From contig JAYEKB010000113.1 of assembly GCA_034660835.1 (NCBI GenBank), positions 1-43,526 of the forward strand: 43,526 nt of DNA, written 5' to 3'. The translations under genes were made by a program, and so were the position numbers. This DNA is from Thermodesulfobacteriota bacterium (GTDB lineage: Bacteria > Desulfobacterota > Desulfobulbia > Desulfobulbales > Desulfobulbaceae). The notes beneath the pieces were generated by a model, which worked only from the letters and a program-made list of their open reading frames with translations, was not told the origin of the DNA and made no database searches. How positions within the stretch are numbered: the first letter of the stretch is position 1; every line of letters starts with the position of its first letter. Shown here piece after piece: positions 1 to 43,526 of the stretch.

Positions 1-2
1 AG

Positions 3-1850
3 ATCTTCAAGTATGAACTTGAAGATCTTGGCATGGCTCCTGATAATATGCAGGAAATGTCCAAAGAATCTTTATTACGTTCCCTTCAAGATATCCTGTT
101 GGAATCTGCTAAACAGGGTATCCGAACCATTGTTATTATTGACGAGGCCCAGGAAATTCCGGAAAATACACTCGAAGAACTTCGTTTGCTTTCCAACCTG
201 GAGACGGATAAGGCAAAGTTGCTCCAGATTATGCTGGTCGGTCAACTTGAACTTGAAGAGAAACTTAATCAGGATAACTTCAAGCAGCTGCATCAACGTA
301 TTACTATTCGCTATCGTCTGGAAACACTGACACTTGATGAAACCGTCAACTATATCCATCATCGTCTCAAGGTAGCCGGTGGCGGAAATATCAATCGTTT
401 CAGCCTTGCTATCATAAAACAAATCCATAGGTTAACCAACGGAGTCCCCAGAATCATCAATACGCTCTGCGAGCGTTCATTGATGGCTGCCTTTGTGGAT
501 GGAAAAAGTAGTGTTAACCGGGAACACCTGCACAATGCCATGCAGAGCCTGGAGTGCAATACCAGCGGAACGGCAGGCAGTAACAGCAAGAAACAGCTTG
601 TATTCTTCCTGTTCATGGCCCTGATTCTTGCCGGTATAGCGATGTATTTCAGTCATGCTCCTTTTCAAAAATTGATCCATCTTAAAACAGGGCAATTGGC
701 GGCCATATGGCATACAAAAATAATGGATCGTACTGCTCCTGCGAAACAGGACACTGTTGAAAGAACGGTTAAGGATATCGACACTGCAGGAGGAGACACT
801 CATTTGAACTCTGGACAACAAAAAGAGGAGACGGAGGTCATACAACCGGCTGCAAAACCCATTCCCGTGGACAGTCACAATGAAATCGTTCATGGACAAA
901 ATGCCCAGCAGGATGAAAAAAAGAAACAGGAACCGGAAGACTTGGCAGTTTCGCAACCTGCTGTTATGTCAGTAGGACCAGCAAATAAACCTGATAAGGA
1001 GACACCCGGGAACTCCGCCTCGGCCACAGGAGAAACTCCTGAAGAAATGACATCTAACAGGAATGAAGCCTCTATTGCCAATCAGCAACCAATACCCGAA
1101 AGAATAAAGAATCTTGTTGCCCTTCCTCCTGGCTGGAGAAGTATAACCATTCAACCAAAGAAAAAAAAAGTTTTACTTTTTCAAAGCGATAGTTCTGTGC
1201 CTGTCAGAGAACTCTCATTACCGGCAGGTATTACTCCGGAAGATGGTATCTATCTGCTTGGACAAGATAAGGGTAAACCGTTTCTTTTCAGTCACCGCTC
1301 CTTTTTCGCCTGGCAGGTGAATCAGTCATTGGCGGATTGGCTCTGGTTTCAGTTTATGGATGATCAATCTCCACCTGTTATCCCCGTCATTGTTTCATCA
1401 TCCGATCCTGAACAGTTACCGAAGCAGCAGGAGCTGTCAACTCTCCAGGCTATGGTGAAAAACTGGGCTGCAGCTTTTGATCAAAAAAATATCCAGAAGC
1501 TGATGAGCTATTATGACGACTCTCTGGTCACCTACCGATTGTTTCGCAATAGTCCCACAGTAAAAAGCCATGCAGAGGTCCTTGCCCGAAAGAAGGAAAT
1601 CTTTGAGAAAAACAAGGCCGTCTCTCTGCAAATATCTGACCCGGCCTGTATTGTGAATAGCGAAGACCCATCCCGGGCTATGGCATTTTTTTACCAGCGA
1701 TTTATTTCCTCATCGTATCGCGATACAGGTATAAAGGTGTTATATTTCCGCAAGACCGGCGCTAATACATCAAACAGGCCGGAATGGGTGATAACCGGCC
1801 GTCTCTGGTTGCCGGTTCAGGAAGAGAAGGAAAAAGCCGGATTGATTTGA
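3..1850 (+). CDS. ExeA/GspA-like AAA ATPase (5' end cut by window edge) with TM segment, low-complexity linker and NTF2/SnoaL-like C-terminal domain
   Basis: The frame is open from nt 3 (IFKYELEDLG precedes the listed Met). 'IVIIDEAQEIPENTLEELRLLSNLE..LQIMLVGQLELEEKL' and 'GVPRIINTLCERSLMAAF' match ExeA-type (AAA_22) ATPase signatures. There is a hydrophobic stretch, LVFFLFMALILAGIAMYF. The tail 'LQAMVKNWAAAFDQKNIQKLMSYYDD' looks NTF2-like. Confidence 0.75.
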   Translation: MFKYELEDLGMAPDNMQEMSKESLLRSLQDILLESAKQGIRTIVIIDEAQEIPENTLEELRLLSNLETDKAKLLQIMLVGQLELEEKLNQDNFKQLHQRITIRYRLETLTLDETVNYIHHRLKVAGGGNINRFSLAIIKQIHRLTNGVPRIINTLCERSLMAAFVDGKSSVNREHLHNAMQSLECNTSGTAGSNSKKQLVFFLFMALILAGIAMYFSHAPFQKLIHLKTGQLAAIWHTKIMDRTAPAKQDTVERTVKDIDTAGGDTHLNSGQQKEETEVIQPAAKPIPVDSHNEIVHGQNAQQDEKKKQEPEDLAVSQPAVMSVGPANKPDKETPGNSASATGETPEEMTSNRNEASIANQQPIPERIKNLVALPPGWRSITIQPKKKKVLLFQSDSSVPVRELSLPAGITPEDGIYLLGQDKGKPFLFSHRSFFAWQVNQSLADWLWFQFMDDQSPPVIPVIVSSSDPEQLPKQQELSTLQAMVKNWAAAFDQKNIQKLMSYYDDSLVTYRLFRNSPTVKSHAEVLARKKEIFEKNKAVSLQISDPACIVNSEDPSRAMAFFYQRFISSSYRDTGIKVLYFRKTGANTSNRPEWVITGRLWLPVQEEKEKAGLI

Positions 1851-2009
1851 GAAACATCGAATCTATATGTAAGGCGCCGCTCCTACCAACGTAAACCCTA
1901 TCAGCATATTTATCGCAACAATAAGCTTAGGCTTGGGTTTTTTTGTTAAAATTTAGACCTCGGCGCAAAGCCAGTTCCAGCGGGCTTTTACAAGGGAGGT
2001 CTTTTTTCG

Positions 2010-3751
2010 CGTGTGCCTACGTTATTGCAGTTTCTTTTTCAACATGCTGAATGCTGAAAACCTTGCGAGGACGGTCAATTACAAGTTTCTTCAACAGGGT
2101 TTTTGCCCCTTTGGGCAGCTCATTTAATTGGTAAAAACTATGACTCGGTGTAACAAATTCCGTGGCCTGAATTTTAGCAAGGATTGGCCTGATCCTTGAC
2201 CACGGTTTCCCGCATTTCAATTCCGCGACTCGTTCTATGAAAAGCGCCAGAACACATATCTTCACATGGGCCTCAATACGACGACCGAGCCAGTGATACA
2301 TCGGCATCATCTTGATCTGAGTACGTTTGAGCGAACGAAAACAGCGTTCAATAACCATCAGGCTCCGGTAACCATAGGCTGCGTCTTCAACGGTCAGTTT
2401 GTCGTCATTAGTCTCCAGAACCCATTTGCCATCATACCTGGCAGCTGTCTTGATTGCCTTGCGATCAATTCGAACTGTGCCTTTATCAGTGATGGTGAGA
2501 TACCGTTTATATCTTCGAGAAGCCAACAGGGCAATGGCCCATTTTTTTGTCGCACTCTTATCCTTGTGCTTTTTCAATTCTTCTTCAAGCATAATAACGA
2601 TATTTTTCCGGTGGGTGGTCTGCCGTCTTGCCTCCCCGGGGTTATAGCAGATGATATATCGTTTCCCGTTCTTCAGGATAACCTCTTTGGCACGCAGGTT
2701 GTCAGACAATTTCCTGTAACGGCCAGGTTGGGAAAGGACCGTCTCTTTTATTTCCTTTACGCTTGCCATTCTGGTGGCAAGCAGGTACTTGCCACAGGCC
2801 TTGGCCAACTCCTTACGATTAACCTTGGAATTCATGCCCGAGTCAGCAACAAACAGAGCCCTGCCAAGATTCCAGCCTCGAAGATCTTTTTTGATTATTT
2901 CAATGGTGCTGACATCAGTGGTATTACCCGGGAATACCCAGCTTTTCACCGGGATTCCTTCTCTGGTTACCGCCAGGGCCACAACAACCTGTGGTGCCCA
3001 CATGCCCTCTTTGGCATGACCATACTGCCGAAGACCGCCTTCCTCTTCATCCTCATAATCAACGGCAAACGAGGCAGTGGTGGTATCGTAGAAAATAATA
3101 TCAACAGACAGATTCAGCAGGTTGGCAACCTGGAAAAATATCTCCCGTTCCACCTCCTCAGCATGATCATGGAAAATATCCATGGCCTCGTACATGTGCC
3201 GCAACTCAAGATCATTACATTCCGGCAGATAAACAGTCTCCAGCCATCTGCCCCATACTCCAAGCTTCGATTCCGGGCTGCAGAGTCGGTTGGCGACCAT
3301 GGCCAGCAAGGCTTTCTCATAAGGTACCTGCTTTTTCTTTGCCAGCTCCCTGAATGTTTTACCGATGCCGTATTGTTCCCACAGTTTCTCGATAGCCCTG
3401 ACCGTGCCGAATTCAACAGTTCGCTTGATCCGGACGTTTTTTGGCAGACCGCCTTGATGGTCATCATCATCCAATGGATCAATAACCTTTACACCACAGA
3501 CCCGGGCGATGGATCGGCACAGTCGGACCAAGGCCTCACGGTCAAGTTGATCGGCTCTGCCAAAGCTGTGGATAATCCTGGCCGTGGATTTCCCGCTGGT
3601 CGGATGCCGTTCATTATGGGCCAGCTGGTAATATTTGGTTACCGAGCCGTCCTTGTTCTTTCTTTGAGTAGTTCGCAAGTACATGATTGCCCATCATGTT
3701 AAATGCAGAGCCATACTATGTCAAGAATAAATAGCACAAACGTGTGCCTAC
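2010..3751 (-). mobile_element. IS1634-family insertion sequence (ends not resolved; range bounded by an 11-bp direct repeat CGTGTGCCTAC)
   Basis: A single long transposase ORF is flanked by identical 11-mers at 2010-2020 and 3741-3751. I could not find convincing terminal inverted repeats by eye. Confidence 0.55.
2017..3684 (-). CDS. IS1634-family (IS4-like DDE) transposase
   Basis: This 555-aa ORF has the N-terminus 'MYLRTTQRKNKDGSVTKYYQLAHNERHP..' characteristic of IS1634-family transposases. DDE-region motifs are present ('IIFYDTTT', 'FVADSGMNS', 'YRSLMVIERCFRSLK'). Confidence 0.9.
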   Translation of the reverse strand: MYLRTTQRKNKDGSVTKYYQLAHNERHPTSGKSTARIIHSFGRADQLDREALVRLCRSIARVCGVKVIDPLDDDDHQGGLPKNVRIKRTVEFGTVRAIEKLWEQYGIGKTFRELAKKKQVPYEKALLAMVANRLCSPESKLGVWGRWLETVYLPECNDLELRHMYEAMDIFHDHAEEVEREIFFQVANLLNLSVDIIFYDTTTASFAVDYEDEEEGGLRQYGHAKEGMWAPQVVVALAVTREGIPVKSWVFPGNTTDVSTIEIIKKDLRGWNLGRALFVADSGMNSKVNRKELAKACGKYLLATRMASVKEIKETVLSQPGRYRKLSDNLRAKEVILKNGKRYIICYNPGEARRQTTHRKNIVIMLEEELKKHKDKSATKKWAIALLASRRYKRYLTITDKGTVRIDRKAIKTAARYDGKWVLETNDDKLTVEDAAYGYRSLMVIERCFRSLKRTQIKMMPMYHWLGRRIEAHVKICVLALFIERVAELKCGKPWSRIRPILAKIQATEFVTPSHSFYQLNELPKGAKTLLKKLVIDRPRKVFSIQHVEKETAIT

Positions 3752-4133
3752 ATATTTCGAGAAAAAAGTTGCCTCGAAAAAATTAACCTACTGTAATTTC
3801 GTGCTTTTATTTCAGCCATTGCACTAAAGTAGCCCTACAATCCGAAAACTAAAGCGTAAGATGTATAATTTTTAACCGAGACGAAAATGGTGAAACAGGA
3901 ACGAGCCATGCGTCAGGGAGTCCGGTTACAGATGAGTGCTGAAATATTTTAGTCAGCCTTGCCCCTTTCGGGGTTTCTCTTATATGGGGCGACGTTACAA
4001 GTGCTATTCGCTATGCTTTCATTGTCATCGGGATTGGCGGTTTGGAAAGAGTCTTGACGCGATTGCCAAAACCAGCTCTTACACAGCTGAATGAGGCGGT
4101 GGTCTTGATCGCCCTTATATTCCTCTTTTTTTC

Positions 4134-4583
4134 TTATCGGTAAGGATTAAACAATAAAACCGGACAAGGCGCTCTGTGCACAACCCGTTCCGCCACATTT
4201 CCGAGAAGAATTTTTTTCAGTCCCTTGGTTCCATGGGTACCGATAATGATCATCCCGGCATTTTCCTCTTCGGTATAGGCAACGATTTCATCTACTACAT
4301 CACCGTTTACTACCTTACCGGTACAATTCGTATTTTTTTTAGAACTCTCCACAATCAGTTGTGCCATTTTTTCTTCCGCAGCTGCTCTGATCTGTTTTTC
4401 AATATCCTGATAAGCAAGACTGTCCGATGGAGCTCCATATCCTTCATATGGTTCAGAAACATGAATAAAGTGTAGTTGGGCAGAAAGTAGGTCGGCCATG
4501 GAGATAGCAAACTCAACCAATCTATCAGTATGCTGGTCAAAATCAACAGGAACAACAATCTCTTGGATGGGCTTCATGTGCAT
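4134..4583 (-). CDS. universal stress protein (UspA family)
   Basis: 'IVVPVDFDQHTDRLVEFA' and 'IIIGTHGTKGLKKILLGNVAERVVHRAPCPVLL' are the Usp ATP-binding fold motifs. I chose the start at ATG 4583 because GAAAGGAAA lies directly upstream; the listed ORF extends to 4649. Confidence 0.85.
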   Translation of the reverse strand: MHMKPIQEIVVPVDFDQHTDRLVEFAISMADLLSAQLHFIHVSEPYEGYGAPSDSLAYQDIEKQIRAAAEEKMAQLIVESSKKNTNCTGKVVNGDVVDEIVAYTEEENAGMIIIGTHGTKGLKKILLGNVAERVVHRAPCPVLLFNPYR

Positions 4584-4686
4584 TTTCCTTTCTATAACAT
4601 ATTTTGGGCTTATGTTTAAAATACGGGTCTCTGAAAAGAAAACAAGCAAGAAAAAACGGGCTCGGAAGAAATCATAACATACGACA

Positions 4687-5343
4687 TCATATTTCGATTA
4701 TTTTGCCGGCTCCTCCGGGGATATATTTTTCAGGATACCGAGACTCAATTTCCGATTTGTATTGGGTACAATGTGCCGGGCAAATCCTGTCCAGATTTTC
4801 TATGAGATCAAAATTCTTGAATCCGTGCAGGCCGCCGATCAATGTTCCGACTCGGCCGAACTGAGAGGCTGCAAGTAGAATTTGCTTAACGCCGGGATGG
4901 GAACATCCGGCAATGACGACCAGATCTTCTTTACTTTGAACGATAAGAGCTTGTTCATTATTTACGAGTTCACCGGTGGAGAAAATATTGTCATGAATTT
5001 GTAACGGTTTACTTACCCTTAGAACCGTCACACCTTCCAAACCGCTAAGTGAGGCAGGAACAATTACCCTGACCTGATGCACCTTGAGAAAATCAGAAAG
5101 CCCGCCGATGTGATCCCAATGGCCATGGGAGATAAACACTTCGTCAATTTCACCGGGATCGATATTCAACTTCTTCATATTTGCGAAAAGTATAGAACTT
5201 CTCGCTCCGGTATCAAAAAGTATTTTTCTGCCATACGCCTGGACAAGGCAGGAAAAGCCCCAGTCAGCCTGAAGTCTTTTGTTCCAAGCCTCATTGTCAT
5301 AAATAATAGTGACTTTAAGGCGATTATTTTGTTTCCTGTTCAT
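4687..5343 (-). CDS. MBL-fold metallo-hydrolase
   Basis: It carries the 'ISHGHWDHIGG' HxHxDH metallo-beta-lactamase motif. It overlaps the upstream radical SAM gene by 20 nt, which suggests an operon. Confidence 0.8.
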   Translation of the reverse strand: MNRKQNNRLKVTIIYDNEAWNKRLQADWGFSCLVQAYGRKILFDTGARSSILFANMKKLNIDPGEIDEVFISHGHWDHIGGLSDFLKVHQVRVIVPASLSGLEGVTVLRVSKPLQIHDNIFSTGELVNNEQALIVQSKEDLVVIAGCSHPGVKQILLAASQFGRVGTLIGGLHGFKNFDLIENLDRICPAHCTQYKSEIESRYPEKYIPGGAGKIIEI

Positions 5344-6292
5344 CCAGCTTCCTTATAAAATATCTTTTCCCTTCATACTCCGTTTCAAGAAGTTGATTTT
5401 GATTTACCAAGTTACGGATAAGAGACCAGTCCTTCCCGGCCCTGTTCAAGAATTTCCGTACAGCCTCTTCCCGCATCGGATGCACGGAAACAATGCTTAG
5501 CAGGTCGTTTTCCACGTCTCCTGTCAAAGAAAATGCATTGCCTTCGTAGCCGAATAAACACTCAACATTTTCAAGATGCTCGCTGACAATTTGATAGGCT
5601 GCGGTCAAGGCCTCTTCACCGGGAGGAAGAACCCATTTTTCCGCGGGCGGTCTGGTGGGAATAGACAGGTACGCTATGGCTGGCCTGAGCTGAGAGAGAA
5701 AACCGGCTATCTCTTTAACGTGGGCAACGCTGTCGTTTACATTCCTGACAAGCATGGTTTCCGTAACCAGTTTTCCCGGATATTCACGGGAAAACTGAAG
5801 CATCCCTTTCAGAATGACAGACAACTTCAGATCGTGATGAGGACGATTAACCCTCCGCCAGATATTTCTGTCTACGGCGTCTACCTTAAGAGAGACCCAA
5901 TCCGCTTTCAGCAAATCCTTTCTGACATCATCCCGCCAGATCAAAGAAGCATTTGTAATCACACCCGTCTTAATACCAAGAGGGCGCAATAGATCGATTT
6001 CATCTCCAAGATGAATATCCAGTGAAGGTTCTCCATCGGGGACAAAGGCGAGATAATCAATGGATTCTCCCCTTTCTCTGGTCTTGTTGACTTTCTTCTC
6101 TACTTCCTCCACAATCATTTCCGGCCTGTAAAATTCCCGACGTGTAAGATCCATTTTGTCGGTTCGGCCGATTTGACAATAAATACAGGAAAAGGTGCAA
6201 TTTTTAGGCGGAATATTATTAACGCCAAGGCTGCGTCCTAAACGTCTGGAGGGGACAGGCCCGAAGGCAATCATGTCTTTTCTTATTTTCAT
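5324..6292 (-). CDS. radical SAM protein (COG0731-like)
   Basis: 'GPVPSRRLGRSLGVNNIPPKNCTFSCIYCQ' contains the CxxxCxxC radical SAM cluster motif. The preceding GPVxSRRLG box is typical of this subfamily. Confidence 0.85.
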   Translation of the reverse strand: MKIRKDMIAFGPVPSRRLGRSLGVNNIPPKNCTFSCIYCQIGRTDKMDLTRREFYRPEMIVEEVEKKVNKTRERGESIDYLAFVPDGEPSLDIHLGDEIDLLRPLGIKTGVITNASLIWRDDVRKDLLKADWVSLKVDAVDRNIWRRVNRPHHDLKLSVILKGMLQFSREYPGKLVTETMLVRNVNDSVAHVKEIAGFLSQLRPAIAYLSIPTRPPAEKWVLPPGEEALTAAYQIVSEHLENVECLFGYEGNAFSLTGDVENDLLSIVSVHPMREEAVRKFLNRAGKDWSLIRNLVNQNQLLETEYEGKRYFIRKLDEQETK

Positions 6293-6808
6293 AGGTCAAT
6301 TCCAGAAAATGTTTTTGTAAATAGAGGATAATTATTAGATAATAATCACTTGTGTCAAACAATGTATACAGTTATTTAAAAACGAGAGACGGTTCATCTG
6401 ATTAAGATATCTCTCAGGCATAACAACTATTGGGGGTAACAATGATTGACGAACAGACAGTGCTGTCTCATGGTTGACTCCACAATAAAAGCTGTAGAGA
6501 ATCAACAGGTTGCCTGTCAGGTGGTTTAAAAAGCTCAATAAAATCACACCTGGCAAAGAGGTTTAACTGCAAAACTCGAAGGATTTGAGTCATCGAACTT
6601 CCCAGTTTTGCTTTGAAATTAAGAAATGCCACCAGCAGATAGACGCAAAGAGGCAGTAGAGGCGTTTTTGAAAAAGCGAGCAGTAGCTGGAATATTGTCA
6701 CTGACTTGATCCACGAAGGAAAACTGCTTGAACTGGAATATGACTGCCATATCTACTATGCGAGAAAGTTCTCCCGCAAACGATGACCGCCGATGGGTCC
6801 GGGGACAC

Positions 6809-7567
6809 TTACTCGGGGATTGCCGCGCCAAGCAGCAGATAGACAAACGCGCTTAGCAGTATGCCCAGGACAAAAAAATTGATCCGGTGATACCTTCTGG
6901 CCATGGGTAGCAGCTCATGCACGGAGATGAATACCATGGCCCCGGCGGCGAATGCCATGAAGAACGGATTGAGGGAATGAAAGAAGTGAGTCGCGGTAAG
7001 CCCGATGACCGCCCCCAGGGGTTCAGCAAGCCCCGAGAGGAATGCCGCTTTATATAAAAACTGCTTCTTTTTGGCCATGACGATTGGGACAGCCATGGCG
7101 AACTCTTCGGGAATGTTGTGCAGCGCGATCGCCAACGCGACAAATATCCCCAATGAGGGCGAAGCGATGTAGGAGTTGGCCATGGCAAACCCCTCCGGCA
7201 CATCATGCAGAATAAGGCCGAACACCACCAGATAGATGCTTCTCAGCGGAATCTGGCCAAATATCCCTTTTTCCTCCTCCAGGTGGGTATGCGGGATCAC
7301 CCAGTTCAGTGCAGCTATTATAGCAAGCCCCGAGACAAACGCTGCCAAAGCCGCACCCATCCCTGCCTCTACCGCCGCCTCCGGCATAAGTTCCAAAAAT
7401 GATATCAGCAGCATGATACCGGCAGAGAACCCTATACCCAGAGCGATGGCCCGTTCGCTCCTGCCGATATAGATCGCCAGCGTAACGCCCACCAGTGTGG
7501 TCAGCACGGAGAGGAAGGAGAGCAGGAGAACGGCGATATAGGTTATATAATTATATTCGGCTGACAT
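6809..7567 (-). CDS. ZIP-family divalent metal (Zn/Fe) transporter
   Basis: The protein is polytopic and has paired 'HDVPEGFAMA' and 'HNIPEEFAMA' ZIP metal-site motifs. I prefer ATG 7567 (preceded by GGTGGGAAG) over the GTG at 7579. Confidence 0.85.
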   Translation of the reverse strand: MSAEYNYITYIAVLLLSFLSVLTTLVGVTLAIYIGRSERAIALGIGFSAGIMLLISFLELMPEAAVEAGMGAALAAFVSGLAIIAALNWVIPHTHLEEEKGIFGQIPLRSIYLVVFGLILHDVPEGFAMANSYIASPSLGIFVALAIALHNIPEEFAMAVPIVMAKKKQFLYKAAFLSGLAEPLGAVIGLTATHFFHSLNPFFMAFAAGAMVFISVHELLPMARRYHRINFFVLGILLSAFVYLLLGAAIPE

Positions 7568-7704
7568 TCTTCCCACCAAAAAACTCTAGAAGGAGCTTCG
7601 GTTCGTCTTCGACTTCCAGGCCGAAAATCAGCCTTATCAGTCCCTCGGGGTTGGAAGCATCACCGTCAAGTACCAGTGTCTAGATTAATGTTGCAACGTT
7701 TAAG

Positions 7705-8415
<711 letters not shown>

Positions 8416-8621
8416 TTATCCCTGAACATGATGGAATGATCGGTGGGTGTCAAGGTAATATTTGTGCCGCCGGGTTCATCCTGTCTGTTTACAGTCTAAG
8501 GTAATACAGGTTAGCTGTAGTGGTTATTACAGCTGGAAAAAACATGTGGTAAATCAGTCAGAGACCAAGAACGAGAAAGATTGGTAACATATGTGTCGCT
8601 TAACAAGATACGGAACAATGT

Positions 8622-8783
8622 TTATATTTTTTCTACTGTCTGCTGAAAAATCTCCAGAAAATTACAGACACTATAGGCGTCTGTCCATAAATAGCGTTTG
8701 GGGGAATGGCTTCCTGCCGTCAAGCCGGTCCGGTTGCAAAAATCGTCCATGATCTCTTGGAGCTTTGCCTCCTTTTCCGTCAT
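8622..8783 (-). CDS. small hypothetical ORF (53 aa), possibly the 5' remnant of a longer gene
   Basis: ATG 8783 is preceded by AAGGAAA. I recognise no family for 'MTEKEAKLQEIMDDFCNRTGL..YLWTDAYSVCNFLEIF'. The ORF ends abruptly. Confidence 0.25.
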   Translation of the reverse strand: MTEKEAKLQEIMDDFCNRTGLTAGSHSPKRYLWTDAYSVCNFLEIFQQTVEKI

Positions 8784-8853
8784 TTTCCTTGTTATATTAA
8801 AAAATTGACATGCTACGCAGGAACGGTTTGTTAGCCATTTTTTCTGCCGATGG

Positions 8854-9420
8854 TTATATCCCGGCCATGAGGCCGGCAAGGATCTTGAAGTCTGAGCGCA
8901 TGAATGATGCCGCTTTGGGAAACCGCAGACCTACCGCTGGATGGTAGGTGATAAAGTACCCCTGTCCATTGTGACGCCGCAGCGTGCCGTGAACATCAGC
9001 AATTCTTACCGGGTATTTCAGCAGTAGACGGGCGGCAATCCTCCCACAGAGCACGATAATTTTCGGTTTGATCAAATCTATTTGCGGCAACAACCAGGTA
9101 GTTGTACAGATATTTAGTTCACGGCTTCTGGGATCCCTGTTTCCGGGCGGCCGACATTTTACGCAACTGGTCAGGAAAACAGCACTGCGTCGAATCTTAT
9201 TTGCAGTGAACAGTTGATCCAGAAATCTCCCTGACGGTCCCATAAAAGGTCGGCCTGTACGATCTTCCTCTGCACCCGGTGCTTCTCCGATAAACATAAT
9301 ACGCGCATCCGGGCTACCTTCTCCGGGAACGGCATGCAGCCGTTTTCTGTGCAGCCGGCATTTTTGACAACGGTAAATGACCTTTGCCATCTCATCAAGT
9401 GTATTTACTGCAGGGTTCAT
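8854..9420 (-). CDS. uracil-DNA glycosylase, family 4
   Basis: 'CQKCRLHRKR..VPGEG..IMFIGEAPGAEEDRTGRPFMGPSGRFLDQL' is the family-4 UDG motif A region. The start is uncertain (ATG 9420 or 9390). The longer listed ORF would overlap amrS. Confidence 0.85.
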   Translation of the reverse strand: MNPAVNTLDEMAKVIYRCQKCRLHRKRLHAVPGEGSPDARIMFIGEAPGAEEDRTGRPFMGPSGRFLDQLFTANKIRRSAVFLTSCVKCRPPGNRDPRSRELNICTTTWLLPQIDLIKPKIIVLCGRIAARLLLKYPVRIADVHGTLRRHNGQGYFITYHPAVGLRFPKAASFMRSDFKILAGLMAGI

Positions 9421-9535
9421 TATATTGCCGGGAACAAGACTGCCACCAAAATGCAACAGGAGATAAGAGAAGGGAATATCAGACTGTTGAGCGCACCCTC
9501 CAGTCTGAAAACCAGGTTTACGGGTTAATAGTAAC

Positions 9536-10549
9536 TCAGCTCCACACTCCGGCAATCTGCTTACCACAGGTAGGACAGCGACCTTCGGTCAGGTTGTTCT
9601 GCCGGATACTGAAGCCATAGCGGCTGATCAGTTCCTCGCCGCAGGCTGGACAGTAGGTATTTTCCCCGCCCTCACCGGGAATGTTGCCTTCGTATACAAA
9701 ACGCAATCCCTCTGCAAGGCCGATCTCTCTTGCCCTGCGCAGGGTGGTCACTGGCGTTGGCTCCCGATCCATCATCTTATAGGTGGGAGAAAAGGCTGTC
9801 ACATGCCAGGGAATGGACGGGTCGACACTCTTGATGAACCGGGCGACATCACGCAGTTCGGAGTCCGAATCATTGAGTCCGGGGATAATCAAGGTGGTCG
9901 TCTCGACCCACACCCCGAGTTCGTGCATAAGCCGGACGTTGTCGAGCACCGGTTGCAGCCGGGCTTTGCATACCTTTTTGTAAAAGTCGTCGGTAAAGGC
10001 TTTTATATCGATATTGATACCATCCAGTACCGGGGCCAAATGGCGGGTAACCTCAGGCGTCATGTAACCGTTACTGACAAAGACGTTTTTAAGTCCTCGC
10101 TTTTGGGCGAGCACCGCACAATCATAAGCAAACTCGTAAAATATGGTCGGTTCCACATAGGTATAGCTGATACTGGCACAACGCGACCTTGCCGCAGTCT
10201 CCACAACATCTTCCGGGCTGTAGCGCTCACCGGTTATCTTACCACCGTGAAGATGAGGATACTGGGAGATCTGGTAATTCTGGCAGTGGAGGCAACGGAA
10301 GTTGCAACCCACCGTCGCGATAGAAAACGACCTGCTACCGGGCAGAAAATGAAATAGCGGCTTTTTCTCGATGGGATCTGTATTTTCCGAGATCAGCCGA
10401 CCGTAAACCAGGCTGAACAGTTTACCGTCCCGATTTTCCCGAACGCCGCAGATGCCACGTTTATTCTCCTTAATATGACAGTGATGATTACACAACCCGC
10501 AGACAACTTTGTTCTCTTTTCCTGACGTATAAAATAACGCTTCTTTCAT
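9536..10549 (-). CDS. amrS: AmmeMemoRadiSam system radical SAM enzyme
   Basis: The N-terminal Cys-rich box 'CGLCNHHCHIKENKRGICGVREN' is followed by 'GCNFRCLHCQNYQIS' (CxxxCxxC). The C-terminus has 'CPACGEE..CPTCG'. I prefer ATG 10549; the listed start at 10555 is GTG. Confidence 0.9.
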   Translation of the reverse strand: MKEALFYTSGKENKVVCGLCNHHCHIKENKRGICGVRENRDGKLFSLVYGRLISENTDPIEKKPLFHFLPGSRSFSIATVGCNFRCLHCQNYQISQYPHLHGGKITGERYSPEDVVETAARSRCASISYTYVEPTIFYEFAYDCAVLAQKRGLKNVFVSNGYMTPEVTRHLAPVLDGINIDIKAFTDDFYKKVCKARLQPVLDNVRLMHELGVWVETTTLIIPGLNDSDSELRDVARFIKSVDPSIPWHVTAFSPTYKMMDREPTPVTTLRRAREIGLAEGLRFVYEGNIPGEGGENTYCPACGEELISRYGFSIRQNNLTEGRCPTCGKQIAGVWS

Positions 10550-10556
10550 TCTCACT

Positions 10557-11222
10557 CAGTAGTGTCCGGTTAGAAAATTGCATTAACTAACGGGAAGTAT
10601 TAATAAAAAAATCGAGAGAGGTACATTTTTTCCTTGACAAAACTCTGAGAATAAAGGCGTCAAATTTTCATAACCTTAATGATTACAAGGAGTTATGGAA
10701 ATGCCTCGCAAAGTCTTGCACAAGAAACGTTACCTCGTTCCCTCGTTTAAACAAATTGCTAAACCATTAACCCATATCCTGCCCAATGCTCCTCGACTGG
10801 ATTCACGAGGAAACAGGCCGTTGCAAATGGATTTTGAAGATCAGCTCAACGCATTAAGTACTGGGTTGCCACCGACAGGTTTGATCTTACAGCAGAAGAT
10901 ATCGCCTTAATCTACAAACTCCGCTGGGAGATAGAAAAGTTTTTTGGCTGGTGGAAACGTCACCTCCGAGTTTATCATCTCATTGCACGGAGCAAACATG
11001 GCTTGATGGTGCAAATTTTATCAGGTCTTATCACTTATCTCTTGCTTGCCATTTATTGCCATGAGCAGCATGGTGAGCAGGTTTCAATAAAGCGAGTCAG
11101 AGAATTACGAATTAAAATCCAAAACGAAACACGAGAATTAGAAAGTGTACCGCCCGACCCTGACGTTCTGAATTCTCAAAATTCTGATCCACTATATGCA
11201 AGTCCTTAACCAGACATTAATG
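10557..11222 (+). mobile_element. internally deleted IS4-family insertion sequence (666 bp) with 16-bp imperfect terminal IRs and a 9-bp target-site duplication
   Basis: IRL is CAGTAGTGTCCGGTTA (10557-10572). IRR is TAACCAGACATTAATG (11207-11222). They match at 13/16 positions with CA..TG termini. The identical 9-mer ATTCTCACT flanks both ends (10548-10556 and 11223-11231). Confidence 0.8.
10695..11209 (+). pseudogene. IS4-family transposase remnant (N-terminal ~70 aa fused out of frame to the C-terminal ~100 aa)
   Basis: A third frame reads 'YWVATDRFDLTAEDIALIYKLRWEIEKFFGWWKRHLRVYHLIARSKHGLMVQILSGLITYLLL'. This is the YxxRWxIExxF / K-containing C-terminal DDE_Tnp_1 signature. It is split over two or more frames, and the central catalytic region is absent. 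Confidence 0.8.
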
Positions 11223-11245
11223 ATTCTCACTCCCTCTTTGTTTCG

Positions 11246-11566
11246 CTATTCTTCTTGTAGTTTATCGGGCTTGGGTTGAAACTCATTTAGAGGTTCATCC
11301 CAATCTTCTGAACGGGTATCGGTGATTTCGGTGCCGTAATCATCTTTATTCCCAATATCCAATGGTCCTGACCAATTCATCGGTGCTTCACACGATTCTA
11401 TGTCTAATTGATACCAGGTATCTAAATCAAATTCCTCCAGATCTCCGTCAAAGTGCTGCACCTCTACAGTCTTTCCGATCTCATCCACTGCCGCAACACG
11501 GAAACGTTGACCTTTGCCAAGATGGCAATACCAGTTACCCATAATCGGATCAGCTTCAGTAACCAT
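11246..11566 (-). CDS. conserved hypothetical acidic protein (106 aa)
   Basis: It has a clean ORF and a highly acidic C-terminus. The 'WYCHLGKGQRFRV..VEVQHFDGDLEEFDLDTWYQLD' pattern resembles an uncharacterised DUF family; that is from recall and is not verified. Confidence 0.6.
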   Translation of the reverse strand: MVTEADPIMGNWYCHLGKGQRFRVAAVDEIGKTVEVQHFDGDLEEFDLDTWYQLDIESCEAPMNWSGPLDIGNKDDYGTEITDTRSEDWDEPLNEFQPKPDKLQEE

Positions 11567-11610
11567 TTTTTCTCCTTGTTCTCATTTTCGATTATCCTGT
11601 TCCATGAGTT

Positions 11611-11793
11611 CTAAGGTCTTCTTCTCCCACCTCTTCCTCCAGGGCCTCGTCCCCGGCCGCCAATATCCACCCGATGGATATTGTTACTGCCGCTTTTCGG
11701 ACACACCATTTCTTTTCCTAAACCTCCGATGCCGTGTGGAACTTCCCATTCATAACCGCAAGCGGAACATTGAAACTTTCTTTGGTCAGACAT
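11611..11793 (-). CDS. small Zn-ribbon-like protein with Arg/Gly-rich tail (C3S variant)
   Basis: The 60-aa product is 'MSDQRKFQCSACGYEWEVPHG..MVCPKSGSNNIHRVDIGGRGRGPGGRGGRRRP'. The SD GGGAGGAAAG lies before the ATG. It is a paralogue of 24337-24513. Confidence 0.7.
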   Translation of the reverse strand: MSDQRKFQCSACGYEWEVPHGIGGLGKEMVCPKSGSNNIHRVDIGGRGRGPGGRGGRRRP

Positions 11794-12037
11794 ACTTTCC
11801 TCCCTACTAACTACTTATTTTAACATTAAAAAAGATTATAAAATCGATATCAGCCGGAATACTGATCACTAAATCTATTCAAATTTAGTACATTGTATTT
11901 CTTGACATCTTTCTTAACGGATTATTAGCATTATATGCTCATCCTCTATCCTCATAACCATTTCTTGATTGAACTAAAAAAGTATGCCCGAATAATTCAA
12001 TATCTTTTTTAAAGAACCAAATATGGAGGACCTGTTT

Positions 12038-12418
12038 ATGTCGTCTCATCATTTGAAACCTGACCAACGGAACTGTAACCGATTACAGATGAAAGACAGC
12101 ATTCTTGCTGTCATCCGCGGGGATCTTAACATATCTCTTACCTGTGTAAGAGATATGAATGTAAATGGATTGGGTTGTGAAATAAAGAGCGGGAAAAAAA
12201 TAAAACAACGGCCTGTTATCCTCGATCTTATTTCAAAACGAAACCGTATCATTCTCCGCTCTCTTCCTGCCTGCATTGTCTTTACTAATGAAACAACACT
12301 ACCCAAAAAGGATGAAAAAACCGTATGGAGAAGATGCGGTATAAAATTTGGTAATCTTTCAACTCTTCAAAAAAGGCAATTGGATATTATAATTAAAAAA
12401 TATGCAATTTCCGCATAA
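12038..12418 (+). CDS. PilZ-domain protein (putative c-di-GMP receptor)
   Basis: 'DQRNCNRL' (RxxxR-like) and 'VRDMNVNGLGCEI' (D/NxSxxG-like) have PilZ-like spacing. I prefer ATG 12038 (GGAGG 8 nt upstream) over 12023. Confidence 0.5.
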   Translation: MSSHHLKPDQRNCNRLQMKDSILAVIRGDLNISLTCVRDMNVNGLGCEIKSGKKIKQRPVILDLISKRNRIILRSLPACIVFTNETTLPKKDEKTVWRRCGIKFGNLSTLQKRQLDIIIKKYAISA

Positions 12419-12562
12419 AAAACTGCTTCCAATTCCTTCCTTGTTCTTCACTTTGATCTTGTTGCTGTGTGCCTCGAAAGGGGTTTTCACAGCGGCTTAA
12501 CCTCGTCCTGTTCCAGTCTGCCCATTTTCAGAAAAACTGCCAACTGTTAACAACAAAGGGAA

Positions 12563-14227
12563 TTATGCACCCTTCATCATCGCATCGATATCTTCCTGAA
12601 CAGTGCCGATGGGCTTGATGCCGAACTTTTCAACCAGCACGTTGAGCACGGTCGGCGAAACAAATGCAGGCAGGGTGGGTCCCAGACGGATGCCTTTAAC
12701 GCCAAGAAATAAAAGAGCCAGCAGCACTGCTACCGCTTTCTGCTCATACCAGGCAATATCGTATGAAATCGGCAGTTCATTGATGTCATCAAGTTCGAAG
12801 ACCTCTTTCAGTTTCAGGGCGATCACCGCCAGGGAATAGGAATCATTGCACTGACCGGCATCAAGTACCCGCGGAATTCCGCCTATATCACCAAGATCGA
12901 GTTTGTTGTAACGATATTTTGCGCATCCAGCCGTGAGAATCACCGTATCTTTAGGTAGATTTTCGGCCACCTCAGTGTAGTATTTTCTGGATTTTTGACG
13001 ACCGTCACATCCAGCCATGACAACAAAGCGTTTGATGGCCCCGGATTTCACGGCATCCACGACTTTGTCGGCCAGAGCGAGAACTTGATTGTGGGCAAAT
13101 CCGCCGATAATCTTACCGGTTTCAATTTCAACCGGCGGCTCGCATTTCTTGGCCAGTTCAATCATTTCGGAAAAGTCCTTGGTGCCGCCTTCGGCTCTTT
13201 CCGGAATATGTTTGGCACCTTTATACCCCACAACTCCAGTGGTAAAAAGCCGGTTCAGATAGGTGTCTTTCTTTTTTAACGGCACGAGACAGTTGGTGGT
13301 CAGCAGGACTGGCCCGTTAAAGGATTCGAACTCCTTGAGCTGGTGCCACCAGGAACTCCCGTAGTTGCCCACAAAATGATCATACTTTTTAAAGGCCGGA
13401 TAGGAATTGGCCGGCAGCATTTCTCCGTGAGTATATACATCAACGCCTGTACCCTCCGTCTGCGCGAGCAGTTCTTCCATGTCTTTAAGATCATGGCCGC
13501 TGATCAAAATTGCCGGATTGTTACTAACGCCGATATTGACCTCGGTAATTTCCGGATGGCCATAAGCGGAGGTGTTGGCTTCGTCCAGCAGAGCCATGGT
13601 ATTGACTGCCATTTCACCGGCTTTCATGACCAGCCCGATCATTTCGTCAACCGACAGGTCTTTGGTGGTTGAAGCCAGGGCTTCCATTATAAAATTGTAA
13701 ATTTCATCTTTTTCTTTTCCCAGAGTTGCGGCATGTTCCGCATAGGCGGCAATCCCTTTCAGGCCGATGATTAAAAGTTCCCGCAAGGAACGGACATCTT
13801 CATTTTCAGTGGCCAAAACGCCGACAGACCTGGCCTTTTTCTCAAATTCCGTCGGATCATCGGAAAACCACGTTGCGGAATCATGCAGGGGTTCGTCAAA
13901 ATCCTTGCCGTTCTTTTCCCTGTAGGCGGCCAGGAAGCTGTCCTTTAGCTGGTCCCGGCGTTTGAGGCCTTCCCTGATCTTGGCTACAAACCAGTCATCG
14001 TCCCAGTTGGCATTGGTAATGGTGGCAAACAGCCCCTGGGCTGTAAAAAGGCCGGTCTCCTTGTCGGAGATTCCAAATTCTTCTAATTTTTCACGGTAAA
14101 CGGCAATCCCCCTTAGCACATGGATCAATAGGTCCTGCAGATTAGCGGTTTCTTCGGGTTTACCGCAAACGCCCTTGATGGTGCAGCCGGTATTCTTTGC
14201 TGTCTCCTGACATTGAAAACAAAACAT
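12563..14227 (-). CDS. hcp: hybrid cluster protein / hydroxylamine reductase
   Basis: '[23 protein letters not shown]' is the N-terminal Cys cluster. The length is 554 aa, and the C-terminal hybrid-cluster ligands are in conserved context. Confidence 0.95.
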
Positions 14228-14774
14228 GGGATTCCTCCTTTTAGGGTTATTGATTTTTTTTTGATTAGATTATGGAGTGTTGCGAATTGCAAAATTTTTT
14301 TTGTAAACGAAGGACTTCTGGACCCTCTGTTAATGCAGGCTCCATTTTATTGCAAACATACGAATCAACGAAATTGGTCTGTGGTCTGCATTAAACACGG
14401 CTATAATTAAAAATAATCATGATAGAGAATGGCACAAGTAACATTTTGTGCTTATGCAAAAAAAAACGGGTGATAAGTAAATATGATTCGGCTTTCGTAT
14501 TTTGAGCCCAGATAAATTAACAGGGTAGTTGCCAGTTTTTCACATTTTGATAATTCATGCTGGAATAGTTGGCTGGCTGGGTTAAATAATGAATATCAAG
14601 AAATGAAAGCCTGGCAGCCATTTTATATCGGGTTCGAGTTCCAAGTCCACCTTACCGTTTTCGTCAAGGATGGACAGATATTCCAGCTGATGAGATAAAT
14701 GGATGGGTGTCTTAGGCATCTTCAACTCCTTGGGCAAATGGCTATCCTGATCATGATTAAAAGATCGGGAAACT

Positions 14775-14960
14775 CTATTCTTCTATAATTATTGCCTCGG
14801 CAGGACACTCTTCGGCTGCCTCTCGGCAGGCTTGTTGATATTCTTCGGGAACTTCGTCTACTATGACTTCAGCAATATCACCCTCCAGGACAAAGACCTC
14901 GGGACATATTTCAACGCATTGTTCACAGGCAATGCATTCATCAGTGATAGTGATTTTCAT
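14775..14960 (-). CDS. small ferredoxin (single [4Fe-4S]/[3Fe-4S] type)
   Basis: The 61-aa product has 'CIACEQCVEICP' plus a distal 'CP' and is very acidic. Confidence 0.85.
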   Translation of the reverse strand: MKITITDECIACEQCVEICPEVFVLEGDIAEVIVDEVPEEYQQACREAAEECPAEAIIIEE

Positions 14961-15134
14961 GAGCTTATCCTCCTGTTACAGATTGGTTTATATTCAAAGA
15001 GATTATCCGGAAGTCACTGGTCCCCGGTCGTGTAATGCCGGAGACCAAAGCTTTCATTGTACGTTGAGGCTGGCGATTCTAGTCCAGCCATGCTGGTTAA
15101 TTAATAATTCGGGACAGTCAGCAGATGCTCAAAG

Positions 15135-16295
15135 ATGACAATGAACCGGGCATCATTCTTCAATAAATCCTGTACCGTTACATACTTGTTTTATTCTTTT
15201 GGAATGTTGACCTGGCTTAAAAATCAAAAAGAGCAGATCATAAGCCCGGTTCTTGACTGGGTCCAGATCGAGGTGTCCACCCGCTGCAATGCAACCTGTA
15301 TTTACTGCCCTCACACCTTGGCAAGTAAAAGTTGGCAAAGTTCCCATTTTCCGTTGACGTTCTTTTATGACCTGCTCCCTTCGCTTGGTCATACCAAACT
15401 GGTATTCCTGCAGGGATGGGGGGAACCACTTCTTCACCCGGAACTCTTTGAAATGGTGCGGCTCTGTAAAAACCGAAACAAAATGGTCGGCTTTACTACC
15501 AACGGCATGTTGCTTAATAAGAAGACTATCCATGTCATTGTTGATCTCCAGGTGGATATCCTGGGAATCAGTTTCGCCGGCACCACTTCCTCCACTCATA
15601 ATCGAATTCGAAAAGGAACGGATTTTGACACCGTAGTGATGGCTCTTGACTATCTGCGGCGTATCAAGGCTGAAAGGAGAACCACAAAACCAGCCGTTCA
15701 TCTCGCCTATCTCATGCTCGCCTCCAACTTTGAAGAACTCAGCGGGATTCCCCGCCTGGCCGAAAAAGTGGGAGCAGAGCAGGTAGTGGCCAGCAACCTT
15801 ACCATGATCCTCGATCCGCAGTTATCTCGGGAAGCACTCTTTAATAATCCACAGCGGCTCGACGAGTATAACCGAACATTGGCAAGGATAAAAAAAGAAG
15901 CCGCCGGACAAAGAAAAAGAATTCTGTTTGAATATCAGGGTCCCGGTCTTGATAAAAGTTCCTTTTCCTGTCCTGAAAATGTCTGTCGGGCATGTGTTAT
16001 CAACGTGGCCGGTGAGGTAGGTCCTTGTGTTTTCACCAATACGATTTTGTCGGGAAGCTCCAGCAAAACAGCAACAAAAAAAATTATGCCCATTTTCAAA
16101 AACCGGCCAATCCCCCTTGAAACCTTCTCTTTCGGCAACATCAAAAACAACAGCCTTACTAGGATCTGGCAGAGTAAAAAGTACAGGGAGTTCAGAAATA
16201 TCTTTGATCCTGACACCAAATTATCTGCAAGGCAGATTTCGGCAGAAATGCCTACCTCCTGCCGTACCTGCTACAAACGAATGTTATCCTCCTGA
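15135..16295 (+). CDS. radical SAM/SPASM-domain protein
   Basis: 'VSTRCNATCIYCPH' is the CxxxCxxC motif. The C-terminal auxiliary-cluster region is 'CPENVCRACVINVAGEVGPCVF..FGNIKNNSLTRIW..CRTCYK' (SPASM pattern). The start is uncertain (15135 or 15204). Confidence 0.85.
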   Translation: MTMNRASFFNKSCTVTYLFYSFGMLTWLKNQKEQIISPVLDWVQIEVSTRCNATCIYCPHTLASKSWQSSHFPLTFFYDLLPSLGHTKLVFLQGWGEPLLHPELFEMVRLCKNRNKMVGFTTNGMLLNKKTIHVIVDLQVDILGISFAGTTSSTHNRIRKGTDFDTVVMALDYLRRIKAERRTTKPAVHLAYLMLASNFEELSGIPRLAEKVGAEQVVASNLTMILDPQLSREALFNNPQRLDEYNRTLARIKKEAAGQRKRILFEYQGPGLDKSSFSCPENVCRACVINVAGEVGPCVFTNTILSGSSSKTATKKIMPIFKNRPIPLETFSFGNIKNNSLTRIWQSKKYREFRNIFDPDTKLSARQISAEMPTSCRTCYKRMLSS

Positions 16296-16505
16296 ATTCA
16301 AGTCAGGCCGCCAAAGTCAAATCGGCAGCACCGATAGTCTTGTTTCGACTATAGCCTTGTCTCAAGCAAACAAACACCATCGGTAAATTTTGAAAAATGA
16401 GTCAAAATTTAAAATTTACAAATCCCATAAGATGATTATTATGCTTATAAGCACAAAATAATTTTATTTAATCAAAAAATTTAAAGCGTTCTTAAAAGGA
16501 GAGTC

Positions 16506-17234
16506 ATGAAAACAACACTCAAGATGGCGGAAAGAAAAAGAGCACTCAAGGTTACGGATTTTCATGAAAGCCTGGGAGGATTTGGCAAAAAACTCTTGGC
16601 TGGGATGGGCATTAAAAAAGGGGCCAAAATCGAAATCGACCCAGCGCATGTATCGCAAATTGTATTACAATACAAGGGAAAAGAAATACAGTTGGGGTAT
16701 GAGTCTCTGATGAGCGTTGTTGTGGGTGATCGGAGACTGACAGAGCTTACTCCAAAGGAGTTAGGAACAATCTCTGCTCTGGAAGTTGGGCGAGGTGAGC
16801 TGGCAAAATTTACAGCCTTAGGTATTAAGGTAGGAGCAATTGTTGAAGTTAAAAAAATTGTTCCCGGCACCGGGCCACTTTTTGTCGAAATCCAGGGAGC
16901 ACATATTGCCATTGTCAATGTTGAAGGATTTGTCATTGCCGGTGAGGAGTTGTATGAATATAATTTGCCCGGAGATGTGGTGTTTGTTGAGGTGAAGGGA
17001 AAAGAGAAGCAGCTTTGCAGCATGAAACCTGGAGAAAAAGGAAAGATCAGTTCCATTGCCGGCAATCCCGAACTTTTAGCTGAACTTGATCGGCACTGGA
17101 TTAAGGAGGGGAATACAGTTAAGGCATTACATCGCCAAGAAGCGGAATCTCATGCATTGATGGTCTCAGTAAAGGGAACATGCCATCATATCCCCAAAGG
17201 TCTTACGGAAAAAGTATACGTTGAGGTCGTATAG
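16506..17234 (+). CDS. protein with three tandem FeoA-like (SH3-type) domains
   Basis: The pattern 'L..l..G..g.I..i......l..lGI.vGa.v.v..' repeats three times, for example 'ELGTISALEVGRGELAKFTALGIKVGAIVEVKK' and 'PGEKGKISSIAGNPELLAELDRHWIKEGNTVKAL'. A strong SD (AAAAGGAGAG) is present. Confidence 0.65.
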   Translation: MKTTLKMAERKRALKVTDFHESLGGFGKKLLAGMGIKKGAKIEIDPAHVSQIVLQYKGKEIQLGYESLMSVVVGDRRLTELTPKELGTISALEVGRGELAKFTALGIKVGAIVEVKKIVPGTGPLFVEIQGAHIAIVNVEGFVIAGEELYEYNLPGDVVFVEVKGKEKQLCSMKPGEKGKISSIAGNPELLAELDRHWIKEGNTVKALHRQEAESHALMVSVKGTCHHIPKGLTEKVYVEVV

Positions 17235-17292
17235 CGGACGTCTGTTTTGAGTCAGGTACGCCAATCTATCTTCTAAAAAGGAGGTAAGAAAA

Positions 17293-17877
17293 ATGCCAAG
17301 ACGTGATGGAACAGGCCCAGAGATGGGCAGAGGAGCAGGAAAAGGCGGCGGTCGCGGTCGAGGAGGTGGCTATGCAAAAGGACCAGGTGGAGACTGTATC
17401 TGCCCAAAGTGTGGTGAAAGGTTAGTCCATCAACTGGGAGCAACCTGCTATAACCAGAAATGCCCTAAGTGTGGAAGCACTATGATCAGGGAACTGACCT
17501 TACTATCGAAAGGAAGGACTATGAAACTTTGTGTAAGTGCAATCGGAAGGGAAATGACGTCAAAGGTTTATGGGGCATTTGGTAGAGCTCCTTATCTGCT
17601 TATCGTTGATACGGAAACATTGGAGATGGAGGCTTTGGACAACACTGCGGCAAATGTCAGCCAGGGTGCTGGTATTGGTACAGCCCAGATTATTGCCAAT
17701 AAAGGTGTTGATGCTCTCTTGACCGGCCATGTGGGACCTACTAATGCCTACACAGCATTGGAAAGCGCTGGCATTACTATTTATGAGGGTGCTTCGATCG
17801 ACGACACTGTACAAGAGACAGTAAATAAATTTACGCAGGGTCAAGCCAAGGAAAGCACGGATGCCGGGGGGAGGTGA
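17293..17877 (+). CDS. fusion protein: Gly/Arg-rich DUF5320-like N-terminus + C4 Zn-ribbon + NifX/NifB-type (Nitro_FeMo-Co) domain
   Basis: 'MPRRDGTGPEMGRGAGKGGGRGRGGG' is a DUF5320-like start. The Zn-ribbon is 'CICPKCG..CPKCG'. 'KLCVSAIGRE..GRAPYLLIVDTETLEMEALDN...GAGIGTAQIIANKGVDALLTGHVGPTNAYTALESAGITIYEG' matches the dinitrogenase FeMo-cofactor-binding fold pattern. The SD is AAAGGAGG. Confidence 0.8.
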   Translation: MPRRDGTGPEMGRGAGKGGGRGRGGGYAKGPGGDCICPKCGERLVHQLGATCYNQKCPKCGSTMIRELTLLSKGRTMKLCVSAIGREMTSKVYGAFGRAPYLLIVDTETLEMEALDNTAANVSQGAGIGTAQIIANKGVDALLTGHVGPTNAYTALESAGITIYEGASIDDTVQETVNKFTQGQAKESTDAGGR

Positions 17878-17986
17878 GGTCGTATGCGGTCTGGGAATGG
17901 GTAGAGGCAGAGGCGGCGGTCGATGTAGAGGCCGTGGGATGGGCATGGGCATGGGACCGGGGCAAGGAAGAGGGAGAAGAAGTTGA
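17861..17986 (+). CDS. unlisted 41-aa Gly/Arg/Met-rich ORF (DUF5320-like peptide)
   Basis: Hand translation of frame 2 gives MPGGGGEVVCGLGMGRGRGGGRCRGRGMGMGMGPGQGRGRRS*. Its ATG overlaps the end of the upstream CDS, and its TGA overlaps the TTG start of the next CDS. The composition mirrors the N-terminus of 17293-17877. Confidence 0.35.
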   Translation: MPGGGEVVCGLGMGRGRGGGRCRGRGMGMGMGPGQGRGRRS

Positions 17987-18912
17987 TTACCCGGTTGCGA
18001 CCGGAAATCATCCAGAGCTTTCACCGTAAGCCGTTTTCTACACCGGTCATCGGTGTTACCGGCGGTAAGGGCGGAGTGGGAAAAACCACAGTAGCTGTCA
18101 ATATAGCCGCCTCCCTGGCTGATATGGGAATGCGGGTGGCATTAGTTGACGCTGATGTAGATGCCCCTAATGCAGCCATTCTGCTTAGTCTCCCGCAGGA
18201 ACAGCCCCTTGATGTGACAAGCACCATACCGATCTTTGATGATGAAAAATGCAACGGTTGCGGGGAATGCATTAAGGCCTGCCGACTCAATAGCCTTTTA
18301 CTGCCCAAAGGTCAAACGGTACTTCTTTTGGGGGAATGTAATGGTTGTGAGGCATGTCTCCTGGTCTGTCCTACCGAGGCGATCTACCGAGGTCAGAGGA
18401 TCGTCGGCCAGACCTATAAAACCGTCAATAAAAATCTTACCCTTTACACCGGTGAACTCCAGCCAGGCCTTGAAGAAAGTGCCCTGGTTGTTAACGAGCT
18501 GAAGAAACGGGTATTTGACGAGGCTGATCAGTTCGATATCATCGTTGTAGACACTTCGCCGGGAACGCACTGCAACGTGATCAATGCCTTGAAAGGTGCT
18601 GATAGAGTGTTAGCCGTCACTGAACCGACCCCACTGGGAGATCATGACCTAGATCTCATCTTGTCCCTTCTGGATCAATTCGAAGTGAAGCGGACCATAC
18701 TGGTAAACCGCGCTGATCTGCCGGGAGGCAAAGGACTCATCGAGAAGACAGCGAAAAAACATGAAACAGCTGTGACGGCTGAACTGGAGATGGATGATCA
18801 ACTCCTTCAAAGTTACGTGGCAGGGATACCGGTTGTTCGGATGTTTCCCCAGTCAAAACCGGCAAAAATACTGAATAACCTTGCCCGAAATATTGCAGAG
18901 GTCAAGGTATGA
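17983..18912 (+). CDS. MinD/ParA-superfamily P-loop ATPase with inserted 2x[4Fe-4S] ferredoxin domain (COG1149-like)
   Basis: 'GVTGGKGGVGKTTVAVN' is the deviant Walker A. The ferredoxin insert reads 'CNGCGECIKACR..CNGCEACLLVCP'. Walker B is 'DIIVVDTSPGTH'. The start is TTG 17983 (uncertain). Confidence 0.85.
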   Translation: MITRLRPEIIQSFHRKPFSTPVIGVTGGKGGVGKTTVAVNIAASLADMGMRVALVDADVDAPNAAILLSLPQEQPLDVTSTIPIFDDEKCNGCGECIKACRLNSLLLPKGQTVLLLGECNGCEACLLVCPTEAIYRGQRIVGQTYKTVNKNLTLYTGELQPGLEESALVVNELKKRVFDEADQFDIIVVDTSPGTHCNVINALKGADRVLAVTEPTPLGDHDLDLILSLLDQFEVKRTILVNRADLPGGKGLIEKTAKKHETAVTAELEMDDQLLQSYVAGIPVVRMFPQSKPAKILNNLARNIAEVKV

Positions 18913-19781
18913 AAGAGGTAGTCGTTCTGAGTGGCAAGGGCGGAGTAGGAAAAACATCTCTTGCTGCGGCAATTAGCACAATTCTGGCCGAAGATTCACG
19001 AGTGATGCTGGCAGACACGGATGTTGATGCACCTAACCTTCATCTTGTCTTGGGTGCAGTGCTTGAATCAACAGAAGATATTACTGCCTCGGAAAAGGCG
19101 TTTATTGATTACGATCTTTGCAGCCGTTGTATGACCTGTATTGATATTTGCAGGTTTTCAGCCATCACCGGTGATACGGAACCTGTTATCATCCATTATG
19201 CCTGTGAAGGATGTGGTGCCTGTGCGATCAGCTGTCCGGTGGATGCCATTGAGATACGACCGGTTGTTAACGGCAAGCTCAATCTGTTCAGCTGCGTTGG
19301 TCTACAGGTAGTTGCCGGTGCACTTAACATCGGAGAATCAAGCTCCGGTCGCCTGGTTGATGTGGTAAAAAAACAGGCCAGAAAAGAGGCCAAAGAGTGT
19401 AAGACGGACCTTCTCATTACCGACGGACCGCCGGGTATCGGCTGCCCTGTTATCGCCTCCATGAAGGATGCTGATTATGTGCTGCTGGTGACGGAACCAA
19501 CACCATCCGCCCTCCATGATTTGCAGCGGATAATTGAGGTGGCAGGTCATTTCAAAATGCCACTTGGGATTGTTATTAACCGGGCCGATATTCATCCCGA
19601 AACAAACACACTTATCAAGCAGTTCGCCTCAGAGAATGGCTTTGATCTCCTAGCCGAGATCCCCTATGACCCTTGCCTGCCCCGTGCTCTTTCTGAAGGA
19701 AAGCTTGCTGTTATGGCGTATCCGGATGCACCGTCATCACTGGTTATCAAGGAGTTGGCTTTCAGAGTGTTGCAATTATGA
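18909..19781 (+). CDS. MinD/ParA-superfamily P-loop ATPase with inserted 2x[4Fe-4S] ferredoxin domain (second paralogue)
   Basis: Signatures are 'LSGKGGVGKTSLAAA', 'CSRCMTCIDICR..CEGCGACAISCP' and 'LLITDGPPGIGC'. There is an ATGA start/stop overlap with the upstream paralogue. Confidence 0.85.
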   Translation: MKEVVVLSGKGGVGKTSLAAAISTILAEDSRVMLADTDVDAPNLHLVLGAVLESTEDITASEKAFIDYDLCSRCMTCIDICRFSAITGDTEPVIIHYACEGCGACAISCPVDAIEIRPVVNGKLNLFSCVGLQVVAGALNIGESSSGRLVDVVKKQARKEAKECKTDLLITDGPPGIGCPVIASMKDADYVLLVTEPTPSALHDLQRIIEVAGHFKMPLGIVINRADIHPETNTLIKQFASENGFDLLAEIPYDPCLPRALSEGKLAVMAYPDAPSSLVIKELAFRVLQL

Positions 19782-19847
19782 AAAACTTTTTTTGATTAAT
19801 GTAGTTGTATCCCAGGAGAGTTTACCACCGCAGGTTGCGGATAGGGT

Positions 19848-20432
19848 TTATTTTTTTGGATGAGATATCTTTGATCGTTTTAGAAAAAGCTCCTGCAAAC
19901 AGGATAGTGACAGGGAAAACATGGGAACCTCTTTTTCATAGGTTGTATAGTCCACACCAAATTTTTTCTTTGCCTCCGGTTCTTCCACAAACCGTATCAT
20001 TACGAGCATAAATAATACCTCCATCGGCCAGATTATAATGATAAAAGAAGGCGATCCTTCCAGCAGGGCAAGGGCCAGAGGAAAAAAGAGCAGAGCCAGA
20101 TGCATGGGATGACGCATGCATCTATAAAGCCCGGTGGTGACCAGACGGTTGGTCTCCATCCTGGGCAAATCGCCGACACGTCCGCCATGTGCCAACTGAC
20201 GCCCGGTATTTCGGGCACCGTTGATAACCAGGCGCAAGAGAATCGCACCGAAAACAAAAGAAACGAGATGGAAGGAGATACTGCAAAACAGATTAGGAAA
20301 AAGAGCCATATCCAGCAAGGGGCCGGCAATCAGTCCTCCAGTCAACAGAAGAAACCAGATTAATATTCTCATCATCTTTTCAAACCCAATCAGCAGAATT
20401 ACACCAAAAGCATTTGACCATAGGTAATACAT
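19848..20432 (-). CDS. isoprenylcysteine carboxyl / phospholipid methyltransferase-family membrane protein
   Basis: The protein is polytopic. 'LVTTGLYRCMRHPMHLALLFF...FVEEPEAKKKFGVDYTTYEKEVPMF' is the ICMT/PEMT C-terminal signature. The start is uncertain. Confidence 0.75.
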   Translation of the reverse strand: MYYLWSNAFGVILLIGFEKMMRILIWFLLLTGGLIAGPLLDMALFPNLFCSISFHLVSFVFGAILLRLVINGARNTGRQLAHGGRVGDLPRMETNRLVTTGLYRCMRHPMHLALLFFPLALALLEGSPSFIIIIWPMEVLFMLVMIRFVEEPEAKKKFGVDYTTYEKEVPMFSLSLSCLQELFLKRSKISHPKK

Positions 20433-20538
20433 GCCCTGCCGGATTTTCTGCTTATACCTTCAACGAAGTTTGCAAAGACGTGTGGTAAGTTCCTTTACCC
20501 TTTATTGCACCGGCTATGGAGGGTATCTTTTTGTTTTA

Positions 20539-21351
20539 CTATTCGCTGTAAAGTACCGCCGATCCGTAACCTACAACACTCGATCTGTCTTTGGTGGCCC
20601 AGGAACTGGTGCGGTAATCAAGCAGTTTTGTCTGCAATGAGAGCGCCTTGGCAGACAAAAGTATCGCTTCCACGCCGATCTTTCCACAGGCTTCGCACCC
20701 CTGATGCAGTAGGGGTACATCCCGTTCATCGATCGCTTTCATACAGATGTCGTCGAGCCGGTTCGCCTCCTCTTCCGTGTGGAAATGGCTGAGGTCGGTG
20801 CTGATAATGACGAGGTTGTCAGGATCTTCCAAAAGGGCAATAATGATCCGGGAGAGTTCTTGCGGGCTGTAGAACCCATAGACCATCTCGATCACCTGCA
20901 TCTGCGGGGCATAGTATTTGATGAAAGGCATTTGCACTTCCGTGGAGTGTTCGCGGTGCATTCTCTCGTCAAAGGCGATGTCGAACTTCTCTTTGAGCAT
21001 CTGCGCATAGGGCAGATCGACATTGAGTGTTCCAAAAGGGGTCTCGTAGCTGTCATAAAGCGATATGCTCATTCCCTCAAAGGCGACGCTGTGCGAGGGG
21101 CCGATGACGATGGCCCGCTTGCTTTTGGTGTGCTCAAGCTGCATGTAGGCTAGGTTGGCAGTAAAGCCGGAGTAGATGTAGCCAGCATGTGGGACGATGA
21201 AGGCACGGATATTCTCTTTCAATACCACTTTCTCGACTTTGTCGAACGCTTCGATATATTGTGTGATGGTCTCTGCACTGTCGGGATAGAACGTCCCCGC
21301 ATGTGCGCTGTGCCGTATACTATAACCAGATTCCTTCAATTGTTTCTTCAC
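20539..21351 (-). CDS. amrB: AmmeMemoRadiSam system protein B (MEMO1 family)
   Basis: 'HAGTFYPDS' and 'FIVPHAGYIYSGFTANLAY' are Memo-family metal-site motifs. The length is 270 aa. Confidence 0.85.
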   Translation of the reverse strand: MKKQLKESGYSIRHSAHAGTFYPDSAETITQYIEAFDKVEKVVLKENIRAFIVPHAGYIYSGFTANLAYMQLEHTKSKRAIVIGPSHSVAFEGMSISLYDSYETPFGTLNVDLPYAQMLKEKFDIAFDERMHREHSTEVQMPFIKYYAPQMQVIEMVYGFYSPQELSRIIIALLEDPDNLVIISTDLSHFHTEEEANRLDDICMKAIDERDVPLLHQGCEACGKIGVEAILLSAKALSLQTKLLDYRTSSWATKDRSSVVGYGSAVLYSE

Positions 21352-21419
21352 TGTCTTCGGTTCGATATGGTGCTGTACCTATAGAATAGGATGTTGGAAG
21401 CAGTTACCGTTGAGACAGA

Positions 21420-21456
21420 CAAAAATGCCCTAACTGCTTGAAGCTATCAGGGCATT
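21420..21456 (-). terminator. candidate rho-independent terminator downstream of hsp20
   Basis: On the minus strand the 8-bp stem AATGCCCT/AGGGCATT has a 17-nt loop and runs into TTTTTG. Confidence 0.5.
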
Positions 21457-21484
21457 TCTTTTAATAACCTATAAAAATTGTTTT

Positions 21485-21970
21485 TTAGCTGATTGTAACT
21501 TTTTTCTGCTTGCCTTCCTTGGTCTTGGGGAGACGAACCTCCAGGACACCGTCCTTGAACGAGGCCTTAACCTTATCGCCGTTCACATTTTCCGGTAGCC
21601 GGAAGCTGCGGCAGAAGGAACCGTAGCTGCGCTCCACCCGGTAATAATCCTTTTTCTCCACCTTTTCCTCCTGCTTCTTCTCGCCGGAGATGGTCACCGT
21701 GTTCTCAGTGATGGAAACATTCACATCCTCCTTGTTCATTCCCGGCATCTCGGCCTTGATCACCATATTACCTTTTTCTTCAAAGATATCGACGGACGGC
21801 GAGATGTCCTCCATCTTGGGAAAATCAAATGCAGGCCACGTGGGACGCATCATCATGGAAAATGGATGGCGGAGAAACCTGTCAAAATTGCTCTCCATTT
21901 CCTCAAACATTGAAACAGGGCGAACCTCTTCCTTTTTAACCAGTTCAGCTTTTGCTTCTTTCTTTGCCAT
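21485..21970 (-). CDS. Hsp20/alpha-crystallin small heat-shock protein
   Basis: 'DIFEEKGNMVIKAEMPGMNKEDVNVSI..TISGEKK...YYRVERSYGSFCRSFRLPENVNGDKVKASFKDGVLEVRLPK' is the alpha-crystallin domain. I chose ATG 21970 because AGGAGG lies 6 nt upstream. Confidence 0.9.
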   Translation of the reverse strand: MAKKEAKAELVKKEEVRPVSMFEEMESNFDRFLRHPFSMMMRPTWPAFDFPKMEDISPSVDIFEEKGNMVIKAEMPGMNKEDVNVSITENTVTISGEKKQEEKVEKKDYYRVERSYGSFCRSFRLPENVNGDKVKASFKDGVLEVRLPKTKEGKQKKVTIS

Positions 21971-22181
21971 GGTCATCCTCCTGTTTAAGAAATTATAACT
22001 GCCTCCAATTAACAATATAATTATTGTTAATAATATGTTAATAGCAAGATTTTATTAACGAATTAACTTACTTATTTTACTTGTGTAAATTTATCTAAAT
22101 GAACCATGCGAGAACGTATAAAGGGAAATGCACCCCTGAAGATTCCATTCCGGTTATTTAATATTTTTCTCGTATGATTTT

Positions 22182-23459
<1,278 letters not shown>

Positions 23460-23506
23460 TTAAATTCTTGATTAGAAGGAAGACAGATGCTGAAGATTCT
23501 CTTTAG

Positions 23507-24241
23507 TCAGGCCTTTGATAAGACGATAACCACGGCTACCAGGATGCCTCCTCCCAAGGCAATTAAACTGTATTTCTTGTGCTCCTGCTCCGCTTTGGGC
23601 AAGAGGTGCGTTGCTCCGACATACACTAGGGCACCTGCCGAAAACGATAGCAACGCACCAAGCATGGGCTGATCGATTTTGCTGATGGTCGGGTAGGAGA
23701 GTACCATGCCTAGCGGAGTAGTTATAGCCGCTGCAAGGAAGGACAAGGCCAAGGAGGCCCGTTCACTGAAACCGCTCCGAATCAATAAAAGATAGGTAAT
23801 AATGCCCTCGGGAAATTCGTGTAACACCATGCCGGCAGTTGCCATGAAACCGGTAAAGATGCTGACAGTGAAAGCTATGGAATAGATAATCCCGTCAATA
23901 AAAGAATGAAAACCAATGCCTATCATGGGTACTATCCCGATAGCATATTCAGCCTTCTCCACATCTTTGTCACAGACGAAGGCCGTCACAAAGCGATTAA
24001 ACACATGCAACCCAAAGAATCCCAAAAGGAGATATATAGATGCGTTGGGATTCATGGAGAAAGACTTGGGAATGATGTGAAGAAAAGAGGCGGATATAAG
24101 AACACCTGCGGCGAAACACATAAAATAGGTGATGTTACGACGACCCCAGTCGGAAAATCTCCGTATTGTGTAGATGCCAACGCTAGTAACGATAGCTGCA
24201 GTAGAACTCGTTGCCAGTGCTGTCCAAAACGTATTTTCCAT
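23507..24241 (-). CDS. ZIP-family divalent metal transporter (second copy)
   Basis: The protein is polytopic, with the ZIP motif 'HEFPEGIITY' and 'HSFIDGI'. It lies directly downstream of the C4 Zn-ribbon gene. Confidence 0.85.
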   Translation of the reverse strand: MENTFWTALATSSTAAIVTSVGIYTIRRFSDWGRRNITYFMCFAAGVLISASFLHIIPKSFSMNPNASIYLLLGFFGLHVFNRFVTAFVCDKDVEKAEYAIGIVPMIGIGFHSFIDGIIYSIAFTVSIFTGFMATAGMVLHEFPEGIITYLLLIRSGFSERASLALSFLAAAITTPLGMVLSYPTISKIDQPMLGALLSFSAGALVYVGATHLLPKAEQEHKKYSLIALGGGILVAVVIVLSKA

Positions 24242-24336
24242 TGTTCAGCCCCTGTTTTTTACCCTTTATACAGAATAATTCAGACTCGCCTTTCCAGATC
24301 CTTTGACAAAGAAGAGCTTCATAATCATTTTTTCTT

Positions 24337-24513
24337 TTAAGGTCTTCTACCCCCTCCTCGTGGGCCTATTCCATGACCGCCGATATCGACCCTGTGAATA
24401 TTGTTGCTGCCGCATTTCGGACAGACCATATCTCTGCCTGCACCTCCGGAACCGTAAGGTTCTACCCACTCATGACCACAGACGGAACACTTAAACTTTC
24501 TCTGTTCAGACAT
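24337..24513 (-). CDS. small C4 Zn-ribbon protein with Arg/Gly-rich tail
   Basis: 'MSEQRKFKCSVCGHEWVEPYG..MVCPKCGSNNIHRVDIGGHGIGPRGGGRRP'. The SD GAGGAGGG lies before ATG 24513. It is a paralogue of 11611-11793. Confidence 0.7.
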   Translation of the reverse strand: MSEQRKFKCSVCGHEWVEPYGSGGAGRDMVCPKCGSNNIHRVDIGGHGIGPRGGGRRP

Positions 24514-24558
24514 GATTTCCCTCCTCATGTTTTTTCAGGGTAAAATGACTGTAGGGTG

Positions 24559-24689
24559 CCTTGAAAAATTAGATATTTCGTTTGAGTTCAAGGAACAGCG
24601 GAAATTAAAAGCGCAGCATATTAGTCATATGTGAGCACTTTAATTTTCGCTGTGACGCAGAAATCGGGCGAAATAGCAATTTTTCAAGG
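24559..24689. repeat. 131-bp three-tier imperfect palindrome (long hairpin)
   Basis: The outer arms are CCTTGAAAAATT..TATTTCG (24559-24580) and CGAAATA..AATTTTTCAAGG (24669-24689). The inner arms are CAGCGGAAATTAAAAGCGC (24596-24614) and GCACTTTAATTTTCGCTG (24635-24652). The apex is CATAT-tagtc-ATATG. Confidence 0.8.
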
Positions 24690-24795
24690 TGGCCTGTAAA
24701 TAAAAACTCCGACAAACCGTTATGGGCCTCCCCGGCCCGGTGTGCAGAAAAGACCCATTCTGTTCCTTCAGCTTGAAGAAAACTGCGTGGAGAAT

Positions 24796-25452
24796 TTAAG
24801 CTAAATAGTAAACGTTTGGTTTTGTCATTGTTTTCGGTCTGTCAGTGATTTTCACGAACTTTCCATCCTTCCCGGCAAGGACATAGGCTCTATCTTTTTC
24901 CTTGCTCAAGAGACGGCTAACCTCACTTTGAGAATCCAGTAAATCCCCAAAATAAAGAGCATGCCCCTGACAGGTCCTTACACAGGCAGGTAGTTCTCCT
25001 TTGTTGATAAATTCAACGCAAAAAGTACACTTGTCTGCTCGTTCTGCAGGTGCACTTGGGCTGGAAAACACCCTTAAATATGGCTTGCCATATGGGCAGG
25101 CATCAACGCAACTCCCGTCCCCTTCGCATTTATCGTAATCCACCAGCACAATACCATCTTCATTCTTTGTAATGGCATCTACCGGACAAGCCTCAACGCA
25201 AGCAGGTTCATCACAGTGCATGCATGGTTCAAACACGGAAAGCATATTTCCGTCTTCCCGGATGGATTCCGCTAACCTGCTGTTCATTTGCTGGACATCC
25301 CCATCAAGCCAGGCCATGATTTCTTTCCGCATCAGTACCGGATCATCAAGCTCACGATTTATCGGGCTATTCCAGGTCATACTGCATATGGCTATGCAAC
25401 CTTTGCAATCAATACACTTCCTTAAGTCTATAACCATCCCGTACTTTTTCAT
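24796..25452 (-). CDS. 4Fe-4S dicluster electron-transfer subunit of a Mo/W-bisPGD oxidoreductase
   Basis: 'MKKYGMVIDLRKCIDCKGCIAICS' and further CxxCxxCxxxCP groups are typical of DmsB/PsrB/FdhB-type subunits. It starts 1 nt after the stop of the catalytic subunit gene. Confidence 0.9.
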   Translation of the reverse strand: MKKYGMVIDLRKCIDCKGCIAICSMTWNSPINRELDDPVLMRKEIMAWLDGDVQQMNSRLAESIREDGNMLSVFEPCMHCDEPACVEACPVDAITKNEDGIVLVDYDKCEGDGSCVDACPYGKPYLRVFSSPSAPAERADKCTFCVEFINKGELPACVRTCQGHALYFGDLLDSQSEVSRLLSKEKDRAYVLAGKDGKFVKITDRPKTMTKPNVYYLA

Positions 25453-25453
25453 T

Positions 25454-28138
25454 TTACACCTCTGTTTTGATAATTCTTACAGAAACATATTGAAAACCAG
25501 GCTCCTTGGACGCTGGATCGTAAAAGTCAGCAGTGATAATGTTGCCGGCAGTCGTGCCGGGAGGTTTCTCAAATTTGGATCGAAAGTAATCTACAGCTGC
25601 ACCAAAGCACCAGGGAATCCACACGAAGCCCTCCCGAGGCGGCATGGCTTTTTCAATGCGTGCTTTAACGGTTATGTATCCTCTTTTGCTCTCAACCCTC
25701 ACTGTCTCGCCATCTTTAATCTTTAGCTTTCCGGCATCCTGTTCACAGATGGCGACAAAAGGTTCAGGTAAAAGTATTTGGTTCAACATGCATCGTCCGG
25801 TTTGGGCTCTCGTATGCCAGTGTTCCAATCGAACCGGAAGGCCGGCAACCATGGGAAATTCTTTGGTTACAGCATCTTTCTCTTGAACATTGTCCCATAA
25901 CCAACCCCTCATTTTGCCGTTGGGTGTGGCGAAACGTTTGCCAAATTTTCTCTCGTACTTTTCGTCATAGAGGATAGCGGTCCCCTTATCTGTAAGAGAA
26001 GTTACGGGATACTTAAAACCAGTATATCCTTTAAAATCCTTTTCAGTTCTTAATCGCTGATAGGTTATTCCGCTGACATCGTTTGAGGGAACCCCCTTGG
26101 AGATTAGCGCCAAATCCATCCAGAGGAGTTCTGCCAGCCTTGGAGAGATTTCCCTTACCCGGTCAAAGTTCCCATCTATATCATCAAAGACGGCGATTTC
26201 TTTTTCCCCTACCCTGTTTAAAAGGAAATCAAGGAGTTTTGCCTCCCGCTGCCTCCCCTTTCCTTTCAGCTTTTTTGAATATCGATAGGCAAACGCCAGC
26301 AGTATCGTCGAATCAGACAGTGCTTTGCCAGGTGGAGATACCGCCATTTCGTGGAGTTGTATTCTTCTGTCCGTATTTGAATAGGTGCCGGTGGCTTCCC
26401 CTGAAAGTGTTGCTGCCGGCAGGAGAACATCAGCATAAAAGGCAGTCTCATTCTTATTGAAGATGTCCTGCACAACTACCAACTCAGCCTTTTGTAATGC
26501 GCTGTTGACCATGTTCAAATCGGGCATGGACACCATGGGATTGGTACACATGATCCAGATACCCTTAATTCCGCCTGTTCCAATGCCCTTGAACATATCC
26601 ACGGCTGTTTTACCTAATCTGGACAGGCCGTCCGGCATCTCCAGGTTATCCATAAGCATGGAGTAGATATCCTGGTCTCCATTAGAAAGGGTCTGCGCAA
26701 ATTCTCTTCTGACTTTGGGTACAGGTTGATTTCTGTTGGCAGGCAGCCTCCCTACTATAGATCCGCCCAGTCGTTGTCCCAGGCCGTTTGGCTGGCCAAC
26801 AGTGGGGTTGACACCGGAACCTTTTTTGCCGATCCGACCCGCCACAGCATGAAGTGTGAAGAGCGCGGTTCCTTTCGCAACACCGGTAGTCGTATGCCCG
26901 AATCCCTGAAGGAAAATGGACATGGTGTTCTTTTTCCTGGAAAACAGCCGGGCAAGTTTCTTGATATCTTCCGCCGGAATGCCGATTTGCTCTTGAACAT
27001 CTTCGGGCCGGAACTTTTTAACGTGCTCCGCATAAAGCGCAAAACCCTCAAGCCCAGATGCCAGTTTGAGGTCTTTAAAGGTCAAGGGGCCTCGTTTACC
27101 TAATTTGCCGAGTACTGAATAATCACCTTTGAAAAATTCAACATACCGGCTGATAAAATCAAGGTCGATGTGTTGCGCCTGCACTTTCCCTTCTTTAAGA
27201 AGGGATATCCATTGTGCTGCATCGCCACCATAATTTTTATTTACCCCTTCAAAATCGTATATAAGCGTATATGCAATGCTGTTAATAAGATTAATGTCCT
27301 GGGCCGGCTTAATTGGGATATACATGTCCCCTTTTGTATAATCTAAGATCTTGCATGCCCGTATCTTAACCGGGTCAATGATAATCAGCCGCAGCTCATC
27401 ATTCTTTGCTTTTGCATCTGCAATTTTGCCGAACCAGCCCGGAAGGCTGTCAGCCATATTACAGCCGAAAATAAAGAGATTGTCTGTTTCATAAACGTCG
27501 TCATAGTCCATAGGCGGGGCATCCGTGCCCAGCGATGCGACATGGCTGATGACGTGTGTCGCCTGGCACAGCCTGCCATTATTGTCGACGTGTATATTCA
27601 TGCCCAATTTCATAAAAAGGGCCTGGGCATATTCTGTCTCGTTGGAAACGTGGCCGCTTCCGTAAAATGCGAAATCTCTCTTGTCTCCGGAGAATTTTCT
27701 TGTATATTGTTCAACCTCGTCCGCGATCAGATCCAGAGCCTCATTCCAGGAGGCCTTTTTAAATCTTTTAAAACCACCCCTTAATTTTTTATCCCTTATC
27801 ATGGGAGAGAGAATTCTATCCTCAGTTCCCGGTGCTCCGGGTAACCGTAAATCAGGCAGGGTAGCTCCTTTAATGCAGAGTCTTCCTTCATTCCAGGCCG
27901 CAGGATTCCCGCTGACCGAAATAATGCGATTTTCTCTAACGCCGTACAACAGTCCGCAACCACAGGCGCAATAAGGGCAGATGGCCGGAACAAATCGGTC
28001 GACATCAAATGTGTCGGCAAACGCTTCCGGTGCTGATAAAAAACTTTGCAGTTCATTCTTATCCTTGAAAAAAACTCTTCCGGAAGAAGTTGCTATCATC
28101 AGGAAAAGACTTCCTTTAAGAAAATCCCTTCTTTTCAT
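25454..28138 (-). CDS. Tat-exported molybdopterin (Mo/W-bisPGD) oxidoreductase catalytic subunit, Cys-ligand type, substrate unknown
   Basis: The twin-arginine signal is 'MKRRDFLKGSLFLMIATSSG'. The FS0 motif is 'CPYCACGCGLL..RLCIKG'. The putative Mo-ligand context is 'NNGRLCQATHV'. I chose ATG 28138 because AGGAGGAG lies just upstream; the listed ORF extends to 28189. Confidence 0.9.
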   Translation of the reverse strand: MKRRDFLKGSLFLMIATSSGRVFFKDKNELQSFLSAPEAFADTFDVDRFVPAICPYCACGCGLLYGVRENRIISVSGNPAAWNEGRLCIKGATLPDLRLPGAPGTEDRILSPMIRDKKLRGGFKRFKKASWNEALDLIADEVEQYTRKFSGDKRDFAFYGSGHVSNETEYAQALFMKLGMNIHVDNNGRLCQATHVISHVASLGTDAPPMDYDDVYETDNLFIFGCNMADSLPGWFGKIADAKAKNDELRLIIIDPVKIRACKILDYTKGDMYIPIKPAQDINLINSIAYTLIYDFEGVNKNYGGDAAQWISLLKEGKVQAQHIDLDFISRYVEFFKGDYSVLGKLGKRGPLTFKDLKLASGLEGFALYAEHVKKFRPEDVQEQIGIPAEDIKKLARLFSRKKNTMSIFLQGFGHTTTGVAKGTALFTLHAVAGRIGKKGSGVNPTVGQPNGLGQRLGGSIVGRLPANRNQPVPKVRREFAQTLSNGDQDIYSMLMDNLEMPDGLSRLGKTAVDMFKGIGTGGIKGIWIMCTNPMVSMPDLNMVNSALQKAELVVVQDIFNKNETAFYADVLLPAATLSGEATGTYSNTDRRIQLHEMAVSPPGKALSDSTILLAFAYRYSKKLKGKGRQREAKLLDFLLNRVGEKEIAVFDDIDGNFDRVREISPRLAELLWMDLALISKGVPSNDVSGITYQRLRTEKDFKGYTGFKYPVTSLTDKGTAILYDEKYERKFGKRFATPNGKMRGWLWDNVQEKDAVTKEFPMVAGLPVRLEHWHTRAQTGRCMLNQILLPEPFVAICEQDAGKLKIKDGETVRVESKRGYITVKARIEKAMPPREGFVWIPWCFGAAVDYFRSKFEKPPGTTAGNIITADFYDPASKEPGFQYVSVRIIKTEV

Positions 28139-28352
28139 TTTCTCCTCCTGTTTGAAAAATTCTTTCTTTAATCCTTCATTCATTTGCAACTGAAGGAAAA
28201 CCCGGTGGAAATTCGGTAACGCTTTGAAGCATCCCGGCTGTGTATCTATTTATCGCATAATGAAACCTTCCTTAGTAATGTGTGATATAAGTTAGAAATC
28301 GAGGGTGGATAGTAGGTATCATAAGTTCTATGATTTCTAAAATAGCAGCAGC

Positions 28353-28445
28353 TTAGAGTCGGCAATCCTCCAAGGCCGGCATAGCAGCCACAACCATCCG
28401 TAATACAACAGCAAATGTAGAAATAGAAAACTTACGATGTCTCAT
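28353..28445 (-). CDS. candidate 30-aa small ORF upstream of the oxidoreductase operon
   Basis: Hand translation gives MRHRKFSISTFAVVLRMVVAAMPALEDCRL*. A strong SD (AAAGGAGG) lies 7 nt upstream of ATG 28445. The core is hydrophobic. No homology could be assessed. Confidence 0.25.
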   Translation of the reverse strand: MRHRKFSISTFAVVLRMVVAAMPALEDCRL

Positions 28446-28481
28446 TTTTGAACCTCCTTTCTGCTATCATTTATTTACAAT

Positions 28482-28520
28482 AAAAAAAGCCGAACTACCT
28501 TTCTCCAAGGCAGCCCGGCT
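28482..28520 (-). terminator. candidate rho-independent terminator (strand-specific)
   Basis: The minus-strand RNA AGCCGGGCUGCC-UUGGAGAAA-GGUAGUUCGGCU forms a 12-bp stem (3 G-U pairs) followed by U7. On the plus strand the G-U pairs would become A-C mismatches. Confidence 0.55.
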
Positions 28521-28596
28521 ATCTAACAGACCCGTGACTTTCCGTCCCTGTCTTGCGGCAGGTTTGGCTTTGTCTTATTTCCAGATGAAAATTACT

Positions 28597-29000
28597 CTAT
28601 AGAAAATTATATATGAATGGCGGGTTAAAAATCAAGGGAACAGCGTGGCACTGACTGAAAGTAAATGGCCGCTCCGTTAAAGTCATTGCGGCACTAATAC
28701 TTTTACGAAGAAGAATTTCACGGAAGAGTAGAGCGCTGAAAAGTCCGGTATTATCACTTTTCATCCGGAAGTACCAGACCTTTGCGAGAGCTGGGTGTGA
28801 GTTCCGGTTTTCCAGTCTCCGCTGATCCGGCATTTACTCCAGATCAAAATATGTCGTTCCAGGTTCATCGCCAAACAATCTTGCCAGGAGGTTCTTTCCA
28901 CCTTGCCGTGGAATAATCAAGGATACAACCGGTGCTCGATGGTGCCATCATCAAGTTCCCTTCTCAGTTTTTTATGTACTGCCAACTCTGCGATAAACAT
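28597..29000 (-). pseudogene. decayed AAA ATPase (COG1373/AAA_14-DUF4143-like) N-terminal remnant
   Basis: Frame-hopping translation gives 'MFIAELAVHKKLRRELDDGTIEHRLYP*', then 'IIPRQGGKNLLARLFGDEPGTTYFDLE*MPDQRRLENRNSHPALA..'. The second stretch resembles the GPRQVGKTTL P-loop and YFDLE/DP box of that family. The P-loop is degenerate, and there are an in-frame stop and a frameshift. Confidence 0.35.
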
Positions 29001-29037
29001 TGAAATCTCGGAAAACTAATTCGAGATTTCAATGTTT
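28995..29037. repeat. perfect 16-bp inverted repeat with 11-nt spacer
   Basis: AAACATTGAAATCTCG (28995-29010), spacer gaaaactaatt, then CGAGATTTCAATGTTT (29022-29037). The two arms are exact reverse complements. Confidence 0.95.
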
Positions 29038-29348
29038 AGGAGATTGTTGAAAATAGTCCATTGGAGAATTATTCGACGGATTGAAGTGCATTTTGTCAAA
29101 TGCTTAGCTGAAATGTCAAATTGCGTTCTTTGATTTTTCTTCCACCGCCACGTCTGAATGTAAGCCCTGTCGTATGTTACGAGAAATACAGATTCATAGT
29201 ACGAGTTATACGCCTGGGCGTGTATAATTTCGGTTTGAAGAACAATGGACAGCTCTCTAAATACGGCTCCCAAGTCATCCCTCCTGAAAAAAGATTATAG
29301 GACGGCCATAACTCCACTGTTTCAATAAAGGAAAAGGATGGTAAATCC

Positions 29349-30086
29349 ATGCAGAAAATCATATCCCTCTTTACCGGAAAATATGGATTAACCAGAAATG
29401 AAGTCATTGTAGAGATAGAAAAGGTTTTCTCAGACATACTCTCTGGGTGGTACCGCTTTGAGGTAATGGTCGTTTTTCATCAGGATCTCCAGTTGGAAGC
29501 TGTAGCGTATAACAAGATTGGTGGTGTGCTCCTGCAAAGGAGCATTGATCTTAAAAAAATACGAGGCTGGAATTCTATCAGAAAACATCTGGAAAAGAGT
29601 CTGCTGAAGGCCTCCGTTCTCAAACAGACCCAGCAGTATAAATACTATGAGAGGGAACTACGTTGGGGAGAGATCACGACCATTGATGCCGGGCAAAACT
29701 ATCATATTGAGATCGAGGTAATTCCTGGCGAGATGATGACAGCGTTTTGCCCCCTTAATCGTGTTGGTCTCCATGAACGTAATTCTGATAACTTTTCCAT
29801 TGGCATGAAAAGAGCTTTTCATGTTCGCAGAGTTGATCCGGTTTTCCTGAACGGTACACCTCGCCTAAAGGTGGTGGTAGATCGGGTGTCCAAAACGCTT
29901 GTTGAGACCCTCCTGAAAGAACAACTTGGATATTTTGCCGAAAAAATGACAATTCGCTGCACAAAGCGATATGTGGGACAGAAGAGTTTTGTTATTACTT
30001 CCAGGCGGATTCCGAAGTCTGCAATTGTCGCTGTGACAAGGGAACTGAACGAGAAAATGCAAGTCAGGTTTGACCGGAATTTATGA
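29349..30086 (+). CDS. NusA-like protein (NTD + S1 + single KH-like region; lacks KH2 and C-terminal repeats)
   Basis: The order of segments is collinear with NusA. 'LTRNEVIVEIEKVFSDIL' aligns with NusA 'LPREKIFEALESALATA'. 'GEITTIDAGQNYHIEIEVIPGEMMTAFCPLNRVGLHERNSDNFSIGMKRAFHVRRV' aligns with the S1 region '[37 protein letters not shown]'. 'RVSKTLVETLLKEQL' aligns with 'RSKPEMLIELFRIEV'. This alignment is from recall and was not computed. Confidence 0.65.
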   Translation: MQKIISLFTGKYGLTRNEVIVEIEKVFSDILSGWYRFEVMVVFHQDLQLEAVAYNKIGGVLLQRSIDLKKIRGWNSIRKHLEKSLLKASVLKQTQQYKYYERELRWGEITTIDAGQNYHIEIEVIPGEMMTAFCPLNRVGLHERNSDNFSIGMKRAFHVRRVDPVFLNGTPRLKVVVDRVSKTLVETLLKEQLGYFAEKMTIRCTKRYVGQKSFVITSRRIPKSAIVAVTRELNEKMQVRFDRNL

Positions 30087-31456
30087 ACCTCTGGAAATGG
30101 AAAAGGAAAAAACAAAAAATTGAAAAAGAATGGACGCATATCGGCACTGGCGTTCACCTTGATCATCCAGAAACCATTATGGAGCTGGAATTTCCTGACA
30201 GTTACCGTAAAGGGCACTTCTGGTGCTTCGGGACTACCCGAGTGGGGAAAACCCGGATCATGGAACACATCATCGAGCAGGATATCCGCAAGGGATATTC
30301 GGTGGTGGCCATGGACCCAAAGGGCGATATTGATCTGTTTTCAAAAATCACTGAAGTGGCCGAAAAAACAGGCCGCCTCCAAGATTTAATGCTGATAACT
30401 CCGATTTTCCCACAATACAGTGCTATCCTTGATCCCCTTTCCTCCTATTACATGCCCGAAGAACTGGTGGCCCATATTACCGCCGGAGTTGCCGTGGGCA
30501 GGGAGCCGTATTTTTTCAGCGTTGCCTACGAAGTCAGCTTGGTCGTAGTTCAGGCACTGATTATTCTGGACGGGGGGAACCGTACTACTCCGTCGTTCAA
30601 CCTCAACGATATAAAAAACCATATCAGTCATCAGGATTTGGAACAGCTCAAAGATCGGCTTGATTATATTGACCATCCCGAGGCGGAGCAGCTTTGCAGG
30701 GATATGCAGAAGATCCTCTCCACTCCGCCGGATTATTACTCCAAAGTGGCCAGCTCGCTTCGGGTTGCGCTCACCGAATTGACTTCCGGCAATGTCGGCC
30801 AGATTATCGGTAAGGCGGATGAAAACAGATTTATAAAACGGCTGGAACAGGGCAAGGGAATTATTCTGGTAGTGCAGCTTGGTTCGCTCCTTACCAAGCG
30901 GGCTGCCTATACCGCAGGCAAGGTAATCATCTCCATGATCCAGGCCTTTGTCGGTCGGGTCTATTCCAGTGGTAAAAACGTTACTCCTTCTCTGGTACTG
31001 CATATAGATGAAGCACAATCAGTTCTCTACCACGGCATTGAGGATTTATTTGCCAAGGCAGGTGGGGCCGGGGTTTTCATCCATGGTTACTGCCAATCCA
31101 TCAGCCAGCTATATACCGAGGTCGGGGAAGATCGTGCTAATAGCATTCTGGATAACTGTAACACCAAACTTTTCATGCGGGTGCCGGATGCAAACACGGC
31201 ATCCTATGTTTCCAGGCATCTTGGTGAGGAACGTCGATTCTCGCCGATTATCTCGGTGGGAGGTGGTCTGTCCATTCGTGAGACCGAGGAAGTTAGGATC
31301 AAGCACACCGAGGTGCTGAACATGGCACCTCGGGAACTGTTTTTAAGTACTTACTCCGGCACCTATAAAGGAAAGACTGCAACCGTCCTGGATGGGGATC
31401 TGAAGGTGGAATTTCCTGATCTTGCCGGGGAAACCATGGGAGGAGCGAGCCCATGA
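30083..31456 (+). CDS. T4CP/TraD/VirD4-superfamily P-loop ATPase without N-terminal membrane anchor
   Basis: Walker A is 'HFWCFGTTRVGKTR', followed by 'VVAMDPKGD'. Walker B is 'LVLHIDEAQSV'. The TraG-D_C-like block is 'GVFIHGYCQSISQLYTEVGEDRANSILDNCNTKLFMRVPDANTASYVSRHLGE'. There is an ATGA overlap with the upstream gene. Confidence 0.8.
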   Translation: MNLWKWKRKKQKIEKEWTHIGTGVHLDHPETIMELEFPDSYRKGHFWCFGTTRVGKTRIMEHIIEQDIRKGYSVVAMDPKGDIDLFSKITEVAEKTGRLQDLMLITPIFPQYSAILDPLSSYYMPEELVAHITAGVAVGREPYFFSVAYEVSLVVVQALIILDGGNRTTPSFNLNDIKNHISHQDLEQLKDRLDYIDHPEAEQLCRDMQKILSTPPDYYSKVASSLRVALTELTSGNVGQIIGKADENRFIKRLEQGKGIILVVQLGSLLTKRAAYTAGKVIISMIQAFVGRVYSSGKNVTPSLVLHIDEAQSVLYHGIEDLFAKAGGAGVFIHGYCQSISQLYTEVGEDRANSILDNCNTKLFMRVPDANTASYVSRHLGEERRFSPIISVGGGLSIRETEEVRIKHTEVLNMAPRELFLSTYSGTYKGKTATVLDGDLKVEFPDLAGETMGGASP

Positions 31457-31482
31457 CTCTTTTTTTAGCTTTTCCCTGATTG

Positions 31483-32919
31483 ATGTTCGGGCTTGAAATG
31501 TTATTAAAAGCAGCAGACCTGCGCAGTGGCATGTTGTGGCTGGCGATTGTGCTGGTACTGGTTGTTGTAGCTGTGTTGATCTTTGGCAGGAAAAAACAAG
31601 AAGAAGTCGTCATTATCAGGCAGATTTCTCTGAAAGACCTCTCAGCGGTATGGGAAAAGAAAGGTGCCAGAACAATTCATATATCGAAACTCTCTCCCTT
31701 GTGGCGGGATGAAAAGATACTTGCCAGGGAAGATGAATATCCTGAGCTGCAAAACCTACGGGCAGCTGCTTTCATGGAAAAGATTCGACAATGGTCATGG
31801 TTTAATAAATTCCCGCAACAGAAGGTGATATGCGGACAGATTTTGAAATTGCTCGACCAGGAAGGGCATTGCCCCTCGGTTGTCGATATTCAAGGAGATG
31901 TCGAAGGGAGCTGGGATGAAAATACCTACCAGCTTCTTGCCGGAACAACCCTGCTTGATCATTCGCTTAATGTGGCGGAACAGGTGGTGCAGTTGCTTTC
32001 CGACGACAAGGCCTGTCATGTCATCCCCGATACCATGATAGCAGCCCTTGCCCATGACCTGGGGAAACTTGAATCCATGCGGGGCTATCTCTACTCTCTG
32101 GGTGAGCATCCACTTGCTGCCGGACGACCGTTGGCCGGAATTCCAGGATTTAAGGAACTACGCAGGAAAGATGAAATCCTGCAGGCGATCAAGCTGCATC
32201 ACAAGAGGCCACAGGGGTTGCTTGGTAAAACCCTGAAAAAGGCGGATCAAAAGGCTCGGCAGATGGAGCTGGAAGATGCTGCCCTGAAAATTGATACATC
32301 TGAAGCAAATCCGGTTGAGGACATAAAGCCTGTACCAGGTAAAGAGAAACAGGGAACAAAAAGCACTGCTGCCTGGAAGGCCCAGGAAGACATCTACAAT
32401 GAAACTGGGGGAGAGGGCCGGAAAAAATCACAGATGGAAAAACCACAGTTGATGGATATCTCCGGCTGGTTTGATGCAGAAAAATTTCTGGATGAGCTGA
32501 AACCATACATAAACAAGATGTTTGGCCGTCGATTCATGGCCTTTTCCATGTCGGACGGCCATGTCTATTTCCAAGCCAAGGTTCTTGAAGAGGTTGCCCG
32601 TAAGCAAGCGGAACAGGCAGGGAACATGGAAATTGCCACCATGGGCCAGAGAGATGAATCCATGCGCAGTGTGCTCCTTAGCATTGTCAATCATCTCCGG
32701 GCAGATCATGAGGTTATTGCCCGAGGATTGATTAAGGATAACTTTTTCGGGGGCTATTTCAATGTGACACGGAAAATCGGCAAACCCATCAAGGGATATT
32801 ATACACCGTTTCATGCTGAAGCTTTCGGATCCATTGCAGAGATGGAACAGAATAAACCAAAAATGCTACGTGATATTGTCAAGGTCAGCCCATATCTGGA
32901 CAACAATGCGGATACGTAA
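31483..32919 (+). CDS. membrane-anchored HD-domain protein
   Basis: The N-terminal TM segment is 'MLWLAIVLVLVVVAVLIF'. The HD signature is 'LLDHSLNVAEQ..IAALAHDLGKL..LGEHPLAAG..AIKLHHKRP'. The C-terminal half is long and charged. Confidence 0.75.
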   Translation: MFGLEMLLKAADLRSGMLWLAIVLVLVVVAVLIFGRKKQEEVVIIRQISLKDLSAVWEKKGARTIHISKLSPLWRDEKILAREDEYPELQNLRAAAFMEKIRQWSWFNKFPQQKVICGQILKLLDQEGHCPSVVDIQGDVEGSWDENTYQLLAGTTLLDHSLNVAEQVVQLLSDDKACHVIPDTMIAALAHDLGKLESMRGYLYSLGEHPLAAGRPLAGIPGFKELRRKDEILQAIKLHHKRPQGLLGKTLKKADQKARQMELEDAALKIDTSEANPVEDIKPVPGKEKQGTKSTAAWKAQEDIYNETGGEGRKKSQMEKPQLMDISGWFDAEKFLDELKPYINKMFGRRFMAFSMSDGHVYFQAKVLEEVARKQAEQAGNMEIATMGQRDESMRSVLLSIVNHLRADHEVIARGLIKDNFFGGYFNVTRKIGKPIKGYYTPFHAEAFGSIAEMEQNKPKMLRDIVKVSPYLDNNADT

Positions 32920-33635
32920 TGGCTAAAGAATGGGAAAACAGAGGGCAGAGCGATACCAATGCTCAGATCATCACCACTGATTCCGGCAGGATCTACAGGC
33001 CGAGAAATTTGCTCAATGCCATTTCAGAGGTCCAGCAGTTTTTTGTAATCGAAAGTAAAGGGCAGGATATCCCAGGTGAATTCCTTACGCTGGAACATAC
33101 TCTGGATTTTTTCAAGATCGGGATAAAGAGTGGCTTTCATGAAGGCTTTGCCCTGGTGCTGTTGTTTCCGGTTTTCCATTTTTATCTCTTCCCCTTTGTT
33201 TTTCAGAAGCTTGATTTTGTCAGTCATATCCTGTTCGGATCTATCCCCTACCTTGTTCTGATGGTCAATACAGCCATGTGCTGCTATATCAGTCGCTACT
33301 ATGTGGGCAATATCACCAGAAAGGCAATCAACTCTTTGCTCATGGGCCGGGCCATGTCTCTGCTGCTCAAGGCCTTTCTCCTGTATGTGCTCTATCTGGT
33401 GCTTTATCGACTCAGCACACCGGAGAATATTTGGAAACTTGCCATGCAGTTCGGGTCAAGGGCGGAGGAAATATATAATGGGTTCTTTGAGATAAAACCG
33501 CATCTGATGCCTGTGGCCACTGAAAGCTCTGTTCTTATGGTGGTGGCGGCAATTTTTCCATACGGTTCGGTTTATCTGCTGGACCTGTGGCGGAGGTACA
33601 GGATCAAGAGGAATGCAAAAATTATTTCTGCATAA
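32919..33635 (+). CDS. polytopic membrane protein, unknown family
   Basis: Its start overlaps the upstream stop by 1 nt (TAATG). Four to five hydrophobic helices are present, for example 'FALVLLFPVFHFYLFPFVF', 'IPYLVLMVNTAMCCYI', 'LLLKAFLLYVLYLVLY' and 'VLMVVAAIFPYGSVYLL'. Confidence 0.65.
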   Translation: MAKEWENRGQSDTNAQIITTDSGRIYRPRNLLNAISEVQQFFVIESKGQDIPGEFLTLEHTLDFFKIGIKSGFHEGFALVLLFPVFHFYLFPFVFQKLDFVSHILFGSIPYLVLMVNTAMCCYISRYYVGNITRKAINSLLMGRAMSLLLKAFLLYVLYLVLYRLSTPENIWKLAMQFGSRAEEIYNGFFEIKPHLMPVATESSVLMVVAAIFPYGSVYLLDLWRRYRIKRNAKIISA

Positions 33636-33687
33636 TCTGCAGGGCTGGCCATTAGGTGCTGGTAATTTAATAAAAATGGGAGAAAAA

Positions 33688-34053
33688 ATGACGGACACAA
33701 ACGAAAAGGAGAAAAAAAGACCTTCATGGCAGGAAATACAGGAAAAAAAGATCAGCATGGCCAAGGAACGTGGAGCACGGGTATTAAAAGTCAATTCACC
33801 CCTTGGCTCAACCATGTTCAACATCCTGCGCCAGTTTGATATGGCCTATACCCATTTCAAGGCAAGACTCGGAGAAATGGATGGGATCTCACACGAGGAA
33901 GGTGAAGAACTGATGGCAGAGGGAAGAGAGATCATCATAGCCTTTTCCAACTATACTGCCAGGCTCAGTAAAAAAATACGCTTCCGATACTATACTCCCC
34001 GGGAGATCAGCGAGTTTATGAAAACCTCCCAGGATGACGATACGGTAAATTAG
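33688..34053 (+). CDS. small charged hypothetical protein (121 aa)
   Basis: GGGAG lies upstream of ATG 33688; ATG 33676 is an alternative start. The gene is convergent with the integrase, with an 8-nt gap. I recognise no family. Confidence 0.5.
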   Translation: MTDTNEKEKKRPSWQEIQEKKISMAKERGARVLKVNSPLGSTMFNILRQFDMAYTHFKARLGEMDGISHEEGEELMAEGREIIIAFSNYTARLSKKIRFRYYTPREISEFMKTSQDDDTVN

Positions 34054-34061
34054 ACTTCCTC

Positions 34062-35111
34062 CTATAGCCCAAGGCTAGCTATGCGGTCGACAGCCTTTAA
34101 TTTATGGTCATCAAGGAGGTGTGTGTAACGCATGGTCATGGATATTGTTTTATGCCCCAGTATATCGGCCACTGTCCGTAAATCGACTCCATTCATAATC
34201 ATGTAGCTCGCGGCGGTATGCCTCAAATCGTGCATATGGAAGTCTTCGATTCTGGCCCTTTTGACTGCCGCTTCAAAGCTTTCCCGGAAATATTGGTTCG
34301 GTCGCCGTCGGTAAGTCATTTTAGGTTGCCTGGGTAAAAAAACGAAATCCTTGCATTTGTAACCTCTTTCCAGGACAAGCTCGGATAATATTTCAATAGC
34401 CGAGACGGTCAACGGTACCCGGCGCGGATCCGTCTTGGTCTGTTGCAGATCAATGATTCTTCCATCAAAATCAACCTGTCCCCAGGTCAACCCAGCTCCT
34501 TCACTCGGACGCATCCCGGTATGAAGCTGTAGCACAATAAAATGGTACAGATTTGGCCGATGGCCCTTTTTGCTCTCTTTAAGCAAACTCTTGATTTCAG
34601 CATCGGTTAAAAAACGCAACCTCCCCTGCGGTGTTTTCGGTTTGCGAATAATGGCCACAGGATTGGTCGCCTCAATTCCCCACTCACGAAGTGCAGTGCT
34701 ATAAATATGGGAAAGCATACTGAGATCTTTGATGACCGTCGCCGGTTGAACTTTTGCCAACCGCGTATCACGAAACTGGGCAGCCAAAGTTGGAGTAATC
34801 TCTTTCAGGGTTTTACCGAAAAAATAGTGAAGGGATCGAGACTGGTACAATTCCCGCCGATGGGTCGACTTTGCCTTTTTGCTTGAGACCTCTGCCAGAT
34901 ATTTTTCCAAAGCATCATCAAACAGCATATCGTTTGACGGTGCGTTACCAATATACCCGTCATTGCGAAGGGCAGCCTCTGTATCCTCGGCCCATCGTTG
35001 GGCTTCAGACTTACGATCAAATGTCTGTGATAACCTGGGATGACCTTTGACCCGAACCTCTGCCCGATAAACAGCTCCCCTCTTCCTTTTTACAGCTCTT
35101 ACAGTTGCCAT
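34062..35111 (-). CDS. tyrosine recombinase / phage-type integrase
   Basis: The N-terminal arm-binding-like region is 'YRAEVRVKGHPRLSQTFDRKSEAQRWAED'. Catalytic motifs are 'LHTGMRPSEGAGLTW', 'HDLRHTAASYM', 'LGHKTISMTMRYTHL' (R..HxxR..Y). I prefer ATG 35111; the listed 35117 is GTG. Confidence 0.92.
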   Translation of the reverse strand: MATVRAVKRKRGAVYRAEVRVKGHPRLSQTFDRKSEAQRWAEDTEAALRNDGYIGNAPSNDMLFDDALEKYLAEVSSKKAKSTHRRELYQSRSLHYFFGKTLKEITPTLAAQFRDTRLAKVQPATVIKDLSMLSHIYSTALREWGIEATNPVAIIRKPKTPQGRLRFLTDAEIKSLLKESKKGHRPNLYHFIVLQLHTGMRPSEGAGLTWGQVDFDGRIIDLQQTKTDPRRVPLTVSAIEILSELVLERGYKCKDFVFLPRQPKMTYRRRPNQYFRESFEAAVKRARIEDFHMHDLRHTAASYMIMNGVDLRTVADILGHKTISMTMRYTHLLDDHKLKAVDRIASLGL

Positions 35112-35151
35112 ACCCACACACTCCGAAAAGGATAGTGTGCCCTTGACCTTT

Positions 35152-35175
35152 TTTTGGGCGCACTTTTGGGCGCAC
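35152..35175. repeat. perfect tandem 12-mer TTTTGGGCGCAC x2 (plus partial third TTTT) upstream of the integrase
   Basis: Read directly from the sequence. The copies are at 35152-35163 and 35164-35175, 41-64 nt upstream of the integrase ATG on the minus strand. Confidence 0.9.
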
Positions 35176-35241
35176 TTTTTCGTAATTTATGCAATTCAGT
35201 GCTAATCTGTGGCAACTATAGCTCATCCGAGCCATAAAAGC

Positions 35242-35280
35242 AAAAAAGCCCTGAACCGTAGTATTACTGCGATTCAGGGC
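35242..35280 (-). terminator. rho-independent terminator immediately downstream of tRNA-Leu
   Basis: On the minus strand, GCCCTGAA-17 nt loop-TTCAGGGC is followed by TTTTTTG. It begins 12 nt after the tRNA CCA end. Confidence 0.6.
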
Positions 35281-35291
35281 TCTATTATAGA

Positions 35292-35379
35292 TGGTGCCGA
35301 AGGCGAGATTCGAACTCGCACGACCGTGGGCCACTACCCCCTCAAGATAGCGTGTCTACCAGTTCCACCACTTCGGCAC
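35292..35379 (-). tRNA. tRNA-Leu (anticodon GAG), class II with long variable arm, CCA encoded
   Basis: The minus strand reads GTGCCGAAGTGGTGGAACTGGTAGACACGCTATCTTGAGGGGGTAGTGGCCCACGGTCGTGCGAGTTCGAATCTCGCCTTCGGCACCA. The acceptor 7 bp pair. The anticodon stem is CTATC/GGTAG with loop TTGAGGG. The T-loop GTTCGAATC is present. Confidence 0.9.
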
Positions 35380-35401
35380 CCAAAATTTTGTTCCTCTGCT
35401 T

Positions 35402-35779
35402 CTACTCTGCTTTTGGAACCTCCGCCGGTGCGGCCGCCGGCTTTGCATTTTCTGCTGTCGGCATGGGGATAGTTACCGGGGCAGTGTCTGCTGCAGGCAC
35501 GGGCACTGTGGCCTGCTGAACCGGCACATCACTCATTACCGTTCCTGTACTCTTGTTTGCCGAAATATAGGCCAGGGAAATGGAGGTTCCCATGAACACA
35601 ATAGCCGCAAGGGTGGTGATCTTGTTGAGCAGGGGTACCGGCCCCTCGGTCCCGAACAGAGACTGGCTGGACCCGCCAAATGTGGCTCCAACATCAGCAC
35701 CCTTACCGTGCTGCAGAAGTACAATACCAATCAGGAACAGCGCCACAAGAACGTGTATAATAAGAAGCAGTGTTGTCAT
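35402..35779 (-). CDS. secG: preprotein translocase subunit SecG (with Pro/Ala-rich C-terminal extension)
   Basis: 'LLIIHVLVALFLIGIVLLQHGKGADVGATFGGSSQSLFG' is the SecG signature. A second TM segment is present, followed by a low-complexity tail. Confidence 0.85.
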   Translation of the reverse strand: MTTLLLIIHVLVALFLIGIVLLQHGKGADVGATFGGSSQSLFGTEGPVPLLNKITTLAAIVFMGTSISLAYISANKSTGTVMSDVPVQQATVPVPAADTAPVTIPMPTAENAKPAAAPAEVPKAE

Positions 35780-35829
35780 GAAAAATAGTAATAGTTTACC
35801 GGGGCAACCAGGTAGGTTAATCCTCCGAG

Positions 35830-36585
35830 CTATAAAAAATTTATAATCCGGTCAAATGACTCGGATTTCAGTGCAGCGCCGCCCACGAGCGCTCCATCTA
35901 TATCAGGCTGAGCCATGAGGCTGTCGACATTCTCCGGCTTAACCGAGCCACCATACAGTATTCTGATTTCATCGGCAAGTTTTTTCTCATACAGGTCGGC
36001 AAGCACTTTGCGGATAAAAGCGTGTACTTCCTGGGCCTGTTCTTTGCTGGCCGTCTTACCGGTTCCTATTGCCCAGACCGGTTCATAGGCCACGACTACC
36101 CGACTGATCTGTTCAGGTTCAACACCCATAAGTCCGCGGCGCACCTGCTCTTCTATGACAGAAAAGGTAATTTCCTCTTCCCGTTCCTCCAGAGTTTCGC
36201 CAACACAGAGTATGGGAATAAGGCCATATTCAATTGCTCCCAACAGCCGCTGGTTGATCATTGCATCATCCTCGCCAAAAATATGGCGTCGTTCCGAATG
36301 CCCCACGATAACCATGTCAACTCCGGCATCCTGGAGCATAACAGGCGATATCTCACCGGTGTAGGCCCCCTCTTTTCTCCAGGCAACATTCTGAGCACCA
36401 ACCTTGACCGGTGAACCGGCAATTCCCTCAGCTACTGCTGCAAGCACGGTAAAAGGAGGTGCAATCATGACCTCACGGTCGGACAAATCCTTGCAGGAAT
36501 CGGCAAAGGCCCTGCTGAGCTTGACAGCCTCAGCCGTTGTACAATGCATTTTCCAGTTTCCAGCAATCAATGGAATCCTTGCCAT
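35830..36585 (-). CDS. tpiA: triosephosphate isomerase
   Basis: Signatures are 'IAGNWKMH', 'VIVGHSERR', 'AYEPVWAIGTG' and 'ILYGGSV'. Confidence 0.95.
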   Translation of the reverse strand: MARIPLIAGNWKMHCTTAEAVKLSRAFADSCKDLSDREVMIAPPFTVLAAVAEGIAGSPVKVGAQNVAWRKEGAYTGEISPVMLQDAGVDMVIVGHSERRHIFGEDDAMINQRLLGAIEYGLIPILCVGETLEEREEEITFSVIEEQVRRGLMGVEPEQISRVVVAYEPVWAIGTGKTASKEQAQEVHAFIRKVLADLYEKKLADEIRILYGGSVKPENVDSLMAQPDIDGALVGGAALKSESFDRIINFL

Positions 36586-36620
36586 AGTATTTTCCTCTCA
36601 GGGATGATAAAAAAACAGAA

Positions 36621-37799
36621 TTACTCTTCCAGTGCGACAACGCCCGGCAGTTCTTTGCCTTCCATGAGCATGAGAAAGGCTCCACCGCCGGTGGACATAT
36701 ACGAAATATTATCAGCTTCCCCTGATTTTTTGACCGCGGCATTGGAATCACCACCACCGGTAATACTCAGGGCGTGCGATGCGGCCACGGCATGGGCCAG
36801 GGCCATGGTGCCGCGGGAAAAGGCGTCCATCTCAAAAGCGCCCATGGGGCCGTTCCAGATAATAGTCCGGGCATCGGCCAGAACTTCGGAAAAACAGATC
36901 ACGGTTGCAGGGCCGACATCAAGAGCCATCCAGTTGTCCGGTATGTCCTGAATAGTTACCTGCTTGCTCACCGCATCCGGAGCAAAACTGTCCGCGGCAA
37001 TGACATCCACAGGCAGGTAGACCTTTACTCCTTTTTCGGCCGCATCTGCCAGCAGTTTGCGCGCACTGTCCAGCAGCTCATCCTCGACCTTGGATGCACC
37101 GACCCCATAACCTTGACTCTTGAGAAAAGTATTGGCCATGGCACCGCCGATGAGCATGCAGTCAATCTTGTCCAGCATATTGTCCAAGGCACCCAGCTTG
37201 CTGGACACCTTGGCTCCGCCGACAATGGCAATCAGGGGGCGGAAGGGATCGTCAATGGAACGATGGAAATACTCCATCTCTTTCTGCAGCAGAAAGCCTG
37301 CTCCCTTTTCTTCACAGTATTTCGGCACTCCGACCACTGAAGCATGGGCGCGATGGGATACGGCAAAGGCGTTGTTGATATAGACATCAGCAAGTGCGGC
37401 CAACTGCCTGGCAAATTCCGGGTCATTGGCCTGCTCCTGGGCATGAAACCTCAGGTTTTCCAGCAGTACCACGTCACCGTTATTCATGGACCCGACTGCG
37501 GCCTCCGCCTCCGGCCCGACACAGTCCTGGGCCAAACGTACAGGTTTTTCCAGGATGCCGGCCAGGTAGTGGGCAACCGGGCCAAGAGAAAATTTCTCCA
37601 CCCGCTGCCCCCTGGGTCGTCCCATGTGGGAACAGAGGATTACTTTCGCGCCCTGGTCCAGTGCATACTCAATGGTGGGCAATACGGTACGGATACGCAG
37701 ATCATCGGTGATGGTTCCCGTCTCGTCCATGGGCACATTGAAATCCACCCGGATCAGCACCCGTTTGCCGGTAATGTCAAGATCCCGAATTGTTTTCAT
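36621..37799 (-). CDS. pgk: phosphoglycerate kinase
   Basis: Signatures are '[12 protein letters not shown]', 'SHMGRP', 'GGAKVSSKL' and '[19 protein letters not shown]'. Confidence 0.95.
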
Positions 37800-37859
37800 C
37801 TTTCCTCAGAGTATCGTTTTAATATTTTTCAGCAGTGCCGTTGCTTCTACTCTCAACTC

Positions 37860-39080
37860 TCACACCATCCGTTCAGCCACTGACACGGTCAGATCGCCAA
37901 GCATGTTGGTATAGCTGCCCAGCTCGTTGTCGTACCAGCCATAAATAACCGCCTGGGTAACAGGAACCTCCAGCACCGGCGGCACCTGGCCGGGTTCAAA
38001 ATTACAGCTCTTTACATGATCCAGGTTGACACTGATTGAAGCGGTGCGGGTGTGGGTCTCGGTAGACTCGATCACGGCTGCCGCCTCGGGCGTACCTACA
38101 ATATCTGAGGACACATTCTGTCCCTCCGAATATACGAGGTAGCGGTTGGACACGGCATACTCCTTGTAAATATTGTTGATCTCATCTCGCTTGACCGGAC
38201 TGGCCAGATCATCCTGCAGGTTGAGCACCAGCACAATCAGCGAACCGGTAGCTGTGGGCACCCGCACGGACTCTGCAATAAAACCGATGGACTGCATCTC
38301 CGGAATAACCAGGGCCAGGGCCTTTGCTGCGCCGGTGGTGGTCAGGATGATGTTGTTTATTATTGAGCGATTCTTGCGCAGGTCGGTGGCACCGGCTCCA
38401 GGCACGCTGTCGAGTACCTTCTGACTGCCGGTAGCCGCATGCACGGTGACCATGGAGGCGGATAGCATACGATCGGCCCCGAAATGATCCATGAGCGGTT
38501 TGATCATATAGGAGAGACAAGTCGTGGTACAGGAGGCTGCTGAAATAATGGAATGCTGGTCCGGTTTGTAATCGTCATCATTAATACCCATGACCGTGGT
38601 AATGGCATCATCAGACATATCAAGCCCTTTGGACTTGATCTTAAAGGGGGCGGAAACCAAAACTTTTTCGGCCCCGGCCTGGAGATGGCCGCGTACTGAA
38701 CCCCATCCTTCCTCTGCATCGGCGGTAGGATCCTTAAACACTCCAGTGGTGTCCGCGACAATACGAACACCGTTTTCCTGCCATTTAATGTCTTTTGGAT
38801 TGCGGGCTTCACGCAACACGGTTACAGGCACGCCATTGACTGTCATGGTGCCTGCGGCCTCATTTAAATTCTCAATTGGTCGACCGCCCTTATGACCGTG
38901 CAGATAGGTGGCAAGTCTGCCGTAGCTGGAATCCTTTTCAATGGTTGCGGCAATATCTTCCAACCCTGTTCCCACCTGGCGGCCCAGGTTGACAACGATT
39001 TCCGAAAAAAACTGCCGGGAAACATGGTGCCAGAGGGAAAGTTTACCGATTCTGCCAAGGCCGTTAATTCCAAGTTTCAT
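37860..39080 (-). CDS. gap: glyceraldehyde-3-phosphate dehydrogenase (atypically long, divergent form)
   Basis: The Rossmann motif is 'KLGINGLGRIGK'. The catalytic 'SAASCTTTCL' replaces the canonical SNASCTTNCL. The gene sits in a gap-pgk-tpiA arrangement. At 406 aa it is longer than typical GapA and carries insertions. Confidence 0.85.
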   Translation of the reverse strand: MKLGINGLGRIGKLSLWHHVSRQFFSEIVVNLGRQVGTGLEDIAATIEKDSSYGRLATYLHGHKGGRPIENLNEAAGTMTVNGVPVTVLREARNPKDIKWQENGVRIVADTTGVFKDPTADAEEGWGSVRGHLQAGAEKVLVSAPFKIKSKGLDMSDDAITTVMGINDDDYKPDQHSIISAASCTTTCLSYMIKPLMDHFGADRMLSASMVTVHAATGSQKVLDSVPGAGATDLRKNRSIINNIILTTTGAAKALALVIPEMQSIGFIAESVRVPTATGSLIVLVLNLQDDLASPVKRDEINNIYKEYAVSNRYLVYSEGQNVSSDIVGTPEAAAVIESTETHTRTASISVNLDHVKSCNFEPGQVPPVLEVPVTQAVIYGWYDNELGSYTNMLGDLTVSVAERMV

Positions 39081-39407
39081 GATTTTGCATCTCCTTTTTG
39101 AAAAAGGGTTGAAGGTAAAAGGCTAAAAAATGCTGTATAATTTATTATTACTTGAGCCATTAATGGACATTTTCAAGAATATAAGTAACTATTCAGGAGC
39201 ACCCCATCTTTGCCCATTTGGGTCTTCTCGAATAGCATAGGTATGCTTCAAAGCCCCAAATGAACAAATATGAGGCACTCCTGAACAGTTACGGTGCCGT
39301 GGTTTTGCCAACTATGAGACACAACCTGAATAGTTACGAATATAATTATTATAGTCGAAATCAGCTTTTGCCGAAAGATTAAACCGTTGACACTATGGAA
39401 AATAATT

Positions 39408-40118
39408 ATGCTGCTCCCCCCTGTCCGGCAACCGGGCACCTTACTCAAACGATACAAACGATTTCTTGCAGATATTGTACTTGCAGACGGCACGATGCTG
39501 ACTGTACACTGTCCAAATTCAGGCTCCATGCGGGGCTGCTCCACCCCGGGCAGTCCGGTGATTATCTCAAAATCCGACAACCTGAAACGAAAATACGCAT
39601 GGACCCTGGAGATGGTACAGGAAAAAGGAGTATGGATCGGGGTCAACACCGGGTTAACCAACAAGATTGTGCGTGAGGCTCTGGAAAACGGGACCATTGA
39701 TGACTTCGGCAGAATTACATCCGTGCAGGCGGAGGTGAAAGTTTCAGACAAAAGCCGGCTTGATTTCCTGGTCCAAACTGAGGGCGGTCCGGTCTACATT
39801 GAGGTGAAAAACTGCTCCCTGGTGGAAGGGAACAAGGCCATGTTCCCGGACGCGGTCACTGTCCGCGGCACCAAACATCTGCGTGAACTTGAACGGTTGC
39901 GCACCGGCGAGGTGCGGGCGGCAGTGCTCTTTTGTATTCAGCGATCCGACGGCAACTGTTTCCGTCCGGCCCACGAAATTGACCCGGTGTACGCCGACAC
40001 CCTGCATGAAGTACAGAAAAATGGCGTAGATGTTCTTGCCTACAGGGCAACGGTGAAACCGGACAGCGTGACTCTTACCAGCAAGCTGCCGCTCTGGTAT
40101 GCTGGGGAAAAAAAGTGA
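39408..40118 (+). CDS. sfsA: sugar fermentation stimulation protein SfsA homologue
   Basis: 'GTLLKRYKRFLADIVLADGTMLTVHCPNSGSM' and 'SRLDFLV....YIEVKN' are SfsA signatures. I prefer ATG 39408; the listed 39387 is TTG. Confidence 0.85.
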   Translation: MLLPPVRQPGTLLKRYKRFLADIVLADGTMLTVHCPNSGSMRGCSTPGSPVIISKSDNLKRKYAWTLEMVQEKGVWIGVNTGLTNKIVREALENGTIDDFGRITSVQAEVKVSDKSRLDFLVQTEGGPVYIEVKNCSLVEGNKAMFPDAVTVRGTKHLRELERLRTGEVRAAVLFCIQRSDGNCFRPAHEIDPVYADTLHEVQKNGVDVLAYRATVKPDSVTLTSKLPLWYAGEKK

Positions 40119-40223
40119 CTTCTGGGGATCAACAACAAAAAGACTTAAAACCCCAAAGGGCACAAAGAAAAAAAGAAAAGAATATCTCTGTGCTCTCTGT
40201 GTCCTCAGTGGTGAAAAATGCTA

Positions 40224-41498
40224 TCAGTCTATCAGGTTATAGGTTATCCGCCCGCCCACCACGGTGAGCACGGCCCGACCCTGCAGCTTCCATCCCAGAA
40301 AGGGCGAATTCTTACTTTTTGACACCACCTGGTCTTCCGTATAGGTAAAGGTAAGATCAGGATTAATCAAGGTGATATCTGCAGCAGCACCAGTGCTGAG
40401 CGTTCCTGCCGCAAGGCCGAGAATCCGGGCCGGATTAACAGACATCAACTCTATCAGCCGCGTTTCATCAATCAGTCCATCCCGCACCAGGGCAAGGGAC
40501 AGGGGCAAAGATGTTTCCAGGCCGATAACGCCGTTCATGGCAAGATCAAACTCTACCTCTTTTTCCAGAATGGAATGGGGGGCATGATCGGTGGCTATGG
40601 CATCAAAGGTTCCGTCGGCCAGCCCTTGCCTGACAGCCTGCCTGTCCTCTTCGGAGCGCAGGGGCGGATTCATCTTGGCATTGGTGTTATAGCCCTCAAC
40701 CGCTTCATCGGTAAGGGTAAAATAATGGGGAGTGGTCTCGGCAGTCACCTGTACGCCCCTGGTCTTGGCTGCACGGATCAGGTCCGTGCTCATGGCGGAA
40801 CTGACATGGGCGATATGAACACGTCTTTTTATATATTCTGCCAGCCCAATCTCACGGTACACCATAATCGACTCAGCGGCAGTGGGAATTCCCTTCAGTC
40901 CCAGGCGGGTAGAAACTACTCCCTCGTTCATTACCCCGTGACTGAGTGAGGGCTCCTCGCTGTGCGAGATAACTGCCAGCCCGTAATCACCTGCATACTC
41001 CAGAGCCCGGCGCATGAGCTGGCTGTCACGCACCGGAAGACCGTCATCACTTACTGCAACAATACCCGCCTCTTTCATGTCGCCGAATTCGGCCAGGCTT
41101 CCGCCTTCACTGTTCTTGCTGATCGCTCCCACCGGGTAGACCCGGCAGGATCCCTTTGCAGCCTGTTCCAAAATCAAGGCCGTAACCGACCGTGAATCAT
41201 TGACAGGTTTTGTATTCGGCATACAGGCAACACCGGTGAATCCGCCTGCGGCGGCAGCCTTTGTTCCGGAAAGAATATCTTCTTTATACTCTTCGCCCGG
41301 TTCCCGCAAATGCACATGCATATCAATGAGGCCAGGTACAATCCAGCATCCCGAGGCATCTATCTCCCGGACATCAGAAGAAATACCGTCATCCGGATCA
41401 ACTATACACCCATCCACCACCAGCAGATCACCCTGGCGGTCAACATTGTTTGCCGGATCAATAATCCGACCATTTTTTATTACCAGAGAATCCGACAT
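40224..41498 (-). CDS. pyrC: dihydroorotase
   Basis: Signatures are 'PGLIDMHVHLREPG', 'TDHAPH' and the amidohydrolase fold. It lies downstream of pyrB. Confidence 0.92.
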   Translation of the reverse strand: MSDSLVIKNGRIIDPANNVDRQGDLLVVDGCIVDPDDGISSDVREIDASGCWIVPGLIDMHVHLREPGEEYKEDILSGTKAAAAGGFTGVACMPNTKPVNDSRSVTALILEQAAKGSCRVYPVGAISKNSEGGSLAEFGDMKEAGIVAVSDDGLPVRDSQLMRRALEYAGDYGLAVISHSEEPSLSHGVMNEGVVSTRLGLKGIPTAAESIMVYREIGLAEYIKRRVHIAHVSSAMSTDLIRAAKTRGVQVTAETTPHYFTLTDEAVEGYNTNAKMNPPLRSEEDRQAVRQGLADGTFDAIATDHAPHSILEKEVEFDLAMNGVIGLETSLPLSLALVRDGLIDETRLIELMSVNPARILGLAAGTLSTGAAADITLINPDLTFTYTEDQVVSKSKNSPFLGWKLQGRAVLTVVGGRITYNLID

Positions 41499-41543
41499 GC
41501 TTCTCCTATCTTTTTTATAACCGCCAAAGGCGCATGCTTAAAG

Positions 41544-41578
41544 ACCTTACACCTTATACCTTTTACCTTATACCTTCC
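41544..41578. repeat. five tandem heptamers ACCTTNN (minus strand NNAAGGT) between pyrB and pyrC
   Basis: The units read accttac accttat acctttt accttat accttcc. A perfect 12-mer, ACCTTATACCTT, occurs at 41551-41562 and 41565-41576. Confidence 0.9.
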
Positions 41579-41580
41579 TT

Positions 41581-42513
41581 TCAACTGTTCCCCATAACCA
41601 GATACAGAAGCGCCATGCGAACGGCAACACCATTTGTCACCTGTTCCAGAATCACCGACTGGGATCCGTCCGCCACATCAGGCATTAATTCTATTCCTCG
41701 ATTGATAGGTCCCGGGTGCATAATCAGTCCATCCGGCTTTGCCCAGGACGCAACCTCCCGGGTCACTCCGTACTGCCGGGCGTATTCACGAAACGAGGGA
41801 AAAAGTGGGTCATTCTGCCGCTCTTTCTGGATACGCAGAGTCATGACGACATCCGCATCCCGGACCGCTTCTTTCAGGTTCTTACAGACCGTTGCCCCTA
41901 ATGTGTCCAGATCAGGAGGAATAAGAGTTGCAGGTCCATACACAAAAACCTGTGAACCCATAAGGGTAAAGCCAAGAATATCCGAATGTGCCACCCGGCT
42001 GTGCAGGATATCACCGATAATCGCCACCTTCAGACCATCCAGCCGCCCCTTATGATCGCGCACCGTCAACATGTCCAGCAACGCTTGAGAAGGATGTTCA
42101 TGGGTGCCGTCCCCCGCGTTGATTACAGCTGCATTTACGTAACGGGTGAGCATATGGGGGGCACCGGAAAAGGAGTGGCGGATAACAATAATGTCCGGGT
42201 GCATGGCCGCGATATTACGGGCCGTATCAATAAGTGTCTCCCCTTTGGTGGCGGAACTGGTGGAGGCGGAGATATTAAAGGTGTCCGCACTCATCCGCTT
42301 GGCTGCAACTTCAAAGGAGAGACGGGTACGGGTGGAAGGTTCAAAAAAAAGATTAATAATGGTGTTACCACGCAGAGTCGGCACCTTTTTAATAGGCCGG
42401 GAGGATATTTCTTTAAAAGACTCTGCAGTAGTTAATATGTGATCAATATCATCAACTGATAAATGATCTATACCAAGGATATGCCGGTGAGAAAAAAAAT
42501 ATCCAGTAGCCAT
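41581..42513 (-). CDS. pyrB: aspartate carbamoyltransferase catalytic subunit
   Basis: Signatures are '[13 protein letters not shown]', 'HPSQALLD' and 'HPGPINRG'. Confidence 0.95.
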
Positions 42514-42609
42514 AATATTTTTTGAAAGTTTCGATCCTCAACCTTTGGTTTAGCGAGCTATTTTGTTTCGCTATACAGGTATTCGACCTGCATGGGGTTT
42601 CACAGGCAA

Positions 42610-43260
42610 TCAGTGAACAATGTTCCCGATCCTGTTCCAACGAACAGAGGTGAACCGGTCAATGGACAGCAGTGGTTTCTTTACATCCCAGGACCAGTAC
42701 AGAATAAAGGCCTTGCCACGTACTGCCTTCAAGTCGACAAACCCCCAGAAGCGACCGTCAAAGGAGTTATCCCGGTTATCCCCCATGACAAAAATATGGC
42801 CTTCCGGCACTGTAACAGGGCCGAAGTTATCACGTGGACCAGCTGATGCAGGAAGTATTTTGCGGTCGGTGTACACGCCGTATTCATCCGCAAAAGGTTT
42901 GCCGTTAATAAATATCTTTTTCTCCCGCACCTCTACGGTATCGCCAGCGGTTGCTATTACTCTTTTTATGTAGTCAAGCTGGGGGTCACGGGGAAACTTA
43001 AAGACGACGATGTCATTTGGCTGTGGATTATTAATCGGAATCAGCACAGAACCGGAAAACGGCATCTTGACCCCGTAAATAAACTTGTTTACCAGGAGAT
43101 GATCACCGATCAGCAGAGTCGGCAGCATGGAACCGGATGGAATCTTAAAGGCCTGGACAATAAAAGTACGGATAAACAGGGCAAGGACGAGAGCAATGAT
43201 AATAGCTTCTGCATATTCACGAAAGCTGGACTTCTTTTTTCTGGTTTGCAAATATGCCAT
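42610..43260 (-). CDS. lepB: signal peptidase I
   Basis: An N-terminal TM segment is followed by 'IPSGSMLPTL' (catalytic Ser), 'YIKRVIATAGD' (Lys box) and 'VMGDNRDNSFDGRFWG'. Confidence 0.92.
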   Translation of the reverse strand: MAYLQTRKKKSSFREYAEAIIIALVLALFIRTFIVQAFKIPSGSMLPTLLIGDHLLVNKFIYGVKMPFSGSVLIPINNPQPNDIVVFKFPRDPQLDYIKRVIATAGDTVEVREKKIFINGKPFADEYGVYTDRKILPASAGPRDNFGPVTVPEGHIFVMGDNRDNSFDGRFWGFVDLKAVRGKAFILYWSWDVKKPLLSIDRFTSVRWNRIGNIVH

Positions 43261-43373
43261 GCAGACTGCCTCGCTCTGATAGTGAAAATAAACTGATCAA
43301 AACTATCCGAAAGGAAAGATAAATTCAAGAAACTTTTATTGAATTATTGAATGATCATTCATCATTCATATAT

Positions 43374-43526
43374 AAAATATGCCACTTCAAAAAGAAGTAC
43401 ACAACAAAAGTTGTACGAAATAGTAATTCAAGATGATATTTGCTTGTTTTTCAAACAAGAAAATATGCCACTTCAAGAAGATATACCACAACACCTGGTG
43501 TACGAAATGGTAATCGAGCAGGATAT
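43374..43526 (+). repeat. two ~66-bp imperfect direct repeats (period 86 bp), each starting AAAATATGCCACTTCAA; the second runs off the window
   Basis: R1 is 43374-43439 and R2 is 43460-43526. The first 17 nt are identical, and GTACGAAAT and GTAAT blocks are conserved. The spacer contains the hairpin CTTGTTT-ttc-AAACAAG. Confidence 0.85.
43465..43526 (+). CDS. possible 5' end of a CDS continuing beyond the window (MPLQEDIPQHLVYEMVIEQD..)
   Basis: The frame is open from ATG 43465 to the window end. The upstream repeat copy carries the same ATG but stops after 14 codons. No SD is evident. Confidence 0.2.
   Translation, partial: MPLQEDIPQHLVYEMVIEQD

Follow-up and report, generated by a model that had tools for sequence, protein, structure and literature searches.

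Integrative mobilizable elements (IMEs) encoding both a relaxase and their own type IV coupling protein (T4CP), such as those of streptococci, are small, carry a site-specific recombinase, target a housekeeping or tRNA gene and have no mating-pore genes. The element described here is likewise small, with its own recombinase, a tRNA target, its own T4CP and no pore genes. It differs in its host phylum (Thermodesulfobacteriota), in a candidate relaxase that fits no MOB family, in a T4CP split from its anchor and in the addition of NusA-like and 4-TM proteins. A second close counterpart is the MOBH/SXT-type module of SXT/R391, IncA/C, ICEclc/PAPI-1 and the gonococcal genetic island. The coupling ATPase of our locus is most like SXT-type TraD and adjoins an HD protein that, like gonococcal TraI, combines a membrane helix with a disordered linker and a globular C-domain. 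A polytopic membrane gene lies next to the T4CP gene; in the inspected IncC/ICE-type plasmids, DUF4400/TIGR03747 follows traD. In contrast to the MOBH/SXT-type module, however, the ATPase (P2) has no N-terminal transmembrane domain, the HD protein (P3) lacks the 3H motif and similarity to TraI_2, TraI_2_C and TIGR03760, the membrane protein (P4) is not homologous to TraJ/DUF4400/TIGR03747, and no NusA-like gene occurs among the inspected loci of those systems. The third comparison is with the 'Hodor' megaplasmids (bioRxiv 2026, PMC12934698), in which conjugation proceeds without a canonical relaxase and an HD-superfamily nuclease is proposed to take its place. Their relaxase module, a short MOBH-like HD nuclease with a separately encoded helicase, offers a precedent (PMC12934698). 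HHsearch and structure connected the 'Hodor' nucleases with TIGR03760 (PMC12934698), whereas HMMER-based tools gave no such link for P3, and the two systems also differ in host, T4SS type and accessory genes.

In the window, the whole 43,526-nt stretch of DNA analyzed here, five co-directional, tightly packed genes (P1–P5) converge on a tyrosine integrase beside tRNA-Leu(GAG), whose 3' end lies 181 nt from the integrase ATG (Table 1). The gene features stated in the earlier note, namely the five co-directional genes, their coupled junctions, the integrase and the tRNA, were all present. P1 and P2 overlap in ATGA (30083-30086), P3 and P4 meet in TAATG (32917-32921), and the TTG start of P3 at 31480 is followed by an ATG at 31483. 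The P5 open reading frame spans 33613-34053, but its start likely has to be moved to the ATG at 33688, since alignments with relatives begin only at residue 23-31 of the 146-aa frame; their called genes are 117-122 aa long. A GGAG at 33679 precedes this predicted start, which would leave a 52-nt gap after P4.

Table 1 Features of the element and its flanks (window coordinates).
Feature	Position	Strand	Description
c-di-GMP-I-GGC riboswitch	28505-28577	-	72 bits
Tentative attL core GATGGTGCC	28938..28946	+	Repeats 35290-35298, spanning the tRNA-Leu 3' end
Inverted repeat	28994..29038	.	Perfect 17 bp, 11-nt loop, 100% complementary; just inside the tentative left end
Conserved leader motif GTCATCCCTCCTGAAAAAAGATTATAGGAC	29274..29303	+	30 nt; fixed 70-80 nt before the P1 start, 52 loci
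P1	29349..30086	+	245-aa NusA-like protein (by predicted structure)
P2	30083..31456	+	457-aa putative TraD/VirD4-family coupling-protein ATPase without N-terminal transmembrane domain
P3	31480..32919	+	479-aa TM-anchored HD phosphodiesterase-domain protein
P4	32919..33635	+	238-aa integral membrane protein, ~4 TM helices
P5	33688..34053	+	~121-aa charged protein (likely start); ORF extends to 33613
Tyrosine integrase	34062..35117	-	ATG at 35111
Tentative attR core	35290-35298		Spans the tRNA-Leu(GAG) 3' end
tRNA-Leu(GAG), integration target	35292..35377	-	ARAGORN + Rfam tRNA, 49.6 bits

The cassette matched no named system in our searches, as the earlier note had found from the letters. The same order of genes was found at 79 genome and 80 metagenome loci, so the arrangement lies far outside what chance would give. 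More than 100 loci hold the gene set, almost all of them in Desulfobulbales and often as 2-4 copies per genome, one of which is decaying (L069). Where a related locus is long enough, the P1-P2-P3-P4-P5 synteny is kept in essentially all cases. Beyond P5, the integrase follows at a median distance of 437 nt, and a tRNA gene was found within 600 nt beyond the integrase in 39 of the 43 loci with a detected integrase (Arg-CCT, Leu-GAG/TAA/CAA, Arg-TCT, SeC and, in one locus, Phe-GAA). The integrase of our locus matches Phage_integrase (1.7e-35) and phrog_1 (1.6e-80) and carries the HxxR motif (HDLR at 296) and the catalytic-tyrosine motif (RYTH at 330); its orthologues (77-90% identity) adjoin tRNA-Leu(GAG) in six other genome loci (L036, L040, L041, L066, L077 and L081). 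The stretch between P5/HU and the integrase is where the true, variable cargo lies (L003, L022 and L029). No mating-pore gene occurs within 10 kb of any locus, no F-type T4SS homologue in any chromosomal locus flank, no T4SS gene among the window ORFs checked, and no T4SS Pfam family in the flanks of seven divergent loci, where DUF932, RadC and DUF6094 are found instead. Together the genes form the conserved core of a family of small elements that integrate at tRNA genes.

The left flank, which the earlier note had described as non-coding or decayed, is only partly so: it contains a c-di-GMP-I-GGC riboswitch that has a promoter-like site of its own as well as a hairpin resembling a terminator, and that precedes a molybdopterin oxidoreductase operon of the host; only ~28.64-29.35 kb is left as a candidate element end or leader. 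The left element boundary must lie between ~28636 and ~29147: the lower bound holds because the host promoter and riboswitch end at ~28635, and homology to the closest relative (L001) begins at window position 29147. The longest exact repeat shared by the tRNA region and the left flank is the 9-nt att candidate of Table 1, which alone is at chance level and has some positional support in that it covers the exact tRNA 3' end; the related locus L041 has a 14-nt repeat of the same tRNA-Leu 3' end. Searches for convincing att repeats and for circular contigs found none. The perfect inverted repeat is not conserved in L001. The 5' half of the conserved leader motif resembles an anti-Shine-Dalgarno sequence and is able to base-pair with the ribosome-binding region of P1 (29329-29341). 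In 8 of 10 loci the MFE fold had a closing helix between the motif and this region, and the duplex energy was -11.2 kcal/mol versus -5.1 ± 2.7 for shuffled partners; RNAalifold gave no consensus structure for the leader. The motif is a candidate for a leader that controls translation, for a part of an oriT, or for both.

We further characterized the five proteins. P1 had zero matches in Pfam, NCBIfam and the PDB sequence search, and its NusA-like character comes from the predicted structure. The AF2 model (pLDDT 87.8) contains a NusA N-terminal domain, an S1 barrel and one KH-like domain in the NusA order, and the best 12 Foldseek PDB matches were all NusA (E 1.6e-12 to 4e-4, probability 1.0). 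NusA also has a second KH domain and C-terminal repeats, for which P1 is too short. P1 differs further in being only 10-16% identical to NusA and in having a mobile-element-borne gene translationally coupled to a T4CP gene.

Judged by its sequence, P2 is an anchorless coupling ATPase of the TraD/VirD4 type: it matches three Pfam families above cut-off (TraG-D_C, 2e-16; TrwB_AAD_bind, 9e-14; T4SS-DNA_transf, 1e-11) as well as TIGR03743 (SXT_TraD) at 1e-50, the latter from profile position 167 onward only and below the family cut-off. Its Walker A motif is GTTRVGKT at residue 50, and the N-terminal hydrophobic segment that we looked for was absent. Conservation within the set is highest for P2 (73-95% identity). 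P4 has hydropathy peaks at residues 77-95, 98-122, 140-163 and 196-223 behind a soluble N-terminal segment of ~70 aa; family searches (Pfam, NCBIfam, PADLOC and others) gave zero matches, and no homology to TraJ/DUF4400/TIGR03747, of which TraJ is a known T4CP partner, was detectable. P5 is 51-91% identical among Desulfobulbales elements over the part that aligns, and neither the family search nor a search of the plasmids described below gave a homologue.

P3 begins with one N-terminal TM helix (residues 17-35), followed by a conserved N-domain and HD phosphodiesterase domain; a linker predicted to be disordered (~275-322) then leads to a C-terminal domain that is likewise conserved (~325-470). 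It matches Pfam HD (2.5e-5), and its nearest specific profile is the Cas3 HD nuclease (PADLOC, 4.8e-5). Among 69 divergent members of the family, which comprises 725 clusters at 50% identity, five of the candidate ligand residues (H161, H192-D193, H210 and H240) never vary, and two more, H241 and D256, are nearly invariant (at least 90%). In the AF2 model (pLDDT 67) the HD and C-terminal domains are confident, and Foldseek returned generic HD proteins only. The reading of P1 as NusA-like, P2 as an anchorless T4CP-like ATPase, P3 as a TM-anchored HD protein and P4 as polytopic, made from the letters beforehand, thus stood for all four. The proposal that P3 is an HD-type MOBH-like relaxase fared less evenly. 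Its HD motif and overall layout agree with this proposal, and its succession of membrane helix, HD domain, disordered linker and ~145-aa globular C-domain resembles that of gonococcal TraI (PMC6736028). On the other side, the alternative 3H motif of MOBH is replaced by W-D-E, profile searches with HMMER-based tools found no similarity to TraI_2, TraI_2_C or TIGR03760, and the hhalign alignment with IncC MobH was confined to an 11-residue HDxGK motif, so that the assignment is not established.

Homologues on plasmids place the module in a conjugative context. On eight plasmids (Geobacterales, Desulfuromonadales, Desulfobacterales and Campylobacterota), P2 and P3 homologues are adjacent, and six of these have P1 and six P4. 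The P1 homologues immediately precede the T4CP gene or P4; those of P4 adjoin the T4CP gene, directly upstream of it in C. upsaliensis and Aliarcobacter. The modules sit beside or inside T4SS clusters, mostly F-type (with genes such as TraU, TrbC, TraN, TraF, TraH, TraL-E-K-B-V and TraG). A ninth plasmid, from Thermovibrio (Aquificota), has a distant P2 homologue only. Seven of the eight plasmids and that of Thermovibrio (8/9) are typed 'non-mobilizable', meaning no known relaxase; the PLSDB gene tables are incomplete, and absence there is not proof. On the C. upsaliensis plasmid, which was inspected in full, the F-type T4SS is complete, the P2 homologue is the sole T4CP and no relaxase is annotated. 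UvrD-type helicase genes adjoin the module on the plasmids of C. upsaliensis and T. lovleyi, reminiscent of the separately encoded 'Hodor' helicase.

We consider it probable that the ~6.4-kb element is an IME at the 3' end of tRNA-Leu(GAG), with the five-gene operon as its conjugative DNA-processing and coupling module. The mobilization module proposed in the earlier note is well supported at the module level, by a tRNA-integrating core without mating-pore genes and by the T4SS context on plasmids. The integrase would excise and integrate the IME. P2 would act as a hexameric TraD/VirD4-type motor feeding DNA to a type IV secretion channel and, being anchorless, would be held at the inner membrane in a complex with the co-encoded P4 (four TM helices) and P3 (one TM helix). 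By analogy with MOBH, the cytoplasmic, presumably binuclear HD domain of P3 is the best candidate for the nicking enzyme at the origin of transfer, for which the conserved leader preceding P1 is the probable site. P1, an S1/KH nucleic-acid binder coupled to P2, may serve as an adaptor that binds the single strand or leader RNA and hands it to the motor, and P5 may be an element-specific accessory protein. Because the element has no mating-pore genes, transfer would need a helper conjugative element, probably with an F-type T4SS, since most plasmids with the homologous module have one.

A different role for P3 within the same IME is a live alternative, to which we give a minor but appreciable chance: P3 would be a regulatory phosphodiesterase, for a cyclic dinucleotide or a similar substrate, gating P2, and nicking would fall to a helper relaxase or an unrecognized protein. 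A signaling rather than a nuclease role, tied to c-di-GMP in the Campylobacterota homologues, is suggested because GGDEF domains are fused to, or flank, the module in Nitrosophilus, C. iguaniorum and Thermovibrio. The P3 homologues of Nitrosophilus and C. iguaniorum carry an inserted GGDEF domain. The T4CP gene is flanked there by genes for HD_5, EAL and GGDEF proteins, with a small HD_5 (HD-GYP-type) protein directly upstream. Thermovibrio has GGDEF and EAL genes immediately upstream of its T4CP gene, and T. lovleyi a response regulator and an EAL protein downstream. The missing 3H motif and relaxase profile match point the same way. However, HD_5/HD-GYP is matched by none of the P3 family members, a nuclease (Cas3 HD) gives the best specific match, and the Desulfobulbales elements have no GGDEF or EAL genes. 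The C. iguaniorum homologue retains the HD domain and part of the C-domain, with the GGDEF between the two, and this is compatible with regulatory input added to a nuclease scaffold. To our knowledge, it would also be unusual for an IME, here one of 6.4 kb, to keep a coupling protein but no nickase.

It is improbable that the operon is a T4SS-independent, self-sufficient device for DNA export or transfer, a membrane-tethered FtsK/TraB-like pump that would expel double- or single-stranded DNA, like Streptomyces TraB or the Thermus TdtA of 'transjugation'. The minimal element of integrase and five genes alone, the lack of T4SS genes near any chromosomal copy and the two membrane proteins accompanying P2 would fit such a pump. 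Yet P2 belongs to the VirD4/TraD family and not to FtsK/TraB, its homologues lie beside or interleaved with T4SS genes on the eight plasmids, and an inner-membrane pump alone gives no route across the Gram-negative outer membrane. Least credible is the earlier note's other suggestion, membrane-associated anti-phage or anti-plasmid cargo: systems of that kind are often island-borne, and P2 weakly matches mad8 of MADS (PADLOC, 8e-13), the sole defence hit beside the Cas3 HD match of P3, but P2 matches conjugative TraD far better, PADLOC found no further part of MADS or Cas, the genes make up the element's invariant core and not its variable cargo, their homologues lie inside T4SS clusters, and a P3 relative occurs on only one of 2.9 million viral contigs.

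With the IME reading preferred, the operon represents a conserved, previously undescribed version of the DNA-handling and coupling part of conjugation.

An ORF map, a scan for tRNAs and the sequence itself bear out the gene anatomy that the earlier note described for the element at tRNA-Leu(GAG). Five co-directional genes, P1 to P5, encoding a NusA-like protein, an ATPase of T4CP (type IV coupling protein) kind, an HD protein with a transmembrane helix, a four-helix membrane protein and a small charged protein, converge on a tyrosine integrase in a candidate integrative mobilizable element (IME) of about 6.4 kb. Comparison with relatives corrected the start of P5 to an ATG preceded by GGAG. 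The integrase, a tyrosine recombinase of the usual phage type, adjoins the tRNA, giving the element the site-specific recombinase of its own that is expected of an IME. Between the two lies a tandem 12-nt repeat, TTTTGGGCGCAC, which could be arm-type sites of the integrase or an int promoter element. The left flank, previously taken for non-coding or decayed DNA, was found to hold a c-di-GMP-I-GGC riboswitch with a host operon beyond it. Because this riboswitch, with its own promoter-like and terminator-like sites, precedes the host genes for a molybdopterin oxidoreductase and its Fe-S partner, the left end of the element was placed within about 28636–29147. The riboswitch and the oxidoreductase genes would constitute a second-messenger-controlled respiratory-type operon directly beside the element.

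The sole repeat of the tRNA 3' end in the window is 9 nt long, and a search with the 28-nt tRNA 3' end, allowing up to three mismatches, returned no second copy anywhere in the window. One related locus (L041) carries a 14-nt repeat of the tRNA 3' end. Exact matches of at least 8 nt, a comparison of 21 loci and local alignment gave chance-level or locus-specific att candidates only, and a search of contigs for the terminal overlaps of a circular form found none. The remaining window, in which a DDE transposase gene was also seen, resembles the chromosome of an ordinary anaerobe: it encodes a hybrid-cluster protein, radical SAM enzymes, MinD/ParA-type Fe-S ATPases and SAH hydrolase, and secG-tpiA-pgk-gap lies on the far side of the tRNA.

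Features of the element, its surroundings and related loci (window coordinates unless a locus is named)
Feature	Position	Strand	Remark
DDE (DDE_Tnp_1) transposase gene	2017–3684	-	
4Fe-4S partner of the oxidoreductase	24796–25452	-	
Tat-signal molybdopterin oxidoreductase	25454–28189	-	after the short ORF
Short ORF, ~30 aa	ATG at 28443	-	after the riboswitch
Terminator-like hairpin with T-run	28520–28488	-	at the riboswitch
c-di-GMP-I-GGC riboswitch	28505–28577	-	RF03167, 72 bits
Promoter-like site	28635–28606	-	upstream of the riboswitch
9-nt repeat of tRNA 3' end	28938		
30-nt leader motif	29274–29303		
Leader region, GTCATCCCYCCTGAAAAAAG..TATAGAAC	29274–29341		
P1	29349–30086	+	ATGA overlap with P2
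P2	30083–31456	+	ORF map
P3	31480–32919	+	TAATG overlap with P4
P4	32919–33635	+	ORF map
P5	ATG at 33688; ORF ends at 34053	+	ends 8 bases short of the convergent integrase stop
Tyrosine integrase	34062–35117	-	ATG at 35111; convergent with P1–P5
Tandem repeat of TTTTGGGCGCAC, two copies	35152–35175		between integrase and tRNA
tRNA-Leu(GAG)	35292–35377	-	3' end 181 nt past the integrase start
HU-like gene	L001 7922–8194; L003 12614–12886; L092 3956–4228		examples; 80 further loci
Truncated second P1	L025 1526–2037		
c-di-GMP genes at the T4CP gene	L095 10316–12604		Nitrosophilus pHRV44
c-di-GMP genes at the T4CP gene	L180 9316–11718		C. iguaniorum pCIG1485E
c-di-GMP genes at the T4CP gene	L096 7594–8864		Thermovibrio pTHEAM01

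Hundreds of P1 and P3 homologues were found at 60–90% identity, and their named sources are nearly all Desulfobulbaceae, Desulfocapsaceae or related Desulfobulbales. A genome scan with one genome per species yielded 79 loci, and metagenomes contributed 80 more. The earlier note had named a lack of conserved co-occurrence in other genomes as counter-evidence to its proposal; the order P1-P2-P3-P4-P5 was in fact retained in every locus long enough for judging, P2 being the best-conserved gene (73–95%). Sixty-six loci extend for 2.5 kb or more past P5 (past P4 where P5 was undetected), and in 43 of them a homologous integrase follows on the opposite strand, at a median of 437 nt. In 39 of these 43, a tRNA gene lay within 600 nt beyond the integrase (Arg-CCT in 21, Leu-GAG in 8, Leu-TAA in 5, Leu-CAA and Arg-TCT in 2 each and SeC in 1); Phe-GAA was the tRNA in one further locus. 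A few loci carry 5–6 kb of variable cargo between P5 or the HU-like gene and the integrase. This pattern of gene order, integrase, tRNA and variable cargo indicates that P1–P5 are no cargo but the conserved core of a family of mobile elements.

In most family members an HU-like DNA-binding protein (Bac_DNA_binding/HU-HIG) is encoded in the stretch from P5 to the integrase; its gene follows P5 in 83 loci and is absent from the window copy, where it was either lost or never present. Several genomes hold two to four copies of the element, with one copy visibly decaying; Desulfopila sp. IMCC35008 (NZ_CP050700) is among the complete genomes in which it occurs. Locus L025 has a second, truncated P1 with its own leader motif 6 kb upstream of a complete element, which points to tandem accretion or to what is left of an earlier insertion. 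Six divergent copies (L060, L061, L065, L075, L084 and L035) share two minus-strand ORFs, of about 225–290 aa and 317–343 aa, some 1–3 kb upstream of P1, and their flanks encode DUF932, RadC, DUF6094 methyltransferase and SNase families; these may be extra accessory genes of larger element variants.

Homologous modules were also found on plasmids. A tblastn search of 72,556 plasmids recovered eight with close P2 homologues (35–49% identity, ~94% coverage), and in all eight the adjacent gene encodes a P3 homologue. By iterated HMM searches, six of these eight plasmids carry a P1 homologue and six a P4 homologue. A ninth, Thermovibrio ammonificans pTHEAM01, lacks a P3 homologue and carries a more distant homologue of P2, at 36% identity across 73% of the query. 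The module genes lie beside or between genes of a type IV secretion system (T4SS), mostly of F type, with T. lovleyi pIAE1 typed MPF_T. Among the nine plasmids only A. cibarius pACIB has a relaxase type (MOBV); the other eight are typed as non-mobilizable, a label for plasmids without any known relaxase. Campylobacter upsaliensis plasmid 2, inspected over its full length, has a complete F-type T4SS, the P2 homologue as its only coupling protein and no annotated relaxase along its whole length. UvrD-type helicase or topoisomerase genes occur near the module on several plasmids.

Module genes found on eight plasmids, in order where known
Plasmid	Module genes	Surrounding gene order
Trichlorobacter lovleyi pIAE1	P1-P2-P3-x-P4	
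Geobacter anodireducens pSD	P1-P2-P3	
Pelobacter propionicus pPRO1	P1-P2-P3	transglycosylase, P1, P2, P3, TraF, TraH
Desulfosarcina sp. BuS5	P4-P2-P3	
Campylobacter upsaliensis plasmid 2	P1-P4-P2-P3	
C. iguaniorum pCIG1485E	P1-P4-HD_5-P2-P3	
Nitrosophilus labii pHRV44	P1-P4-HD_5-P2-P3	
Aliarcobacter cibarius pACIB	P4-P2-P3	TraL-E-K-B-V, DsbC, transglycosylase, TraN, P4, P2, P3, signal peptidase, TraU, TrbC, TraG

P2 matched the Pfam families TraG-D_C (60.5 bits, cut-off 22), TrwB_AAD_bind (51.6, cut-off 20.5) and T4SS-DNA_transf (44.7, cut-off 20.1), and carries a Walker A motif at residue 50. Its residues 1–143 contain no hydrophobic segment, so that the N-terminal transmembrane domain of T4CPs is absent, and the plasmid homologues are also short, about 440–490 aa. 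Judged from its sequence, P2 is a coupling-protein ATPase without a membrane anchor. The profile of SXT-type TraD (TIGR03743) aligned with P2 at 1e-50 from profile position 167 onward and scored 172.9 bits, under the family cut-off of 366; P2 forms a lineage related to, but distinct from, SXT-type TraD.

The relaxase candidate of the element is P3. [quoted passage not shown] They nick ssDNA with Mn2+ or Co2+ and form no stable covalent adduct, and their oriT has an inverted repeat 3' of nic (PMC6736028). P3 is like MOBH in layout and in its HDxGK motif: it consists of one transmembrane helix (residues 17–35), an HD domain, a linker (275–322) of low pLDDT in the model and a confidently modelled C-terminal domain of ~145 aa. 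Among 69 divergent family members (23–59% identity to the window protein), the candidate HD ligands H161, H192-D193, H210 and H240 are invariant, as is the whole motif H192-D193-x-G195-K196, and H241 and D256 are kept in at least 90%. Unlike MOBH, P3 has no 3H motif, the position reading SWDENT where IncC MobH has SESHHH. P3 gave no match to TraI_2 (PF07514) or TIGR03760 at E ≤ 1, its C-terminal domain none to TraI_2_C, and the 69 relatives none to TraI_2 or TraI_2_C at E ≤ 0.01. The hhalign comparison of the P3 family with IncC MobH aligned 11 columns, the HDxGK motif only. P3 is therefore not a demonstrable member of MOBH, and by analogy it plausibly works like a MOBH relaxase. In Foldseek, the full-length P3 model matched generic HD proteins only in the PDB and nothing in the viral library, and the C-terminal domain had no PDB match. 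Sequence profiles of P3 and of this domain likewise found nothing among PDB sequences, and a profile database search with the domain returned same-family fragments only, with no informative domain fusions.

A regulatory role of the P3 HD domain is a rival reading. In Nitrosophilus and C. iguaniorum a GGDEF domain is present within the P3 homologue; in the latter it sits between the HD domain and part of the C-terminal domain. The next gene upstream of the T4CP gene on both plasmids encodes a small HD_5 protein, and the tra cluster also has genes for EAL or GGDEF proteins. This insertion and these neighbours tie the module to c-di-GMP signalling and keep the regulatory role alive, but the HD-GYP profile (HD_5) was matched neither by P3 nor by any of the 69 relatives, and P3 reads KRPQGLLGK after HH, without GYP. 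More widely, c-di-GMP signalling genes surround the coupling-protein gene on plasmids of Campylobacterota and Aquificota, which suggests that c-di-GMP controls conjugation in those plasmids.

P1 resembles NusA in predicted structure only. Its AlphaFold model (pLDDT 87.8) had NusA as all of its best 12 Foldseek matches in the PDB (E 1.6e-12 to 4e-4), with a predicted order of NusA N-terminal domain, S1 barrel and one KH-like domain. At only 245 aa, with 10–16% identity to NusA structures, it lacks the full domain set of NusA; it had no NusA match in Pfam or NCBIfam and no sequence family, and its profile found nothing among PDB sequences. P4, with about four TM helices, had no family match, and its family showed no similarity to TIGR03747 or DUF4400 proteins by hhalign. 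P5 matched nothing in Pfam, NCBIfam, PHROGs or PADLOC. Upstream of P1, at a fixed 70–80 nt, a 30-nt motif is conserved in 52 loci, and a hairpin of variable sequence follows. The anti-SD-like half of the motif can pair with the Shine-Dalgarno region of P1 around this hairpin. RNAalifold returned no consensus structure for the leader, partly because the MAFFT alignment was poor. The motif is a candidate for an RNA leader sequestering the P1 ribosome-binding site or for part of oriT. Since the first gene encodes a NusA-like RNA-binding protein, autoregulation of P1 through the leader is conceivable.

Taken as a module, P1–P5 are well supported as a conjugative processing and coupling module on an IME. 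This part of the earlier mobilization proposal stood on the conserved tRNA-linked core, the T4SS context on plasmids and the lack of pore genes; its view of P3 as a MOBH-like relaxase was not established. No F-type T4SS homologue occurred within ±10 kb of any chromosomal locus, no T4SS Pfam family in the flanks of seven divergent copies and no T4SS gene among the window ORFs checked, and an ICE was rejected on the same grounds. The alternative proposal of a defence cassette was not borne out, the PADLOC check giving only weak ATPase and HD matches: P2 weakly matched mad8 of the MADS system (8e-13), whose methyltransferase and further Mad proteins went unmatched, and the sole others were Cas3-HD-like matches of P3, for which the Cas3 HD nuclease is the nearest specific profile (4.8e-5). 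A viral origin was dismissed, with a relative on only 1 of 2.9 million viral contigs.

For the mobilization module we infer the following sequence, which goes further than the gene content and its genomic setting show. The element would be excised by its own integrase; P3 would nick, the leader motif being a candidate for part of oriT; P1, translationally coupled to P2, would bind the displaced strand or a leader RNA; P2, tethered to the membrane by P4 and/or P3, would act as the motor; and a helper T4SS would supply the channel. The systems that come closest are MOBH-TraD-TraJ modules in elements of the SXT/IncC/ICEclc type, IMEs with a coupling protein of their own and the modules, described recently, that combine an HD nuclease with a helicase in 'Hodor' megaplasmids. 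P1–P5 are set apart from these by a coupling protein that lacks an anchor, an HD protein that no MOB profile covers, a 4-TM partner that is not homologous to theirs and the NusA-like protein. In literature searches on NusA-like proteins with conjugation, on T4CPs with c-di-GMP and on relaxases of Campylobacter upsaliensis plasmids, neither the module nor a NusA-like protein in a conjugative role turned up. We tentatively raise the possibility, which we hold to be somewhat doubtful, that P1-P2-P3-P4 form a previously unrecognized kind of relaxosome and coupling complex for conjugation, amounting to a new MOB class, with a nicking membrane-anchored HD nuclease lacking the MOBH 3H motif, a strand-recruiting NusA-like S1/KH protein and a coupling ATPase split from its membrane anchor.

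Plasmid and ICE typing schemes rest on recognition of a relaxase. For eight plasmids of three bacterial classes the conserved four-gene set is the sole candidate for a DNA-processing module, and seven of these plasmids are classed as non-mobilizable although T4SS genes are present. A new MOB class would account for the transfer of 'non-mobilizable' F-type plasmids of Geobacterales, Desulfuromonadales, Desulfobacterales and Campylobacterota, and bears on how DNA is delivered to the T4CP without a covalent relaxase adduct, as reported for MOBH and MOBC. Should the HD protein be the nickase and the NusA-like protein the strand adaptor, they would represent a new relaxase lineage and give a concrete, testable answer to DNA delivery by non-covalent relaxases. 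Even if P3 is regulatory, the split coupling protein, its NusA-like partner and the c-di-GMP inputs would be a new architecture of conjugation control. In sulfur-cycling Desulfobulbales the same set is the core of abundant small integrative elements, often in several copies per genome, and a new MOB class would reveal a large IME family in this order.

Follow-up and report, generated by a model that had tools for sequence, protein, structure and literature searches.

The locus and its gene content

The window, by which we mean the whole 43,526-nucleotide stretch of contig JAYEKB010000113.1 that was analyzed, comes from a Desulfobulbaceae bacterium (Thermodesulfobacteriota) and contains a compact island of ~6 kb at a tRNA-Leu gene. 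The island comprises three genes that recur together elsewhere (hereafter, the trio, encoding a NusA-like protein, a coupling ATPase and an HD-domain protein), two small genes and an integrase. The features are as follows.

29274..29303, + strand: upstream motif conserved in many element copies (GTCATCCC, then GAAAAAAG, then TAGGA); it lies 45-75 nt before the NusA-like ATG
29349..30086, + strand: NusA-like protein gene, 245 aa, ATG to TGA (ORF calls, profile, fold)
29349-29648, + strand: reduced N-terminal domain (NTD) of the NusA-like protein, residues 1-100 (secondary structure of the AF2 model)
29649-29888, + strand: S1/OB domain, residues 101-180 (secondary structure of the AF2 model)
29889-30083, + strand: KH1-like domain without a GXXG loop, residues 181-245 (model; hhalign gap)
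30083..31456, + strand: TraD/VirD4-type coupling ATPase, 457 aa (Pfam TraG-D_C, 2e-16; TrwB_AAD_bind; T4SS-DNA_transf)
31480..32919, + strand: membrane-anchored HD-domain protein, 479 aa (Pfam HD, hydropathy, model)
32919..33635, + strand: polytopic membrane protein, 238 aa, ~4 hydrophobic segments, conserved in synteny, without a family match
33613..34053, + strand: small soluble protein, the last cassette gene, 146 aa, without a family match
34062..35117, - strand: tyrosine integrase (PHROG 1 integrase, 1.6e-80)
35292..35377, - strand: tRNA-Leu(GAG), the integration target beside the integrase (tRNA calls)

The five cassette genes form a 4.7-kb operon that lacks mating-pore genes. It is opened by the NusA-like gene, in agreement with the first-pass annotation of this DNA, which had placed that gene at the head of a mobile cassette, and the stop codon of the NusA-like ORF overlaps the ATG of the ATPase gene as ATGA (30083-30086). 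Synteny at the genus level resumes at ~35232-35242, and on its left the island is flanked by housekeeping genes. In a closed genome (G094), the island copy L031 has housekeeping genes on both sides. Given these neighbors, we rejected, both for the window and for L031, the possibility that the island is the end of a large ICE. Several other genomes carry TraH 35-60 kb from their island copy, on one contig with it, such that some copies may be ICE-borne.

The boundaries and control region were less distinct. The tRNA 3' region is not convincingly repeated in direct orientation on the left side of the island; the left and tRNA sides share only a 9-bp match (28938-28946 and 35290-35298), and homology between copies of the element stops ~300 nt upstream of the NusA-like ATG. 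The motif at 29274-29303 could be a promoter, an operator or part of an oriT; it was not flagged in a sigma-70 scan, and promoter and terminator scans did not rise above the shuffled background. A conserved oriT hairpin was not found. We also considered a 17-bp inverted repeat (28994-29038) as a shared oriT and rejected it, since the sequences preceding other copies do not conserve it.

A shortened and very distant relative of NusA

The NusA-like ORF is a real gene. A word-indexed search recovered 321 homologues, almost all of 244-248 aa and all unnamed, and the 50%-identity cluster library held 167 representatives. The gene is patchily distributed (43 of 301 genomes of the order) and occurs in multiple copies. 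Longer or fused forms were not found, although this carries little weight.

Pairwise and curated-model searches gave no indication of what the protein might be. There were no matches to Pfam, NCBIfam, PADLOC or PHROG models, phmmer returned nothing from the PDB sequences, and BLASTP against the host's own NusA was not significant (E 0.23). The first-pass annotation had read the product as a NusA paralogue containing only the NTD, S1 and one KH domain, and had proposed the Pfam models NusA_N, S1 and KH_5 as a check; none of the three matched at E<=1, whereas the host NusA passes all of them.

More sensitive comparisons nonetheless bore out the relationship. A profile built from 83 family members matched the NusA chains 4mtn (E 1.5e-10), 1k0r (2.5e-9) and 1hh2 (6.3e-7) among PDB sequences, with no match other than NusA below 1e-3, and recovered E. 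coli NusA at 1.6e-5. The family profile also picks up ordinary nusA in >100 of the 401 phylum genomes searched. Using hhalign, columns 3-247 aligned with residues 6-281 of the host NusA (probability 97.3%, E 2.4e-11). The AF2 model (pLDDT 96.3, pTM 0.85) retrieved NusA throughout its top 21 Foldseek matches, and the structural overlay that had been suggested likewise placed NusA first. Specifically, in the VIA comparisons the model aligned with 4mtn at Z 16.4 (223 residues, 4.4 Å) and with 2atw_A at Z 15.0 (140 residues, 2.0 Å; model residues 96-245, the S1 and KH1 part), and E. coli NusA aligned over its residues 5-283, while generic S1 proteins scored Z 10.2 at most.

Together, the profile and fold alignments indicate that the protein is collinear with the NTD, S1 and KH1 of NusA and stops where KH2 would start, residue 245 aligning to NusA 281-283, at the end of KH1. 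The first-pass annotation had thus been right that the product ends before KH2. With profile homology at E 1e-10 to 1e-11 and shared post-S1 signature positions (the motifs SR..L..L and R..G, plus the E in GE(R/K)I), the sequence and the predicted structure identify the protein as a genuine, if highly diverged and shortened, NusA copy.

The coupling ATPase, the HD protein and their linkage

The ATPase is a P-loop NTPase with a TraG-D_C/TrwB-type domain and a Walker A motif at about residues 50-57. Its best family matches are conjugative TraD proteins, including NCBIfam SXT_TraD at 9.8e-51, a score below that model's cut-off. Hydropathy revealed no N-terminal hydrophobic segment, the sole stretch above threshold being internal (143-165), and orthologues are of equal length to the 457-aa protein.

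Because alignments of the NusA-like protein were too variable for this purpose, related loci for the linkage counts were gathered with the conserved ATPase, which is 70-89% identical between loci. The NusA-like gene was directly upstream of the ATPase gene in 71 of 72 species-representative loci, and an HD gene was downstream of it in 64 of 70. All five cassette genes were syntenic at 17 of the 20 Desulfobulbales loci, the other three being truncated or cut by a contig end. Protein identities among loci ranged from 39 to 89% with lengths preserved, and in four other families of the phylum the trio was kept at 27-29% identity. At one locus (L039), the ATPase and HD protein are encoded by a single ORF of 1105 aa.

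The HD protein has a transmembrane helix at ~14-35, an HD domain (90-275), a disordered linker (276-320) and a C-terminal alpha/beta domain (325-475). Pfam HD was matched by all 16 members analyzed, and the invariant residues H161, H192-D193-x-x-K196, H210, H240-H241 and D256 correspond to the HD metal-binding motif H...HD..K...H...D. Y205 is invariant too, a tyrosine being the residue with which a relaxase would nick oriT. The structural model (pLDDT 76.7) aligned with YhaM at Z 14.5, and both domains aligned, weakly, with 3kq5 (Z 8.9, rmsd 13.9). Foldseek retrieved generic HD hydrolases only, and the protein's profile found nothing among the PDB sequences. Pfam TraI_2 and TraI_2_C did not match any of the 16 members at E<=1, and no conserved columns preceding the HD motif form the HHH-type alternative 3H motif of MOBH relaxases, as defined in PMC6736028. 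We regard the HD protein as a candidate MOBH-like relaxase or nuclease.

The trio among F-type transfer genes

Beyond the island, the trio occurs among F-type transfer genes (TraF, TraH, TraU, TrbC). At loci L123-L126 it is followed by TraF and TraH, and two of these loci share their contig with TraC. On plasmid pPRO1 of Pelobacter propionicus, the order is lytic transglycosylase, NusA-like (hhalign 99.9%), T4CP, HD, TraF and TraH, and on Trichlorobacter pIAE1 it is SSB, lytic transglycosylase, NusA-like (99.9%), T4CP and HD. On a Campylobacter plasmid, from C. upsaliensis, TraU and TrbC precede the NusA-like gene (96.9%), an unmatched 269-aa ORF, the T4CP gene and the HD gene. The Desulfosarcina plasmid carries the ATPase and HD genes with no recognizable NusA-like gene, and hence some systems can do without the NusA-like protein. 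The trio-type ATPase is the only TraG-D_C protein on this plasmid and on pPRO1, and F-type genes are present on the two; this observation of a sole coupling ATPase comes from these relatives and not from the island.

All four plasmids examined are called non-mobilizable, three of which carry annotated F-type transfer genes; TraI_2 did not match on any of the four, and MOB-suite reported no relaxase. Across genomes of the order, which are related and not independent, TraH was present in 32 of 43 carriers of the NusA-like gene versus 12 of 258 non-carriers. In the island's own genome, TraH is found on contigs C187, C214 and C225. We take the module to belong to one line of F-type (MPF_F) elements, plasmids as well as ICEs, found in Thermodesulfobacteriota and Campylobacterota. 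Without mating-pore genes, the island would have to borrow an F-type pore specified by another locus of the cell, and would thus be an integrative mobilizable element.

Departures from NusA and alternative roles

NusA is regarded as a universal, single-copy transcription factor, the NTD of which binds the RNA polymerase beta flap tip, with R104 and K111 being critical for pausing; the GXXG loop is the element that KH domains use to hold nucleic acid. As anticipated by the first-pass annotation, the true nusA lies elsewhere in the genome: a 493-aa gene (with NusA_N, S1 and KH_5) adjoins rimP on contig C407. The NusA-like gene, in contrast, is outside the rimP-nusA-infB operon, on plasmids, ICEs and islands, and is coupled to a T4CP gene. 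Its product is only 245 aa, lacks KH2 and the acidic repeats, and is strongly basic (pI 9.9, versus 4.4 for the acidic host NusA). The KH1-like domain is missing helix alpha1 and the GXXG loop (a 12-residue hhalign gap), in place of which the family has a conserved (I/L)-P-(K/R), and two cysteines (C134, C204) are near-invariant and family-specific.

These differences bear on the main idea of the first-pass annotation, namely that the protein competes with or mimics NusA at RNA polymerase. As an element-encoded polymerase factor, it would dock on the beta flap tip by its NTD and modulate pausing or termination of element or host transcription, as an operon-specific NusA counterpart of the specialized NusG paralogues. 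The homology to NusA is genuine and extends to helices alpha1, alpha2 and alpha4, which form the flap-tip pocket in NusA (PMC5842316) and are all present in the model. Moreover, the start of the alpha4-equivalent helix is generally basic across the family, and on plasmids the gene heads the transfer operon, after the lytic transglycosylase gene. However, the NTD is ~30 residues shorter in the hhalign alignment, in the 'head' region that in NusA binds alpha-CTD (PMC5842316). The equivalents of R104 and K111 are not invariant, being K/R in only 40-46% of the family, and the absent KH2, acidic repeats and GXXG loop, together with the reversed charge, also count against a polymerase factor. In addition, the gene is kept in five-gene islands, where a 4.7-kb operon leaves little for processive antitermination to do, and it is the ATPase and HD genes, rather than pore operons, to which it is linked. 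We therefore consider this role unlikely, and less likely than one in DNA transfer.

A defence or exclusion system, in which a FtsK/HerA-like ATPase powers an HD nuclease and the NusA-like protein senses foreign nucleic acid, would suit carriage, like that of defence islands, on a compact tRNA-gene island with an integrase, as well as the patchy, multi-copy distribution. Weak PADLOC matches point the same way (ATPase to mad8, 8e-13; HD protein to Cas3-HD, 4.8e-5), as does an Atlas neighbor with Cas3_HD at 0.90, which is a lead only. We nevertheless find this reading quite improbable: the trio sits inside tra clusters, between the lytic transglycosylase and TraF/TraH, is the source of the sole coupling-type ATPase of two F-type plasmids and is strongly associated with TraH, and the closest families of its ATPase are conjugative. 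Phage genomes yielded no match, and IMG/VR a single contig, with the ATPase at the contig end.

Finally, it is very unlikely that the island is a decayed ICE-end remnant without present function, its NusA-like gene conserved only because decay was recent, for although no att repeat was found, truncated copies exist (L033, C384) and a decayed ATPase fragment had been claimed to the left of the cassette, the five ORFs and integrase are intact here and at 17 of 20 loci, the 39-89% identity with preserved length signifies long-term purifying selection, and copies of this compact element sit at various chromosomal positions and carry differing integrases.

Resemblance to known transfer modules

A close counterpart of the trio is the TraI(MOBH)-TraD-Yaa/s043 module, found in MPF_F elements of the GGI and SXT types. 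MOBH TraI starts with a membrane helix at its N-terminus, followed by an HD-containing domain, a disordered linker and finally a C-terminal domain; in MPF_F systems it forms a cluster with TraD and a small membrane protein (PMC6736028, PMC4207684), and in GGI-like systems an accessory gene (yaf or FlhC-like) stands at the head of the TraI(MOBH)-TraD module (PMC4207684). The modules have in common a TraD-family ATPase adjoining an HD protein with an N-terminal membrane element, disordered linker and C-terminal domain (matched to the description in PMC6736028), a small membrane protein, F-type pore genes with a lytic transglycosylase, and an accessory gene at the head. They differ in gene order and in that the island-type ATPase has no membrane domain, while the HD protein has neither a TraI_2 match nor the HHH motif and possesses a true transmembrane helix, not an amphipathic one. 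A true transmembrane helix is unusual for a relaxase. The accessory, moreover, is a NusA derivative, unreported for any MOBH system.

With integrative mobilizable elements that encode their own relaxase and coupling protein, the island shares a tRNA-gene integrase, a T4CP, a nuclease candidate and the absence of pore genes, with F-type pore genes elsewhere in the genome. It differs in that att repeats and an oriT were not found and in that the candidate relaxase falls outside the recognized MOB families. The NusA-like protein itself is comparable to TraM/TraY (F), TrwA (R388) and MobI (SXT, IncC) as a small, element-specific protein encoded beside relaxase and T4CP genes, and the role expected from that comparison is binding of oriT DNA and bridging to the coupling protein. 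Those proteins, however, have RHH or other small DNA-binding folds, and none has the S1/KH/NusA-NTD architecture.

A proposed NusA-derived subunit of a conjugative module

From what was observed, namely homology to NusA, the predicted fold, conserved gene linkage and a setting among tra genes, we propose, with a probability of about 0.5, that a shortened NusA derivative became, by recruitment, a fixed component of a module for conjugative DNA processing and coupling. Our best reading is that it would act as a nucleic-acid-binding accessory of a coupling-protein/MOBH-like relaxase module. An RNA/ssDNA-binding accessory had been the second suggestion of the first-pass annotation, and it fits best because the gene is tightly linked to the coupling ATPase and HD genes in F-type clusters.

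The core of the module would be the NusA-like protein, seemingly an ancient NusA derivative with a reduced NTD, S1 and a KH1-like domain, together with an anchorless TraD-type ATPase and a membrane-anchored HD protein of MOBH-like domain layout. The basic S1/OB and KH-like surface may bind nucleic acid in single-stranded form, whether the nicked strand undergoing transfer or a hairpin at oriT; as the KH1-like domain has no GXXG loop, binding would rest on S1 and charge. At the membrane, the protein would then hand what it has bound to the HD nuclease and the ATPase hexamer, making contact with both. The HD protein would be active as a relaxase, and the island itself could be mobilized.

Two extensions of this proposal can be entertained. 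More tentatively than the recruitment itself, the trio could be an unrecognized DNA-processing system of F-type elements, comprising a NusA-derived relaxosome/coupling-protein adaptor and an HD protein that represents a new relaxase family. In a bolder variant, the NusA-like protein would still dock on RNA polymerase and couple transcription through oriT to nicking and transfer.

A role in such a module has not been described before for a NusA-type protein. Our literature search found no paper on NusA-like proteins in conjugation or mobile elements, nor on one beside a T4CP-like ATPase, consistent with the first-pass annotation, which knew of none. If the trio is indeed a DNA-processing system with a NusA-derived adaptor, it would be the first case of the NusA fold at work outside transcription, and a mobile, diverged paralogue fixed in conjugation modules speaks to wider uses of that fold. 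A previously unannotated family, comprising hundreds of Thermodesulfobacteriota 'hypothetical proteins' along with the pPRO1 and pIAE1 members, gains a name and a testable role. Typing tools in present use overlook the transfer module marked by the trio, and were the trio a new DNA-processing system, the 'non-mobilizable' typing of pPRO1-type MPF_F plasmids would be explained. Because four plasmids are called non-mobilizable even though F-type transfer genes are annotated on three of these, the mobility of plasmids is probably underestimated in these anaerobes and in some Campylobacterota.

A NusA-like gene leads a compact integrase island

The ORF at 29349-30086 is a real gene. It heads a run of five genes on one strand of the window, which are followed by a tyrosine integrase and then a tRNA gene:

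29349-30086 (+), NusA-like gene, ATG to TGA, 245 residues
30083-31456 (+), second gene, coupling ATPase of TraD/VirD4 type, 457 aa, without membrane helices (TraG-D_C 2e-16; best NCBIfam model SXT_TraD, 9.8e-51)
31480-32919 (+), third gene, HD protein, 479 aa, one N-terminal TM helix and an HD domain
Fourth gene, membrane protein, 238 aa, four hydrophobic segments
Fifth gene, soluble protein, 146 aa
34062-35117 (-), tyrosine integrase
35292-35377 (-), tRNA-Leu(GAG)

The NusA-like and ATPase genes overlap as ATGA. Because ordinary chromosomal genes lie to the left (among them a Mo-oxidoreductase pair, AdoHcy hydrolase, HSP20, adenylate kinase, UDG, and hybrid-cluster protein) and pore genes are absent from the window, the element here is a compact integrase island of ~6 kb without pore genes. 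Homology between elements stops ~300 nt upstream of the NusA-like ATG, and within this stretch many of the copies share a conserved short motif at -75 to -45. Roughly at this limit, ~310 nt upstream of the gene, we noted a perfect 17-bp inverted repeat with an 11-nt spacer (28994-29038), which was not conserved in 20 other element copies.

Several further features were observed in and beyond the window. The Tat-signal Mo/W oxidoreductase operon is preceded by a c-di-GMP-I-GGC riboswitch aptamer (28505-28577, -; 72 bits, E 2.9e-15), and many contigs of the genus carry similar sequences. A DDE transposase gene (2017-3684, -; DDE_Tnp_1, 2.4e-10) sits amid housekeeping genes. A second NusA-like copy, a fragment covering residues 1-55 at 69% identity, is located on contig C384 of genome G000 (locus L140; 5770-5934, -), head-to-head with an intact AAA_14/DUF4143 ATPase gene (6151-7407, +). 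Opposite the intact NusA-like gene of the window lies 28597-29000, called a decayed AAA-ATPase fragment in the first-pass annotation; this arrangement suggests rearrangement between two element copies. On contig C225 of the congeneric genome G689, two copies of the tRNA-Leu 3' part with ~50 nt of downstream sequence (window 35242-35350) lie ~2.2 kb apart (5918-6135 and 8108-8215); these look like att sites around another small insert at the same tRNA. Radical SAM/SPASM genes directly precede the NusA-like gene in two unrelated loci (L123, 5303-7944; L031, 7326-8393) and another lies 13 kb from it in the window (15135-16295), which may be coincidence or cargo.

The protein is a NusA derivative hidden from ordinary annotation

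A word-indexed search returned 321 homologues, nearly all 244-248 aa and all unnamed or 'hypothetical', and an exhaustive phmmer scan found 167 members among 50%-identity cluster representatives. The distribution is patchy: of 301 genomes of the order, 43 carry the gene, often in several copies. Since the protein matched no Pfam, NCBIfam, PADLOC, or PHROG model, had no sequence-level relative among PDB sequences, and was not significantly similar by BLASTP to the genome's own NusA (E 0.23), its resemblance to NusA is hidden from ordinary annotation tools. The Pfam part of the proposed profile check thus drew a blank, and it was the family profile that succeeded. Specifically, a profile built from 83 diverse members (A1) had NusA chains as its sole significant matches among solved structures (4mtn, 1.5e-10; 1k0r, 2.5e-9; 1hh2, 6.3e-7; E. 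coli NusA, 1.6e-5), and hhalign paired it with the 493-aa host NusA, encoded on contig C407, at 97.3% probability (E 2.4e-11; columns 3-247 against NusA 6-281). Run over 401 genomes of the phylum, A1 recovered ordinary nusA genes in more than 100, at 1e-6 to 1e-12, as open frames of mostly 400-570 aa.

The AlphaFold2 model was very confident (pLDDT 96.3, pTM 0.85), and its best 21 Foldseek matches were all NusA. Overlaid on 4mtn with VIA-align, it gave Z 16.4 over 223 residues at 4.4 Å, and the S1 and KH1 half superposed on M. tuberculosis NusA at 2.0 Å (Z 15.0, 140 residues); the alignment with E. coli NusA spanned its residues 5-283, and generic S1 proteins scored at most Z 10.2. The protein is therefore a true NusA homologue, collinear, as first proposed, with the N-terminal domain (NTD), S1, and about one KH domain and stopping before KH2. 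The expectation of a genuine nusA elsewhere also held: the host gene on C407 lies after rimP and matches the NusA_N, S1, and KH_5 models.

Departures from NusA speak against an RNA-polymerase mimic

In NusA, the NTD head binds alpha-CTD, and alpha1, alpha2, and alpha4 together make the pocket that receives the beta flap-tip helix (PMC5842316). The first-pass suggestion that the protein could mimic NusA at RNA polymerase finds some encouragement in the retained NTD body, as helices alpha1, alpha2, and long alpha4 and three strands are kept in the model, but the head is ~30 residues shorter in the hhalign alignment. Positions aligned to pausing-critical R104 and K111 (R107 and K114 in the host) are K/R in just 40-46% of the family. 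Moreover, the protein has a basic pI of 9.85 (family median 9.5), whereas that of host NusA is 4.36 (4.75 for its first 281 residues). Together with retention of the gene in a five-gene operon, these points lead us to disfavor the mimic.

Conservation is focused on the S1 and KH-like domains (G107, C134, E143, R144, G152, F157, R179, C204, R207, G210, P222, E235), the NTD being more variable. Relative to NusA, the KH1-like domain has a 12-residue gap that removes helix alpha1 and the GXXG loop, at the site of which the family has a conserved (I/L)-P-(K/R). C134 (S1) and C204 (KH-like domain) are each at least 90% conserved where NusA has hydrophobic residues, and may form a disulfide, metal site, or contact point.

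The NusA-like, ATPase, and HD genes are obligately linked

In 17 of 20 loci within the same taxonomic order, all five genes were arranged alike, the other three loci being cut by contig ends or truncated. The integrases differed between loci. Across these loci the ATPase was the most conserved cassette gene (70-89% identity) and the NusA-like protein was far lower (39-70%). Among 80 loci in species-representative genomes, located via the ATPase and nearly all from named Desulfobulbales (Desulfobulbus, Desulfopila, Desulforhopalus, Desulfocapsa, Desulfogranum), the NusA-like gene was directly upstream of the ATPase in 71 of the 72 whose upstream DNA extended far enough, and the HD gene downstream in 64 of the 70 whose downstream DNA did. 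The NusA-like gene is thus obligately linked to the other two. In locus L039 (also L122; contig C131 of genome G180; 9062-12379, +), a single open frame of 1105 aa, uninterrupted by a stop, covers both ATPase and HD protein and may be a natural fusion or a MAG assembly artefact; TraH lies 5 kb upstream.

The trio resides in F-type conjugative elements

The order of the trio was kept in four other families of the phylum, at 27-29% identity. In these distant chromosomal copies TraF (8e-55) and TraH (1e-78) directly follow, each genome's single TraH is within ~5 kb of the trio, and two genomes have TraC on the same contig. Over genomes of the order, TraH was present in 32 of 43 NusA-like carriers versus 12 of 258 non-carriers, an association among related genomes rather than a statistical test. 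The window's own genome has TraH on three other short contigs and just one ATPase and one HD protein of the trio type, and in the closed genome G094 one copy (L031) has housekeeping genes on either side and is 1.3 Mb away from the only TraH.

Four plasmids were examined (NC_008607, NZ_CP058410, NZ_CP087953, NZ_OU701460). Pelobacter propionicus pPRO1 (NC_008607) encodes, in order, a lytic transglycosylase, the NusA-like protein (a 242-aa 'hypothetical', 99.9% by hhalign to A1), a 'TraM recognition domain' ATPase, the HD protein, TraF, and TraH, and Trichlorobacter lovleyi pIAE1 (NZ_CP058410) has SSB, lytic transglycosylase, NusA-like (99.9%), ATPase, and HD. The Campylobacter upsaliensis plasmid order is TraU, TrbC, UvrD-like helicase, HTH, NusA-like (221 aa, 96.9% to A1), a 269-aa ORF with no match, ATPase, and HD (99.1% to the HD family). 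On the Desulfosarcina BuS5 plasmid, the ATPase and HD genes lie among TraN, TraU, TrbC, and TraF, and a recognizable NusA-like gene was not found. The anchorless ATPase is the sole TraG-D_C protein on pPRO1 and the BuS5 plasmid, and is therefore presumably their coupling protein. MOB-suite typed all four plasmids as 'non-mobilizable', that is, having no known relaxase, although three carry annotated F-type transfer genes, and TraI_2 matched none of the four. For this missing relaxase, the obvious candidate is the HD protein encoded next to the coupling ATPase.

The HD protein resembles MOBH relaxases in layout

In the HD protein model (pLDDT 76.7), a TM helix precedes the HD domain (90-275), and a disordered stretch (276-320) connects the latter to a C-terminal alpha/beta domain. 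By fold, the HD domain is similar to HD hydrolases, among them the nuclease YhaM (Z 14.5). The TraI_2-type structure 3kq5 (PMC6736028) spans both domains in a weak alignment (Z 8.9, rmsd 13.9). Invariant residues make up a complete HD metal site with the HD-x-x-K motif, also present in gonococcal TraI, and Y205 is invariant too; within the family, no HHH-type motif was found among conserved residues and Pfam TraI_2 had no match. In MOBH TraI, a membrane-associating helix at the N terminus is followed by the HD-containing relaxase domain, and a disordered linker leads to a C-terminal domain; in MPF_F systems TraI is clustered with TraD and a small protein of the inner membrane (PMC6736028, PMC4207684). 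The HD protein agrees with this description in layout and neighborhood and is a putative member of the family.

A putative DNA-processing and coupling module

We infer that the trio is a DNA-processing and coupling module, in which the HD protein would be the nickase and the NusA-like protein a nucleic-acid-binding accessory or adaptor, and that the island would be mobilized by an F-type pore encoded elsewhere. The tra context, and the fact that two plasmids have no coupling protein other than this ATPase, make a defense role less likely. Our literature search found no paper that places a NusA-like protein in conjugation or on mobile elements, or connects one with coupling proteins, in line with the initial remark that no role had been described for one beside a T4CP-like ATPase. 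The trio would represent a module for conjugative processing and coupling whose NusA-fold accessory is unprecedented and whose relaxase candidate is non-canonical.
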